In this document: piece by piece, positions 1 to 64,000 of the stretch | Numbering within the stretch: the stretch's first letter is position 1 | Layout: every line of letters begins with the position of its first letter | Assembly: GCA_049586635.1 (NCBI GenBank) | Contig: JBAVCK010000164.1 | Span: 11,128 to 75,127 of the forward strand | Direction of reading: 5' to 3' | DNA length: 64,000 bases | Origin: Candidatus Bathyarchaeia archaeon | GTDB taxonomy: Archaea; Thermoproteota; Bathyarchaeia; 40CM-2-53-6 | Translations under genes and position numbers: made by a program | Notes under the pieces: model-generated | Seen by the model: only the letters and a program-made list of their open reading frames with translations | Told to the model about the DNA's origin: nothing | The model's database searches: none

Positions 1-185
1 TAGGTGTTCATATTGTTGGTGCTGAGGCATCTGATATGATCGGCGAAGCTGCGCTAGCTATTGAGATGGGCGCAACCTTAGAAGACATCGGGCTTACTGT
101 ACACCCACACCCAACCTTGCCGGAAAGCATCATGGAAGCCTCAGAGGCCGCAAAAGGAAAAGCAATTCATATTCTACAGAAATAA
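1..185 (+). CDS. lpd: dihydrolipoyl dehydrogenase, C-terminal fragment (5' end outside window)
   Basis: Frame open from window edge; hand translation [60 protein letters not shown], containing the HPHPTLxE interface motif typical of E3/Lpd C-termini; TAA at 183-185. Confidence 0.8.
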
Positions 186-202
186 CCACTGAAGGAATTC
201 AT

Positions 203-751
203 ATGCGGCCTGTAGATGTGCGATGGGCGCGAATAGGGTCTCGAAATCCGTCTTGGATGACGCATACTCCTCGAGCAGGTTTGTGCCTTTCCGTTTTCAT
301 CGTCGCCCGCAAGGGCGATTCAATACTTCTCGGCCGACCGAGGGCGCATGACGCTTGGCCTGAAAAAGGCGGTTTTCCGAAACGCAATGCGGCTGAGATT
401 GAGAAAGAGGGCGCATGGTTGTTGCCCGCTACCCATCTTCTGATGGAAGAGTCACCCGACCATGCCGCAAGCCGTGTCGCCCACGAATGGGCCGGGCTTA
501 AGGGAAAACCTCGGTTCGTAATGGTGCAATCTCATGTTAGGCCGCAGAGACCCGGGCATCCCGCGTACAAGCGGTCCGGGAGGCAATTGCACCACTGGGA
601 TATTTGCTTCGTATACGAGATGAGTGCCCGACAATTACCCAAGATGAGGCCTTGGTGGTCGGAGATGCGCTATCTCCCACCCACTAAGATTCGTAAAATG
701 AAGCTTGCGCGGGGTCATCGTGACATATTGGAAAAGGCACGGTACCTCTAG
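203..751 (+). CDS. hypothetical protein, Nudix-fold-like with degenerate Nudix box
   Basis: 182-aa ORF; segment E-SPDHAAS-RVAHEWAGL approximates the Nudix box Ex7REUxEExGU but lacks part of the acidic signature. Confidence 0.4.
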   Translation: MRPVDVRWARIGSRNPSWMTHTPRAGLCLSVFIVARKGDSILLGRPRAHDAWPEKGGFPKRNAAEIEKEGAWLLPATHLLMEESPDHAASRVAHEWAGLKGKPRFVMVQSHVRPQRPGHPAYKRSGRQLHHWDICFVYEMSARQLPKMRPWWSEMRYLPPTKIRKMKLARGHRDILEKARYL

Positions 752-817
752 TTGATTCGACGCAACGCCCTTCAACACGCTACTTGACATGACTCAATCT
801 TGGCTGGTTCACTTCTA

Positions 818-1489
818 ATGCCCAAACCAACCGAAGCGACTCTCCTAGACCTAGGTTTGCGGGATTACGCGGAAACCTGGAATCTGCAACGCAAGTTACA
901 CGAACTTCGGGTAAAGAAATCCATACCCGACACGCTGGTATTGGTGGAGCACCCACACGTTTTCACGGTAGGCAAGGCAGTTGTAGGCGAAGTCCCAGCC
1001 GCCATTGAGGGTATCCCAGTTTTCAGAATAGAGCGGGGCGGCCAATGGACTTACCATGGCCCGGGCCAGTTGGTCGGATACCCCATCCTCGACTTGAACG
1101 CAAGCCACCGGGACATTCATGTTTTCCTCAGGAACCTTGAGGAGACCCTAATCCGAACCGTAGCCAAGTTCGGAATAACCGCAGAGCGCGGGGTACAAAC
1201 AGGCGTCTGGGTTGGAAAGAAGAAAATTGCCTCAATCGGGGCAGCGGTTCGGAACTGGGTGAGCTTCCATGGGTTCGCACTCAATGTCAACACGGACCTT
1301 AGCTATTTCCAGATGATAACCCCATGCGGGTTCCCCGGCTCAACAATGACATCGATGAAAGCGTTACTTGGCGAAGATGTCGACCTCCACCTAGTCAAGA
1401 AGGAATTACGAAACGAATTCGAAGAAGTATTTGACCTTCATCTCAATGATTCAAAACTGGAAGCCCTAGAACCTACGACAGTTTCCTGA
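818..1489 (+). CDS. lipB: octanoyl/lipoyl transferase LipB
   Basis: VEHPHVFTVGK, ERGGQWTYHGPGQLVGYPIL, KKIASIGAAV (Lys) and ITPCG (Cys) motifs; ORF opens at TTG 800, first ATG at 818; follows lpd. Confidence 0.85.
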   Translation: MPKPTEATLLDLGLRDYAETWNLQRKLHELRVKKSIPDTLVLVEHPHVFTVGKAVVGEVPAAIEGIPVFRIERGGQWTYHGPGQLVGYPILDLNASHRDIHVFLRNLEETLIRTVAKFGITAERGVQTGVWVGKKKIASIGAAVRNWVSFHGFALNVNTDLSYFQMITPCGFPGSTMTSMKALLGEDVDLHLVKKELRNEFEEVFDLHLNDSKLEALEPTTVS

Positions 1490-1509
1490 TTATCCCTTAC
1501 TGGGTTACG

Positions 1510-1761
1510 CTATGCTAGGTGACCGAGTCTATAGCTCGCTATGGCTCTGCAGTTACTGCAGGTTGCATACCCGAATTTATCGACCGTGAACCGAGCTCGG
1601 CTGCCACAGGTTTGGCAAACCATCGTGAAACCCTTCAGCTTCCCCGAATCCGGATCCACTGGCTGAGGTTTCTTCGCCGCTTGTTTGGCAGCGATTTCTT
1701 TGGCTCTCTTTTGCTCCTCGTTCAACTTCCGCAAATATGAGGACGGCAACTTTCGGGGCAT
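1510..1761 (-). CDS. small zinc-ribbon protein, hypothetical
   Basis: 83-aa ORF with basic N-terminus and CQTC...x17...CSNC four-Cys ribbon. Confidence 0.45.
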   Translation of the reverse strand: MPRKLPSSYLRKLNEEQKRAKEIAAKQAAKKPQPVDPDSGKLKGFTMVCQTCGSRARFTVDKFGYATCSNCRAIASYRLGHLA

Positions 1762-1824
1762 TGCTTTACACGGATACGGTAGCCGCGCTCAATATATTGT
1801 TTGAGCGAGCAGACGCATCATGAG

Positions 1825-2253
1825 TTATCGAGCTGGGGAACGTGGTGTCCGTTCAATTCTCTCAATCAAACCCGTAATGCGTCGTTGTAGTTCATCTCGA
1901 ATCGCACGTAGCTCCTGAGGGCTCTTTCCAGTAGATCCAGGAATAGGCCAATCCTCAGATTTCTCTTTCGCACCTATCGGGCAGCGATCCGCGCAACCGA
2001 ACGTGATAACGCGCCAAGCGCTAGCGACCAGTTCAGGTGACACAAGCCTAGGCTTCTTAGGGCCGACCCCAATCCCTATCTCGCCTACAAGTTCAGCGAC
2101 GATTGGGTTGATGACTTCGGCAGGTTGCACGCCTGCGCTTTCGGCGTGCCAACCTTTGGGTGCTCGGGCGTTGAAGAGGGCCTCGCTCATGACGCTTCGA
2201 AAAGTGTTTTCCACACAGACGAACAGGACCATGCCATCGTCCGACGAACCCAT
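1825..2253 (-). CDS. arsC: arsenate reductase / low-molecular-weight phosphatase family protein
   Basis: N-terminal P-loop VLFVCVENTFRS (CX5R-S) plus downstream Cys pair FGCADRCP, as in thioredoxin-coupled ArsC. Confidence 0.7.
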   Translation of the reverse strand: MGSSDDGMVLFVCVENTFRSVMSEALFNARAPKGWHAESAGVQPAEVINPIVAELVGEIGIGVGPKKPRLVSPELVASAWRVITFGCADRCPIGAKEKSEDWPIPGSTGKSPQELRAIRDELQRRITGLIERIERTPRSPAR

Positions 2254-2259
2254 CCAAGG

Positions 2260-3486
2260 TCACCTTCCCTTGTTTCCTAGTATTCTTCCTCTAAAAGTGA
2301 ACATCACCAATGCGACAGCGGCGACCGCGGAGGTTGCGATGCTGAAGCTGAAAGCCGCCCCCGAACCGATACTCGTCCATAGAGCACCGAAGACCGAATT
2401 CGCGATGAGGGAGCCGATGGCGATGATTGTGTAATAGAAGGCATAGGCTGTGCCCTTGAGCTCTGGCCGGGTAAAGTCGGGGATCATAGCCCGCTGCACG
2501 GTATCAGAGATTGAGAGGTAGCACCCATAGAAGACGCCGATCAAGAAGCCAAAGACCCAATATCCGGAAAGAAGCACGCCGGCCAGCGACGTGCCCATGA
2601 AAACTAGGAAGCTTAGGAGGAGCACGGGAAGTTTCCCGACCCTATCCGCAAGGATCCCGGCGGGAAATGATATTATCACCGTCGCCAGATTCAGGAGGGT
2701 GTACACTAATGCAATGAAATTTCCTTGTACACCGAGCGCCCGAGCGTCCAATAGAATGAAGGAGAAGTTGTAGGCGCCTACTGCGAAGATTTCTAAGACC
2801 ACGAGCAGTAAGACGAAATCTCGCGTCAAAACAGCCCGAGCATTCTTGAACAGATTCCACCGCCTAGGCCGTGCCCGCGCATCGGCCACAAAGAACAGAA
2901 GAATGATTATGGAAACGGTGCCTGGAATGAAGGAAATCCAAAACAAATTTCGCAGCCCTATCAAGGGAAGCAGCACGAATGCCAAGAGAGGGCCCAAGAC
3001 CGCTCCCACTTGGTCCAGCGAACCATGCAGGCCGAAACCTTTCCCAGCTTGTGACTTAGGAATCGAGTCACTGATGAGCGCGTCTCTCGGCGTTGTTCTC
3101 GTCCCTTTCCCAGCCCTGTCAACAACTCGCACGGCAAACGCCTGACCCCACGAGTTGGTGATTGCGAAGAGCGGTTTGGCGAGTGTGGAGAGCCCATAAC
3201 CGATCATAACGATTGGCTTACGCTTGCCGATCTTGTCGGTTAGAACGCCGGCGAAGATTCTGAATACGTTGTTGGCGGCCTCAGCGGAGCCTTCAATCAA
3301 ACCTAGTATGGCTGGGGTTGCGCCGAGCTGCTCAATGATGAAGTTGACTGGCAGGACGCCTAGAATCATCTCGGTGGATATGTCAGTGAAGAGGCTAACG
3401 TACCCAAGCCTAACAACGTTCCGAAACCCGAGCCTCTTCCACCGTTCCCTAGCCGAATCATCCTTATCCAAAGTTCTCCCCTCCAC
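2260..3486 (-). CDS. MFS transporter
   Basis: 408 aa, about 12 hydrophobic segments, loop 2-3 signature GVLTDKIGKRKP. Confidence 0.8.
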   Translation of the reverse strand: MEGRTLDKDDSARERWKRLGFRNVVRLGYVSLFTDISTEMILGVLPVNFIIEQLGATPAILGLIEGSAEAANNVFRIFAGVLTDKIGKRKPIVMIGYGLSTLAKPLFAITNSWGQAFAVRVVDRAGKGTRTTPRDALISDSIPKSQAGKGFGLHGSLDQVGAVLGPLLAFVLLPLIGLRNLFWISFIPGTVSIIILLFFVADARARPRRWNLFKNARAVLTRDFVLLLVVLEIFAVGAYNFSFILLDARALGVQGNFIALVYTLLNLATVIISFPAGILADRVGKLPVLLLSFLVFMGTSLAGVLLSGYWVFGFLIGVFYGCYLSISDTVQRAMIPDFTRPELKGTAYAFYYTIIAIGSLIANSVFGALWTSIGSGAAFSFSIATSAVAAVALVMFTFRGRILGNKGR

Positions 3487-3564
3487 TGCGTTTCGTAAAG
3501 ATAAAACCTCGTGCCAAGAAAACGGTTTTATTGCGAATTATGATGTTGCATAGTCGCTACGACC

Positions 3565-4224
3565 ATGCCACATTCACGCTACGCCCTCTTCTTGCTGTGT
3601 TTACTACTCGTGTTTGGGAACGCCGCCTCCGCATATGCGCAGGCCATAAACTTTTGCGAGATCAGTTACCTCAAATTTGATTACCCCGAAACGGTCCCGG
3701 CGCACCAGGCATTTACTGTCACTACAACAGTTGCATTGTTTTCCTGTGATGTCGGTCCGGTGGTTGCCCGTGTTGACCTCTCTGACTTTCACCATAATCT
3801 CATATCATCTAGCTATAGCTGGGTAGATTCTCCTGTGACCTACGTCACCAACACAATTACAGCACCTCAAATTGGCGACCCGAATATCATCTACGCCACC
3901 GCTTACATGGTTTTGATTAGCGGGCAAATAGTGGGACATTACATGTCATGGTTCCACCTCTCAGTGGTTCCCCCAACCGAAGCCACGACAACCAATAGTT
4001 CTGCAGTTCAAATCAATTCGCAGACTGTGGCGTCGCCAACAACTGTGACGAGTACCTCCACTTTCGCTTCAACAGGGTCAGCTCCAACCCTGTTCGCAAC
4101 GACGATTTCAAGCGAAAACATTTCGGCTTTGATTCTATCTAGCGATCTACCATACGAGTTAGTCATCGTGGTCGCCATTCTATTCATGGTCACCTTGGCC
4201 GTTCTATACAGGCGAAAGAAATAG
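3565..4224 (+). CDS. secreted, C-terminally anchored surface protein (hypothetical)
   Basis: Signal-like N-terminus LFLLCLLLVFGNAASAYAQ, Thr/Ser-rich linker (TTTNSSAVQINSQTVASPTTVTSTSTFAST), C-terminal TM helix followed by YRRKK. Confidence 0.55.
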   Translation: MPHSRYALFLLCLLLVFGNAASAYAQAINFCEISYLKFDYPETVPAHQAFTVTTTVALFSCDVGPVVARVDLSDFHHNLISSSYSWVDSPVTYVTNTITAPQIGDPNIIYATAYMVLISGQIVGHYMSWFHLSVVPPTEATTTNSSAVQINSQTVASPTTVTSTSTFASTGSAPTLFATTISSENISALILSSDLPYELVIVVAILFMVTLAVLYRRKK

Positions 4225-4312
4225 TAGTTATGGGCCGTCAGGTTTTGTGGAACATGGAAATCGCTTAAATGACTCCTTCCCAGTATTCTGATTAAACGAC
4301 GGCGTAGGTTAC

Positions 4313-5302
4313 GTGGTTCCCCTAACAGACTCTTTTGGGCGCGTTGCGCGCAAGCTTCGCATATCCGTTACGGATCGCTGCAATTTCCGCTGCCAATTCT
4401 GCATGCCCAAAACGCCCGTCTGGCTGCCTAGAAATGAAATACTTAGGTACGAGGAGATTGAACGCGTCGTGTCACTCTTCGCAGAATTAGGGGTGGAAAA
4501 GGTCCGCCTTAGCGGCGGAGAGCCACTGATGCGGCGGGACATTGAGAAGCTCGTTGAAATGCTCGCACGTGTCCCAGGAATCAGTTCGCTGAGCATGACG
4601 ACCAACGGGTTCCTCCTAGCCGAAAAGGCTGCAGCGCTAAGGAAAGCTGGGTTGAAGGGCGTAACCGTAAGCCTCCACAGCCTCAAGCCCGAACGATTCA
4701 GTCAAATCACAGGCGGCGGAGTCTTCCGCAAGGTGGTAGATGGGATTAGGGCGGCTAAGGAGAACGGGTTCAATCCGCTGAAAATAAATGCCGTAATCAT
4801 CCGGGGCTGCAACGAGGACGAAGTAGGCGACCTAGCCTCGCTTGCTCGGGCTGGCGACGTCACAGTCCGCTTCATCGAATACATGCCCTTCGACGGGCAA
4901 CGCCTCTGGGGATTGGAAAAAGTTGTAGGCGGAAAGGAGATAATCCAACGCGTTCAAGAGCACTATGAACTTGAGCCCGTCCCGCGAGAAACGGGAAGCA
5001 CAGCGAAGATCTACCGGTTTAAAGACGGTCCGGGCGAGATTGGCGTAATTACTTCGATAACTGAACCCTTTTGCTCGGACTGCGATAGGATGCGGCTATC
5101 TGCAGATGGGAAAATCGTTCCATGCCTCTTCGATAAGGCAGGCTTCGACCTTAGGCCTCTCCTTAGAAACGGGGCCTCCGATGAGGCAATATTAGATTTC
5201 ATGCGCGACTCCGTCCTCCGGAAAGCTCCGGGAGTGGAAACGTTGCTCAAGAAGTTCCATAACCTTGAGCATGTCCGACCTATGCATACAATCGGCGGCT
5301 GA
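4313..5302 (+). CDS. moaA: GTP 3',8-cyclase MoaA (molybdenum cofactor biosynthesis, radical SAM)
   Basis: LRISVTDRCNFRCQFCMP (CX3CX2C), SGGEPLMR, C-terminal CSDCDRMRLSADGKIVPCLF second cluster, terminal GG. Confidence 0.9.
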   Translation: MVPLTDSFGRVARKLRISVTDRCNFRCQFCMPKTPVWLPRNEILRYEEIERVVSLFAELGVEKVRLSGGEPLMRRDIEKLVEMLARVPGISSLSMTTNGFLLAEKAAALRKAGLKGVTVSLHSLKPERFSQITGGGVFRKVVDGIRAAKENGFNPLKINAVIIRGCNEDEVGDLASLARAGDVTVRFIEYMPFDGQRLWGLEKVVGGKEIIQRVQEHYELEPVPRETGSTAKIYRFKDGPGEIGVITSITEPFCSDCDRMRLSADGKIVPCLFDKAGFDLRPLLRNGASDEAILDFMRDSVLRKAPGVETLLKKFHNLEHVRPMHTIGG

Positions 5303-5328
5303 ATAGTGCCTGACGCAGATGCACGACA

Positions 5329-5343
5329 TTTAAGTATAGATAA
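5329..5343 (+). promoter_or_regulatory. candidate archaeal TATA box upstream of albA
   Basis: TTTAAGTATAGATAA in the 116-nt intergenic region, about 75 nt upstream of the albA ATG. Confidence 0.3.
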
Positions 5344-5418
5344 CCGATGGAACAACCTCACCATCTGAAAATCCCTTAACACCAACATTCCTCACAAGTA
5401 ATTCAACAAAATCAAACT

Positions 5419-5763
5419 ATGGTAAGAACGATGAGCGAACAACCAAACCTTGTCCGAATCGGCAAGAAACCCATCATGAACTACGTTACCGCATGCGTCA
5501 CCCTCTTCAACTCTGGAAACGGGGACGTTATGGTTAGGGCTAGGGGCCAGGCGATAGAGAAGGCCATCGATACCGTCCAAATGTTGAAGCGCAGCTTCCT
5601 AAAGGACGCTAAAATCGTGAGCATAAACTTGGGGTCGGAGGATGTCACCCGCTTCGACGGCACTAGAGGAAACATTTCAACCATAGAGATCACCCTCTCC
5701 CGCGAAGGCGAAGAAGAAGACTACGAAGAGGAAGAACCGGTCCAAGCGGAAGAGGCAGTCTGA
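5419..5763 (+). CDS. albA: DNA/RNA-binding protein Alba with acidic C-terminal tail
   Basis: NLVRIGKKPIMNYVTACVTLFNSG...VMVRARGQAIEKAIDTVQMLKR is the Alba fold signature; about 20-aa Glu-rich tail EGEEEDYEEEEPVQAEEAV. Confidence 0.85.
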   Translation: MVRTMSEQPNLVRIGKKPIMNYVTACVTLFNSGNGDVMVRARGQAIEKAIDTVQMLKRSFLKDAKIVSINLGSEDVTRFDGTRGNISTIEITLSREGEEEDYEEEEPVQAEEAV

Positions 5764-5861
5764 CTAGGCTGAGGTTTTCGCGCTACCATAAGTACAGTTC
5801 TGCCTAAGCATGTAAGCCCCATAAGGGACGCGTTTGTTTATTCCAAGGAGGGTGTGAGCAA

Positions 5862-6389
5862 TTGGATTTTCTTCGTGATTTAGAAACCGGGCCTGACCCG
5901 CCGAACGTTGTGTACGCGGTCGTAGAAAGCCCGAAAGGAACTGAGAACAAATACGAATACGATGTGAAAAAGAAAGCCATTGTGCTCGATCGCGTATTGT
6001 TCTCGGCCGTGCATTTTCCCGGCGATTACGGTTTCATACCACGAACTCTCGATGAAGATGGAGACCCGCTTGATATCCTCGTATTGGTAACGAACCCTAC
6101 TTTTCCAGGATGCATTATGTCAGCAAGGCCCGTCGGCCTCCTTCGAATGCTAGATGGCAACAAAAGAGACGACAAGATCCTAGCTGTTCCTACCAGTGAC
6201 CCCCGGTACGCTGAATATCACGATTTGGACACCTTGCCAGAGCATATTCTCAAAGAAATCGCGTACCTATTCGAGACGTACAAGGTCTTGGAAGGAAAAC
6301 AGGTCAAAGTGTTGGGATGGGAAAAATCCGAAGCAGCCAAGAAAATCATCGAGCACTGCCAAGAACTCTACAGGAAAAGCCTAGGCTGA
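5862..6389 (+). CDS. ppa: inorganic pyrophosphatase (family I)
   Basis: VVESPKGTENKYEYD, FPGDYGFIPRTLDEDGDPLDILVL, DDKILAV motifs; TTG start 8 nt after GGAGGGTG. Confidence 0.9.
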   Translation: MDFLRDLETGPDPPNVVYAVVESPKGTENKYEYDVKKKAIVLDRVLFSAVHFPGDYGFIPRTLDEDGDPLDILVLVTNPTFPGCIMSARPVGLLRMLDGNKRDDKILAVPTSDPRYAEYHDLDTLPEHILKEIAYLFETYKVLEGKQVKVLGWEKSEAAKKIIEHCQELYRKSLG

Positions 6390-6417
6390 ACTCTCTCACT
6401 GCTTCTGTGAACAGCCA

Positions 6418-7050
6418 ATGGTCGGTTCGTCGCTCGACGTTTTTCTGAATGGTGTTGTCGCAGGTTACGGCATAGCGATTCCAGTAGGACCAATTGCCGT
6501 TCTGATCCTTGAGCTAGGATTTCGTCGCGGGTTTAGGGTTGCGTTAAGCGCGGGGGCTGGTGCTGCCTCAGCGGATTTGATTTACGCGACGGTCGCCGCC
6601 CTCGCGGGGACACTAATAATCTCAGTTCTAGCGCCGTTCGCATTCATTTTGCGCATCGGAAGCGGGATAGGCTTGGTCGGTATGGGTGCGTGGCTGCTGT
6701 ACCATCGAAGGGATAGGTCCGACCGTGCTCACAAACCCAGGCTTAGAGCTACGAGCTGTCCACAAGCCTACGGCATGATTCTGGGACTAACTCTCCTCAA
6801 CCCCGTCACAATAACCTACTTCACAACTTTGATCCTGGGAATGCAGGGTTTTTCTCCATCTCCTTTGAGCGCAATCCCCTTCATCTTTGGAGCGTTCCTT
6901 GCTTCTTTGTCCTGGCAAAGCCTCTTAGCAGCAATTAGCGGTGTAGCGCACAAACACCTCTCAGCAAAGCTACAATTAGCAACATTCGCAGTCGGAAATT
7001 GCGTGATTATAGGATTGGGAATTGCGATATTGCTAGGACTCCGAATCTAA
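6418..7050 (+). CDS. LysE/RhtB family amino-acid exporter
   Basis: 210 aa, 5-6 TM segments, N-terminal GIAIPVGPIAVLILE and family-like topology. Confidence 0.7.
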   Translation: MVGSSLDVFLNGVVAGYGIAIPVGPIAVLILELGFRRGFRVALSAGAGAASADLIYATVAALAGTLIISVLAPFAFILRIGSGIGLVGMGAWLLYHRRDRSDRAHKPRLRATSCPQAYGMILGLTLLNPVTITYFTTLILGMQGFSPSPLSAIPFIFGAFLASLSWQSLLAAISGVAHKHLSAKLQLATFAVGNCVIIGLGIAILLGLRI

Positions 7051-8072
7051 GCGGCTGTGGTCTGCTCGCCCGGTCGTTTCGTTCTCCCAAGAACCATCAT
7101 GATGGCTAACAAGGCGACTATTCCAAAGCCCACGATTCCATAGACCTCGTACGCGGTTAAGACGCCTGTGAATTCCCCGTGTTCCCCAGATTCTAGCCCG
7201 ATCGTTTCAGTCACAACATTCACAGTACCATGCATCCAACCATGGTATGTGCAAATGTACTGGTACACGCCTGGCCTGGTGAAGGTGTAGACATATGTGG
7301 CGCCGGGATTCATATTCCCCGAATCAAAACTAGCATCTCTCGCAGTTACTGTGTGCGGCATGGCGTCATTGTTGGTCCACTTCACCGTGTTATTGACCCC
7401 GATGACGACCGTCAAATCCGCAGGCGTATAGCCTGGTGAGTTAACGTTTGTACTCGCGCCGGGGTCGATGCTCACGAGGATCGTGGTTGAGCTTTGCGGC
7501 ACCGTCTGGTTAGGGGCGGTTGGTTGGGTTATGCTTGAAGTATTTGGTGCGAGCACGACCAAGTAACCAATCATGCCGACTTGAACGTGGTACGTACACA
7601 CGTATTCGAAGATACCAGCGTAATTTGCCACAAAGGAGTAAGTGGCTGAAACATTGCCTGGCGTGCCTGAAACCACGACGCCGGGAGAGTTGCGTGTGGC
7701 AGGTGTTGTGATTAGTTGGCCTGTCACATCATCATGCAGGCCGGGGACGGAAGCATTAACCACAATGTTGTAGGGCGGTCCTATAACAAAATCATGAACC
7801 ACTGTGTCATTGTTGATGAATGTGAGGGCAACTGTGTCGCCTTGGTTCACAATGATGAAATCCGGATAGAACCTGTCCTGACCGCTGAGATTCTTCGTCC
7901 ATTCAATGAGGACATTCCTCGTAGTCGCCGTTTGGGTAGTCTGCGCCAAAGCCGTAACGTTGGAGGTGACAGCAACAAAAAGCAACATGGACACTAGTAC
8001 TGCGATGAAGAAGGTTTGAAACGGTGCTAACCGGATCTGCGAACTCAACGCCCAGTCAACCCAGCCGCTCAA
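7047..8072 (-). CDS. membrane-anchored two-domain blue copper (cupredoxin/plastocyanin-like) protein
   Basis: Two type-1 Cu ligand sets: VVHDFVI...YVCTYHVQVGM and MPHTVTA...YICTYHGWM; N-terminal hydrophobic segment and C-terminal TM helix. Confidence 0.8.
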   Translation of the reverse strand: MSGWVDWALSSQIRLAPFQTFFIAVLVSMLLFVAVTSNVTALAQTTQTATTRNVLIEWTKNLSGQDRFYPDFIIVNQGDTVALTFINNDTVVHDFVIGPPYNIVVNASVPGLHDDVTGQLITTPATRNSPGVVVSGTPGNVSATYSFVANYAGIFEYVCTYHVQVGMIGYLVVLAPNTSSITQPTAPNQTVPQSSTTILVSIDPGASTNVNSPGYTPADLTVVIGVNNTVKWTNNDAMPHTVTARDASFDSGNMNPGATYVYTFTRPGVYQYICTYHGWMHGTVNVVTETIGLESGEHGEFTGVLTAYEVYGIVGFGIVALLAIMMVLGRTKRPGEQTTAA

Positions 8073-8112
8073 TGATTTCGAGATATGTAAAGGATTTTTT
8101 GTTGAAAGGTCG

Positions 8113-8161
8113 GATAAGCAGCTGGTCGACTATGTAGCCGACGCGATAAAGGCCGCTTATC
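8113..8161. other. nested imperfect inverted repeat between two minus-strand genes
   Basis: Outer arms GATAAGC (8113-8119) / GCTTATC (8155-8161); inner arms GTCGACTA (8125-8132) / TAGCCGAC (8135-8142), one mismatch. Lies downstream of the 8197-8847 gene and upstream of the cupredoxin gene. Confidence 0.3.
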
Positions 8162-8196
8162 AATAGAGGAGAACCACCATAGAATTTGGTGCCGGG

Positions 8197-8847
8197 TTAG
8201 GGCTGTTGCGGTCTTACGCGGCGGCCTAACCACGGCCTCGCAGGCCACGGCCCGCGGAAGCCCTGTTCACGTTTCAAGGCCTCAACCAATTGCCTAACCC
8301 CTTGCGGATCCTTCACATTCTCAAAGGTCAACACAACTTTTCCTTCGTTCATGAAGGAGACGTCGCCGAAAACTTTCAAGTTACCCCGTCTCGGTCCCCC
8401 GTATACGCCGAATCCCCCAAGGCCAGGGAGGCCAAACATGCGTGGTGTCAGGAAAACTCCTCCCCCGAGCGAATCGTTAACCCTGTGCACGTTCATAATG
8501 ACGACTTCAGGCCAATGGTTAATTCCGATTTGGGCAACAACCCGTTTGTTTTCAACATCATATTTCAGGGCGCGCTTGTTAGTTACCGCTTCCTCCATGG
8601 TAACCTCTTTGTGGATTAGGCCACGAGTGGATTCTCGATGCCACAGGATCGTTTCGCTGTCAACAAGTGGAATAACTGAATTAACCTGTTTTACTTCTTC
8701 CGGTGGAGTTTCCGCAATAATCTCATCAGTGCTTTGAGCCCCAGCAGCCTGTGGGCCTTGGGAAGTTGTGGAAACGGCGGTACCGCAGCTCGGGCACCTT
8801 TGCCCTTCTTCGGGTATGCGGCTGCCGCATTGGGAACAGAACGTCAT
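8197..8847 (-). CDS. zinc-ribbon domain protein, hypothetical
   Basis: N-terminal CSQCGSRIPEEGQRCPSCG ribbon, low-complexity linker, about 150-aa C-terminal globular domain of unknown family. Confidence 0.5.
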   Translation of the reverse strand: MTFCSQCGSRIPEEGQRCPSCGTAVSTTSQGPQAAGAQSTDEIIAETPPEEVKQVNSVIPLVDSETILWHRESTRGLIHKEVTMEEAVTNKRALKYDVENKRVVAQIGINHWPEVVIMNVHRVNDSLGGGVFLTPRMFGLPGLGGFGVYGGPRRGNLKVFGDVSFMNEGKVVLTFENVKDPQGVRQLVEALKREQGFRGPWPARPWLGRRVRPQQP

Positions 8848-8866
8848 TCTTGGATCACAGGACCTT

Positions 8867-9025
8867 TTACTTCGTTGTCCGGCTTGCTTGGGCTTTTATT
8901 TTTTCCGTGTAGGCGTCTGCTAGTCTGCCGACCTTCAGAAGAAGCCAAACGACTATTACAACAATCGCGGCTGCAAAGACAGTTCTAATCACCAAGCCGA
9001 GGAACAATAGACCGACTGGAGTCAT
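8867..9025 (-). CDS. small single-TM protein (52 aa), hypothetical
   Basis: Hand-translated ATG..TAA ORF below the track cutoff: MTPVGLLFLGLVIRTVFAAAIVVIVVWLLLKVGRLADAYTEKIKAQASRTTK; directly upstream of and co-oriented with 8197-8847. Confidence 0.3.
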   Translation of the reverse strand: MTPVGLLFLGLVIRTVFAAAIVVIVVWLLLKVGRLADAYTEKIKAQASRTTK

Positions 9026-9527
9026 ATCAAACACCTCTCAAACGCGAAGCCAAGCCTTACGGAATAAAAGCAGTTGTGAATGAATCATTCAGCACAATGT
9101 TCGTTTAAGCGGGTAAATAATCCACGGGTGTTTCAGTCGTCGATGAAAAAACTAGGTTTCTACCAGGTGGAACATCCACACCTACGGTAGATTCGTTCCA
9201 ATCATGGTCAAGTGTGCGGTGCTCCGAATCATGCTGTAATCGATTTGAGGAGGTGAATTGAAGTGGAATGCAATATCGGAGGCAGGGAATACTACCATGT
9301 GGCGGACTACCTTTTCGGGTTCGAGCATCCCCCAGTGGCCGTCTACCGACCATAGAAACTGAACAATGACACCGGTGCTCCTACCCGCCCTTATTTTCCA
9401 AGACCCCGACAACCTGGAGCCATGCTGGGTTCGTATGGCTGATGAGCCGACTTGTTTCAAGAATCATAGGTTCTTCGTTGCAATCGATTTATAGATTGGC
9501 TGAGAGTTCTGCGTAGGACGAATACAA

Positions 9528-10436
9528 ATGAGAACAGGGTTCTTTCTTCCTCAAATTGGGCCTGTTGCAGGCCCGCGCACAATTGTCAAAGTCGCGAAGC
9601 GTGCAGAGGAATTGGGTTATGATGGGCTCTGGGTAACTGAACGCCTCCTATGGCCTGTGAACCCTCAGACATCGTACTACGGGGGGCCGATTCCTGAAGT
9701 CTACAAACGAGTTTTCGACCCAATTGAAACTTTGACCTTTGCTGCCGCGCACACAAACCGCGTCTCCTTAGGCACGAGCGTTCTCGACATTCCATTCTAT
9801 AATCCAGTTTTGCTCGCCCGACGGTTAACCACACTGGACCAAGTCTCGAATGGAAGGCTAAAGGTCGGGTTCGGCCTCGGTTGGTCGAAGGACGAACATG
9901 ATGCGATAGGCTCATCGCTGAAAGGGCGGGGGAAACGCGCAGACGAATTCTTGAAAGTCCTCAAGGCTATTTGGACAACGGACCCAGCTGAATTTCATGG
10001 AAAATACTTCCAGCTTCCCAAATCCGTAATCCAACCCAAGCCGGTGCAGAAACCACATCCCCCCATTTACATGGCGGCGTTCGCCCCTTTGGCAATGAAA
10101 CGTGCAGCAACTTTCGCCGACGGGTGGATGCCCGTTGGAGTTTCGGTTGACCAGTTGAAGTCGATGTCAGCCCAGATCAAGGACATGATTAAGGGCGCTG
10201 GCCGCGACCCAGCCCACTTCAAAGTAGTAGCTCGATACAACATTGACGTTAGACCCGAACCCATTGGGAAAGAACGAAGCTTCTTTTCCGGCAGCCTAGA
10301 CCAGCTCAAGGAAGACATTCGTGCAGTGAAGGACGCCAAGCCTGACGAATTGATAATTGACCCAACGTTCTCAGCTGACAGCCAAACTGAGGAAGGCTTC
10401 CTGAAAAACCTAGAACAGATCCGCAAAATGATCTGA
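9528..10436 (+). CDS. LLM-class (luciferase-like) F420-dependent oxidoreductase
   Basis: 302 aa; N-terminal FFLPQIGP...AKRAEELGYDGLWVTERL and overall TIM-barrel LLM pattern. Confidence 0.8.
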   Translation: MRTGFFLPQIGPVAGPRTIVKVAKRAEELGYDGLWVTERLLWPVNPQTSYYGGPIPEVYKRVFDPIETLTFAAAHTNRVSLGTSVLDIPFYNPVLLARRLTTLDQVSNGRLKVGFGLGWSKDEHDAIGSSLKGRGKRADEFLKVLKAIWTTDPAEFHGKYFQLPKSVIQPKPVQKPHPPIYMAAFAPLAMKRAATFADGWMPVGVSVDQLKSMSAQIKDMIKGAGRDPAHFKVVARYNIDVRPEPIGKERSFFSGSLDQLKEDIRAVKDAKPDELIIDPTFSADSQTEEGFLKNLEQIRKMI

Positions 10437-10469
10437 TCAAGCGCATAGTCACACTAGCGGGCACTTGAG

Positions 10470-11171
10470 TTGCCGCGGCTTGAATTAGTTGAAGATTTGA
10501 CACAAGCCCCCATCCCCCCGGGAACCAACATCATCGTCGAATTCGACCCCGCATCACAATGGTACAACGCATCCCTCACCATTGCGGCAGGATGGTTGAG
10601 GACCGGTGGTAGTGTTAGCTACATTGCCCAATCCCAGCCACCGGAAGATGTCCGCTCTCAACTCCGACAACTCGGGCTTGCTGTTGATGATCTTGAACAG
10701 AAGGACCGGTTATGGATTACTGACTTCTACGCAGCATCGGTAGGACAGAAATCCAAGGAAAGGTTCGCTCCTGAATCGTTAAGGGTCGCCGACCTGAGCC
10801 TTTGGATAGCAAGAGACGCGATGGTCGAATCAGCTGCTCCTGAATTCCTCGTAATAGCCGATAACAGTTCAGTTCTTGATAGGTTCAACGATGAGAGGAA
10901 CTGGGTCGAATTGTACCTAACCAGGCCCATTCCCATGAGCAAACCGAGACAAATAACCCAACTAATTGGTTTCATGGCAGGAATTCATAGCAACTGGGCG
11001 TACAAGCAACTCGAAGCAGCGGTTGACGGGATCATCGACTTTAAGGTCGAAGAAGTCGCCAGGGAAACACGTGACTTCATGCGAATCAGATCTATGAGAA
11101 AAGTGCGGTTTGACCGAAGATGGCATGAACTCAAGATGTCTGAGAGTTCTGAGGTCACACTTCAGGCATAG
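10470..11171 (+). CDS. KaiC/RecA-superfamily-like protein with degenerate Walker A
   Basis: IPPGTNIIVEFDPASQWYNASLTIAAGWL occupies the place of GxPGxGKT; Walker-B-like FLVIADNSSVL is retained. Confidence 0.45.
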   Translation: MPRLELVEDLTQAPIPPGTNIIVEFDPASQWYNASLTIAAGWLRTGGSVSYIAQSQPPEDVRSQLRQLGLAVDDLEQKDRLWITDFYAASVGQKSKERFAPESLRVADLSLWIARDAMVESAAPEFLVIADNSSVLDRFNDERNWVELYLTRPIPMSKPRQITQLIGFMAGIHSNWAYKQLEAAVDGIIDFKVEEVARETRDFMRIRSMRKVRFDRRWHELKMSESSEVTLQA

Positions 11172-11274
11172 CACTCCGAAAGTGCGTTGTGTGGGTTAAG
11201 TTGCACTTCCGACACATGGGCGGAAGACTTTTACAATTCTGGGGCAAGGCGCCGTCAAGTTCGAGGCATTAACC

Positions 11275-12624
11275 TTGGTAGCGAAGCTCGAAAAACCAAG
11301 AATCGTAGTCACACCACCTGGGCCGAAGGCACGTGAACTTCTCGAGAAGGACGCGAACATTCTATCGCATTCGGTTGTTAGATGGTACCCGCTCGTCGCA
11401 GAATCCGGGTCCGGCTGCTTTGTCAAGGATGTGGACGGGAATGAGTATGTGGACTTCAATTCGGGTTTAGTGGTCCTCAACGTTGGCCATTGCCATCCTC
11501 GAGTTGTTAAAGCGATTAAGGATCAAGCTGAGAAGCTGATTCACTATTCGTGGACCGATTTCTACTACAAGCCAATCGTTGACCTAGCTGAACAACTTAC
11601 TAAAATTACACCTGGAATGTTCCGAAAGAAGGTCTTCTTTTCGAATAGCGGCGCGGAAGCGAACGAGGCCGCGATGAAAATGGCAAGGTGGCACACCCGG
11701 AAACCGCTCTTCTTAGCGTACACGGGCTCATTCCATGGCCGTTCTTTCGCAACAATGAGCCTCACTGCAAGCAAGCCGGTGCAGAGGCGGCACTTCTTCC
11801 CCTTAGGGCAGGAAGTTACCCATGTTCCCTACCCGTATTGTTATCGCTGTCCCTTTAGCCTCACTTATCCTGAATGTAACATGTGGTGCGTAGACTTCAT
11901 CGAAGAGGAGGTCCTCAAGAAGTTTCATCCTCCCGAAGACACGGCTGCCATGTTCGTTGAGGCCATCCAAGGTGAAGGAGGGTACGTGGTCCCACCCGAC
12001 GACTACTTCCAACGCCTCAAGAAAATTCTTGACAAGTACGATATTCTGCTAGTGGATGATGAAATCCAGTCGGGTATGGGGCGGACAGGTAAATGGTTCG
12101 CCATCGAACATTGGGGCGTAACGCCAGACATAGTGAGCGCAGCTAAAGCGGTCGCATCAGGCGTCCCAATCGGCGCAACAATTGCCAAGGAGGAAATAAT
12201 GGACTGGGAGGGAGGTTCACATGCGAACACGTTCGGGGGTAACCCCATAGCATGCGCGGCTGGACTGCAAGTAATCGAGATCATAAAAGAAGAGAAACTG
12301 CTGGAAAATGCAACCCGCCAAGGAACCTATCTGATGAAACGCCTGAAAGAGATGCAACAGAAGTATGATATCATAGGTGACGTGCGGGGCAAGGGGCTGA
12401 TGGTCGGCGTAGAGTTCGTCAAGGACCGGGAAACGAAGGAACCTGCCGCTCAAGAAATTCTTGATATCATGAACAAATGCTTCAAACGCGGCCTAGCAAT
12501 CATAACCGCGGGCAAGTCGACGATGCGTTTTGCCCCGCCGCTAATCATTACACATGAAATAATCGACGCCGGCCTAGAAATATTCGAGGGCGCAGTAAAA
12601 GAGGTAGCAGCACAACTCAAGTAG
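11275..12624 (+). CDS. class-III PLP aminotransferase (4-aminobutyrate/acetylornithine aminotransferase-like)
   Basis: FSNSGAEANEAAMK, DEIQSGMGRTGK, PLP-Lys context DIVSAAKAVASG; TTG start. Confidence 0.85.
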   Translation: MVAKLEKPRIVVTPPGPKARELLEKDANILSHSVVRWYPLVAESGSGCFVKDVDGNEYVDFNSGLVVLNVGHCHPRVVKAIKDQAEKLIHYSWTDFYYKPIVDLAEQLTKITPGMFRKKVFFSNSGAEANEAAMKMARWHTRKPLFLAYTGSFHGRSFATMSLTASKPVQRRHFFPLGQEVTHVPYPYCYRCPFSLTYPECNMWCVDFIEEEVLKKFHPPEDTAAMFVEAIQGEGGYVVPPDDYFQRLKKILDKYDILLVDDEIQSGMGRTGKWFAIEHWGVTPDIVSAAKAVASGVPIGATIAKEEIMDWEGGSHANTFGGNPIACAAGLQVIEIIKEEKLLENATRQGTYLMKRLKEMQQKYDIIGDVRGKGLMVGVEFVKDRETKEPAAQEILDIMNKCFKRGLAIITAGKSTMRFAPPLIITHEIIDAGLEIFEGAVKEVAAQLK

Positions 12625-13022
12625 CTCCCCATTCCTTTTCGGGAGGATAGCTTGGAACATCACAATTTAGGGACGAGATTATGTCCTGACGTATCTGTGA
12701 CTGAAGTTGTTTTGCCAGGACTGACTTGAACTGACTGCGGTATTGGTATCGCATAACCCTTGACTACGCTGAAAGTAACGGTATGTGTGTATCTTCGTTA
12801 GGTTAACATTGAATCTGGACCGAACGAGATTGTGCGACGGGTCAAACTGTCCGACTTTGACACGAGTGAGCTTCGGGCCGTTCAATACAACCAACCAGGT
12901 TCGGGAACGACTTTGACACCTTTGTGGGTGATGAACCGCTACTCCAGCGCGTTTTAGCTTCCTGAAAGTATAGAGAGCGAAAGAGTTAGCTAGTTTTTGT
13001 AGAAAGGTACAGGTAGGAATAA

Positions 13023-13694
13023 ATGATGACCATTCATATGCCGTGGGGGCGCGGCCGAGCAATGAGCAAGCAAGCAATGAGCAGGCAAGTCAAGGTTCTA
13101 GGAAAATTTGTCGAAGCCTCTAAGGACACTATGAGGCGGGGTGGGAAAATCTATGTCTTCTTCATGGGCGCCGAATACTGCCCATACTGTGCCGCTGAGC
13201 GCTGGGCTATAGTTAGGGCGCTCCAGAAATTCGGGCAGTGGGACGGGCTGAAACAGACAATGAGCGCCGCTAGGGACGAACCGTTTCTTAACCTACCAAC
13301 CTATGATTTCACGAAAGCCTCGTACAACAGCCCACACATCGAATTCGCCTCCCGCGAGACCAAGGATAGAGAGTTCAAACCGCTTCAAAAGCTGCTGAAG
13401 ACTGAGGAGAAACTGGTGCGCAAATTCAACTCAAACAAGGAAATTCCATTCTTGCTGATTGGGGGCAGGTTTATGCAGGTTGGTGCGGGGTTCACACCTA
13501 AGATCTTCATAGGCCATACATTTAGGCAAACAGAAACTGAACTGAAGAAGATCGAATCGGAAATAAGAAAAACGATAGATGATGAAGCGAACATAATTTC
13601 GGCGCTGTTATGCGTTTGTGGTCTACCGCCAGAGCTATGCAAGGAGACCAGTCTAGCCGAGTTGGTGGCACAAGCAAACTCCAAGCTAGCATAA
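13023..13694 (+). CDS. DUF929-like thioredoxin-fold protein
   Basis: FFMGAEYCPYCAAERWAIVRALQKFG matches my memory of the DUF929 CPxCAAERW signature; start uncertain (ATGs at 13023/13026, 13062, 13077). Confidence 0.55.
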   Translation: MMTIHMPWGRGRAMSKQAMSRQVKVLGKFVEASKDTMRRGGKIYVFFMGAEYCPYCAAERWAIVRALQKFGQWDGLKQTMSAARDEPFLNLPTYDFTKASYNSPHIEFASRETKDREFKPLQKLLKTEEKLVRKFNSNKEIPFLLIGGRFMQVGAGFTPKIFIGHTFRQTETELKKIESEIRKTIDDEANIISALLCVCGLPPELCKETSLAELVAQANSKLA

Positions 13695-13772
13695 CGAGTC
13701 CTTGGGCTTCTAACAAACATCATAAGCATTATCTACGGTCCAGGACCACGCAGTAACAGGTCTGTATAACAA

Positions 13773-14998
13773 TTGACCATTCAAGTTGAACCTTCAAAAT
13801 TCTTTGTGGACGGAAAATGGACCGCGGGTAACTCGGCGGAAACGTTTGAGCTAAGAAACCCTGCGACGGGGGATGCGATAGGCCACGTACCGAAAGCTAC
13901 GAAGGACGATGTCCGCGAAGCCGTAGAGGCGGCGCGCAAGGCGTTCGAGGCCGCTAGCTGGCGGGACATAGAACAAACGAAACGCGGCAAGCTGCTGATG
14001 CAAGTAGCCGCATTAATGCGTCAGAATTTTGACGAGTTCTCCAAACTTGAGACCCTCAATCAAGGAAAACCTATTCGAGAGTCGAAGGGTGATGTAGCTT
14101 GGACGGTCCGGGCTTTCGAGTACTGGGCTGGAGCTGCGGACAAAATTGAAGGCGAGACGATTCCCGTTACGCCGAATAGGTTAACCTACACGCTCCGAGA
14201 GCCACTCGGCGTGACAGCGCACATCATACCCTGGAATTATCCGCTAGCATTGGCCGCAAGGAGTATTGCTCCAGCGCTCGCCGCGGGAAATACGGTTGTG
14301 GCGAAACCTGCGGAACTAACGCCATTGACTCTGCTTAAAATTGCCGAATACGCGAAGAAATCAGGTCTTCCTGACGGCGTTCTGAACGTCATAACCGGCT
14401 CGGGATCTGTAGCCGGAAGGGAGTTGGTTTCCAACCCAGGAATAGACGGGGTTACATTCACCGGCTCAACAGAAACAGGCCGCCAGATCATGGAAACCGC
14501 AGCGAAAAATGTGACCCCGGTGCTATTGGAGTTAGGCGGCAAGAACCCGAACATAGTTTTCCCTGACGCGGACTTCGAGAAGGCCGTGCAAATGGCAAAG
14601 TACGCGATCTTCACAAACGCAGGACAAATGTGCTGGGCCGGATCTCGCCTTTTCCTTCACGATGAGATATACGAAAAATTCCTCGCCGAACTAAGGAAGC
14701 AAACGGAGCTCATGAAGATTGGGCCTGGCCTTGACGAAAAAACCGAGCTGGGCCCACTAGTTTGGCGAACGATACTCAGTTCGGCCTGTACGCGGGCGTG
14801 TGGACGAATAACTTGAAACTCGCCCAACGGCTTGTTAACCAACTTCAAGCGGGCGTGGTAGCAGTAAACGATTACTTAGTCGCGTACCCCCAGACCCCGT
14901 TTGGCGGTTACAAGGATAGCGGAATAGGGTACGAAAGCGGCCTACAAGCAATCAGCCACTACACACGAATAAAGAGCGTGACCCTAAACGCCTCGTAG
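13773..14998 (+). pseudogene. NAD(P)-dependent aldehyde dehydrogenase, internally deleted and frameshifted
   Basis: ORF 13773-14816 carries LELGGKNP (Glu) and FTNAGQMCWAGSR (Cys) and runs to ELGPLV. The ALDH C-terminus ANDTQFGLYAGVWT...PFGGYKDSGIGYE then continues in another frame (14762-14998). About 80 residues normally lying between GPL and ANDT are missing. Confidence 0.8.
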
Positions 14999-15050
14999 GT
15001 CTTGGGTTACGGGCGTAAGGGGAAAGAACCCATCGTAGCCTAGGGGCGAA

Positions 15051-16265
15051 TCATTGGGCTTCCGGCGCCGGGGCGATCTGAAGCAATTCATGTTTCCGTT
15101 GTTCTAGGAATCCTTCACGTAACCCACGCCTCAGGTAGTAGGCGTTACGTTCCCGTTTCTTCTTGCTGGAGAGCCTGACAACGAACGGCAGCCCAGTAGG
15201 TTTAGCGTTTTCTATCGGGGCAGCTTCGATGACCCTGGCCTTGACGGCGCTGTCGAATAATTTCTGACCCAGTTCCGAACGTACGATAACTGTAGTCCAT
15301 CCATCCGGTGAACCAACCGCCCCCACTGAAATGTCAGCCAGTTCCGCTACGTAGTCGATGCAATAATGGCACGGTTGGCTCATGTATGATTCAAGTTCTT
15401 TGATTTGAACGTCGAGGACGCAGTCTGCTCCAACGTAGACTTTGAACCGGTTCCTCTTCACGACTGTCCTCGTAATTTTCGCAGGGTCTATCCCGTGTTT
15501 GTTCTGGATGAATTCGGTGACAAGTTGATCATGCGTGTATACTTTCGAGCAGAATAGGCCAATTGTTAGAACTGGGCGTCCACCTCTGATCCAAGAGCCG
15601 CCAAATTTCACTGTGGCCTGTAATGATGTGTACATTCGCCAAAGCCCTTGTAGTTCGCAAGGGAGTGCGACTAGGCCAACTCGTCCGTCGGGGTATGATG
15701 CGGCTGCATCGGACAAGACTCCTAACACTCCGCCATGAGTGTATTTCGACCCAGCCGTGCGGATTAGGTCGGCTGCAGTATCACCCACAACCGGCACGGT
15801 CTTGAGTGCCATTCCGTTGCCAAGAACGAAGACTGAGTTGGATTTAGTGAAGTCCGATGTTGCAAAGCAGTTAATCAGCCCAATTTGAAGGGCATGGGTC
15901 ATGAGTGCTATGACGGTGCCGCCATCTTGGCCTGCATGCCATATCTCCTCGTCCAAAGCCCTTGCTGAGTAAATGTTCCTGTAAATGCCCAGTGACTCTT
16001 CTTCGGGCTTCCGGGTTCTGCCGAACAGGTAGTACTCGATTTCGTCTAGCGGAAACTCCAGCCTCGGGCAGCTATAGTAGCAGACTTGGCAAGCAGCACA
16101 AGGCCCTTTGATGACTGGTTCCTCGTTCACATTCACGTTCAGGACATTGATCGGGCAGGAGGCGACGCATGCGCCGCACATCATACAGTGCTTTGCGCGG
16201 ACCACTTCGTTGAATAAGTGGCCCCAAATCTTCGCATTCTTGGGCGGGGACCAGCCGTCAGCCAT
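15051..16265 (-). CDS. coenzyme F420 hydrogenase/dehydrogenase beta-subunit (FrhB) family protein with N-terminal 2x[4Fe-4S] ferredoxin domain
   Basis: CMMCGACVASCP and CAACQVCYYSCP cluster motifs followed by FrhB-like QDGGTVIALMTHALQIGLI... core. Confidence 0.75.
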   Translation of the reverse strand: MADGWSPPKNAKIWGHLFNEVVRAKHCMMCGACVASCPINVLNVNVNEEPVIKGPCAACQVCYYSCPRLEFPLDEIEYYLFGRTRKPEEESLGIYRNIYSARALDEEIWHAGQDGGTVIALMTHALQIGLINCFATSDFTKSNSVFVLGNGMALKTVPVVGDTAADLIRTAGSKYTHGGVLGVLSDAAASYPDGRVGLVALPCELQGLWRMYTSLQATVKFGGSWIRGGRPVLTIGLFCSKVYTHDQLVTEFIQNKHGIDPAKITRTVVKRNRFKVYVGADCVLDVQIKELESYMSQPCHYCIDYVAELADISVGAVGSPDGWTTVIVRSELGQKLFDSAVKARVIEAAPIENAKPTGLPFVVRLSSKKKRERNAYYLRRGLREGFLEQRKHELLQIAPAPEAQ

Positions 16266-16377
16266 CCTTTACACGGCCTGAAATTGTTCCTCGCTAGAAC
16301 AAGCTACGGTATTTGAACACTTCTTCTTTCTTCTGTTCAAAGACAGACTAACAGAAGCTCCTTGGTTGGCTCTTAGG

Positions 16378-16629
16378 TTATTTTCTGCTTCTTTGCCAAA
16401 ATTCAGTCAAAGCGAAAACCCCGACGAACGCGAGGGCTATAATTCCCAGCATGTACCCCGCGACTAGCAGGCAGGTAGCTGTCATGAATAGCGCCAAGCC
16501 CACTGGTTCGCTGACCTGGGGCAATGGCGAAAAGTAGAGAATTGCGAATAATGACGATGCAATTGAGGCGAGACCTGCAAGAAGAATTATGAAGGATTTG
16601 TCCAGCAGCCGTCCAAACTGATTTGCCAT
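16378..16629 (-). CDS. small two-TM membrane protein, hypothetical
   Basis: ORF 16378-16698 trimmed to the internal ATG (MANQFGRLL...) to avoid overlap with the upstream gene; two hydrophobic helices. Confidence 0.4.
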   Translation of the reverse strand: MANQFGRLLDKSFIILLAGLASIASSLFAILYFSPLPQVSEPVGLALFMTATCLLVAGYMLGIIALAFVGVFALTEFWQRSRK

Positions 16630-16657
16630 TCCTTTGTTCGTCCGCTTTATTTCTTGG

Positions 16658-17128
16658 CTATTGTTTCGATGCGGTAACATCCCGTGCGAGTTTTTCACCC
16701 GGCGAGCCTTTCCAGGCTCGCATTGTCTGCCACAGGTTGTATGCGTGTAGGTACAAAGCGAGAACCAGAACGATTAGGGAGCCGACCACGAGGTATCTTA
16801 TGTTGAGGTTGAATGGGATCAAACCTGAAAATGAAACGGTCATCGTGATGATGCCGAGGTTCATCAGCCAGAATTGCGCTTTTGCCATGCGCAAGCTGTG
16901 CAGGAAGGAATGGGCAAATGAAGGAACGAAGAGGTACGATAGCCCGAAAATCATCATTGCAACAAAGCCGTATAGTTGCATGAAATAGAAAGCCGTCATA
17001 TCAAACGGCAACATGTGAGCGAATGTCAGGACAAGTAGTGTTCCGCCGGCAATCAAGTAGAGTAGACTTGCCTTCACATATTTCAAACTCAGTTGCATAA
17101 CCACAGCCGCTATCGGTCCTTGGGCCAA
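16658..17128 (-). CDS. four-TM membrane protein with conserved-looking His residues, hypothetical
   Basis: 156 aa, four hydrophobic helices; His near helix ends (FAHMLPF, FAHSFLHS, LHAYNLW). The segment MQLYGFVAMMIFGLSYLFVP weakly recalls heme-copper-oxidase subunit I helices. Confidence 0.5.
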   Translation of the reverse strand: MAQGPIAAVVMQLSLKYVKASLLYLIAGGTLLVLTFAHMLPFDMTAFYFMQLYGFVAMMIFGLSYLFVPSFAHSFLHSLRMAKAQFWLMNLGIITMTVSFSGLIPFNLNIRYLVVGSLIVLVLALYLHAYNLWQTMRAWKGSPGEKLARDVTASKQ

Positions 17129-17319
17129 AGAACATACCTCACCTTGAGCAAGCCAAGTATTCTTATTGTATTAACCTGACGTCGAACCCTTGAGACGAGC
17201 CGTTCACTTGTCATCTCTGAAGTTCGAACGCATATTCTCGCGTGCGACGAGTATCAACATATGAGTTGACCCGGGTGTCGTTGGTGTCGTAGAGTTAGAG
17301 AATAAGTTCGGCGTGACTA

Positions 17320-17916
17320 TCAAAGAGCAGGCTCTTGTGCCATTCCCGCCAGCTCTCTAGCTTTCTTCACCACGTTCTCATACAATTTTCCGAACCTGCC
17401 GTCGGTTAGGGAGTTCTCCAAGTCCATGAAGTTTGTTAGGTCGATTCCGTAAACGTCTCTATACTCTTCGTGTATGAGGCCGCTATCGAGTGGATGCCGA
17501 TCAAGCATCGCGTATGATGCGGCCTTGTGAAGTATCGTAGCAAAAACCCCGGCCAAGGTGCCTCTCTTGAGCAAGTCTTGGCGTTGTCCCATGAAAGGAC
17601 AATTGGCAAAGATCTTCACGCTGCAGGACTGCCCAGTGCCAAATAGTTTCGCGTAGACCTGCGCTATGGTGTTCGCGAACTGAGAATCCAAGAAAAGCGA
17701 ATTCAGGGTATTCTCAGTCCCTGAAGACTTTGTCAGGCGGTCTTTGGCTTGTTGCAGCACTATCTGAGCCTTCTGGGCTTCGGCAGCCCAGTGGTCCTTG
17801 GACCAGAGGAGGCAGGACCATTCACATCTCTGCTCTACTTCGTCATCGAGGTGCAATTGCTTCATGAAGTCTTCAGAGTACCATTCTGGGCTTCGTGACC
17901 GGTTAATGGGTGGCAA
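17320..17916 (-). CDS. hypothetical protein
   Basis: 198-aa ORF (TTG start; alternative ATG at 17865), no motif I recognise; Cys pairs CEWSC and CSVKIFANC. Confidence 0.4.
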   Translation of the reverse strand: MPPINRSRSPEWYSEDFMKQLHLDDEVEQRCEWSCLLWSKDHWAAEAQKAQIVLQQAKDRLTKSSGTENTLNSLFLDSQFANTIAQVYAKLFGTGQSCSVKIFANCPFMGQRQDLLKRGTLAGVFATILHKAASYAMLDRHPLDSGLIHEEYRDVYGIDLTNFMDLENSLTDGRFGKLYENVVKKARELAGMAQEPAL

Positions 17917-17982
17917 AGGTGGTCATGAGAGCGGGGGCTCGCCGTCTTAAGTAAGGCTTCGAATGGTTTCTGTCTTTGAGTT

Positions 17983-19026
17983 TCAGCGTAAGCCGGATCC
18001 TGTTACTTCACTGAGCGAGCTCAGCTTCGAGCTCTCAAGCATTCGAAGTATGTCTCGATTAATCCTTGAGACGACGCCGGGGCCCTCATAGATTAGCCCA
18101 GTGAGAAGTTGGACTGAAGATGCCCCGGCCTCCAATGCACGCCAGGCGTCAAGGCCCGACGATATGCCACCGCAGGCGTTGATAGGGACCTTTCCACCTG
18201 TGTGCTTGTAAACGTCTGCAACTATTCTGAGCATATCTTGGAGAATTAATGGGCCGCTGAGGCCCCCCGTCCCAATGCTGGCCCGAGGTTCATCGATAAG
18301 TTTCGTGTTAGTTGCGGTGATACCGTCGATAGAAGCCTTCACACACGCGTCAATCAGGTTGTGGACGTTTTCCCGTTGTTTATTGTCAAAGTAGGGTGGA
18401 ATCTTCACCCAAACCGGTTTCTTGCTACTCTTTACCTTACTAATCGCGCTTAGCAGTTTCGTGAGTACATCAGGTTCCTGGAAGATTCTTACGCCAACCG
18501 TGTTCGGAGTGCTAATGTTCAACTCGATTCCGTCTGCCAGAGGTTCAATTTCACGGTAGCATTCAACAAACTCGTCAATGCTTAACCCGGATATGCTAAC
18601 AATGGTCGGCCCTAGGTCGGGATTGCGTTTTGAAAGTTTGGCCGCAATCTCATGCACGCCTTCGTTGGGTAATCCCATTGAGTTGACGAGTGACCTCTCC
18701 GGGTATCGCCACATTCTAGGCTTCGGGTTACCCTCCCGAGGTTTCAGGGTAACCGTACCCAATGTAAGGTATCCAAACCCTATGTGGAAGAGCGCCTCGG
18801 ACATCTCGCAGTTCTTATCGAAACCCGCAGCGAGCCCCACTGGGTTAGGTAATGCGAGGTTCCCAACATTCACTCTTAACTGGTCGTTCCGAACACGCAT
18901 ACGCCAACTCAAGATTTTCCAGATGAGCGGCCGTTTGAAGAACCATTTCGCAATACCGTGGGCCGTTTCAGGGGGTGTTAGAAATAGGGCCGGTTTGACG
19001 ACCGTTTTGTAGAGGCTTAGGCCCAA
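17983..19026 (-). CDS. pyrD: dihydroorotate dehydrogenase, class-2-like (Ser catalytic base)
   Basis: N-terminal extension LYKTVVKPALFLTPPETAHGIA, GLAAGFDKN, ELNISTPNT (Ser in place of the class-1 Cys), GGLSG, ACGGISSG. Confidence 0.85.
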   Translation of the reverse strand: MGLSLYKTVVKPALFLTPPETAHGIAKWFFKRPLIWKILSWRMRVRNDQLRVNVGNLALPNPVGLAAGFDKNCEMSEALFHIGFGYLTLGTVTLKPREGNPKPRMWRYPERSLVNSMGLPNEGVHEIAAKLSKRNPDLGPTIVSISGLSIDEFVECYREIEPLADGIELNISTPNTVGVRIFQEPDVLTKLLSAISKVKSSKKPVWVKIPPYFDNKQRENVHNLIDACVKASIDGITATNTKLIDEPRASIGTGGLSGPLILQDMLRIVADVYKHTGGKVPINACGGISSGLDAWRALEAGASSVQLLTGLIYEGPGVVSRINRDILRMLESSKLSSLSEVTGSGLR

Positions 19027-19066
19027 CGGAGACTACCCGCATTTACAATTAATTGGCTGGACGATC

Positions 19067-19711
19067 GTGAAGGATGCAATGGTAAAACGCCTATTCAAAC
19101 CGAGGTCAGTTCTCATTGTTGGTAATCGTTGGCTCGTCTATTATACGCCCGGCTACGAAATTTGTTTGGTTTCAATGAGCAAGCTGGAACATGCGTTTCT
19201 TTCTGAAATCATGACGACTAAGGTCGTCACGGTGGATATCAGCGAGCGAGTGGAAGAAGCGTTGCGGCTCATGGTCAAGTTTGATATTGGAAGCGTAGTC
19301 GTTGTGGACAAACAGAAGCCCGTTGGAATCATCACTGAACGCGATGTAACTAGGGCTGCACTACGTGGAGACAGCCTGCTTAGGCTTCCGGTGCGCAGCC
19401 TCATGTCGAGGCCTCTGCAAACGACTACACCGAACATGGAGATTTGGCGCACTTTCGAACTCATGCTCAAGCTAGGGGTAAGGCGGCTTCCAGTGGTTGA
19501 GAATGATAGGTTGGTTGGCATCGTCACCGAGAAAGACCTTACCCGCTGGGTTCTTCGAATCTTCTACGAACCCAATCTACCCGAGGAAGTGCAAGGCCTC
19601 ATTACCAATCCCCGCATAGAAGCATTAACTGGTAGGCCAAAATGCCCTAGTTGCGGACGCTACCAAGACGAATGTATCTGCGTAAGAACCCAGTTAGCAA
19701 GCGAAGAATGA
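19067..19711 (+). CDS. CBS-pair domain protein with C-terminal Cys-rich tail
   Basis: Two CBS repeats (IMTTKVVTV...GSVVVVD; LMSRPLQTT...RRLPVVEN) and CPSCGRYQDECIC tail; the true start is probably the internal ATG near 19177. Confidence 0.7.
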   Translation: MKDAMVKRLFKPRSVLIVGNRWLVYYTPGYEICLVSMSKLEHAFLSEIMTTKVVTVDISERVEEALRLMVKFDIGSVVVVDKQKPVGIITERDVTRAALRGDSLLRLPVRSLMSRPLQTTTPNMEIWRTFELMLKLGVRRLPVVENDRLVGIVTEKDLTRWVLRIFYEPNLPEEVQGLITNPRIEALTGRPKCPSCGRYQDECICVRTQLASEE

Positions 19712-19818
19712 GTACACATTGCACCTTTTCGGTATGCGTCTTGCTGGATACCTATCGTAGTGCCAACCTCGACTATAGGTTACGCTTCGGACCTGACATG
19801 AACGAACTCAATCAGCCT

Positions 19819-20145
19819 TCATTTCACAGCGTAGACCGAATAGATGATCGCGACAAAACCGACAGCAGTCAACACGGTCCCTGTCGCAACTGCCTCAAGA
19901 ATATCGGAGCCCAGCATCACGAACATTAATCCTTCGAGAAACGTGCCTGCCGTTATAAGCCCAAAACCTAGGGCAACGTAGAGCAACGGCTTACTCGCAT
20001 TTCTCCTGTAGCCCTTGTAGGCTAGATAGACAATAAACGCTCCCAGGAAGAGGGCGATAACCTTCACAATAGATGCGATCCAGAATACTTCTGTAAATTC
20101 GAGCAAGCACGTTCTCTCCGCTAAATTGGTGGAATCGAACTCCAC
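19819..20145 (-). CDS. three-TM membrane protein, hypothetical
   Basis: 108-aa hydrophobic ORF overlapping the 3' end of the wHTH gene by 25 nt (operon-like). Confidence 0.5.
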   Translation of the reverse strand: MEFDSTNLAERTCLLEFTEVFWIASIVKVIALFLGAFIVYLAYKGYRRNASKPLLYVALGFGLITAGTFLEGLMFVMLGSDILEAVATGTVLTAVGFVAIIYSVYAVK

Positions 20146-20480
20146 ATGCGGGTGAACCTGTCCGCCACGTGCTCATTCACTATTACATCTATTCGAACAT
20201 CACCTTTCTCGAAACTTACGTCTATGCGTCTTAGGAGGCTTCTATACAGGTCATACCACTTACCATCGGTTGTGCGGCCTGACTTGACCGCAGCCAAAAG
20301 CCCAGCTTCGACTAATTCCTCGATGCGTCGGTAAACAGTCGTAATTGGTATCTCATACTTCTTGCTCAGTTCGAGAGCGCTCATAGGATCCTCGATGGTC
20401 GCTGTGAGAATTTTCCTTGAATACTCGTCTGCTAGAGCTCCAAGGATTCGTTGCTTTCCTTGTTCTTCCGTGACTATCAA
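20121..20480 (-). CDS. winged helix-turn-helix (ArsR/TrmB-like) transcriptional regulator
   Basis: RILGALADEYSRKILTATIEDPMSALELSKKYEIPITTVYRRIEELVEAGLL is a typical wHTH. Confidence 0.7.
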   Translation of the reverse strand: MIVTEEQGKQRILGALADEYSRKILTATIEDPMSALELSKKYEIPITTVYRRIEELVEAGLLAAVKSGRTTDGKWYDLYRSLLRRIDVSFEKGDVRIDVIVNEHVADRFTRMWSSIPPI

Positions 20481-20612
20481 GGGTGCCCTATTCCAAGCTT
20501 TCCGGTAGAGTAAGCTATGTAGAGGTTGTTAGCCTTTTTGAGACTAACTCAGAATAACTCAATAAGTTACCTACTTAGGCCTGACTAAAGTAGCTTTGAG
20601 AAGGCGAAGTTA

Positions 20613-21764
20613 ATGAGAGTGGGAATAGTTGGCATCGGGCAGACTAAATTCGGTAAGCTTTCTGATTCTTCAAGCCGGGAACTTGTGGCCGACGCATTCA
20701 AGGAAGCCCTCTCCGACGCCGGCCTAGCTAGGAAGGATATTTCAACGCTCATAGTTTGTTCAGGGTCGCATTACGACAAGCAACGTTCTCCTGCTGGAAT
20801 AATGGCTGAATATGTAGGTCTGAACCCAACTCCGACGTTTCACGTTGAGGCCGCCTGTGCTTCTTCGGGCGTGGGGGTAAGGGTCGGCTGGTCCATGGTT
20901 CAAGCTGGCTTGCACGATGTTGTAGCGGTCGTCGGCTTTCAGAAGATGACTGAGCTTGACGCTGCTGAGGTGCAGGATGTGATGAGCAGGTCGGGTGATG
21001 TCATGTGGGAGTCGCCATTTGGGCCGACGATGCCGGCGTACTATGCGATGCACGCGAGGGCCCACATGAACAGGTATGGGACGACGGAAGAGCAGTTCGC
21101 TCTGGTCTCAGTTAAGAACCACAAGTATGGGGCGAAGAACCCGTACGCTATGTTCCAAAAAGAGCTCACGGTTGAGGACGTTTTGAAATCTCGTGTTGTG
21201 GCAAGCCCCCTCAAACTCTATGACTGCTGCGCCAATGCAGACGGCGCGGCATGCATTATTCTAGCGGGCGGAGAGAAGGCGCGAAAGATTACCGATTCAC
21301 CCGTCTGGATAACAGGATTAGGCTTAGCCTCGAGCCCAATGTCTCTAACGAGCAGGAATGAATTTGCCAGTTTCGAATGCAGCGTTCAAGCTGTAAGGCA
21401 AGCGTACAAGATGGCGAAGGTAACCCCCCGTGATATTGATGTTGCCGAAGTGCATGATAGTTTCAGTTCAGCCGAGATCATCAACTACGAAGACCTAGGA
21501 TTCTGCGGAAAGGGCGAAGGCGGGAAGTTCATCGCAGACGGCCAAACCTACATCGGAGGAAAAATACCTGTAAATGTGGATGGGGGATTGTTGGCGAAAG
21601 GCCACCCCGTTGGAGCAACCGGAGCTTCGCATATAATCTCGACAGTAAGACAACTACGCAACGAGGCCGGCCCCAACCAAGTTCCGAAAGCAAAAGTAGG
21701 GTTGGCTCACAACATTGGAGGAATCGGAATGTACGCTGTTTGCACAGTTCTTACGGCAAGGTAA
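20613..21764 (+). CDS. thiolase-family acetyl-CoA C-acetyltransferase-like protein
   Basis: 383 aa; active-site Cys context EAACASSG, C-terminal NVDGGLLAKGHPVGATG...NIGGIG thiolase signatures. Confidence 0.85.
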   Translation: MRVGIVGIGQTKFGKLSDSSSRELVADAFKEALSDAGLARKDISTLIVCSGSHYDKQRSPAGIMAEYVGLNPTPTFHVEAACASSGVGVRVGWSMVQAGLHDVVAVVGFQKMTELDAAEVQDVMSRSGDVMWESPFGPTMPAYYAMHARAHMNRYGTTEEQFALVSVKNHKYGAKNPYAMFQKELTVEDVLKSRVVASPLKLYDCCANADGAACIILAGGEKARKITDSPVWITGLGLASSPMSLTSRNEFASFECSVQAVRQAYKMAKVTPRDIDVAEVHDSFSSAEIINYEDLGFCGKGEGGKFIADGQTYIGGKIPVNVDGGLLAKGHPVGATGASHIISTVRQLRNEAGPNQVPKAKVGLAHNIGGIGMYAVCTVLTAR

Positions 21765-21789
21765 TGTCGAGTCCAGAGGTCTAGAGCAG

Positions 21790-22233
21790 TTGGGTTTTGA
21801 GAGGTTTGGATGGGTATCCTACGCTACTCAGACTAGGATATCAAAATTCGTAGATTATTTGCAGGAAGGAAAAATCTACGGGACCGAATGCAAAGAATGT
21901 GGTTGTGTTCAGTTCCCTCCGCGAGCACACTGCGTAAGATGCCTCTCGAGCAGTTTTGAATGGAAGGAACTTGCTGGAGACTGCGTGCTGATTACATACA
22001 CCAAGGTGGAGGCGACCCCTTCCATGTTCAAAGAGCAGGCACCCTACCTCCTAGGACTAGCAGAATTACCCGAGGGTCCGAAGGTCTTCGCTTGGATAGA
22101 CAAAACCGTACCTGAAGATCGGATCAACATTGGAATGAAACTGAAGTTGAATTCTACGAAACTGGCGAACGGAAACCTGTGTTACGCTCTTATTGTACCG
22201 AACGCTACTTCGCTAGACGAGCATCAGGTCTAA
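21790..22233 (+). CDS. DUF35 OB-fold/zinc-ribbon acyl-CoA-associated protein (thiolase partner)
   Basis: CKECGCVQFPPRAHCVRC rubredoxin-like ribbon followed by an OB-fold-like region; the ORF opens at 21715, which overlaps the thiolase, and TTG 21790 is a plausible start. Confidence 0.7.
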   Translation: MGFERFGWVSYATQTRISKFVDYLQEGKIYGTECKECGCVQFPPRAHCVRCLSSSFEWKELAGDCVLITYTKVEATPSMFKEQAPYLLGLAELPEGPKVFAWIDKTVPEDRINIGMKLKLNSTKLANGNLCYALIVPNATSLDEHQV

Positions 22234-22520
22234 CGCAAATAACCAGTTCGATATCAAACGTCTATACCGGGTGAGTGTGTGCTCCACCATTGCGGCAGCA
22301 AGCTGGCAAATACTCGTCGTCCAATTCGTCGCTACTTGCTTCCGGTTTTTCTTCTACCACGAAGCCCTCTCGACGGTACCGCGCTAATTGCTTAAAGCAT
22401 TTGGCATCAGGGGCTAAGGCGGCTCTCTCGGCCACTATTCCGTGTGGGAACGAGGGCTATCTCACCGAATTCAGTCAGGCTCCTATCGTACACGATTCCG
22501 CATTCCGAACCGGTCTGGAA

Positions 22521-22982
22521 CTAGGGACCAAACCTACGAGAAACGTAAACCATCAATTGGCCTTTCTTCTGCCGCCAGTCTGTTATCCGGTAGAGTCTGT
22601 CATCTAATTTCGCGGTCGTCAAGATTTCCAATAGTCCATTGAGCACGAGGGAACCGTATTTAGTCCCCGAGACGTACAGATAGCCAGTGAATCCGACAAG
22701 CAATATTCCAAGTACATCCAATCGCCCAGCAAAAACTAGCCTTTCTCTATGCCGTTTGATGAAGCGCAAATACTGTGCGGTCTTTACTCGCTCATAGACC
22801 AGTACCGGGATTCTCATGTGGGAGCGAGTGAGCTGCTCAATAGTGGGCGAGGTTTTGGCCTCTCTTAACTTAACTTTCCCAATCCCGTGCACATAAGCCT
22901 GTTGCCGAAACCGCACAAACACGTTCGGAAAAGAAGGCCATCGATCAGAACGAGGGACATTTAGCTGTCTTATGGCGTTCAT
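22521..22982 (-). CDS. hypothetical protein (possibly the 5' part of a disrupted gene)
   Basis: 153-aa ORF ending at TAG 22521-22523; coding-like frames continue downstream (see findings). Confidence 0.3.
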   Translation of the reverse strand: MNAIRQLNVPRSDRWPSFPNVFVRFRQQAYVHGIGKVKLREAKTSPTIEQLTRSHMRIPVLVYERVKTAQYLRFIKRHRERLVFAGRLDVLGILLVGFTGYLYVSGTKYGSLVLNGLLEILTTAKLDDRLYRITDWRQKKGQLMVYVSRRFGP

Positions 22983-23003
22983 GCGCAGTTAGAGGCGTTA
23001 GCA

Positions 23004-23774
23004 ATGTCGCGGTTGTCTGGCAAAGTTGCCATCATCACGGGAGCGAGCGGAGGGATCGGACGGGCGGCGGCACTTGAGTTTGCAAGTGAAGGTGCGAACG
23101 TTGTCTTGCAGTACATGTCTAGGATAGATGAAGTGGAAGCGGTTGCGAAGCAGCTCGCCGCTTTGGGGAAGAAATCGATCCTTGCACACGTAGACTTCAC
23201 TAATGTCTTAGATGCACCAGGTGAGGTTCGAGGCATGGTGGACGGAGCTATCAAGGAGTTTGGGAAGGTTGACGTGCTACTAAACTTAGCCGGCTACCCT
23301 GCCAGGGGTGAATGGAACAAACGGTTCATGGAACTCACGCCCGAGGATTTCTATAAGCCGATTAACGTGGATCTTTTCGGTTCTTTCCTTTGCGCCCGTG
23401 CCGTTGCGCCGCATTTTCTAAAGCAGAAAAGCGGCGTCATAGTGAATGTGAGTTCGACACCAGCGTTGGGCGGCCACGACAAAGGTTTTGCTTTCACTGT
23501 TGCCAAGGCCGCTATCCTAGGCCTAACAAAAGCCTTAGCGTTCGAACTCGCGCCCTATGTTCGAGTGAACACGATCGCCCTGGGAAACGTTGAAACAGAA
23601 TGGGTGAGCGAACTAAGTCAGGAAGAGTTGAGAAAGGAACGGAGTGACAACTTGGTCAAACGTTTCGGAAGGCCCGAAGAGATAGCAAAGACGCTCGCGT
23701 TTCTTTGTTCGGATGATTCCTCGTTCCTAAATGGGCAGACCATAGTCTTGGACGGCGGTGGTACGCTGCACTAG
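23004..23774 (+). CDS. short-chain dehydrogenase/reductase (FabG-like) with Phe at the catalytic Tyr position
   Basis: ITGASGGIGRAAA cofactor motif, NVSS, then FAFTVAK where YxxxK is expected. Confidence 0.8.
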   Translation: MSRLSGKVAIITGASGGIGRAAALEFASEGANVVLQYMSRIDEVEAVAKQLAALGKKSILAHVDFTNVLDAPGEVRGMVDGAIKEFGKVDVLLNLAGYPARGEWNKRFMELTPEDFYKPINVDLFGSFLCARAVAPHFLKQKSGVIVNVSSTPALGGHDKGFAFTVAKAAILGLTKALAFELAPYVRVNTIALGNVETEWVSELSQEELRKERSDNLVKRFGRPEEIAKTLAFLCSDDSSFLNGQTIVLDGGGTLH

Positions 23775-23809
23775 GGCGAACAAGTCATTCGCCGGGCAAA
23801 CTGGAAAGC

Positions 23810-25234
23810 TTAGTTTGCCTTTACGGCCGCGGCGTATATTTCCAGTCCTTTGTCGAGTAGTTGTTCGCTGATGATCAACGGAGCCATGAAACGAAGTACG
23901 TTTCCAAAGTGACCACATGTGTGCATTAGAAGCCCCTTCTCAAACATCGTTTTTCGCAGATTGACGGCCAAGTCTTTCGAAGGTACTTTTGTTTCCTTTG
24001 AATTCACGAACTCATTACCAATCATGAAGCCTGCCCCCCTCACTTCTCCTATATTGTTACTCGTCTTTGCAATCTGGTCGAACCGCGCGATGGTTTTCTT
24101 TCCCAGTTGTTGCACCCTGCTGAGTAGATTCATTTGTTGGATGAAATCGATGCTTGCAGAGCCTGCGGCCAAGGCTATCGGGTTGGCCCTGTACGTTCCG
24201 AGGTGAAAGGCTTCGGGAAGATTGGTGTCGTATTCGTCACGATATGCAATTAACGAGAGTGGAATACCTGCCCCCACTGATTTGGATACACACATAATGT
24301 CTGGTGAGGTGTCTGTCAGCTCACATCCCCAAAAGTGTCCAGTTCTTCCAAACCCTGTTTGCACTTCGTCAATTATCAAAGGAATCTGGAACCTATCGGC
24401 GATTTCCCTCAGGCCGGGGAGGAAGTCGTTTGGGGGAACAATGTATCCTCCTTCACCTTGAATGGGTTCAACCAAAATAGCGCCAGTATCGTCGAGGCCG
24501 GAATGGGAGTCCGTCAACAGATGTTCAAGGTATCTCAGAACAACTTTCGCCTCGTCACCTTTCTTTTCGACGGGGAGCGGGAACCGGTATGGGTAAGGAT
24601 ATGGAAGGTGAAACACACCGTACCTCACAGCACCTGAAGTAGAGAGGTATTGCCGGCTAGCGGTTGCGCCCACGATGCCCTGGTGGACGCCGTGGTATGC
24701 TCCTTCGAACGCGACTACTGTTCTCTTCCCACTTACGTACCTAGCGAGACTCACTGCTGCTTCACATGCGTCTCCACCTGTAACGGTAAACAGGATTTTC
24801 GCGTGTCCGCGAAGGTTACCGGGTAGGATGGAATGCATTCTCTCCAGGAAGCCGATCCTGGTTTCAGTCGGAATCTCGAGCGCGTGCCAGATACGGTCCA
24901 TCTGCGCCTTCACTGCTGCGCTGATAACCGGGTTGTTGTGTCCTAGGTTGAGTACGCTGATACCGCTGACCCAATCGATGTAGACGTTCCCGTCGACGTC
25001 TTTTATCGTGGCACCCTTGGCTGAGTCAATGGCAAAGGGGAATGCCTTGCTGTAAATCACAGCTCTTGTCTCGAGTGCTGATTGTTTCGCTAGGAGTTCC
25101 TTCGACTTGGGCCCCGGGGGTTTTACTAACATCCGAGGGGCTTCTTCGAAGCTTAACCCTTGGAGAGAAGACAGTTGTGTGCACCTAGCCACACGCTCAT
25201 CTTCATTCGTAATTAGCATTATCGGCCGAATCAA
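23810..25234 (-). CDS. class-III PLP aminotransferase (paralogue of 11275-12624)
   Basis: PPGPKSKELL N-terminus parallels PPGPKARELL of the paralogue; DEVQTGFGRTGH; PLP-Lys context DIMCVSKSVGAG. The N-terminal 5-30 codons of the ORF may not be translated. Confidence 0.85.
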   Translation of the reverse strand: MIRPIMLITNEDERVARCTQLSSLQGLSFEEAPRMLVKPPGPKSKELLAKQSALETRAVIYSKAFPFAIDSAKGATIKDVDGNVYIDWVSGISVLNLGHNNPVISAAVKAQMDRIWHALEIPTETRIGFLERMHSILPGNLRGHAKILFTVTGGDACEAAVSLARYVSGKRTVVAFEGAYHGVHQGIVGATASRQYLSTSGAVRYGVFHLPYPYPYRFPLPVEKKGDEAKVVLRYLEHLLTDSHSGLDDTGAILVEPIQGEGGYIVPPNDFLPGLREIADRFQIPLIIDEVQTGFGRTGHFWGCELTDTSPDIMCVSKSVGAGIPLSLIAYRDEYDTNLPEAFHLGTYRANPIALAAGSASIDFIQQMNLLSRVQQLGKKTIARFDQIAKTSNNIGEVRGAGFMIGNEFVNSKETKVPSKDLAVNLRKTMFEKGLLMHTCGHFGNVLRFMAPLIISEQLLDKGLEIYAAAVKAN

Positions 25235-25531
25235 ACGAGGGACTAAGAGGTTGGGTTTGGTGAATGCAAATAGTGCTTAAACAGAACGACGTTGACTTTG
25301 GTCTTCTAGCCGTCATTCTCATCCTCATCGTGCCGTTCGCAGCCTTTAGCTTCGTACTTCATGCCCTGGAGAGAGCTTTTGGTATCTCGAACGGAACTCA
25401 ATCGTACATAACATCAAGGAGCTCCGTGAAAAAGAAAGTATATCATTGAAAAAGGATAGAGCTACAGAACTGAACGGAAATTTCCCTTACTTTTCTACGG
25501 ATACTTAAAGGCCCTCCCGTTTTCCCCTAGC

Positions 25532-26527
25532 ATGGTTTGCATGTCAACATCTTCGGGCGAACCAAACATATTCCCCGGGAACTGGACCATTAAGACGCAG
25601 CAATTACTTCGCACCTATGAGCAATCTTTCGTACAAGACTGGAGCCCTGTCACATTAGCATGGGATTCATTGGACCCGTCGGGTCTGGATCTCAAAGAGC
25701 GAGTCGCGCAGGCCTATTGGATGGCCAAATTGGCACTTTTCGAAAAATCCGGAATCGGAGCATTTGGAACGGCTATGCTAAAGGCAGCTATGTCCGACAT
25801 GGAGGACCCTACGAAGAAGTTCCTGGCGGCTGTGACGTTTGATGAGTGTAGGCATGACGAAGTTTGCCGGCGAGCTTGCAATAAGCTCTGCCCGAACTTT
25901 CCATACAAGTACAATGCCACGACAGATTTTGAGAAGAGGGCTCTGAAGAATATTCTAGCGTTGTATGATAATGGGCGACGGTACTGGAACGGCTTCATGA
26001 AAGCCTGGGATAAATACCCGTTAGAATTAATCTTCTCAAGTTTCTTCTTCGCCGAAATTGGTGCGCAATTGATCTTCAACACGGTAAGCGAACTCTCGAA
26101 CATCAAACTCTACAAGGAAGCCTTCCAGAACGTTACCGTCGACGAGTCACGCCATCTAGCAGGAACGCTATCTTTACTGGAGAACCTGGCAAGAGATTTC
26201 AAAGAAGACCAAAAACTCATGATTACTAGACAGATGAAACATGGTTTCATCTTTCTATCTCCCCTTCTATACAAGCCAATGCCTGTTTTCTGGCATTTGC
26301 CGAAAGACTTCGACGAAGTTGATCAGGAGATGGAAGGGATGGCTAGAAACTCGGGGTTAGGCGTACCTACTATGCAAGAGAAGTCCAAGGGTTGGTTGAA
26401 AGCGATACAGAGGCGAAGGGAACAAGTGGAAAAATTGGGAATCCCAATCCCCGCCATCCATGAGATAGACTTGGAAGGAGAAGAGGTCGACGTTCGCGCG
26501 GACGAGCCTATTGCTACGCCGTTCTAG
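25532..26527 (+). CDS. ferritin-like di-iron carboxylate protein (oxygenase/R2-like fold), function unknown
   Basis: Two E...ExxH sets at the spacing typical of di-iron four-helix bundles: E71 (LFEKSG)...E105-x2-H108 (FDECRHDE), and E175 (FFAEIG)...E205-x2-H208 (VDESRHLA). Confidence 0.6.
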   Translation: MVCMSTSSGEPNIFPGNWTIKTQQLLRTYEQSFVQDWSPVTLAWDSLDPSGLDLKERVAQAYWMAKLALFEKSGIGAFGTAMLKAAMSDMEDPTKKFLAAVTFDECRHDEVCRRACNKLCPNFPYKYNATTDFEKRALKNILALYDNGRRYWNGFMKAWDKYPLELIFSSFFFAEIGAQLIFNTVSELSNIKLYKEAFQNVTVDESRHLAGTLSLLENLARDFKEDQKLMITRQMKHGFIFLSPLLYKPMPVFWHLPKDFDEVDQEMEGMARNSGLGVPTMQEKSKGWLKAIQRRREQVEKLGIPIPAIHEIDLEGEEVDVRADEPIATPF

Positions 26528-26535
26528 GCTCCTAT

Positions 26536-27315
26536 TCACTGTCCCTTGAAGATTGGTTTCCTTTTCTCGAAGAAGGCTCTAACCGCTTCGATATGGTCAG
26601 CCGTAGCGCCGGCTATCTCCTGCAGATAGCTCTCGTACTCCAAAACTGTTTCCAGATCACTTGAGATTGACTTGTTGAGGGCCCGCTTTGTAAGGCCAAT
26701 CGCTTTCAGAGGCCCCTGTGCTAACTTCGTTCCCAACTCGCGCGTTGTCGTCATCAGCTGTTCGCTTGGGACCACCTTGGAGACTATTCCGACACGTTCC
26801 GCATCTCGGCTGGTAAGCTCGTCTCCGGTGAGGGATAATTCCAAAGCCTTTGCAAAGCCCGCAAGTCTTGGGAGGAAGAAGCTTGTTCCTGAATCAGGTG
26901 CGAGCCCAACTCTGATGAAGGCTTGTATGAACTTGGCGTTGTCGGATGCGATTCGAATGTCGCATGAGTATGCTATTCCGGCTCCTCCTCCTGCCGCCAC
27001 GCCGTTCACGGCTGCGATTACAGGTTTCTGCATGCGGCGAATTTGGCGGACGATAGGATTGTACTTATGTAGAAGCCTCTCTCCGAGTTTTGGGTTCTCT
27101 CCCCTCTCGTACTGCCCGCGTAGGTCTTGAAGGTCTTCTCCAGCACAGAAGGCTCGCCCGTTTCCCGTCATGATGACGCAATGAACCTCATCATCCCGTT
27201 CGGCGTCACGTAGCGCATCAAGGAGCTCTTTACCCATCGTTTCATTTACTGCGTTAAGCACGTCAGGTCGATTCAAGGTTATAGTAGCGATACGATCCGA
27301 TTTCTCATAACGCAA
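26536..27315 (-). CDS. enoyl-CoA hydratase/isomerase (crotonase) family protein, PaaG-like
   Basis: GNGRAFCAGEDL, AAVNGVAAGGGAGIAYSCDIRIAS, GLAPDSGTSFFLPRL. Confidence 0.85.
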   Translation of the reverse strand: MRYEKSDRIATITLNRPDVLNAVNETMGKELLDALRDAERDDEVHCVIMTGNGRAFCAGEDLQDLRGQYERGENPKLGERLLHKYNPIVRQIRRMQKPVIAAVNGVAAGGGAGIAYSCDIRIASDNAKFIQAFIRVGLAPDSGTSFFLPRLAGFAKALELSLTGDELTSRDAERVGIVSKVVPSEQLMTTTRELGTKLAQGPLKAIGLTKRALNKSISSDLETVLEYESYLQEIAGATADHIEAVRAFFEKRKPIFKGQ

Positions 27316-27360
27316 TGTCTGATAAGCTTGAATCGACGTTTTCGATTCCTCTGCCCAAAA

Positions 27361-27630
27361 TCAACCTGAACGTCTTGAGTGCCTACTATGCCCAAGGCGT
27401 CCAAGGACAGCGAGAATGGGGCCGAAGAGCAATACTAGAAAGAGCGCGAAAATGGCGGTTGCCCCTACCTTCACCAGAAGATCTGCAGACGTGAGGCCGT
27501 AATCACATTCGAGAAATCCAATTAACTTCAAGCCCGGGGCTCCCTGCAGACAGTTTAATCCGACTACCAAAATCACTAGGACGATGGCCGTTAAGAAAAA
27601 TGAAACCTCTAGGACACGAGTTAGTTTCAT
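27361..27630 (-). CDS. small membrane protein, hypothetical
   Basis: 89-aa ORF with 2-3 hydrophobic helices; its ATG (27630-27628) directly abuts the TGA of the upstream crotonase gene (TGAATG). Confidence 0.45.
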   Translation of the reverse strand: MKLTRVLEVSFFLTAIVLVILVVGLNCLQGAPGLKLIGFLECDYGLTSADLLVKVGATAIFALFLVLLFGPILAVLGRLGHSRHSRRSG

Positions 27631-28404
27631 TCATTTTCCCTTAAAGGCAGGTTTTCTTTTCTCCAAGAAGGCCTTCATGCCTTCTTTGCCGTCCTCGGTA
27701 GCGAACAACATGTAGAACGCTTTCCGTTCGAATTCCAACCCAACCTCCAGCGTCGTATCTTGCGCTCTCAATATCGCTTCTTTTGCAGCTCTGACCGATA
27801 TCGTGGGTTTGGACGCAATCTCACTAGCGATCTTCTTAGTCTCATCCATCAAACTCTCCGCCGGGACAACGCGATTAACAAGGCCCACCCTGAACGCTTC
27901 CTCAGCCGAAATAGGTTTGCCCGTCAGTATCATCTCCATAGCCTTGTACTTACCAACCGCCCGCGTCAACCTTTGTGTGCCACCGGCTCCTGGCATGATT
28001 CCTACGTTAACTTCTGGTTGACCGAAAGTCGCAGCTTCCGATGCGATGATAATGTCGCAGTTCATAGCTAACTCATTTCCTCCGCCCAAGCAGTAACCGC
28101 TCACTGCAGCTATGATGGGTTTCGAGATTTTTCTTATGCGATCCCAGAGTTCAAAACGTCGGCCAAGCACTAGGTCAACCGGTGTGGCCTCGGCCATCTC
28201 ACGTAAGTCTGCTCCCGCAGCGAAGGCACTCGCGGCACCAGTCAAGATTATCGCATGTACACTTTGGTCTTTATCCAATTCTTCGAAAGCATTGACTAGC
28301 TCGACCATGAGCTCGAAGTTAAGCGCGTTCAAAACCTTGGGACGGTTCAGCTGAACTATGCCAAGCTTTCCATCTTTGCTAACCAGAATATTCTGGTACG
28401 TCAA
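27631..28404 (-). CDS. enoyl-CoA hydratase (crotonase; 3-hydroxyacyl-CoA dehydratase-type)
   Basis: GAASAFAAGADL, AAVSGYCLGGGNELAMNCDIIIAS, FGQPEVNVGIMPGAGGTQRL. Confidence 0.85.
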   Translation of the reverse strand: MTYQNILVSKDGKLGIVQLNRPKVLNALNFELMVELVNAFEELDKDQSVHAIILTGAASAFAAGADLREMAEATPVDLVLGRRFELWDRIRKISKPIIAAVSGYCLGGGNELAMNCDIIIASEAATFGQPEVNVGIMPGAGGTQRLTRAVGKYKAMEMILTGKPISAEEAFRVGLVNRVVPAESLMDETKKIASEIASKPTISVRAAKEAILRAQDTTLEVGLEFERKAFYMLFATEDGKEGMKAFLEKRKPAFKGK

Positions 28405-28520
28405 ACTCTATTCACAAACCATCAACCACGTAACGTTCAGGAACTTAAGCTTCACCGAAGGCCAAATAGAGTAAAGAAAAATCACGGTCCAGCCGGGGTC
28501 CGTGCATTTGCTTGGCGGGG

Positions 28521-28528
28521 TTATATAA
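28521..28528 (+). promoter_or_regulatory. candidate TATA box of the radical-SAM/heme operon
   Basis: TTATATAA preceded by a G-rich stretch (GGCGGGG), 67 nt upstream of the ATG at 28596, in a 191-nt divergent intergenic region. Confidence 0.4.
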
Positions 28529-28554
28529 CGAACGTTAAATAGAAGATTGAAACC

Positions 28555-28575
28555 AGCCAATTAGCCTAACTGGCT
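28555..28575. promoter_or_regulatory. 21-bp near-perfect palindrome, candidate TetR operator
   Basis: AGCCAATTAGCCTAACTGGCT has 9 of 10 arm positions complementary around a central C. It lies about 27-47 nt downstream of the TATA box, over the expected transcription start. Confidence 0.4.
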
Positions 28576-28595
28576 TTGGACTCGGAGTTGCTGAA

Positions 28596-29759
28596 ATGAC
28601 AAAACCGCCCTGGACGATGAGGAGTGACCTCTCTGAGGCTCCGATCTTTGTTTGCTGGGAAACAACCAAGGCCTGCTTATTGGCATGCAAACACTGTAGA
28701 GCCAAAGCCATCAGGAAACCCATGGCGGGTGAGCTCAACCACGAGCAGAGCATGAGGCTCATCGATCAACTTACAAAATTCGGGGAGCCATATCCCGCTC
28801 TTCTCTTAACCGGCGGAGACCCCCTTATGCGAGACGACTTCTTCGACTTGGTTGAGCGGGCGAAGACCCTTGGAATTTACGTTGCGGTTGCTGCCAGCGT
28901 GACGTCCAAGCTAAATGAATCATCAATGTCGCGAATGAGGGAGCTTGGGGTTGACATTATGTCAGTTAGCCTCGATGGGGCGTCGCCAGAAACTCATGAC
29001 CGGCTCCGCGGAATCCGGGGCACATGGAACGAAACGATACAGTCGCTAAATTTGGCCAGACGGTTAGGATTACGGGCGCAAATCAACACGACGGTTATGA
29101 GAAGCAACCTCGGGGAGTTAGCTGATATCTTTCACATCGTCAGGGAAACCGGAGCGGTTGCTTGGGAAGTCTTCTTCCTGATTCGAACAGGTCGGGGAGC
29201 AGCCCTCGAGGCCCTCGAACCTGCAGAATGCGAGGGGGTCATGCACTTTCTTTTTGATGCCGCACATTACGGCGTCCCCGTCAGGACTGCTGAAGGGCCG
29301 AATTTTAGAAGGGTACGCATAGAGCGAGTGAAAAACAAGAATCCACCAAATGGAGAACCGTACCTCAGCTTAGTTGCGAGGTTGCGGCTTCTCGAAGGGC
29401 AACCTACAAGCGGAGCTATCCTGAAGTCAACCCAAACAAGGGACGGGAAGGGTATCATGTTCGTCGCACACGACGGAGAGGTATACCCAAGCGGTTTTCT
29501 ACCCCTCAGCTCAGGCAAGGTGCCGGAAGACGACTTAGGAACAATCTACAGGTCCAGCCCACTATTCACCGCACTAAGGGATTCGTCAAACCTGAAGGGG
29601 CGGTGCGGCAGATGCGAGTACAAGGAAATCTGCGGGGGCTCAAGGTCAAGGGCTTTTGCCGAATACGACGACCCGCTCCAAGAAGACCCTGCATGTCCAT
29701 ACCTCCCGGACGGAAACCTAACTGAGGCATTGCCTCTGGCAAACAGAGACCTGAGCTGA
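28596..29759 (+). CDS. radical SAM/SPASM-domain protein, AhbD/NirJ-like
   Basis: CLLACKHC (CX3CX2C), TGGDPLMR, SLDGASPETHDRLRGIRG, C-terminal LKGRCGRCEYKEICGGSRSRAF...DPACPY auxiliary-cluster region resembling AhbD as I remember it. Confidence 0.85.
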   Translation: MTKPPWTMRSDLSEAPIFVCWETTKACLLACKHCRAKAIRKPMAGELNHEQSMRLIDQLTKFGEPYPALLLTGGDPLMRDDFFDLVERAKTLGIYVAVAASVTSKLNESSMSRMRELGVDIMSVSLDGASPETHDRLRGIRGTWNETIQSLNLARRLGLRAQINTTVMRSNLGELADIFHIVRETGAVAWEVFFLIRTGRGAALEALEPAECEGVMHFLFDAAHYGVPVRTAEGPNFRRVRIERVKNKNPPNGEPYLSLVARLRLLEGQPTSGAILKSTQTRDGKGIMFVAHDGEVYPSGFLPLSSGKVPEDDLGTIYRSSPLFTALRDSSNLKGRCGRCEYKEICGGSRSRAFAEYDDPLQEDPACPYLPDGNLTEALPLANRDLS

Positions 29760-29768
29760 ACTAGCAAA

Positions 29769-30371
29769 ATGTCGAACGTTAACCAAGAGCACAGAATACT
29801 CGAAGTCGCCAAAGGCCTCTTCACCAAGCGCGGTTTTCCTAACGTGGCCATTCGCGACATATGTAGAGCCGCCAACGTCACTGCCCCCACCCTCTACTAC
29901 TACTTCAGAAATAAGGAGGCCCTGTTCGACGCAGTTGTGCGCGAAAGCGTAAGCATGAAAGGGTTCATCACGCTACTGACTGACGAATGCGGAAAGTCTG
30001 AGAATCCCACCTCACAAGTCCGAGCGTTCATTCACACTTACCTCACCGGTTTCCCGAAGGAACGCTTGAACGTCGGCCTCTACGTCAGGAACTCAACAGA
30101 GCTTGATTCCATTGGACGAAACAGCCTTCAAGCCGAGCTCACTCAGATTCAATCTCTGTTAACAGGAATCATTCGAAGCGGCGTCGCTGAACGAGAATTT
30201 CGCGAAACGGACCCGAAGATGGCGGCCGAATGTCTGCTTGGTATGATGAACCGCATCGTCTTTCAGCAGATCCATTTCCAGAGAAGGTACAAACAGTCAG
30301 AGGCAGCGGCTTACCTTTACGATTTCTTCCTCAAAGCAATGCGGCCGAGCTCCGAACACAACAGCGCATGA
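29769..30371 (+). CDS. TetR/AcrR family transcriptional regulator
   Basis: ILEVAKGLFTKRGFPNVAIRDICRAANVTAPTLYYYFRNKEALF HTH; starts 10 nt after the radical SAM stop; its TGA overlaps the hemC ATG (ATGA). Confidence 0.85.
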   Translation: MSNVNQEHRILEVAKGLFTKRGFPNVAIRDICRAANVTAPTLYYYFRNKEALFDAVVRESVSMKGFITLLTDECGKSENPTSQVRAFIHTYLTGFPKERLNVGLYVRNSTELDSIGRNSLQAELTQIQSLLTGIIRSGVAEREFRETDPKMAAECLLGMMNRIVFQQIHFQRRYKQSEAAAYLYDFFLKAMRPSSEHNSA

Positions 30372-31309
30372 AAGCCCCAGGACAACGAACAATGAAGCAA
30401 CGCATCTTGATTGGGACGAGGGGCAGTGTGCTTGCAATAGCGCAAACAAGTGAAGTTGTTAATTCGCTGAGGAAAATTGCGCCTCAAGTTCGATGCGAAG
30501 TTGTTTCGATCAAGACTCAGGGAGACACTATAGAAGGGGCTGGAACGGGTGCGCTGGAAAGTAAGAGTGTGTTCACGAAGAAGATCGAGGATTCACTAAT
30601 TCGGGGTCGTGTCGACTTAGCTGTCCATAGCATGAAGGACCTTACCACCGATTTGCCCCCGGGCCTTGTGATCGCCTGTGTCCCTGAACGAGTTGACCCA
30701 CGTGATGTCCTGATCTCACGAGACAAGAAGAAACTTGAGCAGCTCGACGGCGGGGCAAGAGTTGGAACGAGCAGCGCTAGGCGGAAAGCGCAGCTTCTAG
30801 CCGCGCGTGGTGACCTAGAAATCGTTGAGATGCGCGGAAACGTTGACACGCGCATGGGAAAACTCGAGAAGGGCGGTTGCGACGCGATAGTGCTTGCGGC
30901 TGCTGGGCTGATAAGGCTTGGACTTGAAAAGAAGGTAACTCAATTTCTTTCGCCGGATGTAATGCTGCCTGCGGTTGGGCAGGGGGCCGTCGCAGTTCAG
31001 AGCCGGGAAGAAGATGCTGAGGTTCGGGACCTGGTTGCAAAGCTGGATCATGAGCCGACGCGCCGGGCAATTGAGGCTGAGCGTGGGTTCGCGCGAGGGC
31101 TTGGGGCCAATTGTCGGACCCCTACAGCGGCTTACGCGAGGTTTGCGGATGGGACGTTAACTATTGAAGGGATGGTCGCCGCGGCCAGTGGGAAACTGGT
31201 TCTGCGAGGCCGAATTTCTTCGGATAGCCCCAACGCCGAGAGGGCAGGGCGAGAGCTGGCGGAATCACTGCTGAAGAAAGGTGCTGGAATAGTTTTGGAG
31301 GCCGCCTGA
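30368..31309 (+). CDS. hemC: porphobilinogen deaminase (hydroxymethylbilane synthase)
   Basis: ILIGTRGSVLAIAQT, RGNVDTRMGKL, cofactor Cys in LGANCRTP. ATG 30368 overlaps the TetR stop; alternative ATG at 30392. Confidence 0.9.
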   Translation: MKAPGQRTMKQRILIGTRGSVLAIAQTSEVVNSLRKIAPQVRCEVVSIKTQGDTIEGAGTGALESKSVFTKKIEDSLIRGRVDLAVHSMKDLTTDLPPGLVIACVPERVDPRDVLISRDKKKLEQLDGGARVGTSSARRKAQLLAARGDLEIVEMRGNVDTRMGKLEKGGCDAIVLAAAGLIRLGLEKKVTQFLSPDVMLPAVGQGAVAVQSREEDAEVRDLVAKLDHEPTRRAIEAERGFARGLGANCRTPTAAYARFADGTLTIEGMVAAASGKLVLRGRISSDSPNAERAGRELAESLLKKGAGIVLEAA

Positions 31310-32097
31310 TGCAATCAGCCTCTCTAAAACCACTCTCAGGGCTTAGGGTCCTGGTAACCCGCCCCGTTGAACAGGCTCAAACTCTCTCTGAGAAACTGCG
31401 TGACCTCGGAGCAGAGACAATCGAACTGCCAACCATCGAGGTAGTCCCCGCCCAAAACAATGACCCCTTGGACCAAGCGTTACGGAGACTCAGCGACTAT
31501 CATTGGGTCATATTCACAAGTGTTTATGGCGTCAGGTTCCTGATGAAACGCCTAGCCAACATCGAAGTCTCGCCCACGGTCTTGAGAGAGGTCATGGTAG
31601 CCGCGATCGGGCCTGCCACAGCGTCGGAGTTGGAGCGGGCGGGGAAGAAACCGGAATTTGTTCCTAACGAGTTCCTCTCCGAGAAGATAGCTGATGGGCT
31701 AGGCAATGTTGGGGGGAGACGAATCCTTCTCCCACGCGCGGATATAGCGTCAAAGAAACTCCCAGAACTATTGCGAAGACGTGGAGCGTTGGTTGAAGAG
31801 GTTGTTGCATATCAGACGATCATCCCACCGGATTTGACGTCTGAGCGTGTCAATTCCATATTCATGAGAGGAATAGACCTAGTGATTTTCACCAGCCCAT
31901 CCACTGTCCATAACCTAGTCCAAGTCCTCGGAGACGATAGATTAGGCCAGATTTTGAGCAACGTCAAGGTTGCTTGCATTGGCCCCGTAACGGTCCAAGC
32001 AACCAAGGAACTGGGTATAGGCGTGAACATTGTTGCGGGCATTCGCACGGTCGATGCTTTAGTAGAGGCAATAGTTGATGAAATCAGAACTGTATGA
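31309..32097 (+). CDS. hemD: uroporphyrinogen-III synthase
   Basis: LSGLRVLVTRPVEQAQTLSEKLRDLGAETIELPTI, two-lobed HEM4 pattern; its ATG overlaps the hemC TGA. Confidence 0.8.
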   Translation: MQSASLKPLSGLRVLVTRPVEQAQTLSEKLRDLGAETIELPTIEVVPAQNNDPLDQALRRLSDYHWVIFTSVYGVRFLMKRLANIEVSPTVLREVMVAAIGPATASELERAGKKPEFVPNEFLSEKIADGLGNVGGRRILLPRADIASKKLPELLRRRGALVEEVVAYQTIIPPDLTSERVNSIFMRGIDLVIFTSPSTVHNLVQVLGDDRLGQILSNVKVACIGPVTVQATKELGIGVNIVAGIRTVDALVEAIVDEIRTV

Positions 32098-33088
32098 AAC
32101 GTCGAAAGAATTTGAAACAACTGAAAGGCCCCGTCGCCTTAGACGGCTACGCGCCCTGCGCATGTTGATGCAAGAAACGCGGCTGTCAATTTCGGACATG
32201 ATGTACCCAATCTTCGTGGACCGCAGGATTTCTAAGCGCACGCAAGTTGAGTCGATGCCAGGAATCTACAGGCTCCCCATCTCGGATTTGAAGGCCGAAA
32301 TTTCCGAGGTGACAGCTCTGAAGATACCGGCCATACTTGTTTTCGGATTGCCGGGACGCAAGGATGCGGTGGGTAGCGAAGCACACGCAAGCGATGGAAT
32401 AGTTCAGGAGGCGGTTCGCGAGGTGAAGAAATTGGCGCCGCAACTCGTCGTCGCTACCGACGTTTGCCTATGCCAATACACCGATCATGGGCACTGCGGA
32501 GTGGTTCACGGCGGAACTGTCGCTAACGATGAAACATTGAGAATTCTCGCCCGCGTTGCTATATCGCATGCGGAGGCTGGCGCCGATATGGTTGGCCCGA
32601 GCGCGATGATGGACGGACAGGTGAAAGCAATTCGCGCTGCACTTGACGAACGAAGCTACAAGGAGACTTCCATCATGTCTTACTCAGCCAAGTACGCGTC
32701 TGCGTTCTATGGGCCGTTTAGGGAAGCCGCCGAGTCCTCGCCGCTTTGGGGAGATCGTCGAACCTACCAGATGGATTCCCCTAACTCTCGGGAAGCAATG
32801 CGGGAAATCTCAATCGACATTGAGGAAGGAGCAGATATCGTGATGGTGAAGCCTGCACTGAGCTACTTGGACGTTATCAGCCGCGCACGTGCAGAGTTTC
32901 ACGTACCACTAGCCGCATACAATGTGAGTGGCGAGTATGCCATGATTATGGCAGCCGATCAGAAAGGATGGCTTGACCATAAACTCGTGGCTCTGGAAGT
33001 ACTGACCGCCATCAAGCGTGCCGGCGCGGATGTGATAATCACTTACTTTGCGAAGGAGGCGGCGAAATGGTTGCAGGAGGCTGAATGA
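32075..33088 (+). CDS. hemB: porphobilinogen synthase (ALA dehydratase), Zn-type
   Basis: RPRRLRRLRALR, Cys-rich metal site DVCLCQYTDHGHCG, Schiff-base Lys contexts MVKPA and YSAKYAS. Confidence 0.9.
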   Translation: MMKSELYETSKEFETTERPRRLRRLRALRMLMQETRLSISDMMYPIFVDRRISKRTQVESMPGIYRLPISDLKAEISEVTALKIPAILVFGLPGRKDAVGSEAHASDGIVQEAVREVKKLAPQLVVATDVCLCQYTDHGHCGVVHGGTVANDETLRILARVAISHAEAGADMVGPSAMMDGQVKAIRAALDERSYKETSIMSYSAKYASAFYGPFREAAESSPLWGDRRTYQMDSPNSREAMREISIDIEEGADIVMVKPALSYLDVISRARAEFHVPLAAYNVSGEYAMIMAADQKGWLDHKLVALEVLTAIKRAGADVIITYFAKEAAKWLQEAE

Positions 33089-33813
33089 TGAAAACTCAAA
33101 CTTCAACGGAAACTAACCCTATCCAAACTACCGAAAGAGAGTACCTGAAGTACACATTCTTCAAAGTTGACTCACAGTGGAGACGCCTCGACAGTGCGAA
33201 TAGGTCAGCGGCGAAGCGCGATTTCGCATCTATCACTACTAGCTTCGGGAATCAAAATATTCTCAGTAGTTACTCCCTCGTCGGAACTCGAGGAGACGCT
33301 GACTTTATGCTTTGGACGATTAGCAGACGCGTGGAGGATTTCCAAGAACTAGCCTCAAATCTTCTATCGTCAATTCTGGGAAAATACTTGGAAACCCCAT
33401 ACTCCTACCTGGCGATTACGAGACAGTCTGAATACCTAGGCGGCCACCAACATGAAGGGCAAGAGGGCGCATCACTAAGCAGGCGTCCTGGGAACTCAAA
33501 ATACCTCTTCGTGTACCCGTTCGTGAAGAAACGTGAATGGTATTTCCTACCGCACGAGGAGCGGAGGCTCATGATGGCGCAGCATTTCAAGATAGGGCAC
33601 AAGTATCCCTCGGTCCAAATCCACACGGGTTACTCCTTTGGCCTAGACGATCAGGAATTCGTCTTAGCTTTTGAGACTGACAAGCCTGCTGACTTCTCTG
33701 AGCTTGTAATGGAACTCAGGAGTAGTGAAGCCAGCCGTTACACAGCACTCGAGACTCCGATCTTCACCTGCATAAGGATGCCGATCAACGAAATTCTCAA
33801 TCTCCTCGGGTGA
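33085..33813 (+). CDS. chdC: chlorite-dismutase-family protein, coproheme decarboxylase (HemQ/ChdC)-like
   Basis: YLFVYPFVKKREWYFL, MMAQHFKIGHKYPSVQIHTGYSFGLDDQEFVLAFETD, MELRSSEASRYT; its ATG overlaps the hemB TGA and follows GGAGG. Confidence 0.8.
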   Translation: MMKTQTSTETNPIQTTEREYLKYTFFKVDSQWRRLDSANRSAAKRDFASITTSFGNQNILSSYSLVGTRGDADFMLWTISRRVEDFQELASNLLSSILGKYLETPYSYLAITRQSEYLGGHQHEGQEGASLSRRPGNSKYLFVYPFVKKREWYFLPHEERRLMMAQHFKIGHKYPSVQIHTGYSFGLDDQEFVLAFETDKPADFSELVMELRSSEASRYTALETPIFTCIRMPINEILNLLG

Positions 33814-33892
33814 CTTTCGAAGCCTTTCATTTCTTGCTTTTGGAGTATGAATCTTCAGCCTTCGATGGGGGACGTTGGGATGGTTACGGCCA

Positions 33893-34924
33893 ATGTTGAA
33901 TGACCGCCTCATCAAAGCTTGTCGACGCCAACCCGTCGACGCCACTCCTGTCTGGTTTATGCGGCAAGCGGGCAGGTACCTGCCAGGGTACAGGAAGGTC
34001 AGAGAGAAACATGATGTGATTTCGATATGCAAGAATCCTGACCTATGCGCGAAAGTTACCACGATGCCCGTAGAAACTCTGGGTGTGGATGCCGCGATAA
34101 TGTTCGCTGACATCATGCTGCCTCTGCAAGGCATGGGAGTAAAGTTCGAAATCAAAGAAGGCCTCGGCCCTTTGATTCAAGAACCAATCCGAAGTTTAGA
34201 TTCCGCCAATTCCTTAACGGATCTTGACCCGAGTAATGACATGCCCTTTGTTCTCGAAGCGATAGCGCAGACCAAGAAGATGCTTGATGTTCCCTTGATT
34301 GGTTTCTGCGGGGCACCATTCACATTAGCGAGTTACATTATCGAGGGAAGGCCGACGAGGGATTTCGTGAACACGAAGACTCTAATGTACCGCGACCCGA
34401 AGACTTGGCATGCCTTGATGGATAAGTTATCGACCGCCATGGCAAGTTACTTACGAGCGCAAATCAAGGCGGGAGTCGATGTCGTTCAACTTTTCGACAG
34501 TTGGGTTGGCTGCCTCAGCCCGCGAGACTACCATCAGTACGTGCTTCACTATTCCCGCCGAATCTTCAAAGAGTTGGAGGCGACCGGCGTGCCGCGCATT
34601 CACTTCGGAACCGGAACATCAAACCTACTCGAAGAAATGAAGCAGGCGGGGGGAGATGTCTTCGGAGTTGATTGGAGGATTCCCATCGACCTTGCTTGGG
34701 CACGGCTAGGAAGCGATGTTGCAATTCAAGGTAATCTAGACCCGGCCGTCTTGCTCGGAAGCCCAGAGCTAATAAGATCTCAAGCCACGGAAATCCTAAC
34801 GAGAACTAAGGGAAAAGTTGGCCATATTTTCAACTTGGGCCATGGAATGTTGCCAGAAACATCGCCACAGAACGTTATTGAACTTGTGAATTTCGTTCAC
34901 GACTCGACTAAGAATTCTGGTTAG
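33893..34924 (+). CDS. hemE: uroporphyrinogen decarboxylase
   Basis: MLNDRLIKACRRQPVDATPVWFMRQAGRYLPGYR; ORF opens at TTG 33875, ATG at 33893. Confidence 0.9.
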   Translation: MLNDRLIKACRRQPVDATPVWFMRQAGRYLPGYRKVREKHDVISICKNPDLCAKVTTMPVETLGVDAAIMFADIMLPLQGMGVKFEIKEGLGPLIQEPIRSLDSANSLTDLDPSNDMPFVLEAIAQTKKMLDVPLIGFCGAPFTLASYIIEGRPTRDFVNTKTLMYRDPKTWHALMDKLSTAMASYLRAQIKAGVDVVQLFDSWVGCLSPRDYHQYVLHYSRRIFKELEATGVPRIHFGTGTSNLLEEMKQAGGDVFGVDWRIPIDLAWARLGSDVAIQGNLDPAVLLGSPELIRSQATEILTRTKGKVGHIFNLGHGMLPETSPQNVIELVNFVHDSTKNSG

Positions 34925-34933
34925 GCGCCAAAT

Positions 34934-35860
34934 TTGCCGGACCTCGCCGTTCTCCTGATGGCTTACGGTACTCCAACCTCAGAGAGGGATATGGAAGCAT
35001 ACTTGACCGATATCAGGAGAGGCCGCAAACCAACTCAAAGCGCCGTGGAAAACCTGATAGACCGATACAGGAAGATCGGTGGCCGTTCTCCACTCCTCGA
35101 TATTTCGAATGCACAAGCCTCAGCCCTAGAGAAGTCTCTGGGCGCACAAGGAATGGAGGCTCGAGTCTATGTTGGGATGAGACATTGGCATCCCTACATC
35201 GGTGAGGTCATTCCGAGAATCGCGAATGATGGTCTTCGTCGAATCGTCGCGTTGGCACTCGCCCCACACTATTCCGATATCAGTATTGGAGGGTACAAGC
35301 AAGCCCTCGATAAGGTGCTGGCTACGACCAGCGACATGCAGGCGGACTTTGTTGATAGCTGGTATGACCATCCCTTGTTCCATCGAGCCGTGGCCGAGAA
35401 GGTCAAGCAGGCTTTAGAGCAATTTCCCAAGTCGAGTAGCGTCGAATTCTTGTTTACAGCACACAGCTTACCCGAGCGAATTCTTGAGCAACACGACCCA
35501 TACCCCTCACAACTGCATAGCTCATGCGAAGCCGTGGCAGACCTCTTGAACCTTGACCAATGGTCTTTCGCCTATCAGAGTGCCGGGCAAACGGCGGAGA
35601 AATGGCTTGGCCCAGATCTTCTAGAATCGCTCCAAGAACTAAGTCAACATGATAAGGACTCCAACGTTCTCGTTGTTCCGATAGGCTTCGTCGCCGACCA
35701 CCTCGAAATCTTGTACGATATCGACGTAGAAGCCAAAGAGTTTGCAAGAACACATGGCCTGAACCTGAAGCGGGCTGAGTCCTTGAACACAAGCCCTACT
35801 TTCATATCGGCTCTGGCCGATATTGTCCTGAAACGAGTTAACCACGATAAATGGGCTTAA
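34934..35860 (+). CDS. hemH: ferrochelatase (protoporphyrin or coproporphyrin type not resolvable by eye)
   Basis: AVLLMAYGTP, LFTAHSLP, GFVADHLEILYDIDVE; TTG start 9 nt after hemE. Confidence 0.85.
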   Translation: MPDLAVLLMAYGTPTSERDMEAYLTDIRRGRKPTQSAVENLIDRYRKIGGRSPLLDISNAQASALEKSLGAQGMEARVYVGMRHWHPYIGEVIPRIANDGLRRIVALALAPHYSDISIGGYKQALDKVLATTSDMQADFVDSWYDHPLFHRAVAEKVKQALEQFPKSSSVEFLFTAHSLPERILEQHDPYPSQLHSSCEAVADLLNLDQWSFAYQSAGQTAEKWLGPDLLESLQELSQHDKDSNVLVVPIGFVADHLEILYDIDVEAKEFARTHGLNLKRAESLNTSPTFISALADIVLKRVNHDKWA

Positions 35861-35884
35861 CGAACTGCCTGAGTTTTCATCGTG

Positions 35885-36175
35885 CTAGGCTATCTCATGC
35901 TCGTCAATGTATAGAGTTATGAGTTTGCTTGCGAAGGCTTCTGTATCCCTCTGTGTGTTCAAGCCTTCTGGAGAAGCGAATCCTTTTTTCATGCTATCAA
36001 TGTCGTCGAACCATAGCTCCACGACTCCGTGGTAATCGGGTTCCCTGTTAGGCGGTCTCCTAACGACATTAGCAACGTACCTCCTCAATCCCGGCATCTT
36101 TCTTGCTAGAGGAGCATGCTTTTCCAGCCAGTATTTGGCAAATTCCTGATCGCTCAGAGTCTCTCTCTTCTTCAC
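35885..36175 (-). CDS. EthD-domain protein
   Basis: 96 aa; FAKYWLEKHAPLARKMPGLRRYVANVV...HGVVELWFDD resembles the EthD family pattern. Confidence 0.65.
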   Translation of the reverse strand: MKKRETLSDQEFAKYWLEKHAPLARKMPGLRRYVANVVRRPPNREPDYHGVVELWFDDIDSMKKGFASPEGLNTQRDTEAFASKLITLYIDEHEIA

Positions 36176-36291
36176 CAGAATAATCAGTTTGAACGTAAGT
36201 TATCACCTGACTGCATGGAAACTATAGCCTACCGTTAGATTAAGAAGGTATGTATGAAAAGCTCCCAAAAGCAAAGTGCGCTTCGCATTGG

Positions 36292-37176
36292 TTAAGTTCT
36301 ATCCGTTGAGATTAGAATAATGCTACCGATTATTAGTGCAAACCCCACGAACGAAACGTACGAAAAAACTTCATGAAAGAACCAAAATCCTAGGATCGCT
36401 GCGGTGACTGGTTCGATTATGGCAAAAACGCTGGCCTTAGTTGCTTCGATCAGCTTCAATCCGCCTAGGTAAAGAACATACGCCATCGCGGTTGGAACCA
36501 CCCCAATAGTCGCAACTAACTGCCAAGCAAGCATGCTTCCCGGAATTCGGATTCCCTCTAGTCCCACCATGATTGGGAATAGGAAAATGGATCCGAAACA
36601 CGTAGCCAACAAAGCTGTGACCGCCGGGTCCCTACTTTTTCCCAGAACCTTTCCGAAAAGATACCAGGAAGAGTAAGCCAACCCTGAACCCACTGCCAAC
36701 CAGTCTCCAATCTGTGCTCTTGACGCAAACAACGGTTCACGCGTCACTAGACCCAGAATCAGGAAAGCCCCTAGAATCGAAAGAGCAACAGCAGCTATCT
36801 TGGCCTTGGTAAAATGCTCCTTCAGGATCAACCACGAAAGTAGGGCAACGAAAGCAGGCGCAGTGTAAAGAAGCGCAGTCGCGTGTTGCACGGTAGTGTA
36901 CTGAAATGCGGTAAAGAGGAGCGTTTCGAAGACAGACAAGCTGCAGAAACCGAAACACGCGAAGAGCCCTACCTCGCCGAGCGTCAGTGAAACTTCGTAC
37001 CGCTTTACCCGAACGAGAAACGCAAGGACTGGAATCGCGAATATTAGTCGATAAAAAGCGAGCGAAATCGGACCCACATTAGTTTCGGCGTAAGCAGTTT
37101 TGCTGATTACTCCGGTGGTTCCCCATAGGAAAGCAGCCGCCATTATGAGCAAAGCTCCTCTCGTTTGGTTGTTCAA
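36292..37176 (-). CDS. EamA/DMT-family transporter
   Basis: 294 aa, 10 TM segments in two EamA repeats. Confidence 0.8.
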   Translation of the reverse strand: MNNQTRGALLIMAAAFLWGTTGVISKTAYAETNVGPISLAFYRLIFAIPVLAFLVRVKRYEVSLTLGEVGLFACFGFCSLSVFETLLFTAFQYTTVQHATALLYTAPAFVALLSWLILKEHFTKAKIAAVALSILGAFLILGLVTREPLFASRAQIGDWLAVGSGLAYSSWYLFGKVLGKSRDPAVTALLATCFGSIFLFPIMVGLEGIRIPGSMLAWQLVATIGVVPTAMAYVLYLGGLKLIEATKASVFAIIEPVTAAILGFWFFHEVFSYVSFVGFALIIGSIILISTDRT

Positions 37177-37299
37177 CGGTACTTCCGCCGAGCGCGCTGG
37201 GTCAGTGCACTAATTTTCGAACCCTAAATAGCCATCAGATAGTTAAAGGACAATGTTCGGCAATACACTGCTCTGTCATAATCTGCGAGTGTTCTTTGG

Positions 37300-38163
37300 T
37301 TGGCACTATCAAGAGGTATAGTCATTCTTTTTGTTGCTTCATTCTTCTTTGCCACAGCCGCAATTTTCATCAGATTTGCAACTGAAGCTTCCGCGATGTC
37401 GCTATCGTTTTTCCGTCTTTTCATTGCTGCATTGGTAATGGTTCTATTTGGATTCGCAAGCCGAAATTTACATATCCTACCGAGGCGTGACTTGGTTCTC
37501 GTTGCGATCTCCGGCGCATTTCTCAGTTTGCATTTTGCGGCCTTCATTTTCGCGGTCAAGGAAACTACAATCGCAAACGCAACATTCTTGGTGAACACGA
37601 GCCCAGTCATGCTTGCAGTGCTCTCTCCCATCATCATAAGGGAGCGAACAACCTCAAAGGAAATAGTGAGCGTGCTGGTTGCTACGTTTGGAGTCATACT
37701 TGTTGCCAACGCTGGCAATGGCTTCCGAGCGTTCGGATTGGCTGACCTTTCCGCTTTGCTCGCCGCCTTCTTCGTTGCCCAATACTCCATAGTGGGAAGA
37801 TACCTGAGGACGAGCGGCGTTAGCACATCTTGCTACACGTCTTACGTATACTCAGCTGCCGCATTGGTTGCGTTACTTATGGTTGGAGCGTTGGGAGAGC
37901 ATACGTTTCGATCATATGATACGCAAAATATCGTCGCCATTCTTGGCTTGGCGCTGCTACCTACAGCGGTCGGCCATTCACTTTACAACCATTCCCTCGG
38001 TTCTGTAAAGACCGTCACAGCAAACCTCTTTCCATTAATGGAGCCTATCTTGGCATCCCTTTTTGCCATACCTCTGTTCCATGAAGTTCCAAATCCTATT
38101 CAAATTGCGGGATATGCACTGATCCTGCTAGCTGTGATATTCGTCGCAACGAATCTTAGATGA
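37300..38163 (+). CDS. EamA/DMT-family transporter
   Basis: 287 aa, 10 TM segments; divergent from the other EamA gene. Confidence 0.8.
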   Translation: MALSRGIVILFVASFFFATAAIFIRFATEASAMSLSFFRLFIAALVMVLFGFASRNLHILPRRDLVLVAISGAFLSLHFAAFIFAVKETTIANATFLVNTSPVMLAVLSPIIIRERTTSKEIVSVLVATFGVILVANAGNGFRAFGLADLSALLAAFFVAQYSIVGRYLRTSGVSTSCYTSYVYSAAALVALLMVGALGEHTFRSYDTQNIVAILGLALLPTAVGHSLYNHSLGSVKTVTANLFPLMEPILASLFAIPLFHEVPNPIQIAGYALILLAVIFVATNLR

Positions 38164-38263
38164 GCTTTTAATTAGGCGGCCCAAAACACAATGCCAAGCT
38201 ATTTCCAACCTAATTGTCCGAGTGAAAATAATCGCTTGAATGCTCGAAAAGTAGGCGAGAAAC

Positions 38264-39550
38264 ATGCTTGATATGAGATTTGTTCGGGATAACCCTCAGG
38301 TAATCAAGGCGAATCTAACGCGGCGGGGGGACGATGCAAAAATCCCGTGGGTAGACGAACTGCTAGAAAATGATCGCAAATGGCGTAGCCTTCGAACCCA
38401 AGCAGACACGCTGCGAAGCAAGAGGAACAAAATCACCGAACAGATAGCTCAAGCTCGGAGACAAGGCCAGGATGTCTCGCAATTGGTCAAAGAAGCTGAA
38501 CAGATTCCAGATCAAATTAAAACACTCGAGAAAGAGGTCGCAGATCTCGATAGCAAGATTGCGAACACGCTCATGCAATTGCCTAACATAATGCACGAGA
38601 GCGTGCCGGTTGGGAAAGATGAGAATGATAACGTTGAAGTGAGGAAGTGGGGCAAACCACCAGAGTTCAACTTCAAACCGAAAGACCACATCGACTTAAC
38701 CACACAACTTGGGCTTGTCGACCTAGAGAGAGCCGCGAAGGTCGCTGGGGCTAGATTCTACTACCTAAGGGGGGACCTGGTGAAGCTCAATCATGCCCTG
38801 ATAAGACTCGCTTTGGACTTCTGCGATATGAAAGGTTACAAGTTAACACAACCCCCATACCTACTGCGGCGCGAAGCAGTTGGGGGCGCTGTCGCACTAT
38901 CAGACTTTGAAGACGTCATTTACAAGGTGGAAGGAGAAGACCTCTACCTTCTCGCGACGTCTGAACACGCACTCCTCGCGCAACACATGGACGAAATATT
39001 AGACGGGAAGAAACTGCCGCTAAGGTATTCAGGAGTGAGCCCATGCTTCAGAAAGGAAGCTGGCGCGCACGGGAAGGATACCAAAGGGATCTTCAGGGTG
39101 CACCAATTCGAGAAGGTCGAACAGTTCGTCTTCTGCAAACCGGAACAGACGTGGGATGAACATGAGAAACTCATTGCTAACGCTGAAGAATTTTTCCAGA
39201 TGCTGAAAATCCCATACCGAGTCGTCAACGTTTGTACAGGGGATCTCGGAACAGTCGCCGCGAAGAAATATGACCTAGACGCGTGGCTTCCGGGGCAGGG
39301 CACGTACAGAGAGGTGGTCTCCTGCAGCAACTGCACGACGTACCAGGCGGTGCGGTCGAAAATCAGGTTCAGAGACAGGCCTGACGAACCAACCAGTTGG
39401 GTTCACACCCTCAACAGCACGCTCGTCGCCACTGAGAGAGCTTTGGTCGCAATCTTGGAGAACTACCAAACCAAAGACGGTTCGATCACGATCCCAGAAA
39501 CTTTACAAGTCTACATGGGTGGAGCGACCAAACTCAAACCTGCAACATAG
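38264..39550 (+). CDS. serS: seryl-tRNA synthetase
   Basis: MLDMRFVRDNPQ, coiled-coil arm, class-II motifs FRKEAGAHGKDTKGIFRVHQFEKVE and TLNSTLVATERALVAILENYQ. Confidence 0.95.
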   Translation: MLDMRFVRDNPQVIKANLTRRGDDAKIPWVDELLENDRKWRSLRTQADTLRSKRNKITEQIAQARRQGQDVSQLVKEAEQIPDQIKTLEKEVADLDSKIANTLMQLPNIMHESVPVGKDENDNVEVRKWGKPPEFNFKPKDHIDLTTQLGLVDLERAAKVAGARFYYLRGDLVKLNHALIRLALDFCDMKGYKLTQPPYLLRREAVGGAVALSDFEDVIYKVEGEDLYLLATSEHALLAQHMDEILDGKKLPLRYSGVSPCFRKEAGAHGKDTKGIFRVHQFEKVEQFVFCKPEQTWDEHEKLIANAEEFFQMLKIPYRVVNVCTGDLGTVAAKKYDLDAWLPGQGTYREVVSCSNCTTYQAVRSKIRFRDRPDEPTSWVHTLNSTLVATERALVAILENYQTKDGSITIPETLQVYMGGATKLKPAT

Positions 39551-39591
39551 CACAGTAAACGGTATAAGCGGTGCAGGCTGCACGATGAAAT

Positions 39592-40809
39592 GTGCAGTCG
39601 ATGAGAAACCTGTCTCGGCGCATGGAGAAAATCCACATATCGCCAATCCGCAAAGTGGCGGCTTTACTTGATGAGGCACGGGGACGGGGCGACATAATCT
39701 CATTCGGTGGAGGGGCACCTAGCGTTCCTCCGCCCCAAGGCTTTCTCGCCGAGTTCAGCCGCCTGCTCACCTCGGACCCACTGAAGAGCTGCGGATACAC
39801 TGGAACGAGAGGCATCCCGGAACTACGGGCGGCCATCGCAGAAGACGCAAGAAAATACGGCGGGGTCGATTACGATCCTCACTCTGAAATAATTCTGAGC
39901 ACTGGTGGCACTGAGGCAATCTTCAGTCTGCTCATGTCGCTAATCAATTCAGGAGACGACGTGATTGTCACTGATCCCACGTACCTTGGATACCGGGAAT
40001 TGATCGAATTGGCTGAGGGAAAACCAAAGCGGCTCCCGGTCAACGTTGAGGACGGATACCAGCCTAGCCCTGAAGCCCTCAACCAGGCGGTCTCAAAGAA
40101 AACGAAGGCAGTGATGGTTCTATCCCCGGACAATCCTACGGGGAGAATCCTGAATCAGGCCTTTGTGAAGGCACTGGTGGATCTCGCGCAGGATTACGAT
40201 TTCTGGATAATCAGCGATGATGTCTACAAGCACATTGTCTACGAAGGAGAACACGTTTGGATTAGCCGGCTGCCGGGTGCACGGGAGCACACTATAACCG
40301 TTTCAAGCTTCTCAAAGGAAGCCAGCATACCCGGCCTCCGTCTAGGCTACACGCTTGCCCCAAAGGAAATAATCGACTCAATGGAGAAAATGCAACAGTA
40401 CAGCACGCTTGCCCCCGATAGTTTGGCCCAATTTGGTTTGGTGAAATTCCTGAAAGAAAACATGAAGGAACCCTACCTGAGAAACATAGTTCTCCCACAC
40501 TATCTCAAGAAAAGGGATCTTATGGGAAAAATGCTGAAAACGCATCTCCCCTTAGCCAAAACAGTCACCCCGTCCGGGGCCTTCTACTATTTTGTAGACA
40601 TGCGCCCATACCTCTCGAAGCTGAAACTAAACGAAGAGGAATTTACAGGAAGGCTCCTGAAAGAGACTGGAGTAGCAGTTATACCCGGACGATTCTTCGG
40701 TGACAACGGCCGTGGCCACGTTAGGATGACGTTCGTCAGCGAGTCTGAAGAACGAATTGAGTTGGGGTTCAAGAAGATGGCTGATTTCGTTTCAAGAGTC
40801 GGCAGTTAG
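39592..40809 (+). CDS. class I/II PLP aminotransferase (aspartate aminotransferase-like)
   Basis: GYTGTRGIPELR, SPDNPTG, PLP-Lys motif SSFSKEASIPGLRLGY, VRMTF. Confidence 0.85.
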   Translation: MQSMRNLSRRMEKIHISPIRKVAALLDEARGRGDIISFGGGAPSVPPPQGFLAEFSRLLTSDPLKSCGYTGTRGIPELRAAIAEDARKYGGVDYDPHSEIILSTGGTEAIFSLLMSLINSGDDVIVTDPTYLGYRELIELAEGKPKRLPVNVEDGYQPSPEALNQAVSKKTKAVMVLSPDNPTGRILNQAFVKALVDLAQDYDFWIISDDVYKHIVYEGEHVWISRLPGAREHTITVSSFSKEASIPGLRLGYTLAPKEIIDSMEKMQQYSTLAPDSLAQFGLVKFLKENMKEPYLRNIVLPHYLKKRDLMGKMLKTHLPLAKTVTPSGAFYYFVDMRPYLSKLKLNEEEFTGRLLKETGVAVIPGRFFGDNGRGHVRMTFVSESEERIELGFKKMADFVSRVGS

Positions 40810-41516
40810 CCGCTAACTCGCGCAAGAACAACTATAAGACCGCCCATTGAGAACTCCGAAATTCTTACGTCATCAAATCGTTTCTTCAGGGATTGCATTA
40901 GCTCTCGGTTAGTGGAGAGCAGCTGGTAAGTCGGAACAATCATTCGCCACGGGTTGCCGCGGATTCGGCTTGATTTCGAAAACCGTGCGACCAAGGGCAT
41001 GAGGTGTTCAATGTATAACGTAACGAGGGCTCTCTTGAGAACCTCGTTGGGTTTACCCAAATCTATTATCGCGAAGGATCCATCGGATGTCAAAACTCTG
41101 CGAAACTCATCAATAGCCCCCTCGCGGTCTCTGGCATCTCTGAAAGCGTATGCGCTTACGATACGATTGACAGAGCCATTCCTGATTGGGACGGCTTCGA
41201 AAACTGCACGTACGAAATGTAGTTGCGTACGTCTTGATGATTTGAAGCGTTCGCGGGCCGCGCGAAGAAGCGTCGCTGACGCGTCCAACCCTAGAATCGT
41301 GAGGCCTTCGGATTCTGAAAGGAGGGCTTCGCTCATAGTTCCTGGGCCGATGCCCGCATCGAGAACCGTCATTCCCTCGCTGAGTACAAGCTGGCCTACT
41401 GCGTACTTTCGAGCCTTTAATGCCCTACCGAACGAAACCTTCTCGTTAACGTGGTCGTATTCAGGGATCGAGGTCTCTATTGCGTGAATTACCGCGTTCC
41501 ATACGTCATTCTTCAC
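40806..41516 (-). CDS. ubiE: UbiE/MenG-family SAM-dependent methyltransferase
   Basis: YDHVNEKVSFGRALKARKY (UbiE/COQ5 N-motif) and SAM motif VLDAGIGPGT. Confidence 0.7.
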   Translation of the reverse strand: MKNDVWNAVIHAIETSIPEYDHVNEKVSFGRALKARKYAVGQLVLSEGMTVLDAGIGPGTMSEALLSESEGLTILGLDASATLLRAARERFKSSRRTQLHFVRAVFEAVPIRNGSVNRIVSAYAFRDARDREGAIDEFRRVLTSDGSFAIIDLGKPNEVLKRALVTLYIEHLMPLVARFSKSSRIRGNPWRMIVPTYQLLSTNRELMQSLKKRFDDVRISEFSMGGLIVVLARVSG

Positions 41517-41549
41517 TAGAACGACACTCCCTGGCGCCTTTTCAGCTCG

Positions 41550-42242
41550 CTAGCTGTTGTGCCCTGTGTGGGAGAGGTACTGTCTGACGCCGCTCCACCC
41601 CTTGTCGGCTTTGGCCTTCACTATGGCAAACGCATCTTTGCCGCTTAGTGCGCGGGGTTCTTCTCCGGTAACCTCACGAATCATGAACCTTGCTGCACTC
41701 AACACTTCCCCGTTAAGATCAGCTTCAGCAGAATCACCAAGGTGGCAAATCAAGGCCTCAACAGTCATTGGTCCTATTGGCCCGTACTGCCGACCGTGGC
41801 TGGCGGCCACGACGTGAACAGCGTCGAGCGGAAATCCTCGTCGAATTAGCTCCGCGCTGGCTAGGGTAAGATGGTCAACTCGTTCTGCTAACGCGGAGGG
41901 CCGATACCTGCCATCCTCAGTTTGTGAATAAGTAACTGGTTTGAAAATGTCATGAAGCAGAACACCACATATCACGAGGTCATTGTTTACCCTGCACCCG
42001 TAGATCATTCGTGCCACTCGGGACAAGCTCATGCAGAGTTCATACAAGGCCAGCGTATGTTCGATGAAACCCCCAGGGTAGTTGTGATGATGCCGAATAC
42101 TCGCTGGAGATTTTTCAATCGGCAACCCAGAAAATGTCTTACCGCCTATCTTGACTGATGGATTATCAAGGAGGGCATAGACCTTCTTCCGAAGGTTTCT
42201 GGTTCTGATCTTGTTGACGAGCCTGAGCAAGCGTTTGTCCAT
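41550..42242 (-). CDS. HD-domain metal-dependent phosphohydrolase
   Basis: HHHNYPGGFIEHTL ... GVLLHDIFKP (H...HD) ... HLGD. Confidence 0.75.
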   Translation of the reverse strand: MDKRLLRLVNKIRTRNLRKKVYALLDNPSVKIGGKTFSGLPIEKSPASIRHHHNYPGGFIEHTLALYELCMSLSRVARMIYGCRVNNDLVICGVLLHDIFKPVTYSQTEDGRYRPSALAERVDHLTLASAELIRRGFPLDAVHVVAASHGRQYGPIGPMTVEALICHLGDSAEADLNGEVLSAARFMIREVTGEEPRALSGKDAFAIVKAKADKGWSGVRQYLSHTGHNS

Positions 42243-42432
42243 GGTAACCAGCGTTTCAGTTGGTGCCTTGGGAAATAAAGTTGGGCCATTTGCCTTCGGA
42301 CCCCATGTAGAAAGGACCGGGTAGTTTTCGGTAGAGCCATGGAATGCCGAGAGTGATGTCGCCTGCTAGTCTGGATGCCCTGAAGGGCAGTTGGTTAAGG
42401 AGGTTAACTACTTCTCGGGACCGATGCCCTGG

Positions 42433-45069
42433 TTAGGAGCAGGCGCCCCAGCTGCACTCGTGGCATATGTAACAGCCTTCTTGGTACACTACTTGGCTCT
42501 GGCATTGGGGGCAAAGTTTGATCTGTTCGCTCATGCCTCGGGAGGCGTCGACCAAAGGCACAGCCAAGAGCTTCGGTGCGAGTGGCTTCACTACTGCTTG
42601 TTCATCATCATCTTTGCTTTCCCCCTCTTTGGTGTCCTCATTCTTCTTGCGCGGCACTACTAGGACTTGGCCTTTGATTGAGGTATCCCGAAACACGGTA
42701 ACATCCTTGCAGCCGAGTTTGTAGGCGAGCAGGTATGATTCCCGCATGTCTTCGACCGTCGCATTAGCGGGGAAGTTGTTGGTCTTTGAAATCGAGGAGT
42801 CCGTCCACCTCTGAAAGACAGCGAGAGCCCGGATGTGATCCTCTGGGCGAATGTCCATAGCGGTAATGTAGACTCGCTTCAAATCTTCAGGTATGTAGCT
42901 GATTCTCTGGATTGAGCCGCCGTGGTCGTTCACATCCCTAAGCAGGTCATCGCCAAACAAGCCTTCGTCAGTCATGACGCGTTCGAACACGGGGTCGATA
43001 TAGTAGAAGCTTCCAACCTTGACGTGTTTCTCGTAGACGAGGGAGTAGACGGGTTCCATGCCGCTGCTGCATCCCGCGATCATTGAGATGCTACCGGTGG
43101 GTGCGATCACGGTTGTGTACCCGTTCCGTACGCCATGCTGCTTAATCATTTCAGTTACCTTGTCCCACTCGAAATGCCACAGTTTTCGATTGGCGAACCC
43201 CGCGAAGGGCAGCTTTCCTTCAGGGTAGAAGCTTTTGTTGTAGTAAGGCACTGGGCCCCGTTCTTTCGCCAGGTCGATCGATGTAAGCTTTGAGTGGTAA
43301 TTGATGAATTCCATGAGCTCCTCCATGAACTTGCGGCCTTCGTCGCTGTTGTATGCCATGCGAAGTTCGAAAAGTAAGTCAGCTAGCCCCATTACTCCTA
43401 GCCCTATCTTCCGTGTTGCAAGCGTCATGTCTTCAATTGCTTTAAGTGGGAAGTTGTTTACATCAATCACGTTGTCAAGGAATCTGGAACCCACGTAGAC
43501 TGCTTCTTTTAACCCGTCCCAATCATAGTTGTTTTTTCCATTCTCATCACGTTTCGCAAACGCCCATACATTGACGCTGCCCAGATTACAGGATTCATTT
43601 GGGTAGAGCAGGACTTCGCCGCATGGGTTTGTTGTGATTATTGGACCAAGGTGTTTCAAGAACGGGTTGTACTCGTTCACGTGGTCGAAAAAGATCACGC
43701 CTGGTTCAGCACTTTCCCACGCTTGGTAGACTATCATGTCGAACAATAGGCGTGGGTCAACTTCGCGGACAACCTGACCGGTCCGGGGGTTGATGAGGGG
43801 GTATGGTTTGTTCTTGTTGTAGCATTCCCAGAAGTCAGGCATCAAGAGAACTGAAATGTTGAAGTTCCTTAACGCCTTGTTTCCTTTCTTTGCGGTTATG
43901 AATTTCTCGATGTCTGGATGATTGCTGTTGAGTATGCCCATGTTGGCACCGCGCCGGATTCCCCCTTGCTTTATCACGTCAGTCATGGTATCGAACAACA
44001 TCATGAAACTGATGGGGCCCGACGCCACGCCCGAGGTTGAACTTACGTAATCTCCTTCAGGTCTTAGCCTCGAAAAGTTGTAGCCCATCCCTCCCCCCGC
44101 CTTGAAGACCACTGCGGTCTGCTTCAAGGTCTCCATTATGCTCTCAATGGAATCGTCCACACCCAGAACGAAGCAGGCGGAGCCCATTCCGAGAACGTTT
44201 CCGAAATTGGCGATTGCAGGTGTGTTAGGCATGAATTTCTTGGAAACCATCAGCTCGTAGAATGAGTTGATGGACTTCTCATACTTGTTGAAGAGTCCTG
44301 TCTTGAGCATTTCGAAGAAGCGTGACCAGGAAATCTTTGCAGCGCCTTCGCGGTCAAAGCGGTCATACATCCGCTTCAAAGCTTCGAGGTGATACTGGTT
44401 GAGCGCATACTTTCCGATGCTGACCTTCTCATGGTATTGAATTGGGTCAAACTTTTCTTGCGGATGCGCATTCTGTTTCTTGCTTATGTCGTAGACCTCA
44501 GGGTCGTAGAATAGGTCTGGTAGCGCAGCGTGGACTGCGATTCTCGTGAAGAGTTGCTTCGGTGTTTCTATGAGTTTGCCTGTCTCATCCTTTTTCAGGT
44601 ACCTAGCCTTGAGAACTTTCAGGGCGTTCAGGTCGAAGACCTTGTCTACCTCATCGATAGTTTCCTTCTCGAGGATTCGCTGCTTTTCACGCCTAATCTC
44701 GGCTCTTTTCTGCCTGTAGATTATGTATGCCTTCGCGACCTTCGCTTGGCCATTTTCAACTAGCGCTCTTTCTACAACATCTTGAACATCCTCAACGGCA
44801 GGAATCGCTTCTCCACCGTATTTCTCATCAAGTATCTCAACTACGCGGGTTGACAGGGTGTCAGCGAGTGCGCGGTCTCTACTGCCCGTTGCAACTATGG
44901 CTTTGTAGATTGCGTTTGTAATTTTCTCTTTGTTGAATGGGAGGATGCGCCCATCGCGCTTTCTTATTTGGGTGATTCTCAGTCTCGAAGGGACCTCATT
45001 GGTTGAGGGTTCAACGTGGGATACCAATTTGCTCTTGCCTCTTAGAAAGTGGAAGCTCTCTGTAGTCAC
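42433..45069 (-). CDS. nrdJ: adenosylcobalamin-dependent (class II) ribonucleotide reductase with ATP-cone and C-terminal zinc ribbon
   Basis: ATP-cone ITQIRKRDGRILPFNKEKI...; active-site TNPCGEVLLYPNESCNLGS; C-terminal CPQC...CYICHEC. The ORF is open to 45192, but a TTTATA element (complement of 45103-45108) suggests a start at GTG 45069 or TTG 45037. Confidence 0.9.
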   Translation of the reverse strand: MTTESFHFLRGKSKLVSHVEPSTNEVPSRLRITQIRKRDGRILPFNKEKITNAIYKAIVATGSRDRALADTLSTRVVEILDEKYGGEAIPAVEDVQDVVERALVENGQAKVAKAYIIYRQKRAEIRREKQRILEKETIDEVDKVFDLNALKVLKARYLKKDETGKLIETPKQLFTRIAVHAALPDLFYDPEVYDISKKQNAHPQEKFDPIQYHEKVSIGKYALNQYHLEALKRMYDRFDREGAAKISWSRFFEMLKTGLFNKYEKSINSFYELMVSKKFMPNTPAIANFGNVLGMGSACFVLGVDDSIESIMETLKQTAVVFKAGGGMGYNFSRLRPEGDYVSSTSGVASGPISFMMLFDTMTDVIKQGGIRRGANMGILNSNHPDIEKFITAKKGNKALRNFNISVLLMPDFWECYNKNKPYPLINPRTGQVVREVDPRLLFDMIVYQAWESAEPGVIFFDHVNEYNPFLKHLGPIITTNPCGEVLLYPNESCNLGSVNVWAFAKRDENGKNNYDWDGLKEAVYVGSRFLDNVIDVNNFPLKAIEDMTLATRKIGLGVMGLADLLFELRMAYNSDEGRKFMEELMEFINYHSKLTSIDLAKERGPVPYYNKSFYPEGKLPFAGFANRKLWHFEWDKVTEMIKQHGVRNGYTTVIAPTGSISMIAGCSSGMEPVYSLVYEKHVKVGSFYYIDPVFERVMTDEGLFGDDLLRDVNDHGGSIQRISYIPEDLKRVYITAMDIRPEDHIRALAVFQRWTDSSISKTNNFPANATVEDMRESYLLAYKLGCKDVTVFRDTSIKGQVLVVPRKKNEDTKEGESKDDDEQAVVKPLAPKLLAVPLVDASRGMSEQIKLCPQCQSQVVYQEGCYICHECSWGACS

Positions 45070-45279
45070 GCTATTGCACTTTAATAGTTTTCGACAGAAT
45101 TGTATAAAATATTGTACGGGCCGATTGCTGAAATGCATTGCCGTACTCAACGGCCTTCGGGAACTTCGACTGGAAAACGAGTAACACACCATCCTCCAAC
45201 TCGGTTGGTCGTTGAAAAGACTTTTATTGATTGGGAATCGCGCGGCTTGCGCCTGGTCGGCGAAATTATTCGCCGCGAA

Positions 45280-45948
45280 TTACTTCAGCTGGCTCCATGC
45301 GCTCAACGGGTCGGGGATGCCGATCGCGTCGAACGCCTTCCGCCTCATATGGCAACCGCGGCATCTTCCGCATGGGGCGGGCAAATCCTCGTAACAGCTC
45401 CAAGTCAGTTCAAGCGGAACCTTAAGCTTGAGCGCGAGCTTGAGCACCTCAACCTTGTTGTAGTTGATCAGTGGGTTGACGATTTCTATTCGTGACCCTT
45501 CCCGGCCGGACTTGGTTCCCGCACGGACCAACTCATTAATGAGTTGGATGAACTCTGGGCTAGCGTCTGGAAGTTCCTTAGAATCGTCGGCATTTGACCC
45601 GAACACTACCCTAGTGGCGCCTATGGTTTCGGCGTAGGCTGCGGCAACTCCATAGAAGACAATGTTTCGGGCAGGCACATACGCGGACGAGATTTCAGAG
45701 GAGGGCGCAGGGTGGTAGCGCGTTTCAATATGCTTGAAAAATGGTAGGTAAACGCTGAAATGTTCTTTCACCTGGGCCACGGCTGCGAGTTTCTTCGATG
45801 CTTCCGCTTCGCTGTCATAAGATTGCGTGTAGATCATGTTCATGGAATAGACGTCATCGGTCTCCTGCTTGATCAAATAGAGCGCAGTTGCGGAATCGAT
45901 GCCTCCAGAAAGAAGCACTAGCGCCCTAACCAAATTCCTAACCCCCAA
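45280..45948 (-). CDS. queC: 7-cyano-7-deazaguanine (preQ0) synthase
   Basis: LVLLSGGIDSATALYL PP-loop; C-terminal Zn site SCY...CGRCRGC. Confidence 0.9.
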   Translation of the reverse strand: MGVRNLVRALVLLSGGIDSATALYLIKQETDDVYSMNMIYTQSYDSEAEASKKLAAVAQVKEHFSVYLPFFKHIETRYHPAPSSEISSAYVPARNIVFYGVAAAYAETIGATRVVFGSNADDSKELPDASPEFIQLINELVRAGTKSGREGSRIEIVNPLINYNKVEVLKLALKLKVPLELTWSCYEDLPAPCGRCRGCHMRRKAFDAIGIPDPLSAWSQLK

Positions 45949-46095
45949 GCACGAATTATGTTCCGTAAGCTGAATGTGCGCTTCAATATGTGTAGCCTTT
46001 TGGCTAAAGGGGCGACGAAGGGAAGTAGGTGGTGTAATTTTGCGGCGAGAATACTTTACTCGTCCCTAATCGAGGTGGAGAAAGAATGTCCCGCA

Positions 46096-46134
46096 TGGCA
46101 CCAAATGGCACCACCCTGACTTCGGGTGGCACCA
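46096..46134. repeat. three copies of the octamer TGGCACCA in the queC upstream intergenic region
   Basis: TGGCACCA at 46096-46103, 46106-46113 and 46127-46134. The last copy is embedded in GGGTGGCACCACCC, whose arms GGGTGG/CCACCC are complementary. Confidence 0.45.
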
Positions 46135-46179
46135 CCCATGTTTAGGGCTGCTAAGCGGAATCGGTGCGGGTTCTTCGCC

Positions 46180-46356
46180 CTAATGTGCTTTCATAAAGGT
46201 GGCTATGGAGTCTTTTCTGCACTGGGGGCAGATCTTTAGGTGATAGCGGTCGTTGGGGAGCGGTTCGTGGCACCATTCACATCTTCTGATTCTCGGGGTC
46301 TCCATCTCGGGGATTTCTTCGAACAGTAACTTTTCGAGGTCTTCGACCAATTTCAT
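46180..46356 (-). CDS. small zinc-ribbon protein, hypothetical
   Basis: CEWCHEPLPNDRYHLKICPQC; ORF opens at 46449, but the ATG giving MKLVEDLEKLL... is at 46356. Confidence 0.4.
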   Translation of the reverse strand: MKLVEDLEKLLFEEIPEMETPRIRRCEWCHEPLPNDRYHLKICPQCRKDSIATFMKAH

Positions 46357-46515
46357 TTCCTTCTTTTCATTCTGGCCCGTGTGCCTTGTTTGCCGAAGCA
46401 AACGAGGCAAGCATGTACTACATGTTAAGGGTGTTAAAAGAATTAACAAGATTTATAAGAAAGCTATGTAATCAATGTAAGCTGGATATCAGATTAAGCA
46501 CAGTAACCTTGTGAG

Positions 46516-46935
46516 TTGGCTATCATGGCAAACAATGCTGTCTTGATTCGCGGGTTGGATCGGGATATCTACAACAGCGTGATAGCCAAAGCTAGACAAC
46601 AGGGCAAGAACGTGGCTGAGCTCGTAAACGAGGCCTTGCAGCAGTATATGCAGGAATCTCCATCGGAAAGCCAGGACGTCTTTGACACGAAGAAGCTAGT
46701 GATCGCCGGCTCCGTCCTTCTGTCCAAGGCCGACATTATGGGCCTGCATAAGGAGCTCGGAAACTTTCATCTGGAGAACAGTGGTGAACTAACTTTCGAT
46801 AAGGACGTTGACCGGGAAGCTTTCCAGAAGATCGAGCATATCCATAACACGGGGAAGCTTCGGGTCCCCACGGACGTACACCACTTCGCCCTACTGAAGG
46901 CAGGACACGTACGCGGAGAAGTAGAAAAGTACTAG
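46516..46935 (+). CDS. hypothetical protein with N-terminal ribbon-helix-helix-like segment
   Basis: VLIRGLDRDIYNSVIAKARQQGKNVAELVNEALQQYM looks like a beta-strand plus two helices (RHH/antitoxin-like); the C-terminal 90 aa are unassigned. Confidence 0.4.
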   Translation: MAIMANNAVLIRGLDRDIYNSVIAKARQQGKNVAELVNEALQQYMQESPSESQDVFDTKKLVIAGSVLLSKADIMGLHKELGNFHLENSGELTFDKDVDREAFQKIEHIHNTGKLRVPTDVHHFALLKAGHVRGEVEKY

Positions 46936-46972
46936 GCCAGGGTCCCAAAGATTGCCGAGTTTGTAGTCTTTT

Positions 46973-47308
46973 TTACACGGTCTCGACGCCGAACTTTCCA
47001 GTCTCCCACAGCTCAATTTTGACGGTGGTCTTGAAGAAGATACTGAGTTGTTCTTGTAACTGCCGTGCCAATTTCTCACACGACATGTTTCCAATGTCAT
47101 GGTGGTCATACTTCTCGTCGATGAATTGGTCCACTTGCTTCTTGATGTCCTCGAAGTCTAGCCATTCATCACTCTTCCCGTAGACCTTCGCAAGAAGCTG
47201 GTAGTTGTGCCCGTGCAACCGGCCGCAGCGTGGGTGGCCAGCGATTATGTGCGCTGAGGCGAACTCACGCCGGTATAGGCGTGCAATATCGGGCTGGGCA
47301 GGGGACAG
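46973..47308 (-). CDS. queD: 6-carboxytetrahydropterin synthase QueD (start codon non-canonical or lost)
   Basis: Hand translation upstream of the track ORF gives in-frame (L)SPAQPDIARLYRREFASAHIIAGHPRCGRLHGHNYQLL..., the QueD/PTPS Zn-His and catalytic Cys region. The first canonical start (TTG 47218) lies after these residues. CTG 47308 sits 9 nt after GGAGGT. Confidence 0.7.
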   Translation of the reverse strand: MSPAQPDIARLYRREFASAHIIAGHPRCGRLHGHNYQLLAKVYGKSDEWLDFEDIKKQVDQFIDEKYDHHDIGNMSCEKLARQLQEQLSIFFKTTVKIELWETGKFGVETV

Positions 47309-47313
47309 CTTGC

Positions 47314-47865
47314 CTAAACCTCCTTGCGGAGCATGTTGAAGAACTCGTTCCTTGTCTCAAATTTCTCAAACTGGCCGCGGATCTCCGACGTGAGGATGTC
47401 AGCGCCGCTCTTTACGCCCCTCATTTCCATGCACAAATGTCGGGCCTGAACAACCACGACGACGCCGCGCGGGTGTAAGTTTTCGTTTAGGGCGTCCGCA
47501 AGCTGTTTTGTCATACGCTCCTGGAGTTGAAGCCGCTTGCTGAAGCAATCCACCAACCTCACCAGTTTCGAAAGCCCCACGACGGCCTTTGAAGGAATAT
47601 AGCCAATGTGTACCTTCCCATAAAATGGAAGCAAATGATGCTCACACAACGAGAAAAAGCTGATTTCCTTCGCCACGACCATACCGCTGACCTCATTCCA
47701 TTCCCTCGCAAGAATTTGTTTAGGGTTCATGGAATACCCTTCAGTCAGTTCAGCATACATTTCGGTGACGCGCCTCGGAGTATCCTGGAGCCCTTCACGC
47801 CTGGGGTTCTCACCAATCTCTTCGAGGAGCGACTTCGTCAGTGCCTGCATTCTATTCTTGTCCAT
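47314..47865 (-). CDS. folE: GTP cyclohydrolase I (FolE type)
   Basis: GLQDTPRRV, FFSLCEHHLLPFYGKVHIGYIP, VVVVVQARHLCMEMRGV. Confidence 0.9.
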   Translation of the reverse strand: MDKNRMQALTKSLLEEIGENPRREGLQDTPRRVTEMYAELTEGYSMNPKQILAREWNEVSGMVVAKEISFFSLCEHHLLPFYGKVHIGYIPSKAVVGLSKLVRLVDCFSKRLQLQERMTKQLADALNENLHPRGVVVVVQARHLCMEMRGVKSGADILTSEIRGQFEKFETRNEFFNMLRKEV

Positions 47866-47968
47866 AATCCCGCTAACCAGAGACTAAATTGATTCGACCC
47901 GCCAAATCGGCGGTTTACAGTTAAGTTTTCCCTTGAATAAGTACTCCCCGAGAGACGTCGGTTCAGGG

Positions 47969-48559
47969 ATGCCCATGAAGCTACGGGTGCTTCCACGCAA
48001 GTTCTACGCACGTGACACAGTAAGGGTCGCAAAGTGTCTCCTCGGCAAACGTTTGGTACGAGTCAAGGGTAGGAGTAGAATGGGCGGGAGGATCGTAGAG
48101 GTTGAGGCCTATCGAGGTCTGGATGATCCAGCGAGCCATGCCTTTCGCGGACCGACGCCCAGGAACGCCCCAATGTTCGGAGAACCAGGCCACGCCTACA
48201 TCTACTTCACATACGGAAACCACTACTGCCTAAACATTACCACACAGGCAACTGGCACACCTGGCGCCGTATTGATCCGAGCAGTAGAACCCATCGAGGG
48301 ATTGCAGGCCATGAGGAGCCTACGGCCGAATGTTTCGGACCCAAACCTAACCAACGGGCCAGGCAAGTTGACGAAAGCCCTAGGCATAGACAGGGCACTC
48401 AATGAGGTGGACGTGACGAAACCGGGTCTCCTTTTTGTTGCAGACTCCGACGAGACGCAATTCGAAATTACCAGGTCTGCCCGTGTGGGAATCAGTCGGG
48501 GAATAGATCTTCTGTGGAGGTTCTACATAACAGGCAACCCGTATGTCTCGAAGCGTTAG
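47969..48559 (+). CDS. mpg: DNA-3-methyladenine glycosylase (Mpg/AAG family)
   Basis: FYARDTVRVAKCLLGKRLV, IVEVEAYRGLDDPASHAFRG, GHAYIYFTYGNHYCLNIT; ORF opens at TTG 47933, ATG at 47969. Confidence 0.85.
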   Translation: MPMKLRVLPRKFYARDTVRVAKCLLGKRLVRVKGRSRMGGRIVEVEAYRGLDDPASHAFRGPTPRNAPMFGEPGHAYIYFTYGNHYCLNITTQATGTPGAVLIRAVEPIEGLQAMRSLRPNVSDPNLTNGPGKLTKALGIDRALNEVDVTKPGLLFVADSDETQFEITRSARVGISRGIDLLWRFYITGNPYVSKR

Positions 48560-48800
48560 GGGTTGCGCAGGAATTCAGGCTTGGATGGGAGCGCTAATCT
48601 CTTCAGACTGGATTTGCGGTTCGGACATGTCTTTTATGACCGCTTGCGCGTCCCTGTGAGTGAAACCGACGTAAACGCCCTTGGTAAGAAGAAGAAAGGG
48701 CCCCATTAATTTTGTTTAATGAAAACTTTCGCTATGCGTAAATTCAACTCCTTAGGCTGAGGTTTTCAAACTCCCTTCGAGGTGTTTCGCTCTGGCTATA

Positions 48801-49757
48801 GTGCGCATCATTGGGCTCACTAAGAAGTACGGGTCGACGCTGGCAGTGGACCACCTGAACCTGGATGTCCAGGAGGGGGAGATTCTCGGATTGCTCGGCC
48901 CCAACGGTGCTGGGAAAAGTTCAATCCTAATGATGTTGTCAACAATAATCAAACCGACCGAAGGCACCGCAGAAGTCGGAGGCTACGACATCCGCAAAAG
49001 GCCGTACGAAGCAAGAGAAATGATCGGAATCGCCTTTCAAGAAGCGAAGCTCCTGTGGATGAATACCCCTTGGGAAATCTTGAACTGGCATGCAAAGGTG
49101 TGTGGCGTCAAGAACCCAAGGCACGCCGTGGAGGTAATTCTTAAGGAGTTTAACCTCTGGGACGCCAGAAAGAAACTCGCCAATGAATTATCCGGTGGAA
49201 TGAAGAAACGTGTCGAAGTCGCCAAGGTGCTCATTCAGAAACCAAAAGTCGCCATCGTGGATGAACCTACAGCTCAAATCGATATTGCTGGCAAGTACCA
49301 GATATGGGAAAAGATTCGTTCCCTACGCGATGAGGGTTCCACAATCATTCTGGCCACAAACGAGCTCGGCGAAGCAGACCGGCTTTCCGACCGAGTAGCA
49401 ATATTGTACCATGGCCGACTCAGGGTATGCGACACGCCTCGAAACCTCAAAGACAGTATACCCGGGGGTGATGTCATCGACATCAGGCTCGAAGCACCTG
49501 TTGAGAACAGGGCGGTGGCTGAGCTGAAGGGTATAGCCGGAATCGTCGACCTTGCTATTGTAGAACCAACTCACATGCGTATCTACCTCAACCGAGCAGA
49601 GAAGATGCTGCCCAAGATAATGCAACTCCTCTCCACCCTTGGCGTCGGAATCAACTCGATCAACATGAAAGAACCCTCCCTAGACGATGTCTTCTTTCAT
49701 TACGCCGGCACCGTCCTGGAAGAATCGCAAGCAACCCCCAGTGTGGCTTCACCGTGA
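48801..49757 (+). CDS. ABC transporter ATP-binding protein (ABC-2/DrrA-like)
   Basis: Walker A GPNGAGKS, signature LSGGMKKR, Walker B VAIVDEP; GTG start. Confidence 0.9.
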   Translation: MRIIGLTKKYGSTLAVDHLNLDVQEGEILGLLGPNGAGKSSILMMLSTIIKPTEGTAEVGGYDIRKRPYEAREMIGIAFQEAKLLWMNTPWEILNWHAKVCGVKNPRHAVEVILKEFNLWDARKKLANELSGGMKKRVEVAKVLIQKPKVAIVDEPTAQIDIAGKYQIWEKIRSLRDEGSTIILATNELGEADRLSDRVAILYHGRLRVCDTPRNLKDSIPGGDVIDIRLEAPVENRAVAELKGIAGIVDLAIVEPTHMRIYLNRAEKMLPKIMQLLSTLGVGINSINMKEPSLDDVFFHYAGTVLEESQATPSVASP

Positions 49758-50512
49758 GCAAGATACTCCTCGTGATCGAACGCGATCTGCGCTCACTGGT
49801 TCGGCACAAAAGTATACTGATTATGCGTTGGTTCTTCGTCATCGTCCAAATTGGAATTTTCGGCCTTGCTGTGTCGCGGCTGATTGTCGTAATGCCAAAC
49901 TATTACAATTACTACGCGATGGGCGTCATCGTGATGACCATGTACTCTGTAGCCATCTTTACAGGGTACGAAATATACGACGAAGCTGACGACGGCTTCG
50001 TGGAATACCTCCTGAGCCTACCGATAACGCGTCGTGAGCTAGTACTCGGTCGGTCTCTTGCCGGTGGGCTTAGGAGCTTCATTTTCATGTCCCCTATCAT
50101 TGCAGGTTTTCTGTTCTTCATCGGAGTCTTGGATCCCCTGAAAATCTTGACTGCACTAGTAGCTCTCTACGGGTTTGCGTTCGGCGTTTCAGGTTTGAGT
50201 ATCACTCTAGCGGTTGGATTGAGGTCTGGAGACAAGTTCGACATCATAATGGGAGCACTTGACGCATTCATCGTTCGACTGAGTACAGCTCTGTACCCGC
50301 AGGCCTTCATGCCAGGCCCTATAGCGGCCATGTCAATGTTCAATCCACTCAGCTATGCCTCAGACCTCTTCCGCTGGTCACTGAACTTCAACATCAAATA
50401 TCTAGCAAATCCGGCGGTCGCATTGATTGTTCTAGTAATCTTCCTCATGACGTTCAACTTCGCCGGAGTGATGATTTACGAACGGAATCTCGAAGGGGGA
50501 AACTGGAGATGA
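49754..50512 (+). CDS. ABC-2 type transporter permease
   Basis: 252 aa, 6 TM; 4-nt overlap with the ATPase gene. Confidence 0.75.
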   Translation: MSKILLVIERDLRSLVRHKSILIMRWFFVIVQIGIFGLAVSRLIVVMPNYYNYYAMGVIVMTMYSVAIFTGYEIYDEADDGFVEYLLSLPITRRELVLGRSLAGGLRSFIFMSPIIAGFLFFIGVLDPLKILTALVALYGFAFGVSGLSITLAVGLRSGDKFDIIMGALDAFIVRLSTALYPQAFMPGPIAAMSMFNPLSYASDLFRWSLNFNIKYLANPAVALIVLVIFLMTFNFAGVMIYERNLEGGNWR

Positions 50513-50516
50513 TTCC

Positions 50517-51269
50517 ATGTTAACCGGCTTGAAAGCGATAATAGAGCACGACTTCCGAACTTTCTTCAAGTACCGGTTTTTCACGGCTGGCCTGATCAGC
50601 ATGAACCTTGCAGATTTGCTCATTATGGCGGTTGTTTACACGCAGATGGTTTCGTTCGACTACTTCAAATTCGTAGCGCCTGGAATTGTTGCCGTCGGCC
50701 TGTTTGCCGCCGCCTTCGTGATCGGTAGAGAAGTGAACAATGAGACTAGAAGAGGCTACAACCAGTACCTTCTCAGCCTGCCAGTTAGACGTTTCGAGCT
50801 TATTATCGGGCGCATGATAGCGGGCGGCCTCAGGGGGCTAATCTACGCAATCCCCCTACTTGTCTTGGCGATGTGGATCCTAACGTTTCCATCGATTCTA
50901 CAACTAGGGCTGATCATATTTGCAATGTTCCTACTCGGCATGGGGATTTCAGGCCTAGCAATCAGCTTAGCGGTCATCTTGAGGAGTTTCGAACGGTTTA
51001 CAACCGCTCGAAGCCTGATCTACCTGCTACTGATTTTCTGCAGCACAGTCTTCTACCCGATAACAATTCTTCAACAGCTCTTCGGTGGGGCCCTGGTCGT
51101 TTTCGCGGAAGCCAACCCTCTAAGCGCAATCTCGAATCTTCTGAGAGGTTACCTGATGGGAACTCCGCCTGTAACTTTGTTCAGCTGGATGGAACTCTTA
51201 GTGTTCTCCGCTGTGTTCATCTTAGCCGGAGCGGGACTCTATGCGCTGGCCATCGAACGCTCCGTCTAA
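50517..51269 (+). CDS. ABC-2 type transporter permease (paralogue)
   Basis: 250 aa, 6 TM; shares the YLLSLPxxRxELxxGR motif with the preceding permease. Confidence 0.75.
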   Translation: MLTGLKAIIEHDFRTFFKYRFFTAGLISMNLADLLIMAVVYTQMVSFDYFKFVAPGIVAVGLFAAAFVIGREVNNETRRGYNQYLLSLPVRRFELIIGRMIAGGLRGLIYAIPLLVLAMWILTFPSILQLGLIIFAMFLLGMGISGLAISLAVILRSFERFTTARSLIYLLLIFCSTVFYPITILQQLFGGALVVFAEANPLSAISNLLRGYLMGTPPVTLFSWMELLVFSAVFILAGAGLYALAIERSV

Positions 51270-51272
51270 ACT

Positions 51273-52305
51273 CTAGTATTTGATGACTGAGAATTCCTTG
51301 CCGCTCGCCCTGACGGTGACTCCCCTCGAACTTGTCACGTGACCAATCTGTCTGAATCCAGGGAGCAGGCTTCTAGCTTGTCTTGCGGCTTGCCTAGGGC
51401 AGATTACTAAGAAGCCGATTCCCATGTTGAACGTGCGGTACATCTCCCGCTCCGAGACACGTGCCTTAGATTGAATCGTCTTGAATACCCAAGGCGGTTC
51501 CGGTAGGTTATCTAGTTGAAATCCGACCTTCGCCCGTTGCCCGATCCTCTTCAGTTTAGAGTAAGCCCCTCCCGTTATGTGCGCCAATCCATGGATCTCC
51601 AAGTTCGATCTGAGCAGCCTAGAGATTTCCTTAACGTAGATCCTTGTAGGGCGAATCAATTCTCTTACGATCTTCGGGTCCGCTCTGGGAACCAGTAGAG
51701 TTTTTCTCGCCAGAGTCAGGCCGTTGCTATGGATGCCGCTACTTGCCAAGCCAAGAACAGCATCTCCAGGTTCAGCTTGCTCGCCGGTAATGATGCTGTC
51801 CTTCTTCACGATGCCAACCACGGTCCCCGACAGGTCAAAGCCTCGCACAAGGTCAGGAACGATTGCGGTCTCACCTCCGACTATTGCGACACCTGCTTCG
51901 CGCGCGCCCTTTTGCAGCCCTTTCATTATTTCCGCGACAAGTCTTGGCCTTGGTTTCTCGAGCGCCAAATAGTCAACCATGGCAAGCGGCTCGGCGCCGA
52001 CGCAGATTATGTCGTTCACGTTCATCGCGACACAATCTATTCCGACCGTGTCGTACTTCCCGCAAGCCTCCGCAACAAGAACCTTTGTCCCAACATTGTC
52101 AGTGTGTAATGCCAGCGCATAGTCTTTGCTGATTTCTATCAGAGCCGCATAGTGTTCACGAATCCCAAGAACGCGCCCCAGTTTTCCCCTTCGAGTTTGG
52201 AAGGTTTTCGACAGAGCCGTTTCGATGCCTTTCTGGATTTGCGAAACCCGGGCTACGTCAACACCTGCTTCAGCATATGTGCGGGGCGACGTGGCGCACT
52301 CTCAT
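51273..52305 (-). CDS. purM: phosphoribosylformylglycinamidine cyclo-ligase (AIR synthetase) PurM, anomalous 5' end
   Basis: The track ORF starts at an internal Met (52025). Hand translation shows the same frame is open and PurM-like up to 52301 ([22 protein letters not shown]...[35 protein letters not shown]) but has no ATG/GTG/TTG. The ATGA-coupled ATG at 52305 is one frame off. Confidence 0.8.
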
Positions 52306-52706
52306 TTCGAAACATCGAGAATTCTCTTAGCGAGGTAGGCGGCGTTCTCAGCTCCATCTATTCCCACCGCGCATACCGGGACTCCACGAGGCATTTGCAC
52401 GATGGAAAGGAGTGCGTCCAAGCCGCCCAGTGCTTTGTTGACTGGCACACCGATGACGGGCCGCTCAGTTCTTGAGGCAATGTAGCCAGGCAGGTGTGCT
52501 GCAAGGCCAGCGATCGCTATGAATACCTTGGCTTTGCTTGAGGCGATGTACTCGTCCAGTTCCTTGTGATTCCTGTGGGCTGAGATGACCTGGGTCTCAT
52601 GTGTTACTCCCAGCGAGTCAAGGACTTGTTCTGCGCGTTTAGCGATTTCCGAGTCACTTTTTGACCCTATCACTATTGAAACGGCAACATCAGCCAAAGT
52701 GCACAC
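52302..52706 (-). CDS. purE: N5-carboxyaminoimidazole ribonucleotide mutase / AIR carboxylase catalytic subunit PurE
   Basis: [32 protein letters not shown] motifs; GTG start. Confidence 0.85.
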
Positions 52707-52711
52707 GTTCC

Positions 52712-53479
52712 TCAGGTTGGATGCTCGAGCAACAGCTCTTTGTTTGAAGCTTGTTCAGCTTGATGTTGGATAAAGGCTTCTTGTCTTCGATTCCACCGAT
52801 CCTCCCAGTTTCTGCCCCAATCAACTACAACTTTCCCATCATGGATAGCGATTCGTTTGTCTGCGTGGAGTTGAATCGCCTTTGAATAAGTCCGATGTTC
52901 TTGCACCAATATTCGACGTGCCAGGGATCCAGGCGTATCGTCTGGTTTGACTGGGACAGTGCTCTGGAGAATGATTGGGCCGCCGTCTACACTTTCATCA
53001 ACGTAGTGCACTGAGCAACCTGACTCATTTTCACGCGCCCCGAGCACGGCGGCATGAACGCGTTCGCCGAACATACCCGGACCGCCGAACCTCACCATGT
53101 CCTTCGCGGGATGAATGTTCATGATACGAAACCTGTACGCCTCGACCATCGTAAGTCCTAGAACTTGCATGAAGCCCGCGAGGGCCACGAGGTTGATACG
53201 GTGCTGCTCAAGTACCCCGCAGACTCTTTTGTCGAATTCGTTTCGGGCATTCTCCTTCTCCTGTTTTGTAGCGAATTTCCTCCCGAAAACTCCTTCCAAG
53301 ATGACGTAAGGAACAGAGTATTCCTGTGCGACTTGAATCGCTGGCGCGTTGGGATCGTTTGTGACCAGCAGACTGAGCTCAACATCTTCAAGGACTTCGA
53401 GCCGGGCGTGGTCTGCAATGGCCCTAAAGTTAGAGCCACGGCCCGATGCGAAGACCGCCAAGCGATTCATGCTATCCAC
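52712..53479 (-). CDS. purN: phosphoribosylglycinamide formyltransferase PurN with about 55-aa C-terminal extension
   Basis: [48 protein letters not shown]. Confidence 0.85.
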
Positions 53480-54870
53480 ATTTCCGGTGAGCTTGGAGTT
53501 GAAGTACTTGCGCCGAGAGATTTCATGTGCTCGATACGCTTCTGAATCAACTCTTCTGTCCCAATGTCATGGCGGTGGCGCAACGGGCCTTGAACATTGG
53601 ACGTCGCGCCTTCAGCTATTTGTTCCGCTTCCCTTATCGTCTCAGCTATCCCCACGACGGCTAACGTCCGAGACCCCGTAGTGGTTATGCAACCATTCTT
53701 CACGTCCACGCCAGCGTAGAAGAGGCGCGCATTCTGCCCAAATGCTTCCTCGTCAACATCCACCATTTGAGGAGCAGCAACATGGTCGGGATAGGTGATT
53801 GGGACGAGATACTTGCAAACAGTAGCCTTAGGCTGGAATGAGAAGTATTTCGACTTCAAACTCCCCTCAGCTATGCGCTCACATACCTCCATGAAGTCAG
53901 TTTCCTCAGAGAGTATTGGTAGGACGTTCATGGCTTCCGGGTCGCCGAAACGGCAATTGAATTCGATGAGTTTCGGGCTCGGCTTCTCCTCGTTCAGACT
54001 TCGAGCTAACATGAATTGACCGTACAATAACCCCTTGTACTCTTCACCAGTCTCCTTATTCAGTGCACGAATGACATCGGCCATTGCTCCAAAACTTGCT
54101 TCGAAGTTTTCCGGTGAAACAAACGGGAGTAAGTGGTCTCGGTCGCTGTAACTGCCCATACCGCCCGTGTTTGGCCCAGAATCATTTTCGTATGCACGTT
54201 TATGGTCTTGAACGAGGGGCATGGGGTGCACGTCATGACCGTCGACAAAGCCTTGGAGTGAATACTCTTCACCATTGAGCCGCTCCTCAATTACGAGCCG
54301 CTGACTACCGCCAATCTTGTTTCGGAGAATCTCCTTAGCATAAGCCACCTCATCCTGCTTACTTGGAAGATCTTCCCCTGTAACTTTGACTCCCTTCCCA
54401 CCGGTCAACCCAGCAGGTTTTATCGCGACGGGCCCCGCGGTCCTTAGAAATGCTTCGGCGGAATCGGGTTCCGTGAAGACACGGAATAGGGGGTTACCCG
54501 CTATGCCGTACTTGCTCAGAAGGTTCCGGCAGAAACTCTTGTCTCCCTCTAAGAGAGCGAGCCTTTGTGTTGGTCCGACGCATGCAATGCCCTCCTCCGC
54601 AAGAAAATCCACCACTCCATTAACGAGCGGCGCCTCGGGGCCAATTACAGCCAATTCGATATGAACTCCTTTCGCGTAATCCGACACAGCTCGAGCGTCG
54701 TTGATCTGTAGGATCGTTGCCTCTCTCGCAAGTTTCGTTATGCCAGGATTGTTAGTGCTCATGGCCGCATACAAGTCGGCATTCGGCGATTTCGCGAGTG
54801 CTACAGCGATGGCATGTTCCCTTGCTCCCGACCCAACAAGCAGCACTCTCGTCAAGGCTCTCTCTCCCAA
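53467..54870 (-). CDS. purD: phosphoribosylamine-glycine ligase
   Basis: VLLVGSGAREHAIAVAL, ATP-grasp VIKPAGLTGGKGV, VIEERLNGEEYSLQ, IEFNCRFGDPE. Confidence 0.9.
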   Translation of the reverse strand: MGERALTRVLLVGSGAREHAIAVALAKSPNADLYAAMSTNNPGITKLAREATILQINDARAVSDYAKGVHIELAVIGPEAPLVNGVVDFLAEEGIACVGPTQRLALLEGDKSFCRNLLSKYGIAGNPLFRVFTEPDSAEAFLRTAGPVAIKPAGLTGGKGVKVTGEDLPSKQDEVAYAKEILRNKIGGSQRLVIEERLNGEEYSLQGFVDGHDVHPMPLVQDHKRAYENDSGPNTGGMGSYSDRDHLLPFVSPENFEASFGAMADVIRALNKETGEEYKGLLYGQFMLARSLNEEKPSPKLIEFNCRFGDPEAMNVLPILSEETDFMEVCERIAEGSLKSKYFSFQPKATVCKYLVPITYPDHVAAPQMVDVDEEAFGQNARLFYAGVDVKNGCITTTGSRTLAVVGIAETIREAEQIAEGATSNVQGPLRHRHDIGTEELIQKRIEHMKSLGASTSTPSSPEMWIA

Positions 54871-56321
54871 AGCCTAGCACTAGCATTCTGATCAGTTTTC
54901 GGCCGCATTTCATCGGCTAGTGATTGGGCCAGAGGGGTCGGGTAAATACCTGTCAAGCATGCGAGGCAAGTTTCCTGCTTTGGAAGGCCTATCGCATCCA
55001 ACAATCCATCCAAGGTCTGGTAGCAGACGACATCAGCGCCTACCGCTCGGCGGATTTCTTCCACCGATTTTGATGAGGCAATTAGTTCGGAATGAGTCGA
55101 CATATCAATCCCGTAGAAACACGGGGATTTGATGGGTGGGCATGTGACCCAGACTTCGACGCGGCTTGCGCCCGCTTCCTTGAGCAAGTTCACAATCTTC
55201 TTCATCGTCGTGCCGCGGACGATGCTGTCGTCTACTAAGAGAATGTTCTTGCCTTCTACAACAGCTCGCACCGCGTTGAGCTTCAGCCTAACCGCGTTAT
55301 CTCTCCCCTCTTGGTGGGGCATGATGAATGTTCTACCGATGTACCTGTTCTTGATCAGACCCTCGAAAACTGGGATCCCGGTCTCTCGTGATATTCCCTC
55401 TGCTGCAGGGCGTGCAGTATCAGGGACTGGGACAATCACATCCGCGTGTGTCTTGTAAGTGCGCGCAAGGTTTCTGCCTAGCTTGACCCGGGCCAGGTAC
55501 ACATCCTTACCGTCGATTGTCGAATCTGGTCGACTGAAATATACGTACTCAAACATGCACCGCGCGTGATTGTTCTGTGCTTTGAGCTGCTTTCTGACTA
55601 GTGGCTCGTTTTCCCGCGCGATCACTAGCTCTCCAGGGTTCACGTTCGAGTGATCATGTATACCGTTGATGTCTAAGGCAACGGTTTCTGAGGCGAACAT
55701 AAAGAGTCCATCGGCCTCCCCAAAGCAGAGTGGGTGAAAACCCTCAGGGTCCCTGAAGGCGATTAGCTCACCGTTCCCTGTCAAAACGAGCGTGGAGTAA
55801 GCGCCTTCGAATCTCGAGACGCAATTCATGACCGCCTTCTCAACGTCGACACCGCTGGAAAGTTCTTCGGATAAGGTCTTGAGCATGATTTCTGCGTCGC
55901 AGGTTGCCGAAAGGAATGTTCCGTTTGAACGCAAGTCAGTGCAAAGCTGTGAGAAATTGACGAGGTTGCCGTTATGGCAGAGGGCAAGTCCACCTTTCGG
56001 CCGGTCGGAGAAGTAGGGTTGCGCGAATTCCTCCAGTTTCTGTGGGTCACAAAGTGTTTCTTCGTTTGCTGGCTGACCTACAGTGGAATATCTGACATGC
56101 CCTATTCCGAGACTACCCTTCAGTCCGTTGAAAGTTTCAAAGTTGCCGACCAGCCCCAGTTGTTTTCGATGATAGAACTTCTTCTTGTCGAATGTATAGA
56201 ACCCGCATGCTTCCTGGCCGCGGTGCTGTAAAGCCAATAGCCCAAGCCAAATGTTGTGGGACACGTCCGAGCCGCTTTTTATGGCTCCGACGACGCCGCA
56301 GCTTTCCTTTACCTCTGTCAA
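54852..56321 (-). CDS. purF: amidophosphoribosyltransferase
   Basis: N-terminal ESCGVVG (Ntn Cys), LQHRGQEACG, PRT motif ILLVDDSIVRGTT, Fe-S Cys contexts. Confidence 0.9.
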   Translation of the reverse strand: MTEVKESCGVVGAIKSGSDVSHNIWLGLLALQHRGQEACGFYTFDKKKFYHRKQLGLVGNFETFNGLKGSLGIGHVRYSTVGQPANEETLCDPQKLEEFAQPYFSDRPKGGLALCHNGNLVNFSQLCTDLRSNGTFLSATCDAEIMLKTLSEELSSGVDVEKAVMNCVSRFEGAYSTLVLTGNGELIAFRDPEGFHPLCFGEADGLFMFASETVALDINGIHDHSNVNPGELVIARENEPLVRKQLKAQNNHARCMFEYVYFSRPDSTIDGKDVYLARVKLGRNLARTYKTHADVIVPVPDTARPAAEGISRETGIPVFEGLIKNRYIGRTFIMPHQEGRDNAVRLKLNAVRAVVEGKNILLVDDSIVRGTTMKKIVNLLKEAGASRVEVWVTCPPIKSPCFYGIDMSTHSELIASSKSVEEIRRAVGADVVCYQTLDGLLDAIGLPKQETCLACLTGIYPTPLAQSLADEMRPKTDQNASARLWEREP

Positions 56322-58516
56322 GGCTCCAGAATCCCCTGCAGCGAATCCATGTATGCTTCGCGGAGCGTCTCTAACGAAAAATCCAGTCGGCTGTAGCCCA
56401 GCCCGAAGTGCAGTGAGTCACCCCCAACTGTGCCTGCAACAATCGCGGGAACATTCGCCCTCGATAGTGTTTCTGAAACATGAGAAGGATTCTTGGTAGT
56501 TATGATGAACCTTGAATTCGTCTCGGAGAACAAGAGTTCGTCGGAATGCATCTTCTTGGCGTAGAGGGGTGCGCAATCGACTGATGCCCCCCTGCCGCCA
56601 GCGATAGCCATCTCAGCGACGGCAACTCCTAAGCCGCCTTTTGAAATATCATGGCAGGCGGAGACAAGACCGTTTCTTATGCATTCTAGGACACTTCTCT
56701 GAGTGCGAACTTCAAGTTCGAAATCTAATGAGGGAGGTTCCTTGCCGACGCATCCTAAGGTGTGATAGTATTCTGACCCACCCAGCTCAGGTTTCGTTTC
56801 GCCCACAATGATTACGACCTCGCCATCATCTCTGAACCCCATTTTAGTGAGACGGTTGGCCTTCTCAATCAGACCAAGTACGCTGATGACCGGAGATGAT
56901 TTGATCGCCTTGCGGTTTTGTTCCTCCTGGTTGTAGAAACTGACTTTGCCGCCGACACATGGCAAGGGATAGGCTCTAGCGAAGTCAGCTATGCCTTCGA
57001 TTGCCCTTGAGAACGCCCAGAATATCTCCTCGTCATTGGGGTCACCGAACTGGCAGTGGTCGAGGAAAGCTACTGGTTCCGCTCCCACAGCCACAACATT
57101 GCGACAGCATTCAGCCAGAACACCAGCGGCACCAACGTACGGGTCCAAGTCGCAGAACCGTGCATTTCCGTCAACCTTAACGGCAGCGTATTTTCCGTTG
57201 GGCAGTTTCAGCGCGGCCGCGTCCGCCTCTCCGGGTTTTGCTATAGTTCCGATTCCGACTTCATGGTCATACTGCCGGAACACCCAATCCTTGCTCGCAA
57301 TCGTGGGTGCAGCCAATACGCCCAAAAGGCTCTTTCCAAGATCGCTGGAATGCGCAGGTGCTGGTTCAAGGTTTCGTAGACGTGGCATGCGACCCTTTCG
57401 GCGGATTGTTGGCGCGTTTGCGAGTAGAGGTGTGGAAAGGTTCGCGAGTTGTTCCTTAAGGCGAAAAACCATGATTCTGCCGGTTGATGTGACCTCGCCT
57501 ATGCGGGCACTACCCACACCATACTTCCGGACGATGCCATCCAAAGCTCCGTCAGAACCCTCTTTGACGACAAAGAGCATTCTTTCTTGGGATTCTGAGA
57601 TCAAGATCTCGATCGGGGTCATGTCGGCTTCTCGAATAGGGACCTTCTCCAGGTACACGTTGAGGCCCGTGCCGCCTTTGTCGGCTATTTCAGAGAGACC
57701 TGTCGCTAAGCCGCCCCCACCCAGATCCTTACAGCCCCTGAGAATCCTAGCACGGGCAGCTTCCAGTGACACTTCGATGATCAGTTTCTTTGTGAAAGGG
57801 TCCGGTATCTGAACGGCTGACCTATCTTGATCTGGGTCCGCTCCGAGGCTTCTGGACGCGAATGTTGATCCGTGAATTCCGTCTCGGCCTGTGCAACCGC
57901 CAATCAGATAGACACCGTCACCAATGTGGGTTGCCTGGGCCAACAGGAGTTCTTCTTTTCTTCCAACTCCCAGGCAGGCTACATCCACTAGACAGTTTCT
58001 TTCAAAGCAAATATCAAATTCGAGCTCGCCGGCGACTGTTGGCACACCGATGCAGTTACCGTAATCAGCAATTCCCCGAACCACATTCTTCATGATCCAC
58101 TTTGAATGATCACTCTCGGCTATCTCACCGAACTTCAGAGCGTCGAGGAATGCGATCGGCGTCGTGCCCATGCAGAGAATGTCACGAACAACGCCACCTA
58201 TTCCCGTGGCCGCCCCCCCGTAAGGATCGATAGCGCTAGGATGATTGTGGCTCTCAATGTGCATCGTTACAACATAACCGTCACCAATGTCGACAACGCC
58301 TGAGTCATATCCAGGCCCAACCAGCACGTTGCTACCCGATGTCGGAAGCGTCGCGAGCATGTGTTTTGATGATTTGTAACTGCAGTGCTCGCTCCATTCA
58401 GCGTCTATCATAGCCCATTCGAGGCCGTTCGGCTCCCTTCCCAGTTGGCGGCGCGCGAACTCCATCTCCTCCGGCGTAAGTGTAGTTTCCAATTCGCCTA
58501 CTAGCATCTGACCCAC
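56318..58516 (-). CDS. purL: phosphoribosylformylglycinamidine synthase subunit PurL
   Basis: EWSEHCSYKSSK, ESHNHPSAIDPYGGAATGIGGVVRD, 732 aa. Confidence 0.9.
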   Translation of the reverse strand: MGQMLVGELETTLTPEEMEFARRQLGREPNGLEWAMIDAEWSEHCSYKSSKHMLATLPTSGSNVLVGPGYDSGVVDIGDGYVVTMHIESHNHPSAIDPYGGAATGIGGVVRDILCMGTTPIAFLDALKFGEIAESDHSKWIMKNVVRGIADYGNCIGVPTVAGELEFDICFERNCLVDVACLGVGRKEELLLAQATHIGDGVYLIGGCTGRDGIHGSTFASRSLGADPDQDRSAVQIPDPFTKKLIIEVSLEAARARILRGCKDLGGGGLATGLSEIADKGGTGLNVYLEKVPIREADMTPIEILISESQERMLFVVKEGSDGALDGIVRKYGVGSARIGEVTSTGRIMVFRLKEQLANLSTPLLANAPTIRRKGRMPRLRNLEPAPAHSSDLGKSLLGVLAAPTIASKDWVFRQYDHEVGIGTIAKPGEADAAALKLPNGKYAAVKVDGNARFCDLDPYVGAAGVLAECCRNVVAVGAEPVAFLDHCQFGDPNDEEIFWAFSRAIEGIADFARAYPLPCVGGKVSFYNQEEQNRKAIKSSPVISVLGLIEKANRLTKMGFRDDGEVVIIVGETKPELGGSEYYHTLGCVGKEPPSLDFELEVRTQRSVLECIRNGLVSACHDISKGGLGVAVAEMAIAGGRGASVDCAPLYAKKMHSDELLFSETNSRFIITTKNPSHVSETLSRANVPAIVAGTVGGDSLHFGLGYSRLDFSLETLREAYMDSLQGILEP

Positions 58517-59169
58517 TCTACCATTGACTCGAAAACTCTCAACCCATCCGTTCCACCAAGTGCGGGGTCACTTGCCCGCTCCGGATGGGGCATCATGCCA
58601 ACGACGTTTCCTTCTTTGTTAGAGAGTGAAGCTATGCTGCGGGACGTTCCCGTAGGGTTCTCGCCAGCATATGTCATGACAACCATCCCTTCGCTTGCCA
58701 AACGGTCAAGGACTTCGTCTTCAGCAAAGAAACGCCCCTCATTGTGGGCTATGGGCATCCTGATCTGCGGAATTCCTTCAAACAAGTTGGTGAATGCTGT
58801 CCGGCTACTCTCTACGTGCAGGTTCATCCACTTGCACACGAACTTCAACGATGAATTACGCAACAGTGCCCCCGGAATGAGGCCAGCTTCAATCAGGATT
58901 TGGAAGCCGTTGCAAATGCCAATAACCGGTCTTCCATCTTCAGCCATTTTCCTTATCGCGTCGATTGCGGGTGAGTGGGCTGCGATAATGCCTGCTCTCA
59001 GGTGGTCGCCGAAGCTGAACCCGCCTGGTAGAACCGCGGCATCATATGATGAATCATTGAAATCGTTGTGCCAAATGAGGTCCGCATCGAGACTCAGCAC
59101 GTTCCTGAGAACGTGTAGAGTGTCACGGTCACAGTTGCTTCCCGGAAACTGAATTACCGCGACCTTCAA
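58501..59169 (-). CDS. purQ: phosphoribosylformylglycinamidine synthase glutaminase subunit PurQ
   Basis: VAVIQFPGSNCDRD, catalytic GICNGFQ, MPHPER. Confidence 0.9.
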   Translation of the reverse strand: MKVAVIQFPGSNCDRDTLHVLRNVLSLDADLIWHNDFNDSSYDAAVLPGGFSFGDHLRAGIIAAHSPAIDAIRKMAEDGRPVIGICNGFQILIEAGLIPGALLRNSSLKFVCKWMNLHVESSRTAFTNLFEGIPQIRMPIAHNEGRFFAEDEVLDRLASEGMVVMTYAGENPTGTSRSIASLSNKEGNVVGMMPHPERASDPALGGTDGLRVFESMVEWVRC

Positions 59170-59171
59170 GT

Positions 59172-59432
59172 CTATTGTCTAACTCTCACATTTAATGCGT
59201 GCGCGACTGGGTTGTACAGTCTCAGGTCGTTGCACATTTGGAGGGCTTTGTTCCTTGCCTCGTCCTCGGTTGATGCTTCGACCTTAACCATTAGCAGTTT
59301 GCCTGTCCGGACTTCCTTCACTGAATGGAATCCTTCCTTGTGGATTAGGTCACGTTCTATGGTCTCCCCCTCAGGGTCTCGGGCCCGTGGCTTGTTGGAT
59401 ATGACTATCTCAACTGAGAATGCTTGTTCCAC
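59172..59432 (-). CDS. purS: phosphoribosylformylglycinamidine synthase subunit PurS
   Basis: 86 aa; VEIVISNKPRARDPEGETIERDL...VRTGKLLMVKVE pattern. Confidence 0.85.
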   Translation of the reverse strand: MEQAFSVEIVISNKPRARDPEGETIERDLIHKEGFHSVKEVRTGKLLMVKVEASTEDEARNKALQMCNDLRLYNPVAHALNVRVRQ

Positions 59433-60138
59433 TACAAACTCTCCTGAAGGGTTCCATGTACCCTAGCTCGAAAACTCCAGGCAGATCCTTGCGGTACCTG
59501 TCCTTGTCCAAGATTTCCTTAGTCTCTTTGTCCCAAAGCCTCCAAGAATCTGGGCTTAGTTCATCACCGACCAAGAGTTTGCCGTTGGCATCCCGCCCGA
59601 ATTCGAGTTTGAAGTCCACGAGAATTGCTCCTCTTTCATCGAAGAACTTCTCTAGGACGGTCGCGGCCTTCAGTGTGACCTGCTTGATTTCTTCAATTTC
59701 GTCATCGTTGGCAAGTTGGAGGAGCTTGAGATGCTGGTCAGTTAGCATTGGATCGTGGAGCGAGTCATCTTTCAAGTAGAACTCAACAATAGGAAACGGG
59801 AGCTTGTCGCCGTTCTTGAAGAGCTTTCCAATACCTATGAAGTGGCCGGCGGCGCGAATTCTGCAAACAACTTCTACTGGTATCATTTCCAGCTTCGTAA
59901 CGAGGAGACGAACATCGTCAAGTTGCTTGAGAAGGTGATTTGGAATTTGATGTTCCGTGAAAACTCCGTAGAGTTTCGCGGTTATCGCCGCATTAATCTT
60001 GCCTTTTCCGGGAAGAATATCGTGCTTTTTGCCGTCACTGGCAGTAACATCGTCCCGAAAGGTTAGAATCGCTTGGTTAGGTTGGTCGGCAGGCGAAACA
60101 GTCTTCGTTTTACCTGACGAAAGGATAGAAACTGACAT
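59410..60138 (-). CDS. purC: phosphoribosylaminoimidazole-succinocarboxamide (SAICAR) synthase
   Basis: SGKTKTV, IPVEVVCRIRAAGHF, LVDFKLEFG, DSWRLWD. Confidence 0.9.
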   Translation of the reverse strand: MSVSILSSGKTKTVSPADQPNQAILTFRDDVTASDGKKHDILPGKGKINAAITAKLYGVFTEHQIPNHLLKQLDDVRLLVTKLEMIPVEVVCRIRAAGHFIGIGKLFKNGDKLPFPIVEFYLKDDSLHDPMLTDQHLKLLQLANDDEIEEIKQVTLKAATVLEKFFDERGAILVDFKLEFGRDANGKLLVGDELSPDSWRLWDKETKEILDKDRYRKDLPGVFELGYMEPFRRVCSGTSILS

Positions 60139-60170
60139 GTTTTGTTAATATTCACGTGAACGTAAAAGCC

Positions 60171-60178
60171 ATTTTTAA
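60171..60178 (-). promoter_or_regulatory. candidate TATA box for purC-purM transcription unit
   Basis: Minus-strand TTAAAAAT lies 32 nt upstream of the purC ATG (60138), in the 214-nt purH-purC spacer. Confidence 0.3.
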
Positions 60179-60352
60179 CACGATTGTGTTTCCTTCTTCG
60201 GATTCGTTCTGCTAGAGACTGACGGTTGGCGGAGTCTTTGATTCACATGTGTCAACGCGTAGAGCTAGGCCGCCTAAGGTGATTTTGTTATCGTGATGTT
60301 GAAAGATGATGCCAGTGTTCCACTGGAAATCCGTCCGCTTCGTTCTCACTTT

Positions 60353-61942
60353 CTAGTGCGCGAAGTGCCTTATGCCGGTGAACTGCATCGCCATTCCGAA
60401 CTCGTCTGCTGCCCGTATTACTTCGGGGTCGCGTATCGAACCGCCAGGTTGAATGATTGCAGTTACCCCTGCTTTGCCCATCAAGTCAACGGAGTCCCTG
60501 AATGGAAGGAAGGCGTCCGATGCCATAACGGTTCCCTTAACATTTAGCCCCGCGTCCTGCGCTTTCATCAGTGCGATTTTACACGAGTCAACTCTGCTCA
60601 TTTGTCCTGCTCCCACTCCGACAAGTTGCTCTGGTGTGGATAGTACAATGGCGTTCGACTTGACATGCTTCACAATTTTCCACGCAAACAGAAGGGCATC
60701 CAACTCGCTAGGAGTCGGCTGCCGTTTCGTTACGGTTTTCCGGTTTTGTTCGTCAATAAGTTGTTCATCCTGGTCTTGGTAAAGGATGCCGCCGTGGATC
60801 CAACGAAAGTTTTTCTGGGTTCCCGATTCCTTCCTGTTAGCATTCAATTGCCCTGAAATGTCAAGAATGCGTCGATTCTTCTTTGCCGAAAGAACACGCA
60901 GGGCCTCATCTTCGAACCCTGGCGCTAGAACCAGCTCGACAAACTTGTCGCTGAGCAGATTGGCAGTTTCAATGTCGACTGACCTTGTGAATGAGTAAAC
61001 CCCGCCAAAGGATGAGACAGGGTCAGTTTCCAAAGCCTTGCGGCATGATTCCGCCAGTGTCTTCCCTTTTCCAACGCCACAAGGGTTCGTGTGTTTGATT
61101 ATGGCTGTGGCAACGATGCCCCCGAGTTCGGCTACCAAGCTGTAAGCAGCGTCGGCGTCGAGTATGTTTGTGTAGCTTAGCTCTTTCTCGCCCGCTACCA
61201 TGAGGGAGGAAGCTATGCAATCGTTCTCGTATCGGTTGCGGTAGACTGCAGCCTTCTGGTGCGGATTCTCACCGTAGCGTAAGTCATGGATTTTCTCGAA
61301 ATTCAATACTAGGCTTCTAGGGGCGGGCCATTCGCTGCGCACACCATTCCGCGCTCTGGTTTGGAAGAATGATGAAATCGCGGCATCATAGGCTGCTGTG
61401 CGTTCGAAAGCCTTGAGCATTAACTGCGAGCTAGTCTTCTCAGAGAGATTTCCATTGTTGCCCCTGAGTTCGGCGAGAACTTGCAAATAATCAGCCGGGT
61501 CGGTTACTACAGCCACACTCTGATAGTTCTTCGCAGCTGCCCGAATCATTGTAGGGCCACCAATGTCGATGTTTTCCAAGGCATTGTCCAAGCTAGGCGA
61601 TTGTGCCGCGACTTTCTCGAACGGATATAGGTTCACGACAACCATATCGATCGGCATGATTCCCAGCTTGTCGATGGTTTCGCGGTCGTTTGCCATGCCA
61701 CGTCTGAAGAGTAAGCCAGCGTGAATTTTCGGATGTAGGCTCTTAACGCGGCCATCTAGAATTTCGGGAAAGCCGGTGTAATCTGCAATATCACGAACTG
61801 CAATTCCTTTTTCAGACAGCAATTTTCCTGTCCCGCCTGTTGACATCAATTCCACTCCTAACTCGCGGAGCCCGCGAGCGAAATCAACAATACCCGTCTT
61901 ATCGTAAACGCTCAGTAGGGTGGTCTTTATACTCAAGGCCAT
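60353..61942 (-). CDS. purH: bifunctional AICAR transformylase / IMP cyclohydrolase (bacterial-type PurH)
   Basis: N-terminal ALLSVYDKTGIVDFARGL...STGGT (MGS-like IMPCH), GGILYQDQD, C-terminal IIQPGGSIRD...FTGIRHFAH. Confidence 0.9.
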   Translation of the reverse strand: MALSIKTTLLSVYDKTGIVDFARGLRELGVELMSTGGTGKLLSEKGIAVRDIADYTGFPEILDGRVKSLHPKIHAGLLFRRGMANDRETIDKLGIMPIDMVVVNLYPFEKVAAQSPSLDNALENIDIGGPTMIRAAAKNYQSVAVVTDPADYLQVLAELRGNNGNLSEKTSSQLMLKAFERTAAYDAAISSFFQTRARNGVRSEWPAPRSLVLNFEKIHDLRYGENPHQKAAVYRNRYENDCIASSLMVAGEKELSYTNILDADAAYSLVAELGGIVATAIIKHTNPCGVGKGKTLAESCRKALETDPVSSFGGVYSFTRSVDIETANLLSDKFVELVLAPGFEDEALRVLSAKKNRRILDISGQLNANRKESGTQKNFRWIHGGILYQDQDEQLIDEQNRKTVTKRQPTPSELDALLFAWKIVKHVKSNAIVLSTPEQLVGVGAGQMSRVDSCKIALMKAQDAGLNVKGTVMASDAFLPFRDSVDLMGKAGVTAIIQPGGSIRDPEVIRAADEFGMAMQFTGIRHFAH

Positions 61943-62042
61943 ACTCGGTCTGCGCGATGAATGGTAGCCGCTAAACTTAGCTTTTCTTTATCCGCGCGAA
62001 ACTGGCCGCTCTGACCATCGAACATTCTGTCCGAGCTGCACT

Positions 62043-62723
62043 TCATGATGCAAGGAACTTGAATGCATAGTATAAGTTCCTGATGCGCATCCCGAAACTA
62101 AATTTGGTTGTTCCTTTGCGCAACCTAAAGCCAACCGGAATCTCTTGTACCCGGAGGCCTTCTTTGAAGAGTGTGACGAACAGTTCCAATTCAATTTCGA
62201 ATCCCGTTGAATGAATTTCGGGGTAGATTCGCTGAACAGAATTCCTAGTGAATACCCAGTACCCGGTTTGGACATCTGTAAACAGGCGCCGGAACTTGGC
62301 CCCGAGCAAGAATGAAACCGTGACATTGGATGCGAGGCTTATCAAGGGCATCGAATGATCTTCCCTAGGACCACGGGTCCTCGAACCTAGAACCACGTCT
62401 GCCTCATCGTTCTCGATGATTGTCATCATCTTTGTGAGCCACGACGGGTCGTTCGTCCCGTCACCGTCTATGATACAAAGTACCTTGGCTGTGCTTTGGA
62501 GGAAATCTCTCATGGCGGTTCGGATGCCGCACCCCTTGCCTTTGCCGAAATCCTGTATGACGACTTTGACGCCGGCTTTTTCTGCAATTTCTTTCGTTCG
62601 GTCAGTGCTTTTACCATCGACCACGATTATTTTCTCGAAACCGCATGCGCGTGATTCAGCCAGTAGTCCTTCAATCGCGTCTTCTTCGTTAAGAGTTGGG
62701 ATCACGAGGAGCGTTTCTGACAT
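62043..62723 (-). CDS. family-2 glycosyltransferase (dolichyl-phosphate sugar synthase-like)
   Basis: LLVIPTLNEEDAIEGLL, IIVVDGKSTDRT, IDGDGT (DxD); ORF opens at 62807, but the ATG at 62723 gives the canonical GT2 N-terminus. Confidence 0.8.
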   Translation of the reverse strand: MSETLLVIPTLNEEDAIEGLLAESRACGFEKIIVVDGKSTDRTKEIAEKAGVKVVIQDFGKGKGCGIRTAMRDFLQSTAKVLCIIDGDGTNDPSWLTKMMTIIENDEADVVLGSRTRGPREDHSMPLISLASNVTVSFLLGAKFRRLFTDVQTGYWVFTRNSVQRIYPEIHSTGFEIELELFVTLFKEGLRVQEIPVGFRLRKGTTKFSFGMRIRNLYYAFKFLAS

Positions 62724-62745
62724 GAGGCTTGGGTTAGCTTTTTGA

Positions 62746-63426
62746 GTGATGGGTCGTGGATTTGCTAGGGCGGGATTGCCAGCCATGCGTGCCACAAACA
62801 TTCTCATTCTGATTTGCGTTCTGGTGACTCTTTACGCCTGGACTGCGATGAGTCCCGCTGATGTGGATCGTTACCTTGCTTTCAGCCTTACTAATCTGCA
62901 AGAGGGAAGAGTTTGGACGCTCGTTACAGCGATCTTCGTCCACGCCAGTATACTTCACATGCTGGGAAACATGATTTTCCTGTACGTTTTCGGAAATACG
63001 TTGGAGAGTGTGACAAACTCCAAAGGAAAGATGCTTACTGCTTTCTTCCTCGGGGGCATACTTAGTTTTCCGTTGAGTATCCCTTTCTTTCCGCCTGGTA
63101 CAAGTTTCGTCGGTGCTTCTGCGGCAATCTTCACCTTAACCAGCGTTGTAATGTTGATGAAACCTTTGAGGTGGTCTTGGCTCCTGTTCATGCCTGTGGG
63201 GTTGGTTGCCATACTATACTTCCTTTACAACGGGTTGGCGGTCTACTACCAACAGCAGAGTAATGTAGCCTACGTATCGCACATCATCGGGTTCTCACTC
63301 GGGCTACCACTCGGCATAGCTTGGAGCGCTCAGTGGAAGAGAAACTTGTTGATTTCGATCGGGTTGCTCGCTGTATATTTCGTCTTGCTTTACTTCGTCA
63401 CGCATTACATTCTTCCGTCGCTCTAG
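62746..63426 (+). CDS. rhomboid-family intramembrane serine protease
   Basis: HASILHMLGNMIFLYVFG, catalytic GASAAIF (GxSxxxF) and HIIGFSLG (His). Confidence 0.8.
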   Translation: MMGRGFARAGLPAMRATNILILICVLVTLYAWTAMSPADVDRYLAFSLTNLQEGRVWTLVTAIFVHASILHMLGNMIFLYVFGNTLESVTNSKGKMLTAFFLGGILSFPLSIPFFPPGTSFVGASAAIFTLTSVVMLMKPLRWSWLLFMPVGLVAILYFLYNGLAVYYQQQSNVAYVSHIIGFSLGLPLGIAWSAQWKRNLLISIGLLAVYFVLLYFVTHYILPSL

Positions 63427-63456
63427 GAAGTCATAGCCCGAACGGTGGAAGCGTTC

Positions 63457-64000
63457 TCAGACTGATTTCAGGTATCCTTTTGAAACGAGCCATTCTTCGA
63501 CTGCTATTGAGACTAACTCTTCTTCTGAGATATCGCGTTCTTCAGCCGCTTGATTAAGGGCCCGCCCGATTCTGGGCGCAAAATAGACTTTGATCGAGAC
63601 CCCAGTTTGTTTCGCCAGGGCTTCTTCTTTGATTGCTTCTATCGTTTTCTCAGGGAACATTTTGAAACGATCAACAACCTTACGGGCATCCTCTTCGGGT
63701 AGGGGGGCGATCGCTCTAACTATCTCTGGCACCTTACGATCAAAATCTCGGCTCGAAAGCCTTCTCACCTCAGCCGTTTTCAAAGCGCGAGCGACTAGTT
63801 CAGTGTGCGCTAGCGGGATTGCTTCCGCGCGTCTCCTCTGCTCGTCCGACGGAGCTCTTGCAGCATGGATGTTCATCCCCTTAGCTCTGAGTTTGAAGGT
63901 GAGCTCGTACGCATCCAGCAGCTCGCGGATTGAGTTCTCGGATCGACCGATCACTTTTGCAACAGCCTTCGCGCTTGCAAACCGCTTCGGATCGAGTTTC
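63457..64000 (-). CDS. hypothetical HTH-containing protein with RHH-like C-terminus (5' end outside window)
   Basis: Frame open to the window edge; SAKAVAKVIGRSENSIRELL resembles a ParB-type HTH; C-terminal KVYFAPRIGRALNQAAEERDISEEELVSIAVEEWL resembles a ribbon-helix-helix. Confidence 0.4.
   Translation of the reverse strand, partial: KLDPKRFASAKAVAKVIGRSENSIRELLDAYELTFKLRAKGMNIHAARAPSDEQRRRAEAIPLAHTELVARALKTAEVRRLSSRDFDRKVPEIVRAIAPLPEEDARKVVDRFKMFPEKTIEAIKEEALAKQTGVSIKVYFAPRIGRALNQAAEERDISEEELVSIAVEEWLVSKGYLKSV

Follow-up and report, generated by a model that had tools for sequence, protein, structure and literature searches.

An archaeal heme biosynthesis operon with two candidate coproheme decarboxylases and a putative TetR operator

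It is reasonably likely that the eight-gene heme biosynthesis operon described here, from a Bathyarchaeia archaeon of soil or peat, encodes a coproporphyrin-dependent (CPD) route with two interchangeable coproheme decarboxylases, the H2O2-dependent ChdC and an O2-independent radical SAM enzyme (rSAM). Gene content, residue conservation, a conserved operator and the phyletic pattern were observed directly, and from them we infer the enzyme activities, the binding of the TetR regulator and co-transcription.

Archaea are usually ascribed the siroheme-dependent Ahb route (AhbA/B, AhbC, AhbD), and the CPD route (HemE, CgoX/HemY, CpfC/HemH, ChdC/HemQ) is characteristic of Firmicutes and Actinobacteria ("Gram-positive"). 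In the proposed pathway, HemB, HemC and HemD would produce uroporphyrinogen III, which HemE would convert to coproporphyrinogen III. Oxidation of the latter would fall to an unlinked or unrecognised enzyme, or would be non-enzymatic when O2 is present, and the CpfC-type ferrochelatase would then turn coproporphyrin III into coproheme. For the last step, from coproheme to heme b, the unit would offer a choice of two non-homologous enzymes: ChdC, which would use H2O2 and hence work under oxic conditions, or the AhbD-type rSAM, which would be independent of O2. The unit would have a single promoter with its TATA box inside a 20-nt palindrome, which most likely serves as operator for the TetR protein encoded by the second gene.

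Operon organization

The window analysed is a 64 kb stretch of DNA, and its apparent archaeal origin is borne out by the closest proteins and contigs, which belong to Bathyarchaeia MAGs (97% amino-acid identity on a 2.36 Mb contig). All eight genes lie on the + strand where they had been predicted, and their families are confirmed by NCBIfam and Pfam models. The first encodes the AhbD-like rSAM, of the AuxII-only type (28596..29759, TIGR04053), and the second a TetR-family regulator (29769..30371, Pfam TetR_N and TetR_C_24). These are followed by hemC, encoding hydroxymethylbilane synthase (30368..31309; TIGR00212, 336.6 bits, cutoff 164), hemD, encoding uroporphyrinogen-III synthase (31309..32097; Pfam HEM4, 217 bits), hemB, encoding porphobilinogen synthase (32075..33088; NF006762, 490 bits, cutoff 297), a hemQ-like chdC of an archaeal clade (33085..33813; Pfam Chlor_dismutase, 200 bits), hemE, encoding uroporphyrinogen decarboxylase (33875..34924; TIGR01464, 423.9 bits, cutoff 303) and hemH, encoding a CpfC-type ferrochelatase (34934..35860; TIGR00109, 249.6 bits, cutoff 124.6).

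ATGA overlaps join TetR to hemC and hemB to chdC, and hemC and hemD share one nucleotide at TGATG. hemD and hemB overlap by 23 nt (20 nt with the ATG at 32078 as the hemB start), and 9 nt separate hemE from hemH. The original prediction had these junctions right, but the gap between rSAM and TetR measures 9 nt rather than 10 nt, and the 61-nt gap between chdC and hemE had gone unmentioned. The operon is taken to end at hemH because the gene that follows, encoding EthD (35885-36175), is convergent. The eight genes are presumably co-transcribed, as one unit read from one promoter.

A conserved operator and the TetR regulator

The TATA-like element predicted before the first gene is real: the box TTATATAA (28521-28528) is found upstream of rSAM, and it sits in a 20-nt element common to about 85 related loci. 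This element (28522..28541, + strand) is a 9-2-9 near-palindrome, TATATAACG-AA-CGTTAAATA, which overlaps the box. Its core, ATAACGAACGTTAAAT (28525-28540), occurs in one copy only in the 64 kb window, and is found 20-100 nt upstream of rSAM in about 85 Bathyarchaeia loci with otherwise unalignable flanks. Across these loci, the 20-nt palindrome is near-invariant.

In some relatives, the rSAM gene lies about 2.8 kb from the hem genes and has its own operator copy. A single unit of rSAM, TetR and hem genes, as originally proposed, is therefore what is seen here, but not a constant arrangement. Every locus with a detached rSAM has a second operator copy upstream of TetR, and a copy is found in the same position in L168, a locus without rSAM. 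Since the same element precedes both rSAM and TetR when the two are split, both appear to belong to one regulon. In every Bathyarchaeia locus the TetR gene leads the hem genes, and it follows the operator where rSAM is detached. Judging from these sequences, the palindrome is probably the operator bound by the operon's TetR, which is the probable repressor of the operon; no specific relative of this TetR was found in the PDB.

The radical SAM enzyme

The first gene does encode an AhbD-like radical SAM enzyme, and both cluster motifs reported for it, CLLACKHC and CGRCEYKEICGG...DPACPY, are present. The radical SAM cysteines are C27/C31/C34 (CX3CX2C) and the C-terminal cysteines C337/C340/C346/C367 (CX2CX5CX20C), with S299 and S349 at the positions of the AuxI cysteines in M. 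barkeri AhbD. This AuxII-only Cys/Ser pattern is that of the AhbDs of non-methanogenic archaea, which have never been assayed (Fix et al. 2023, PMC10452713).

Scoring against the AhbD model and phylogenetic placement had both been suggested in the original prediction. The rSAM passes TIGR04053 (464.5 bits, cutoff 395), a family for which no function is assigned in NCBIfam and no mention was found in the literature, and fails the curated AhbD model TIGR04545 (270.5 bits, cutoff 500). An NJ tree groups it with the canonical AhbD of the AhbC-AhbD-AhbA-AhbB cluster in locus L059, the adjoining AhbC of that cluster serving as outgroup. Its nearest relatives include Desulfurococcales homologues beside AhbA/B (L045, L049). 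Two additional cysteines, C20 and C212, are invariant in and specific to the rSAM clade, and its Ahb-context relatives lack them; both these cysteines and the missed AhbD cutoff count against a pair of coproheme decarboxylases.

Ferrochelatase, ChdC and the search for an oxidase

HemE, a ferrochelatase and a ChdC-like protein are encoded, as had been claimed. The ferrochelatase, which was to be classified as CpfC or PpfC, is of the CpfC type. Against PDB structures, its match to the B. subtilis and Listeria CpfC reaches 232 bits, compared with 141 for the human enzyme, and all nine diagnostic CpfC substrate and catalytic residues are kept, with Y11, T13, R28, R44, Y45, S52, Y121, H177 and E258 corresponding to LmCpfC Y12, T14, R29, R45, Y46, S53, Y124, H182 and E263. 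ChdC falls below the NCBIfam HemQ cutoffs (151 bits against 235 for HemQ_actino; 94 against 253 for another HemQ model) and is therefore assigned to a separate clade; in the PDB it is best matched by coproheme decarboxylases of Actinobacteria. The decarboxylase residues on which the original prediction had hinged are kept, namely the catalytic Tyr motif Y144-P-F-V-K148 (YPFxK), the proximal H167 and H121, which aligns with the actinobacterial distal His. From these residues, ChdC would be an H2O2-dependent coproheme decarboxylase.

As predicted, the operon holds no FAD-type coproporphyrinogen oxidase, and none was detected in the whole 64 kb window: a Pfam scan of its roughly 48 other ORFs yielded no CgoX, nor did a tblastn search seeded with CgoX. 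The window and the related loci showed no CgoN homologue either, and cgoX is absent from all 42 related archaeal-type operons.

Distribution across related loci

Bathyarchaeia and Nitrososphaerales have kept the operon, often with hemA and hemL inside it, and rSAM consistently adjoins hem genes in three phyla. The phyletic count covers 42 archaeal-type loci that span the relevant region. In 37 of these chdC is present, and in five it has been cleanly lost while rSAM, hemE and hemH are kept. Conversely, one of eight ChdC-anchored loci (L168) reads TetR-hemCDB-chdC-hemE-hemH, with no rSAM within 9 kb. This reciprocal loss of chdC and rSAM favours two interchangeable coproheme decarboxylases, although the loss of rSAM is known from this one locus, at a 9-kb horizon.

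Some Spirochaetota operons ('type 1') hold two TIGR04053 paralogs together, and no cgoX, chdC or hemH; the second paralog is nearer the AhbD model (343 bits, versus 277 for the rSAM-clade member). Such pairs are hard to explain if both paralogs are coproheme decarboxylases. In 'type 2' loci of the same phylum the rSAM clade occurs together with a bona fide cgoX, and several Spirochaetota and Thermoplasmata loci lack neighbouring heme genes.

Alternative interpretations

Of the two functions that had been proposed for the rSAM, that of standing in for ChdC without O2 has the stronger support, from the reciprocal loss, the shared operator and a sequence type seen in non-methanogen AhbDs. The other, the six-electron oxidation of coproporphyrinogen III, is weakened, and the rSAM is in our view unlikely to be the O2-independent coproporphyrinogen III oxidase (a dehydrogenase) that is missing, with ChdC as the sole decarboxylase. 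Such an enzyme would abstract meso-bridge hydrogens in three SAM-dependent two-electron steps, with electrons leaving via the auxiliary cluster. It would fill a gap in the 42 operons without cgoX, many of which hold the hemA-to-chdC steps and one extra enzyme, the rSAM, and in a window with neither CgoX nor CgoN; a pathway with two decarboxylases names no coproporphyrinogen oxidase, even for operons that hold every other step. C20 and C212 may likewise suggest a function changed from that of the Ahb-context relatives, the 'type 1' operons without cgoX and chdC would have one paralog per missing step, and AhbC, AhbD and NirJ, at 30-40% identity, already differ in tetrapyrrole chemistry. However, the five chdC-less operons with rSAM, hemE and hemH would then have no decarboxylase, and L168, with chdC, hemE and hemH, no oxidase. 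The 'type 2' loci would pair the enzyme with a bona fide cgoX, the Desulfurococcales relatives beside AhbA/B belong to a pathway that can do without this oxidation, and we are aware of no radical SAM enzyme that oxidises a porphyrinogen.

That the ChdC-like protein is no active decarboxylase, leaving the rSAM as sole heme synthase, is very unlikely in our view. The Cld-family protein might then serve in, for example, heme or coproheme binding or as a peroxidase, which would fit its scores below the HemQ cutoffs and the dispensability of chdC in 5/42 operons. Pfanzagl et al. are also said to have found, in 2018, that a motif-bearing Sulfolobus ChdC homologue is inactive, which counts against two decarboxylases. 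Yet the catalytic Tyr motif, proximal His and aligned distal His are all there, chdC, placed between hemB and hemE, is translationally coupled through its ATGA overlap and present in 37/42 operons, and L168 holds it without rSAM. There is similarly little probability that the rSAM stands off the main heme b route, with another tetrapyrrole job in the same regulon, such as heme modification or salvage, or coproporphyrinogen decarboxylation. The lack of an assigned function or literature for TIGR04053, the extra cysteines, the Spirochaetota paralog pairs and the loci without nearby heme genes are all compatible with this, but the operator common to rSAM and hem genes in about 85 loci, the consistent hem neighborhood in three phyla and the Desulfurococcales relatives adjoining AhbA/B argue for a place on the main route, as two coproheme decarboxylases would require.

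Comparison with known systems

In common with the CPD systems of Firmicutes and Actinobacteria, the operon encodes HemE, a CpfC that keeps every substrate-propionate ligand and is as short (308 aa) as the best-matching B. subtilis and Listeria CpfC chains, and a ChdC in which the catalytic Tyr motif and an actinobacterial-type distal His are present. It differs in its archaeal host, in having no linked CgoX or CgoN, in a ChdC of a separate clade and in the joining of hemC, hemD and hemB with an AhbD-like radical SAM gene and TetR in one operon. The rSAM has the CX3CX2C and CX2CX5CX20C motifs of AuxII-only AhbDs, with Ser for the AuxI cysteines (PMC10452713), and its nearest relatives include the Desulfurococcales genes beside AhbA/B. 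Unlike AhbD, it has no AhbA, AhbB, AhbC or SUMT nearby, scores under the AhbD-model cutoff, carries the extra invariant C20 and C212, and has HemE, CpfC and ChdC as partners rather than siroheme enzymes.

The logic of an O2-requiring and a radical SAM enzyme for one step is that of CgdC/HemF and CgdH/HemN in the protoporphyrin route, although these act at another step and on another substrate, belong to other enzyme families and do not normally share an operon. The gap at anaerobic coproporphyrinogen III oxidation is the one that CgoN (YtpQ), an O2-independent FAD enzyme of Priestia megaterium, fills in the CPD route (PMC10965808), and the rSAM is unrelated to it. AhbD-like enzymes have already been proposed for an anaerobic CPD route in bacteria (PMC10114771, PMC13564367), and a ChdC/AhbD duality is known genetically from Haloferax volcanii, which depends on the ChdC-domain protein PitA in the presence of oxygen and on AhbD in its absence (Kosugi et al. 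2017, PMC5746218). The original description as an undescribed configuration is partly right: what appears new is the packaging of an archaeal HemE-CpfC-ChdC route with an AhbD-like gene under one TetR operator, of which no description was found in the literature. Like Haloferax, this archaeon has ChdC-type and AhbD-type candidate decarboxylases for oxic and anoxic conditions. In Haloferax, however, ChdC carries a fused ABM domain, coproheme is thought to be siroheme-derived via Ahb, and no single operon is described for the genes, whereas here coproheme is expected from HemE and CpfC, and one promoter/operator is shared.

Architecture and genomic setting of the operon

The heme operon consists of eight packed ORFs on the + strand (28596-35860), encoding in order a radical SAM enzyme (rSAM), a TetR-family regulator, HemC, HemD, HemB, a ChdC-like protein, HemE and HemH, and the ORF coordinates bear out the junctions originally described. 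The rSAM and TetR genes are separated by a 9-nt gap, TetR and hemC share an ATGA overlap, hemC and hemD meet at TGATG with a 1-nt overlap, hemD and hemB overlap by 23 nt, and hemB and chdC again share ATGA; gaps of 61 nt and 9 nt precede hemE and hemH, respectively. The gene 3' of hemH is convergent, and the unit therefore stops at hemH. All eight gene assignments are backed by NCBIfam and Pfam, with hemC, hemB, hemE and hemH passing curated NCBIfam equivalog cutoffs and hemD and the TetR protein being clear Pfam members. An Rfam scan of the window gave no match.

The nearest homologues of both the rSAM and the ChdC-like protein are Bathyarchaeia MAG proteins. An exact-protein look-up with the rSAM returned no identical record; a counterpart with 97% amino-acid identity is encoded in the same operon in the GTDB representative MFD04408.bin.2.179, on a 2.36 Mb contig. 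Because the neighbouring genes, two enoyl-CoA hydratases on the upstream side and EthD, EamA and SerRS on the downstream side, recur on many independent long contigs, and the homologues are from Bathyarchaeia, the locus is regarded as chromosomal and archaeal and not as a contaminant. Misassembly and bacterial contamination are rejected on the strength of this synteny, EthD, EamA and SerRS included, on the Bathyarchaeia contigs.

Several other genes in the window deserve mention. In 28 Bathyarchaeia loci, a strongly conserved gene for a 331-aa protein (window copy at 25532-26527, + strand) adjoins the two enoyl-CoA hydratases and is found some 2 kb upstream of the operon. The protein has two E-x-x-H motifs (DECRHDE and DESRHL), suggestive of a di-iron enzyme of the ferritin-like type; Pfam gives no match, the PDB offers only a weak one (aldehyde-deformylating oxygenase, E = 0.13), and the operator motif discussed below is absent from its gene. 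Genes for a cupredoxin-domain protein (7047-8072, - strand), a luciferase-like monooxygenase (9528-10436, + strand) and an FrhB/FdhB-like F420-related protein (15051-16265, - strand) point tentatively to redox metabolism linked to copper and F420 in this archaeon. Two class-III aminotransferases (11275-12624 and 23810-25234) were rejected as hemL, with about 116 bits against true HemL, compared with more than 500 for orthologues.

The radical SAM enzyme

The AhbD-like character originally predicted for the first gene product translates into membership of the TIGR04053 family (464.5 bits, cutoff 395; residues 11-371, model positions 2-366 of 366), and does not extend to the AhbD model itself, TIGR04545 (270.5 bits, cutoff 500). 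The radical SAM cysteines C27/C31/C34 (CX3CX2C) and a C-terminal AuxII (auxiliary cluster) motif, C337/C340/C346/C367 (CX2CX5CX20C), are invariant across 85 homologues. Every AhbD compared by Fix et al. has CX3CX2C together with a C-terminal CX2CX5CX20-38C for AuxII, and the four cysteines of the other auxiliary cluster, AuxI, are confined to an AhbD subgroup from methanogens and sulfate reducers (PMC10452713). The full four-cysteine AuxI SPASM motif is missing from the rSAM: mapped by motif spacing, S349 occupies the CX2C position and S299 lies some 38 residues ahead of C337, at sites that are AuxI cysteines in the M. barkeri AhbD. This fits the Ser/Glu pattern of AhbDs from non-methanogenic archaea, an AuxII-only type of which none has ever been assayed according to Fix et al. 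(PMC10452713). Two further cysteines, C20 and C212, are invariant in the clade containing the window rSAM and private to it.

L059, one of the related loci used for comparison, has a canonical AhbC-AhbD-AhbA-AhbB cluster, whose AhbC served as root for a neighbor-joining tree built without bootstrap. All of the rSAMs compared fall into one AhbD-like group in this tree. Nearest to the window clade, from outside it, are rSAMs of Thermoplasmata, followed by Desulfurococcales genes that lie beside AhbA/B (L045, and L049, which also has SUMT and hemD). The association with AhbA/AhbB/AhbC-siroheme genes seen in L045, L049 and L059 is, however, missing around the window rSAM; when AhbA, AhbB, AhbAB, AhbC and SUMT seeds were searched against the window by tblastn, only the rSAM itself and MoaA were matched. 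No mention of TIGR04053 was found in the literature, and the PDB holds no solved AhbD relative, the nearest structure to the rSAM being PqqE.

The ChdC-like protein and the ferrochelatase

The sixth gene encodes a member of the chlorite-dismutase family (PF06778, 200.5 bits) whose best PDB matches are actinobacterial coproheme decarboxylases. Pfanzagl and colleagues reportedly described, in 2018, a ChdC motif Y-P-M/F-x-K/R with a catalytic Tyr, plus a proximal His, and are said to have found a Sulfolobus ChdC homologue to be inactive. The protein has Y144-P-F-V-K148, a proximal H167 that aligns with the ADH-motif His of PDB entries 9mhr, 9mhq and 9miq, and H121, whose counterpart in the alignment is the actinobacterial distal His, 17 residues ahead of the Tyr. 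Since it falls below the NCBIfam equivalog cutoffs for HemQ (HemQ_actino, 151.3 against 235; PRK12276, 93.9 against 253), it is labelled ChdC-like and assigned to a separate archaeal clade.

HemH is a clear ferrochelatase (TIGR00109, 249.6 bits, cutoff 124.6; PF00762, 290 bits). The proposed typing of this enzyme as CpfC or PpfC falls to CpfC, with 232 bits to the B. subtilis and Listeria CpfC structures versus 141 to human PpfC. In the Listeria enzyme (LmCpfC), T14, Y46, S53, Y124, R29 and R45 form hydrogen bonds with the four propionate groups of coproporphyrin III, with T14, Y46, S53 and Y124 as the ligands of propionates 2 and 4 (PMC9794026). In an alignment, these residues and Y12, H182 and E263 correspond to T13, Y45, S52, Y121, R28, R44, Y11, H177 and E258 of HemH, and all nine are preserved.

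Conservation of the operon and loss of individual genes

Two sets of 80 loci with rSAM homologues, one taken from GTDB genomes and the other from JGI metagenomes, were compared and screened with the window proteins plus seeds drawn from the loci themselves. The order conserved in Bathyarchaeia is rSAM-TetR-(hemA)-hemC-hemD-hemB-chdC-(hemL)-hemE-hemH; the Nitrososphaerales version has no TetR and includes hemA and hemL. Absence was assessed within the 64-kb window, in locus flanks of up to 10 kb, and within 7-9 kb in look-ups anchored on ChdC. Forty-two archaeal-type loci span the region, among which the GTDB and JGI sets may share duplicates; chdC is found in 37 and cleanly lost in five (L108, L111, L116, L134 and L151). 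The view taken from the first 80 loci, that the window-type rSAM is never the sole candidate decarboxylase, had favored an oxidase function and was overturned by these five chdC-less metagenome operons. Conversely, the rSAM is present in seven of the eight ChdC-anchored look-ups; in the remaining locus, L168, the order is TetR-hemC-hemD-hemB-chdC-hemE-hemH, and tblastn confirms that an rSAM is absent within 9 kb.

Some loci depart from this pattern in other ways. In one Bathyarchaeia lineage, hemD and chdC are fused into a 497-aa ORF (HEM4 plus Chlor_dismutase; L017, 16802-18295, and L019, 16719-18212), and no separate hemB was detected between the fused parts. Truncated hemA remnants of about 100 aa are present in the chdC-less operons L108 (11764-12084) and L111 (11764-12045), the latter also lacking hemL, and the coincidence of hemA remnants with chdC loss suggests stepwise operon erosion in this lineage. 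Contigs binned as Acidobacteriota (Candidatus Acidiferrales and Acidoferrum; L008/L102 and L014) contain the Bathyarchaeia-type operon with TetR and operator motif at about 70% identity, which probably reflects mis-binning, or else lateral transfer.

Two arrangements occur in Spirochaetota. The "type 1" operons (L027, 1149-9312; also L031 and L033-L036) contain two TIGR04053 paralogs, one window-type and one nearer to AhbD, along with a sirC-hemA fusion, hemC, hemD, hemB, hemE and a tandem pair of genes for small DUF4491 membrane proteins. Within 10 kb, cgoX, chdC and hemH are all missing, and late heme synthesis in these operons may follow a variant that is anaerobic throughout. In the "type 2" loci (L025, L030 and L040), a window-type rSAM adjoins a divergent cluster, hemL-cgoX-hemH-hemE-chdC-hemB-hemC/D-hemA, whose chdC is so divergent that it was found only by Pfam (40.7 bits) and iterative search.

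A candidate operator

Cross-locus alignment reveals a single alignable block upstream of the rSAM gene among distant loci, TATATAACGAACGTTAAATAG. This block overlaps the TATA-like box and forms a 9-2-9 near-palindrome, which is visible only in the alignment; an inverted-repeat tool with a seed of 6 found no arms. The core of the block, ATAACGAACGTTAAAT, occurs once in the window, at 28525-28540; a search allowing three mismatches adds one intragenic match, which is about the shuffle expectation. The core precedes the rSAM gene in about 85 loci. Where other genes split the rSAM from TetR, a second copy lies before TetR (L009/L107, L017, L019, L038, L147, L148 and L161-163), and in the rSAM-less L168 the sole exact copy precedes TetR. 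The TetR protein has an N-terminal HTH (PF00440, 61 bits) and a C-terminal ligand domain (PF17932, 44 bits); comparison with the PDB gave no specific relative and no tie to known heme-sensing TetRs. From this distribution we infer that the near-palindrome is a candidate operator to which the operon's TetR would bind, and that the rSAM and hem genes would constitute one regulon. Such a near-invariant site could serve to trace further members of the regulon, among which the missing oxidase might be. Downstream of the TATA element and ahead of the rSAM gene there is another near-palindrome, AGCCAATTAG-C-CTAACTGGCT (28550-28576), which only the closest relatives share and which is not conserved across the family.

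Proposed assignment of the terminal steps

The original observation that the operon encodes no FAD-type coproporphyrinogen oxidase stands: neither CgoX (Amino_oxidase) nor a CgoN-like protein is present among the roughly 48 other ORFs of the window, tblastn detected no cgoX, hemA, true hemL, ahbA/B or SUMT in its 64 kb, and cgoX is found in none of the 42 archaeal-type loci with flanks of up to 10 kb. Altogether, more than 40 operons consistently lack a linked coproporphyrinogen oxidase. In two Bacillota loci (L077, 3068-5247, and L078, 2515-4693), a TetR gene precedes a short (about 365 aa) CgoX-related Amino_oxidase, which in turn is directly upstream of a clade-B TIGR04053 rSAM.

On sequence grounds, the most economical reading is a coproporphyrin-dependent (CPD) pathway with two alternative terminal enzymes, in which ChdC would act as the H2O2-using enzyme and the AhbD-type rSAM as the one working without oxygen. 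The main argument for isofunctional alternatives is that either gene can be lost while the remaining operon and the operator stay intact. Such a pair may suit organisms of peat and wet soil, a habitat taken from sample names, where oxygen availability may fluctuate.

It was also proposed that the rSAM is itself the missing coproporphyrinogen oxidase, which we consider unlikely. That cgoX is unlinked in 42 operons that could otherwise be complete would be explained by such a role, and the private C20 and C212, together with the Spirochaetota type 1 operons that have two TIGR04053 paralogs and no cgoX, chdC or hemH, point in the same direction. However, the chdC-less operons would then be left without a decarboxylase and the rSAM-less operon without an oxidase, and in the type 2 loci an rSAM of the window clade accompanies a genuine cgoX along with hemH, hemE and a divergent chdC. 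In its specific form, this proposal has the C20/C212 clade act as a radical SAM dehydrogenase of coproporphyrinogen III, which would fill the place of the missing O2-independent oxidase in the archaeal CPD pathway and, in some Spirochaetota, would be paired with an AhbD-like paralog; the odds are clearly against this, although if true it would represent a new radical SAM reaction type and make a coproporphyrin route without oxygen complete. Whichever reading holds, some gene must be located elsewhere in certain genomes, and the reading with two decarboxylases needs one unknown, the oxidase.

Comparison with known heme pathways

Reviews and surveys credit archaea with the siroheme (Ahb) route alone, and archaeal genomes were left out altogether in one survey of ferrochelatases (PMC8529089). 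For Bathyarchaeia and Thaumarchaeota, a literature search on the CPD route or on heme biosynthesis found nothing relevant. The components themselves are already known, as is the concept that an AhbD-like enzyme could stand in for ChdC. Within the searchable literature, three features appear to be new: the wide occurrence of the HemE-CpfC-ChdC route in two archaeal classes, its packaging together with TetR and an AhbD-type gene of the AuxII-only kind behind a conserved candidate operator, and the consistent lack of a linked coproporphyrinogen oxidase. The result is a complete-looking coproporphyrin route in archaea, in an operon conserved in many peat and soil Bathyarchaeia and Nitrososphaerales, and a clean natural test case for the AhbD-like enzyme proposed for an anaerobic coproporphyrin route. 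In keeping with the reading of two alternative decarboxylases, AhbD is present in CPD bacteria that have no other Ahb enzymes (2026 Chem Rev, PMC13564367), and in H. volcanii a ChdC-domain protein is needed aerobically and AhbD anaerobically (PMC5746218).
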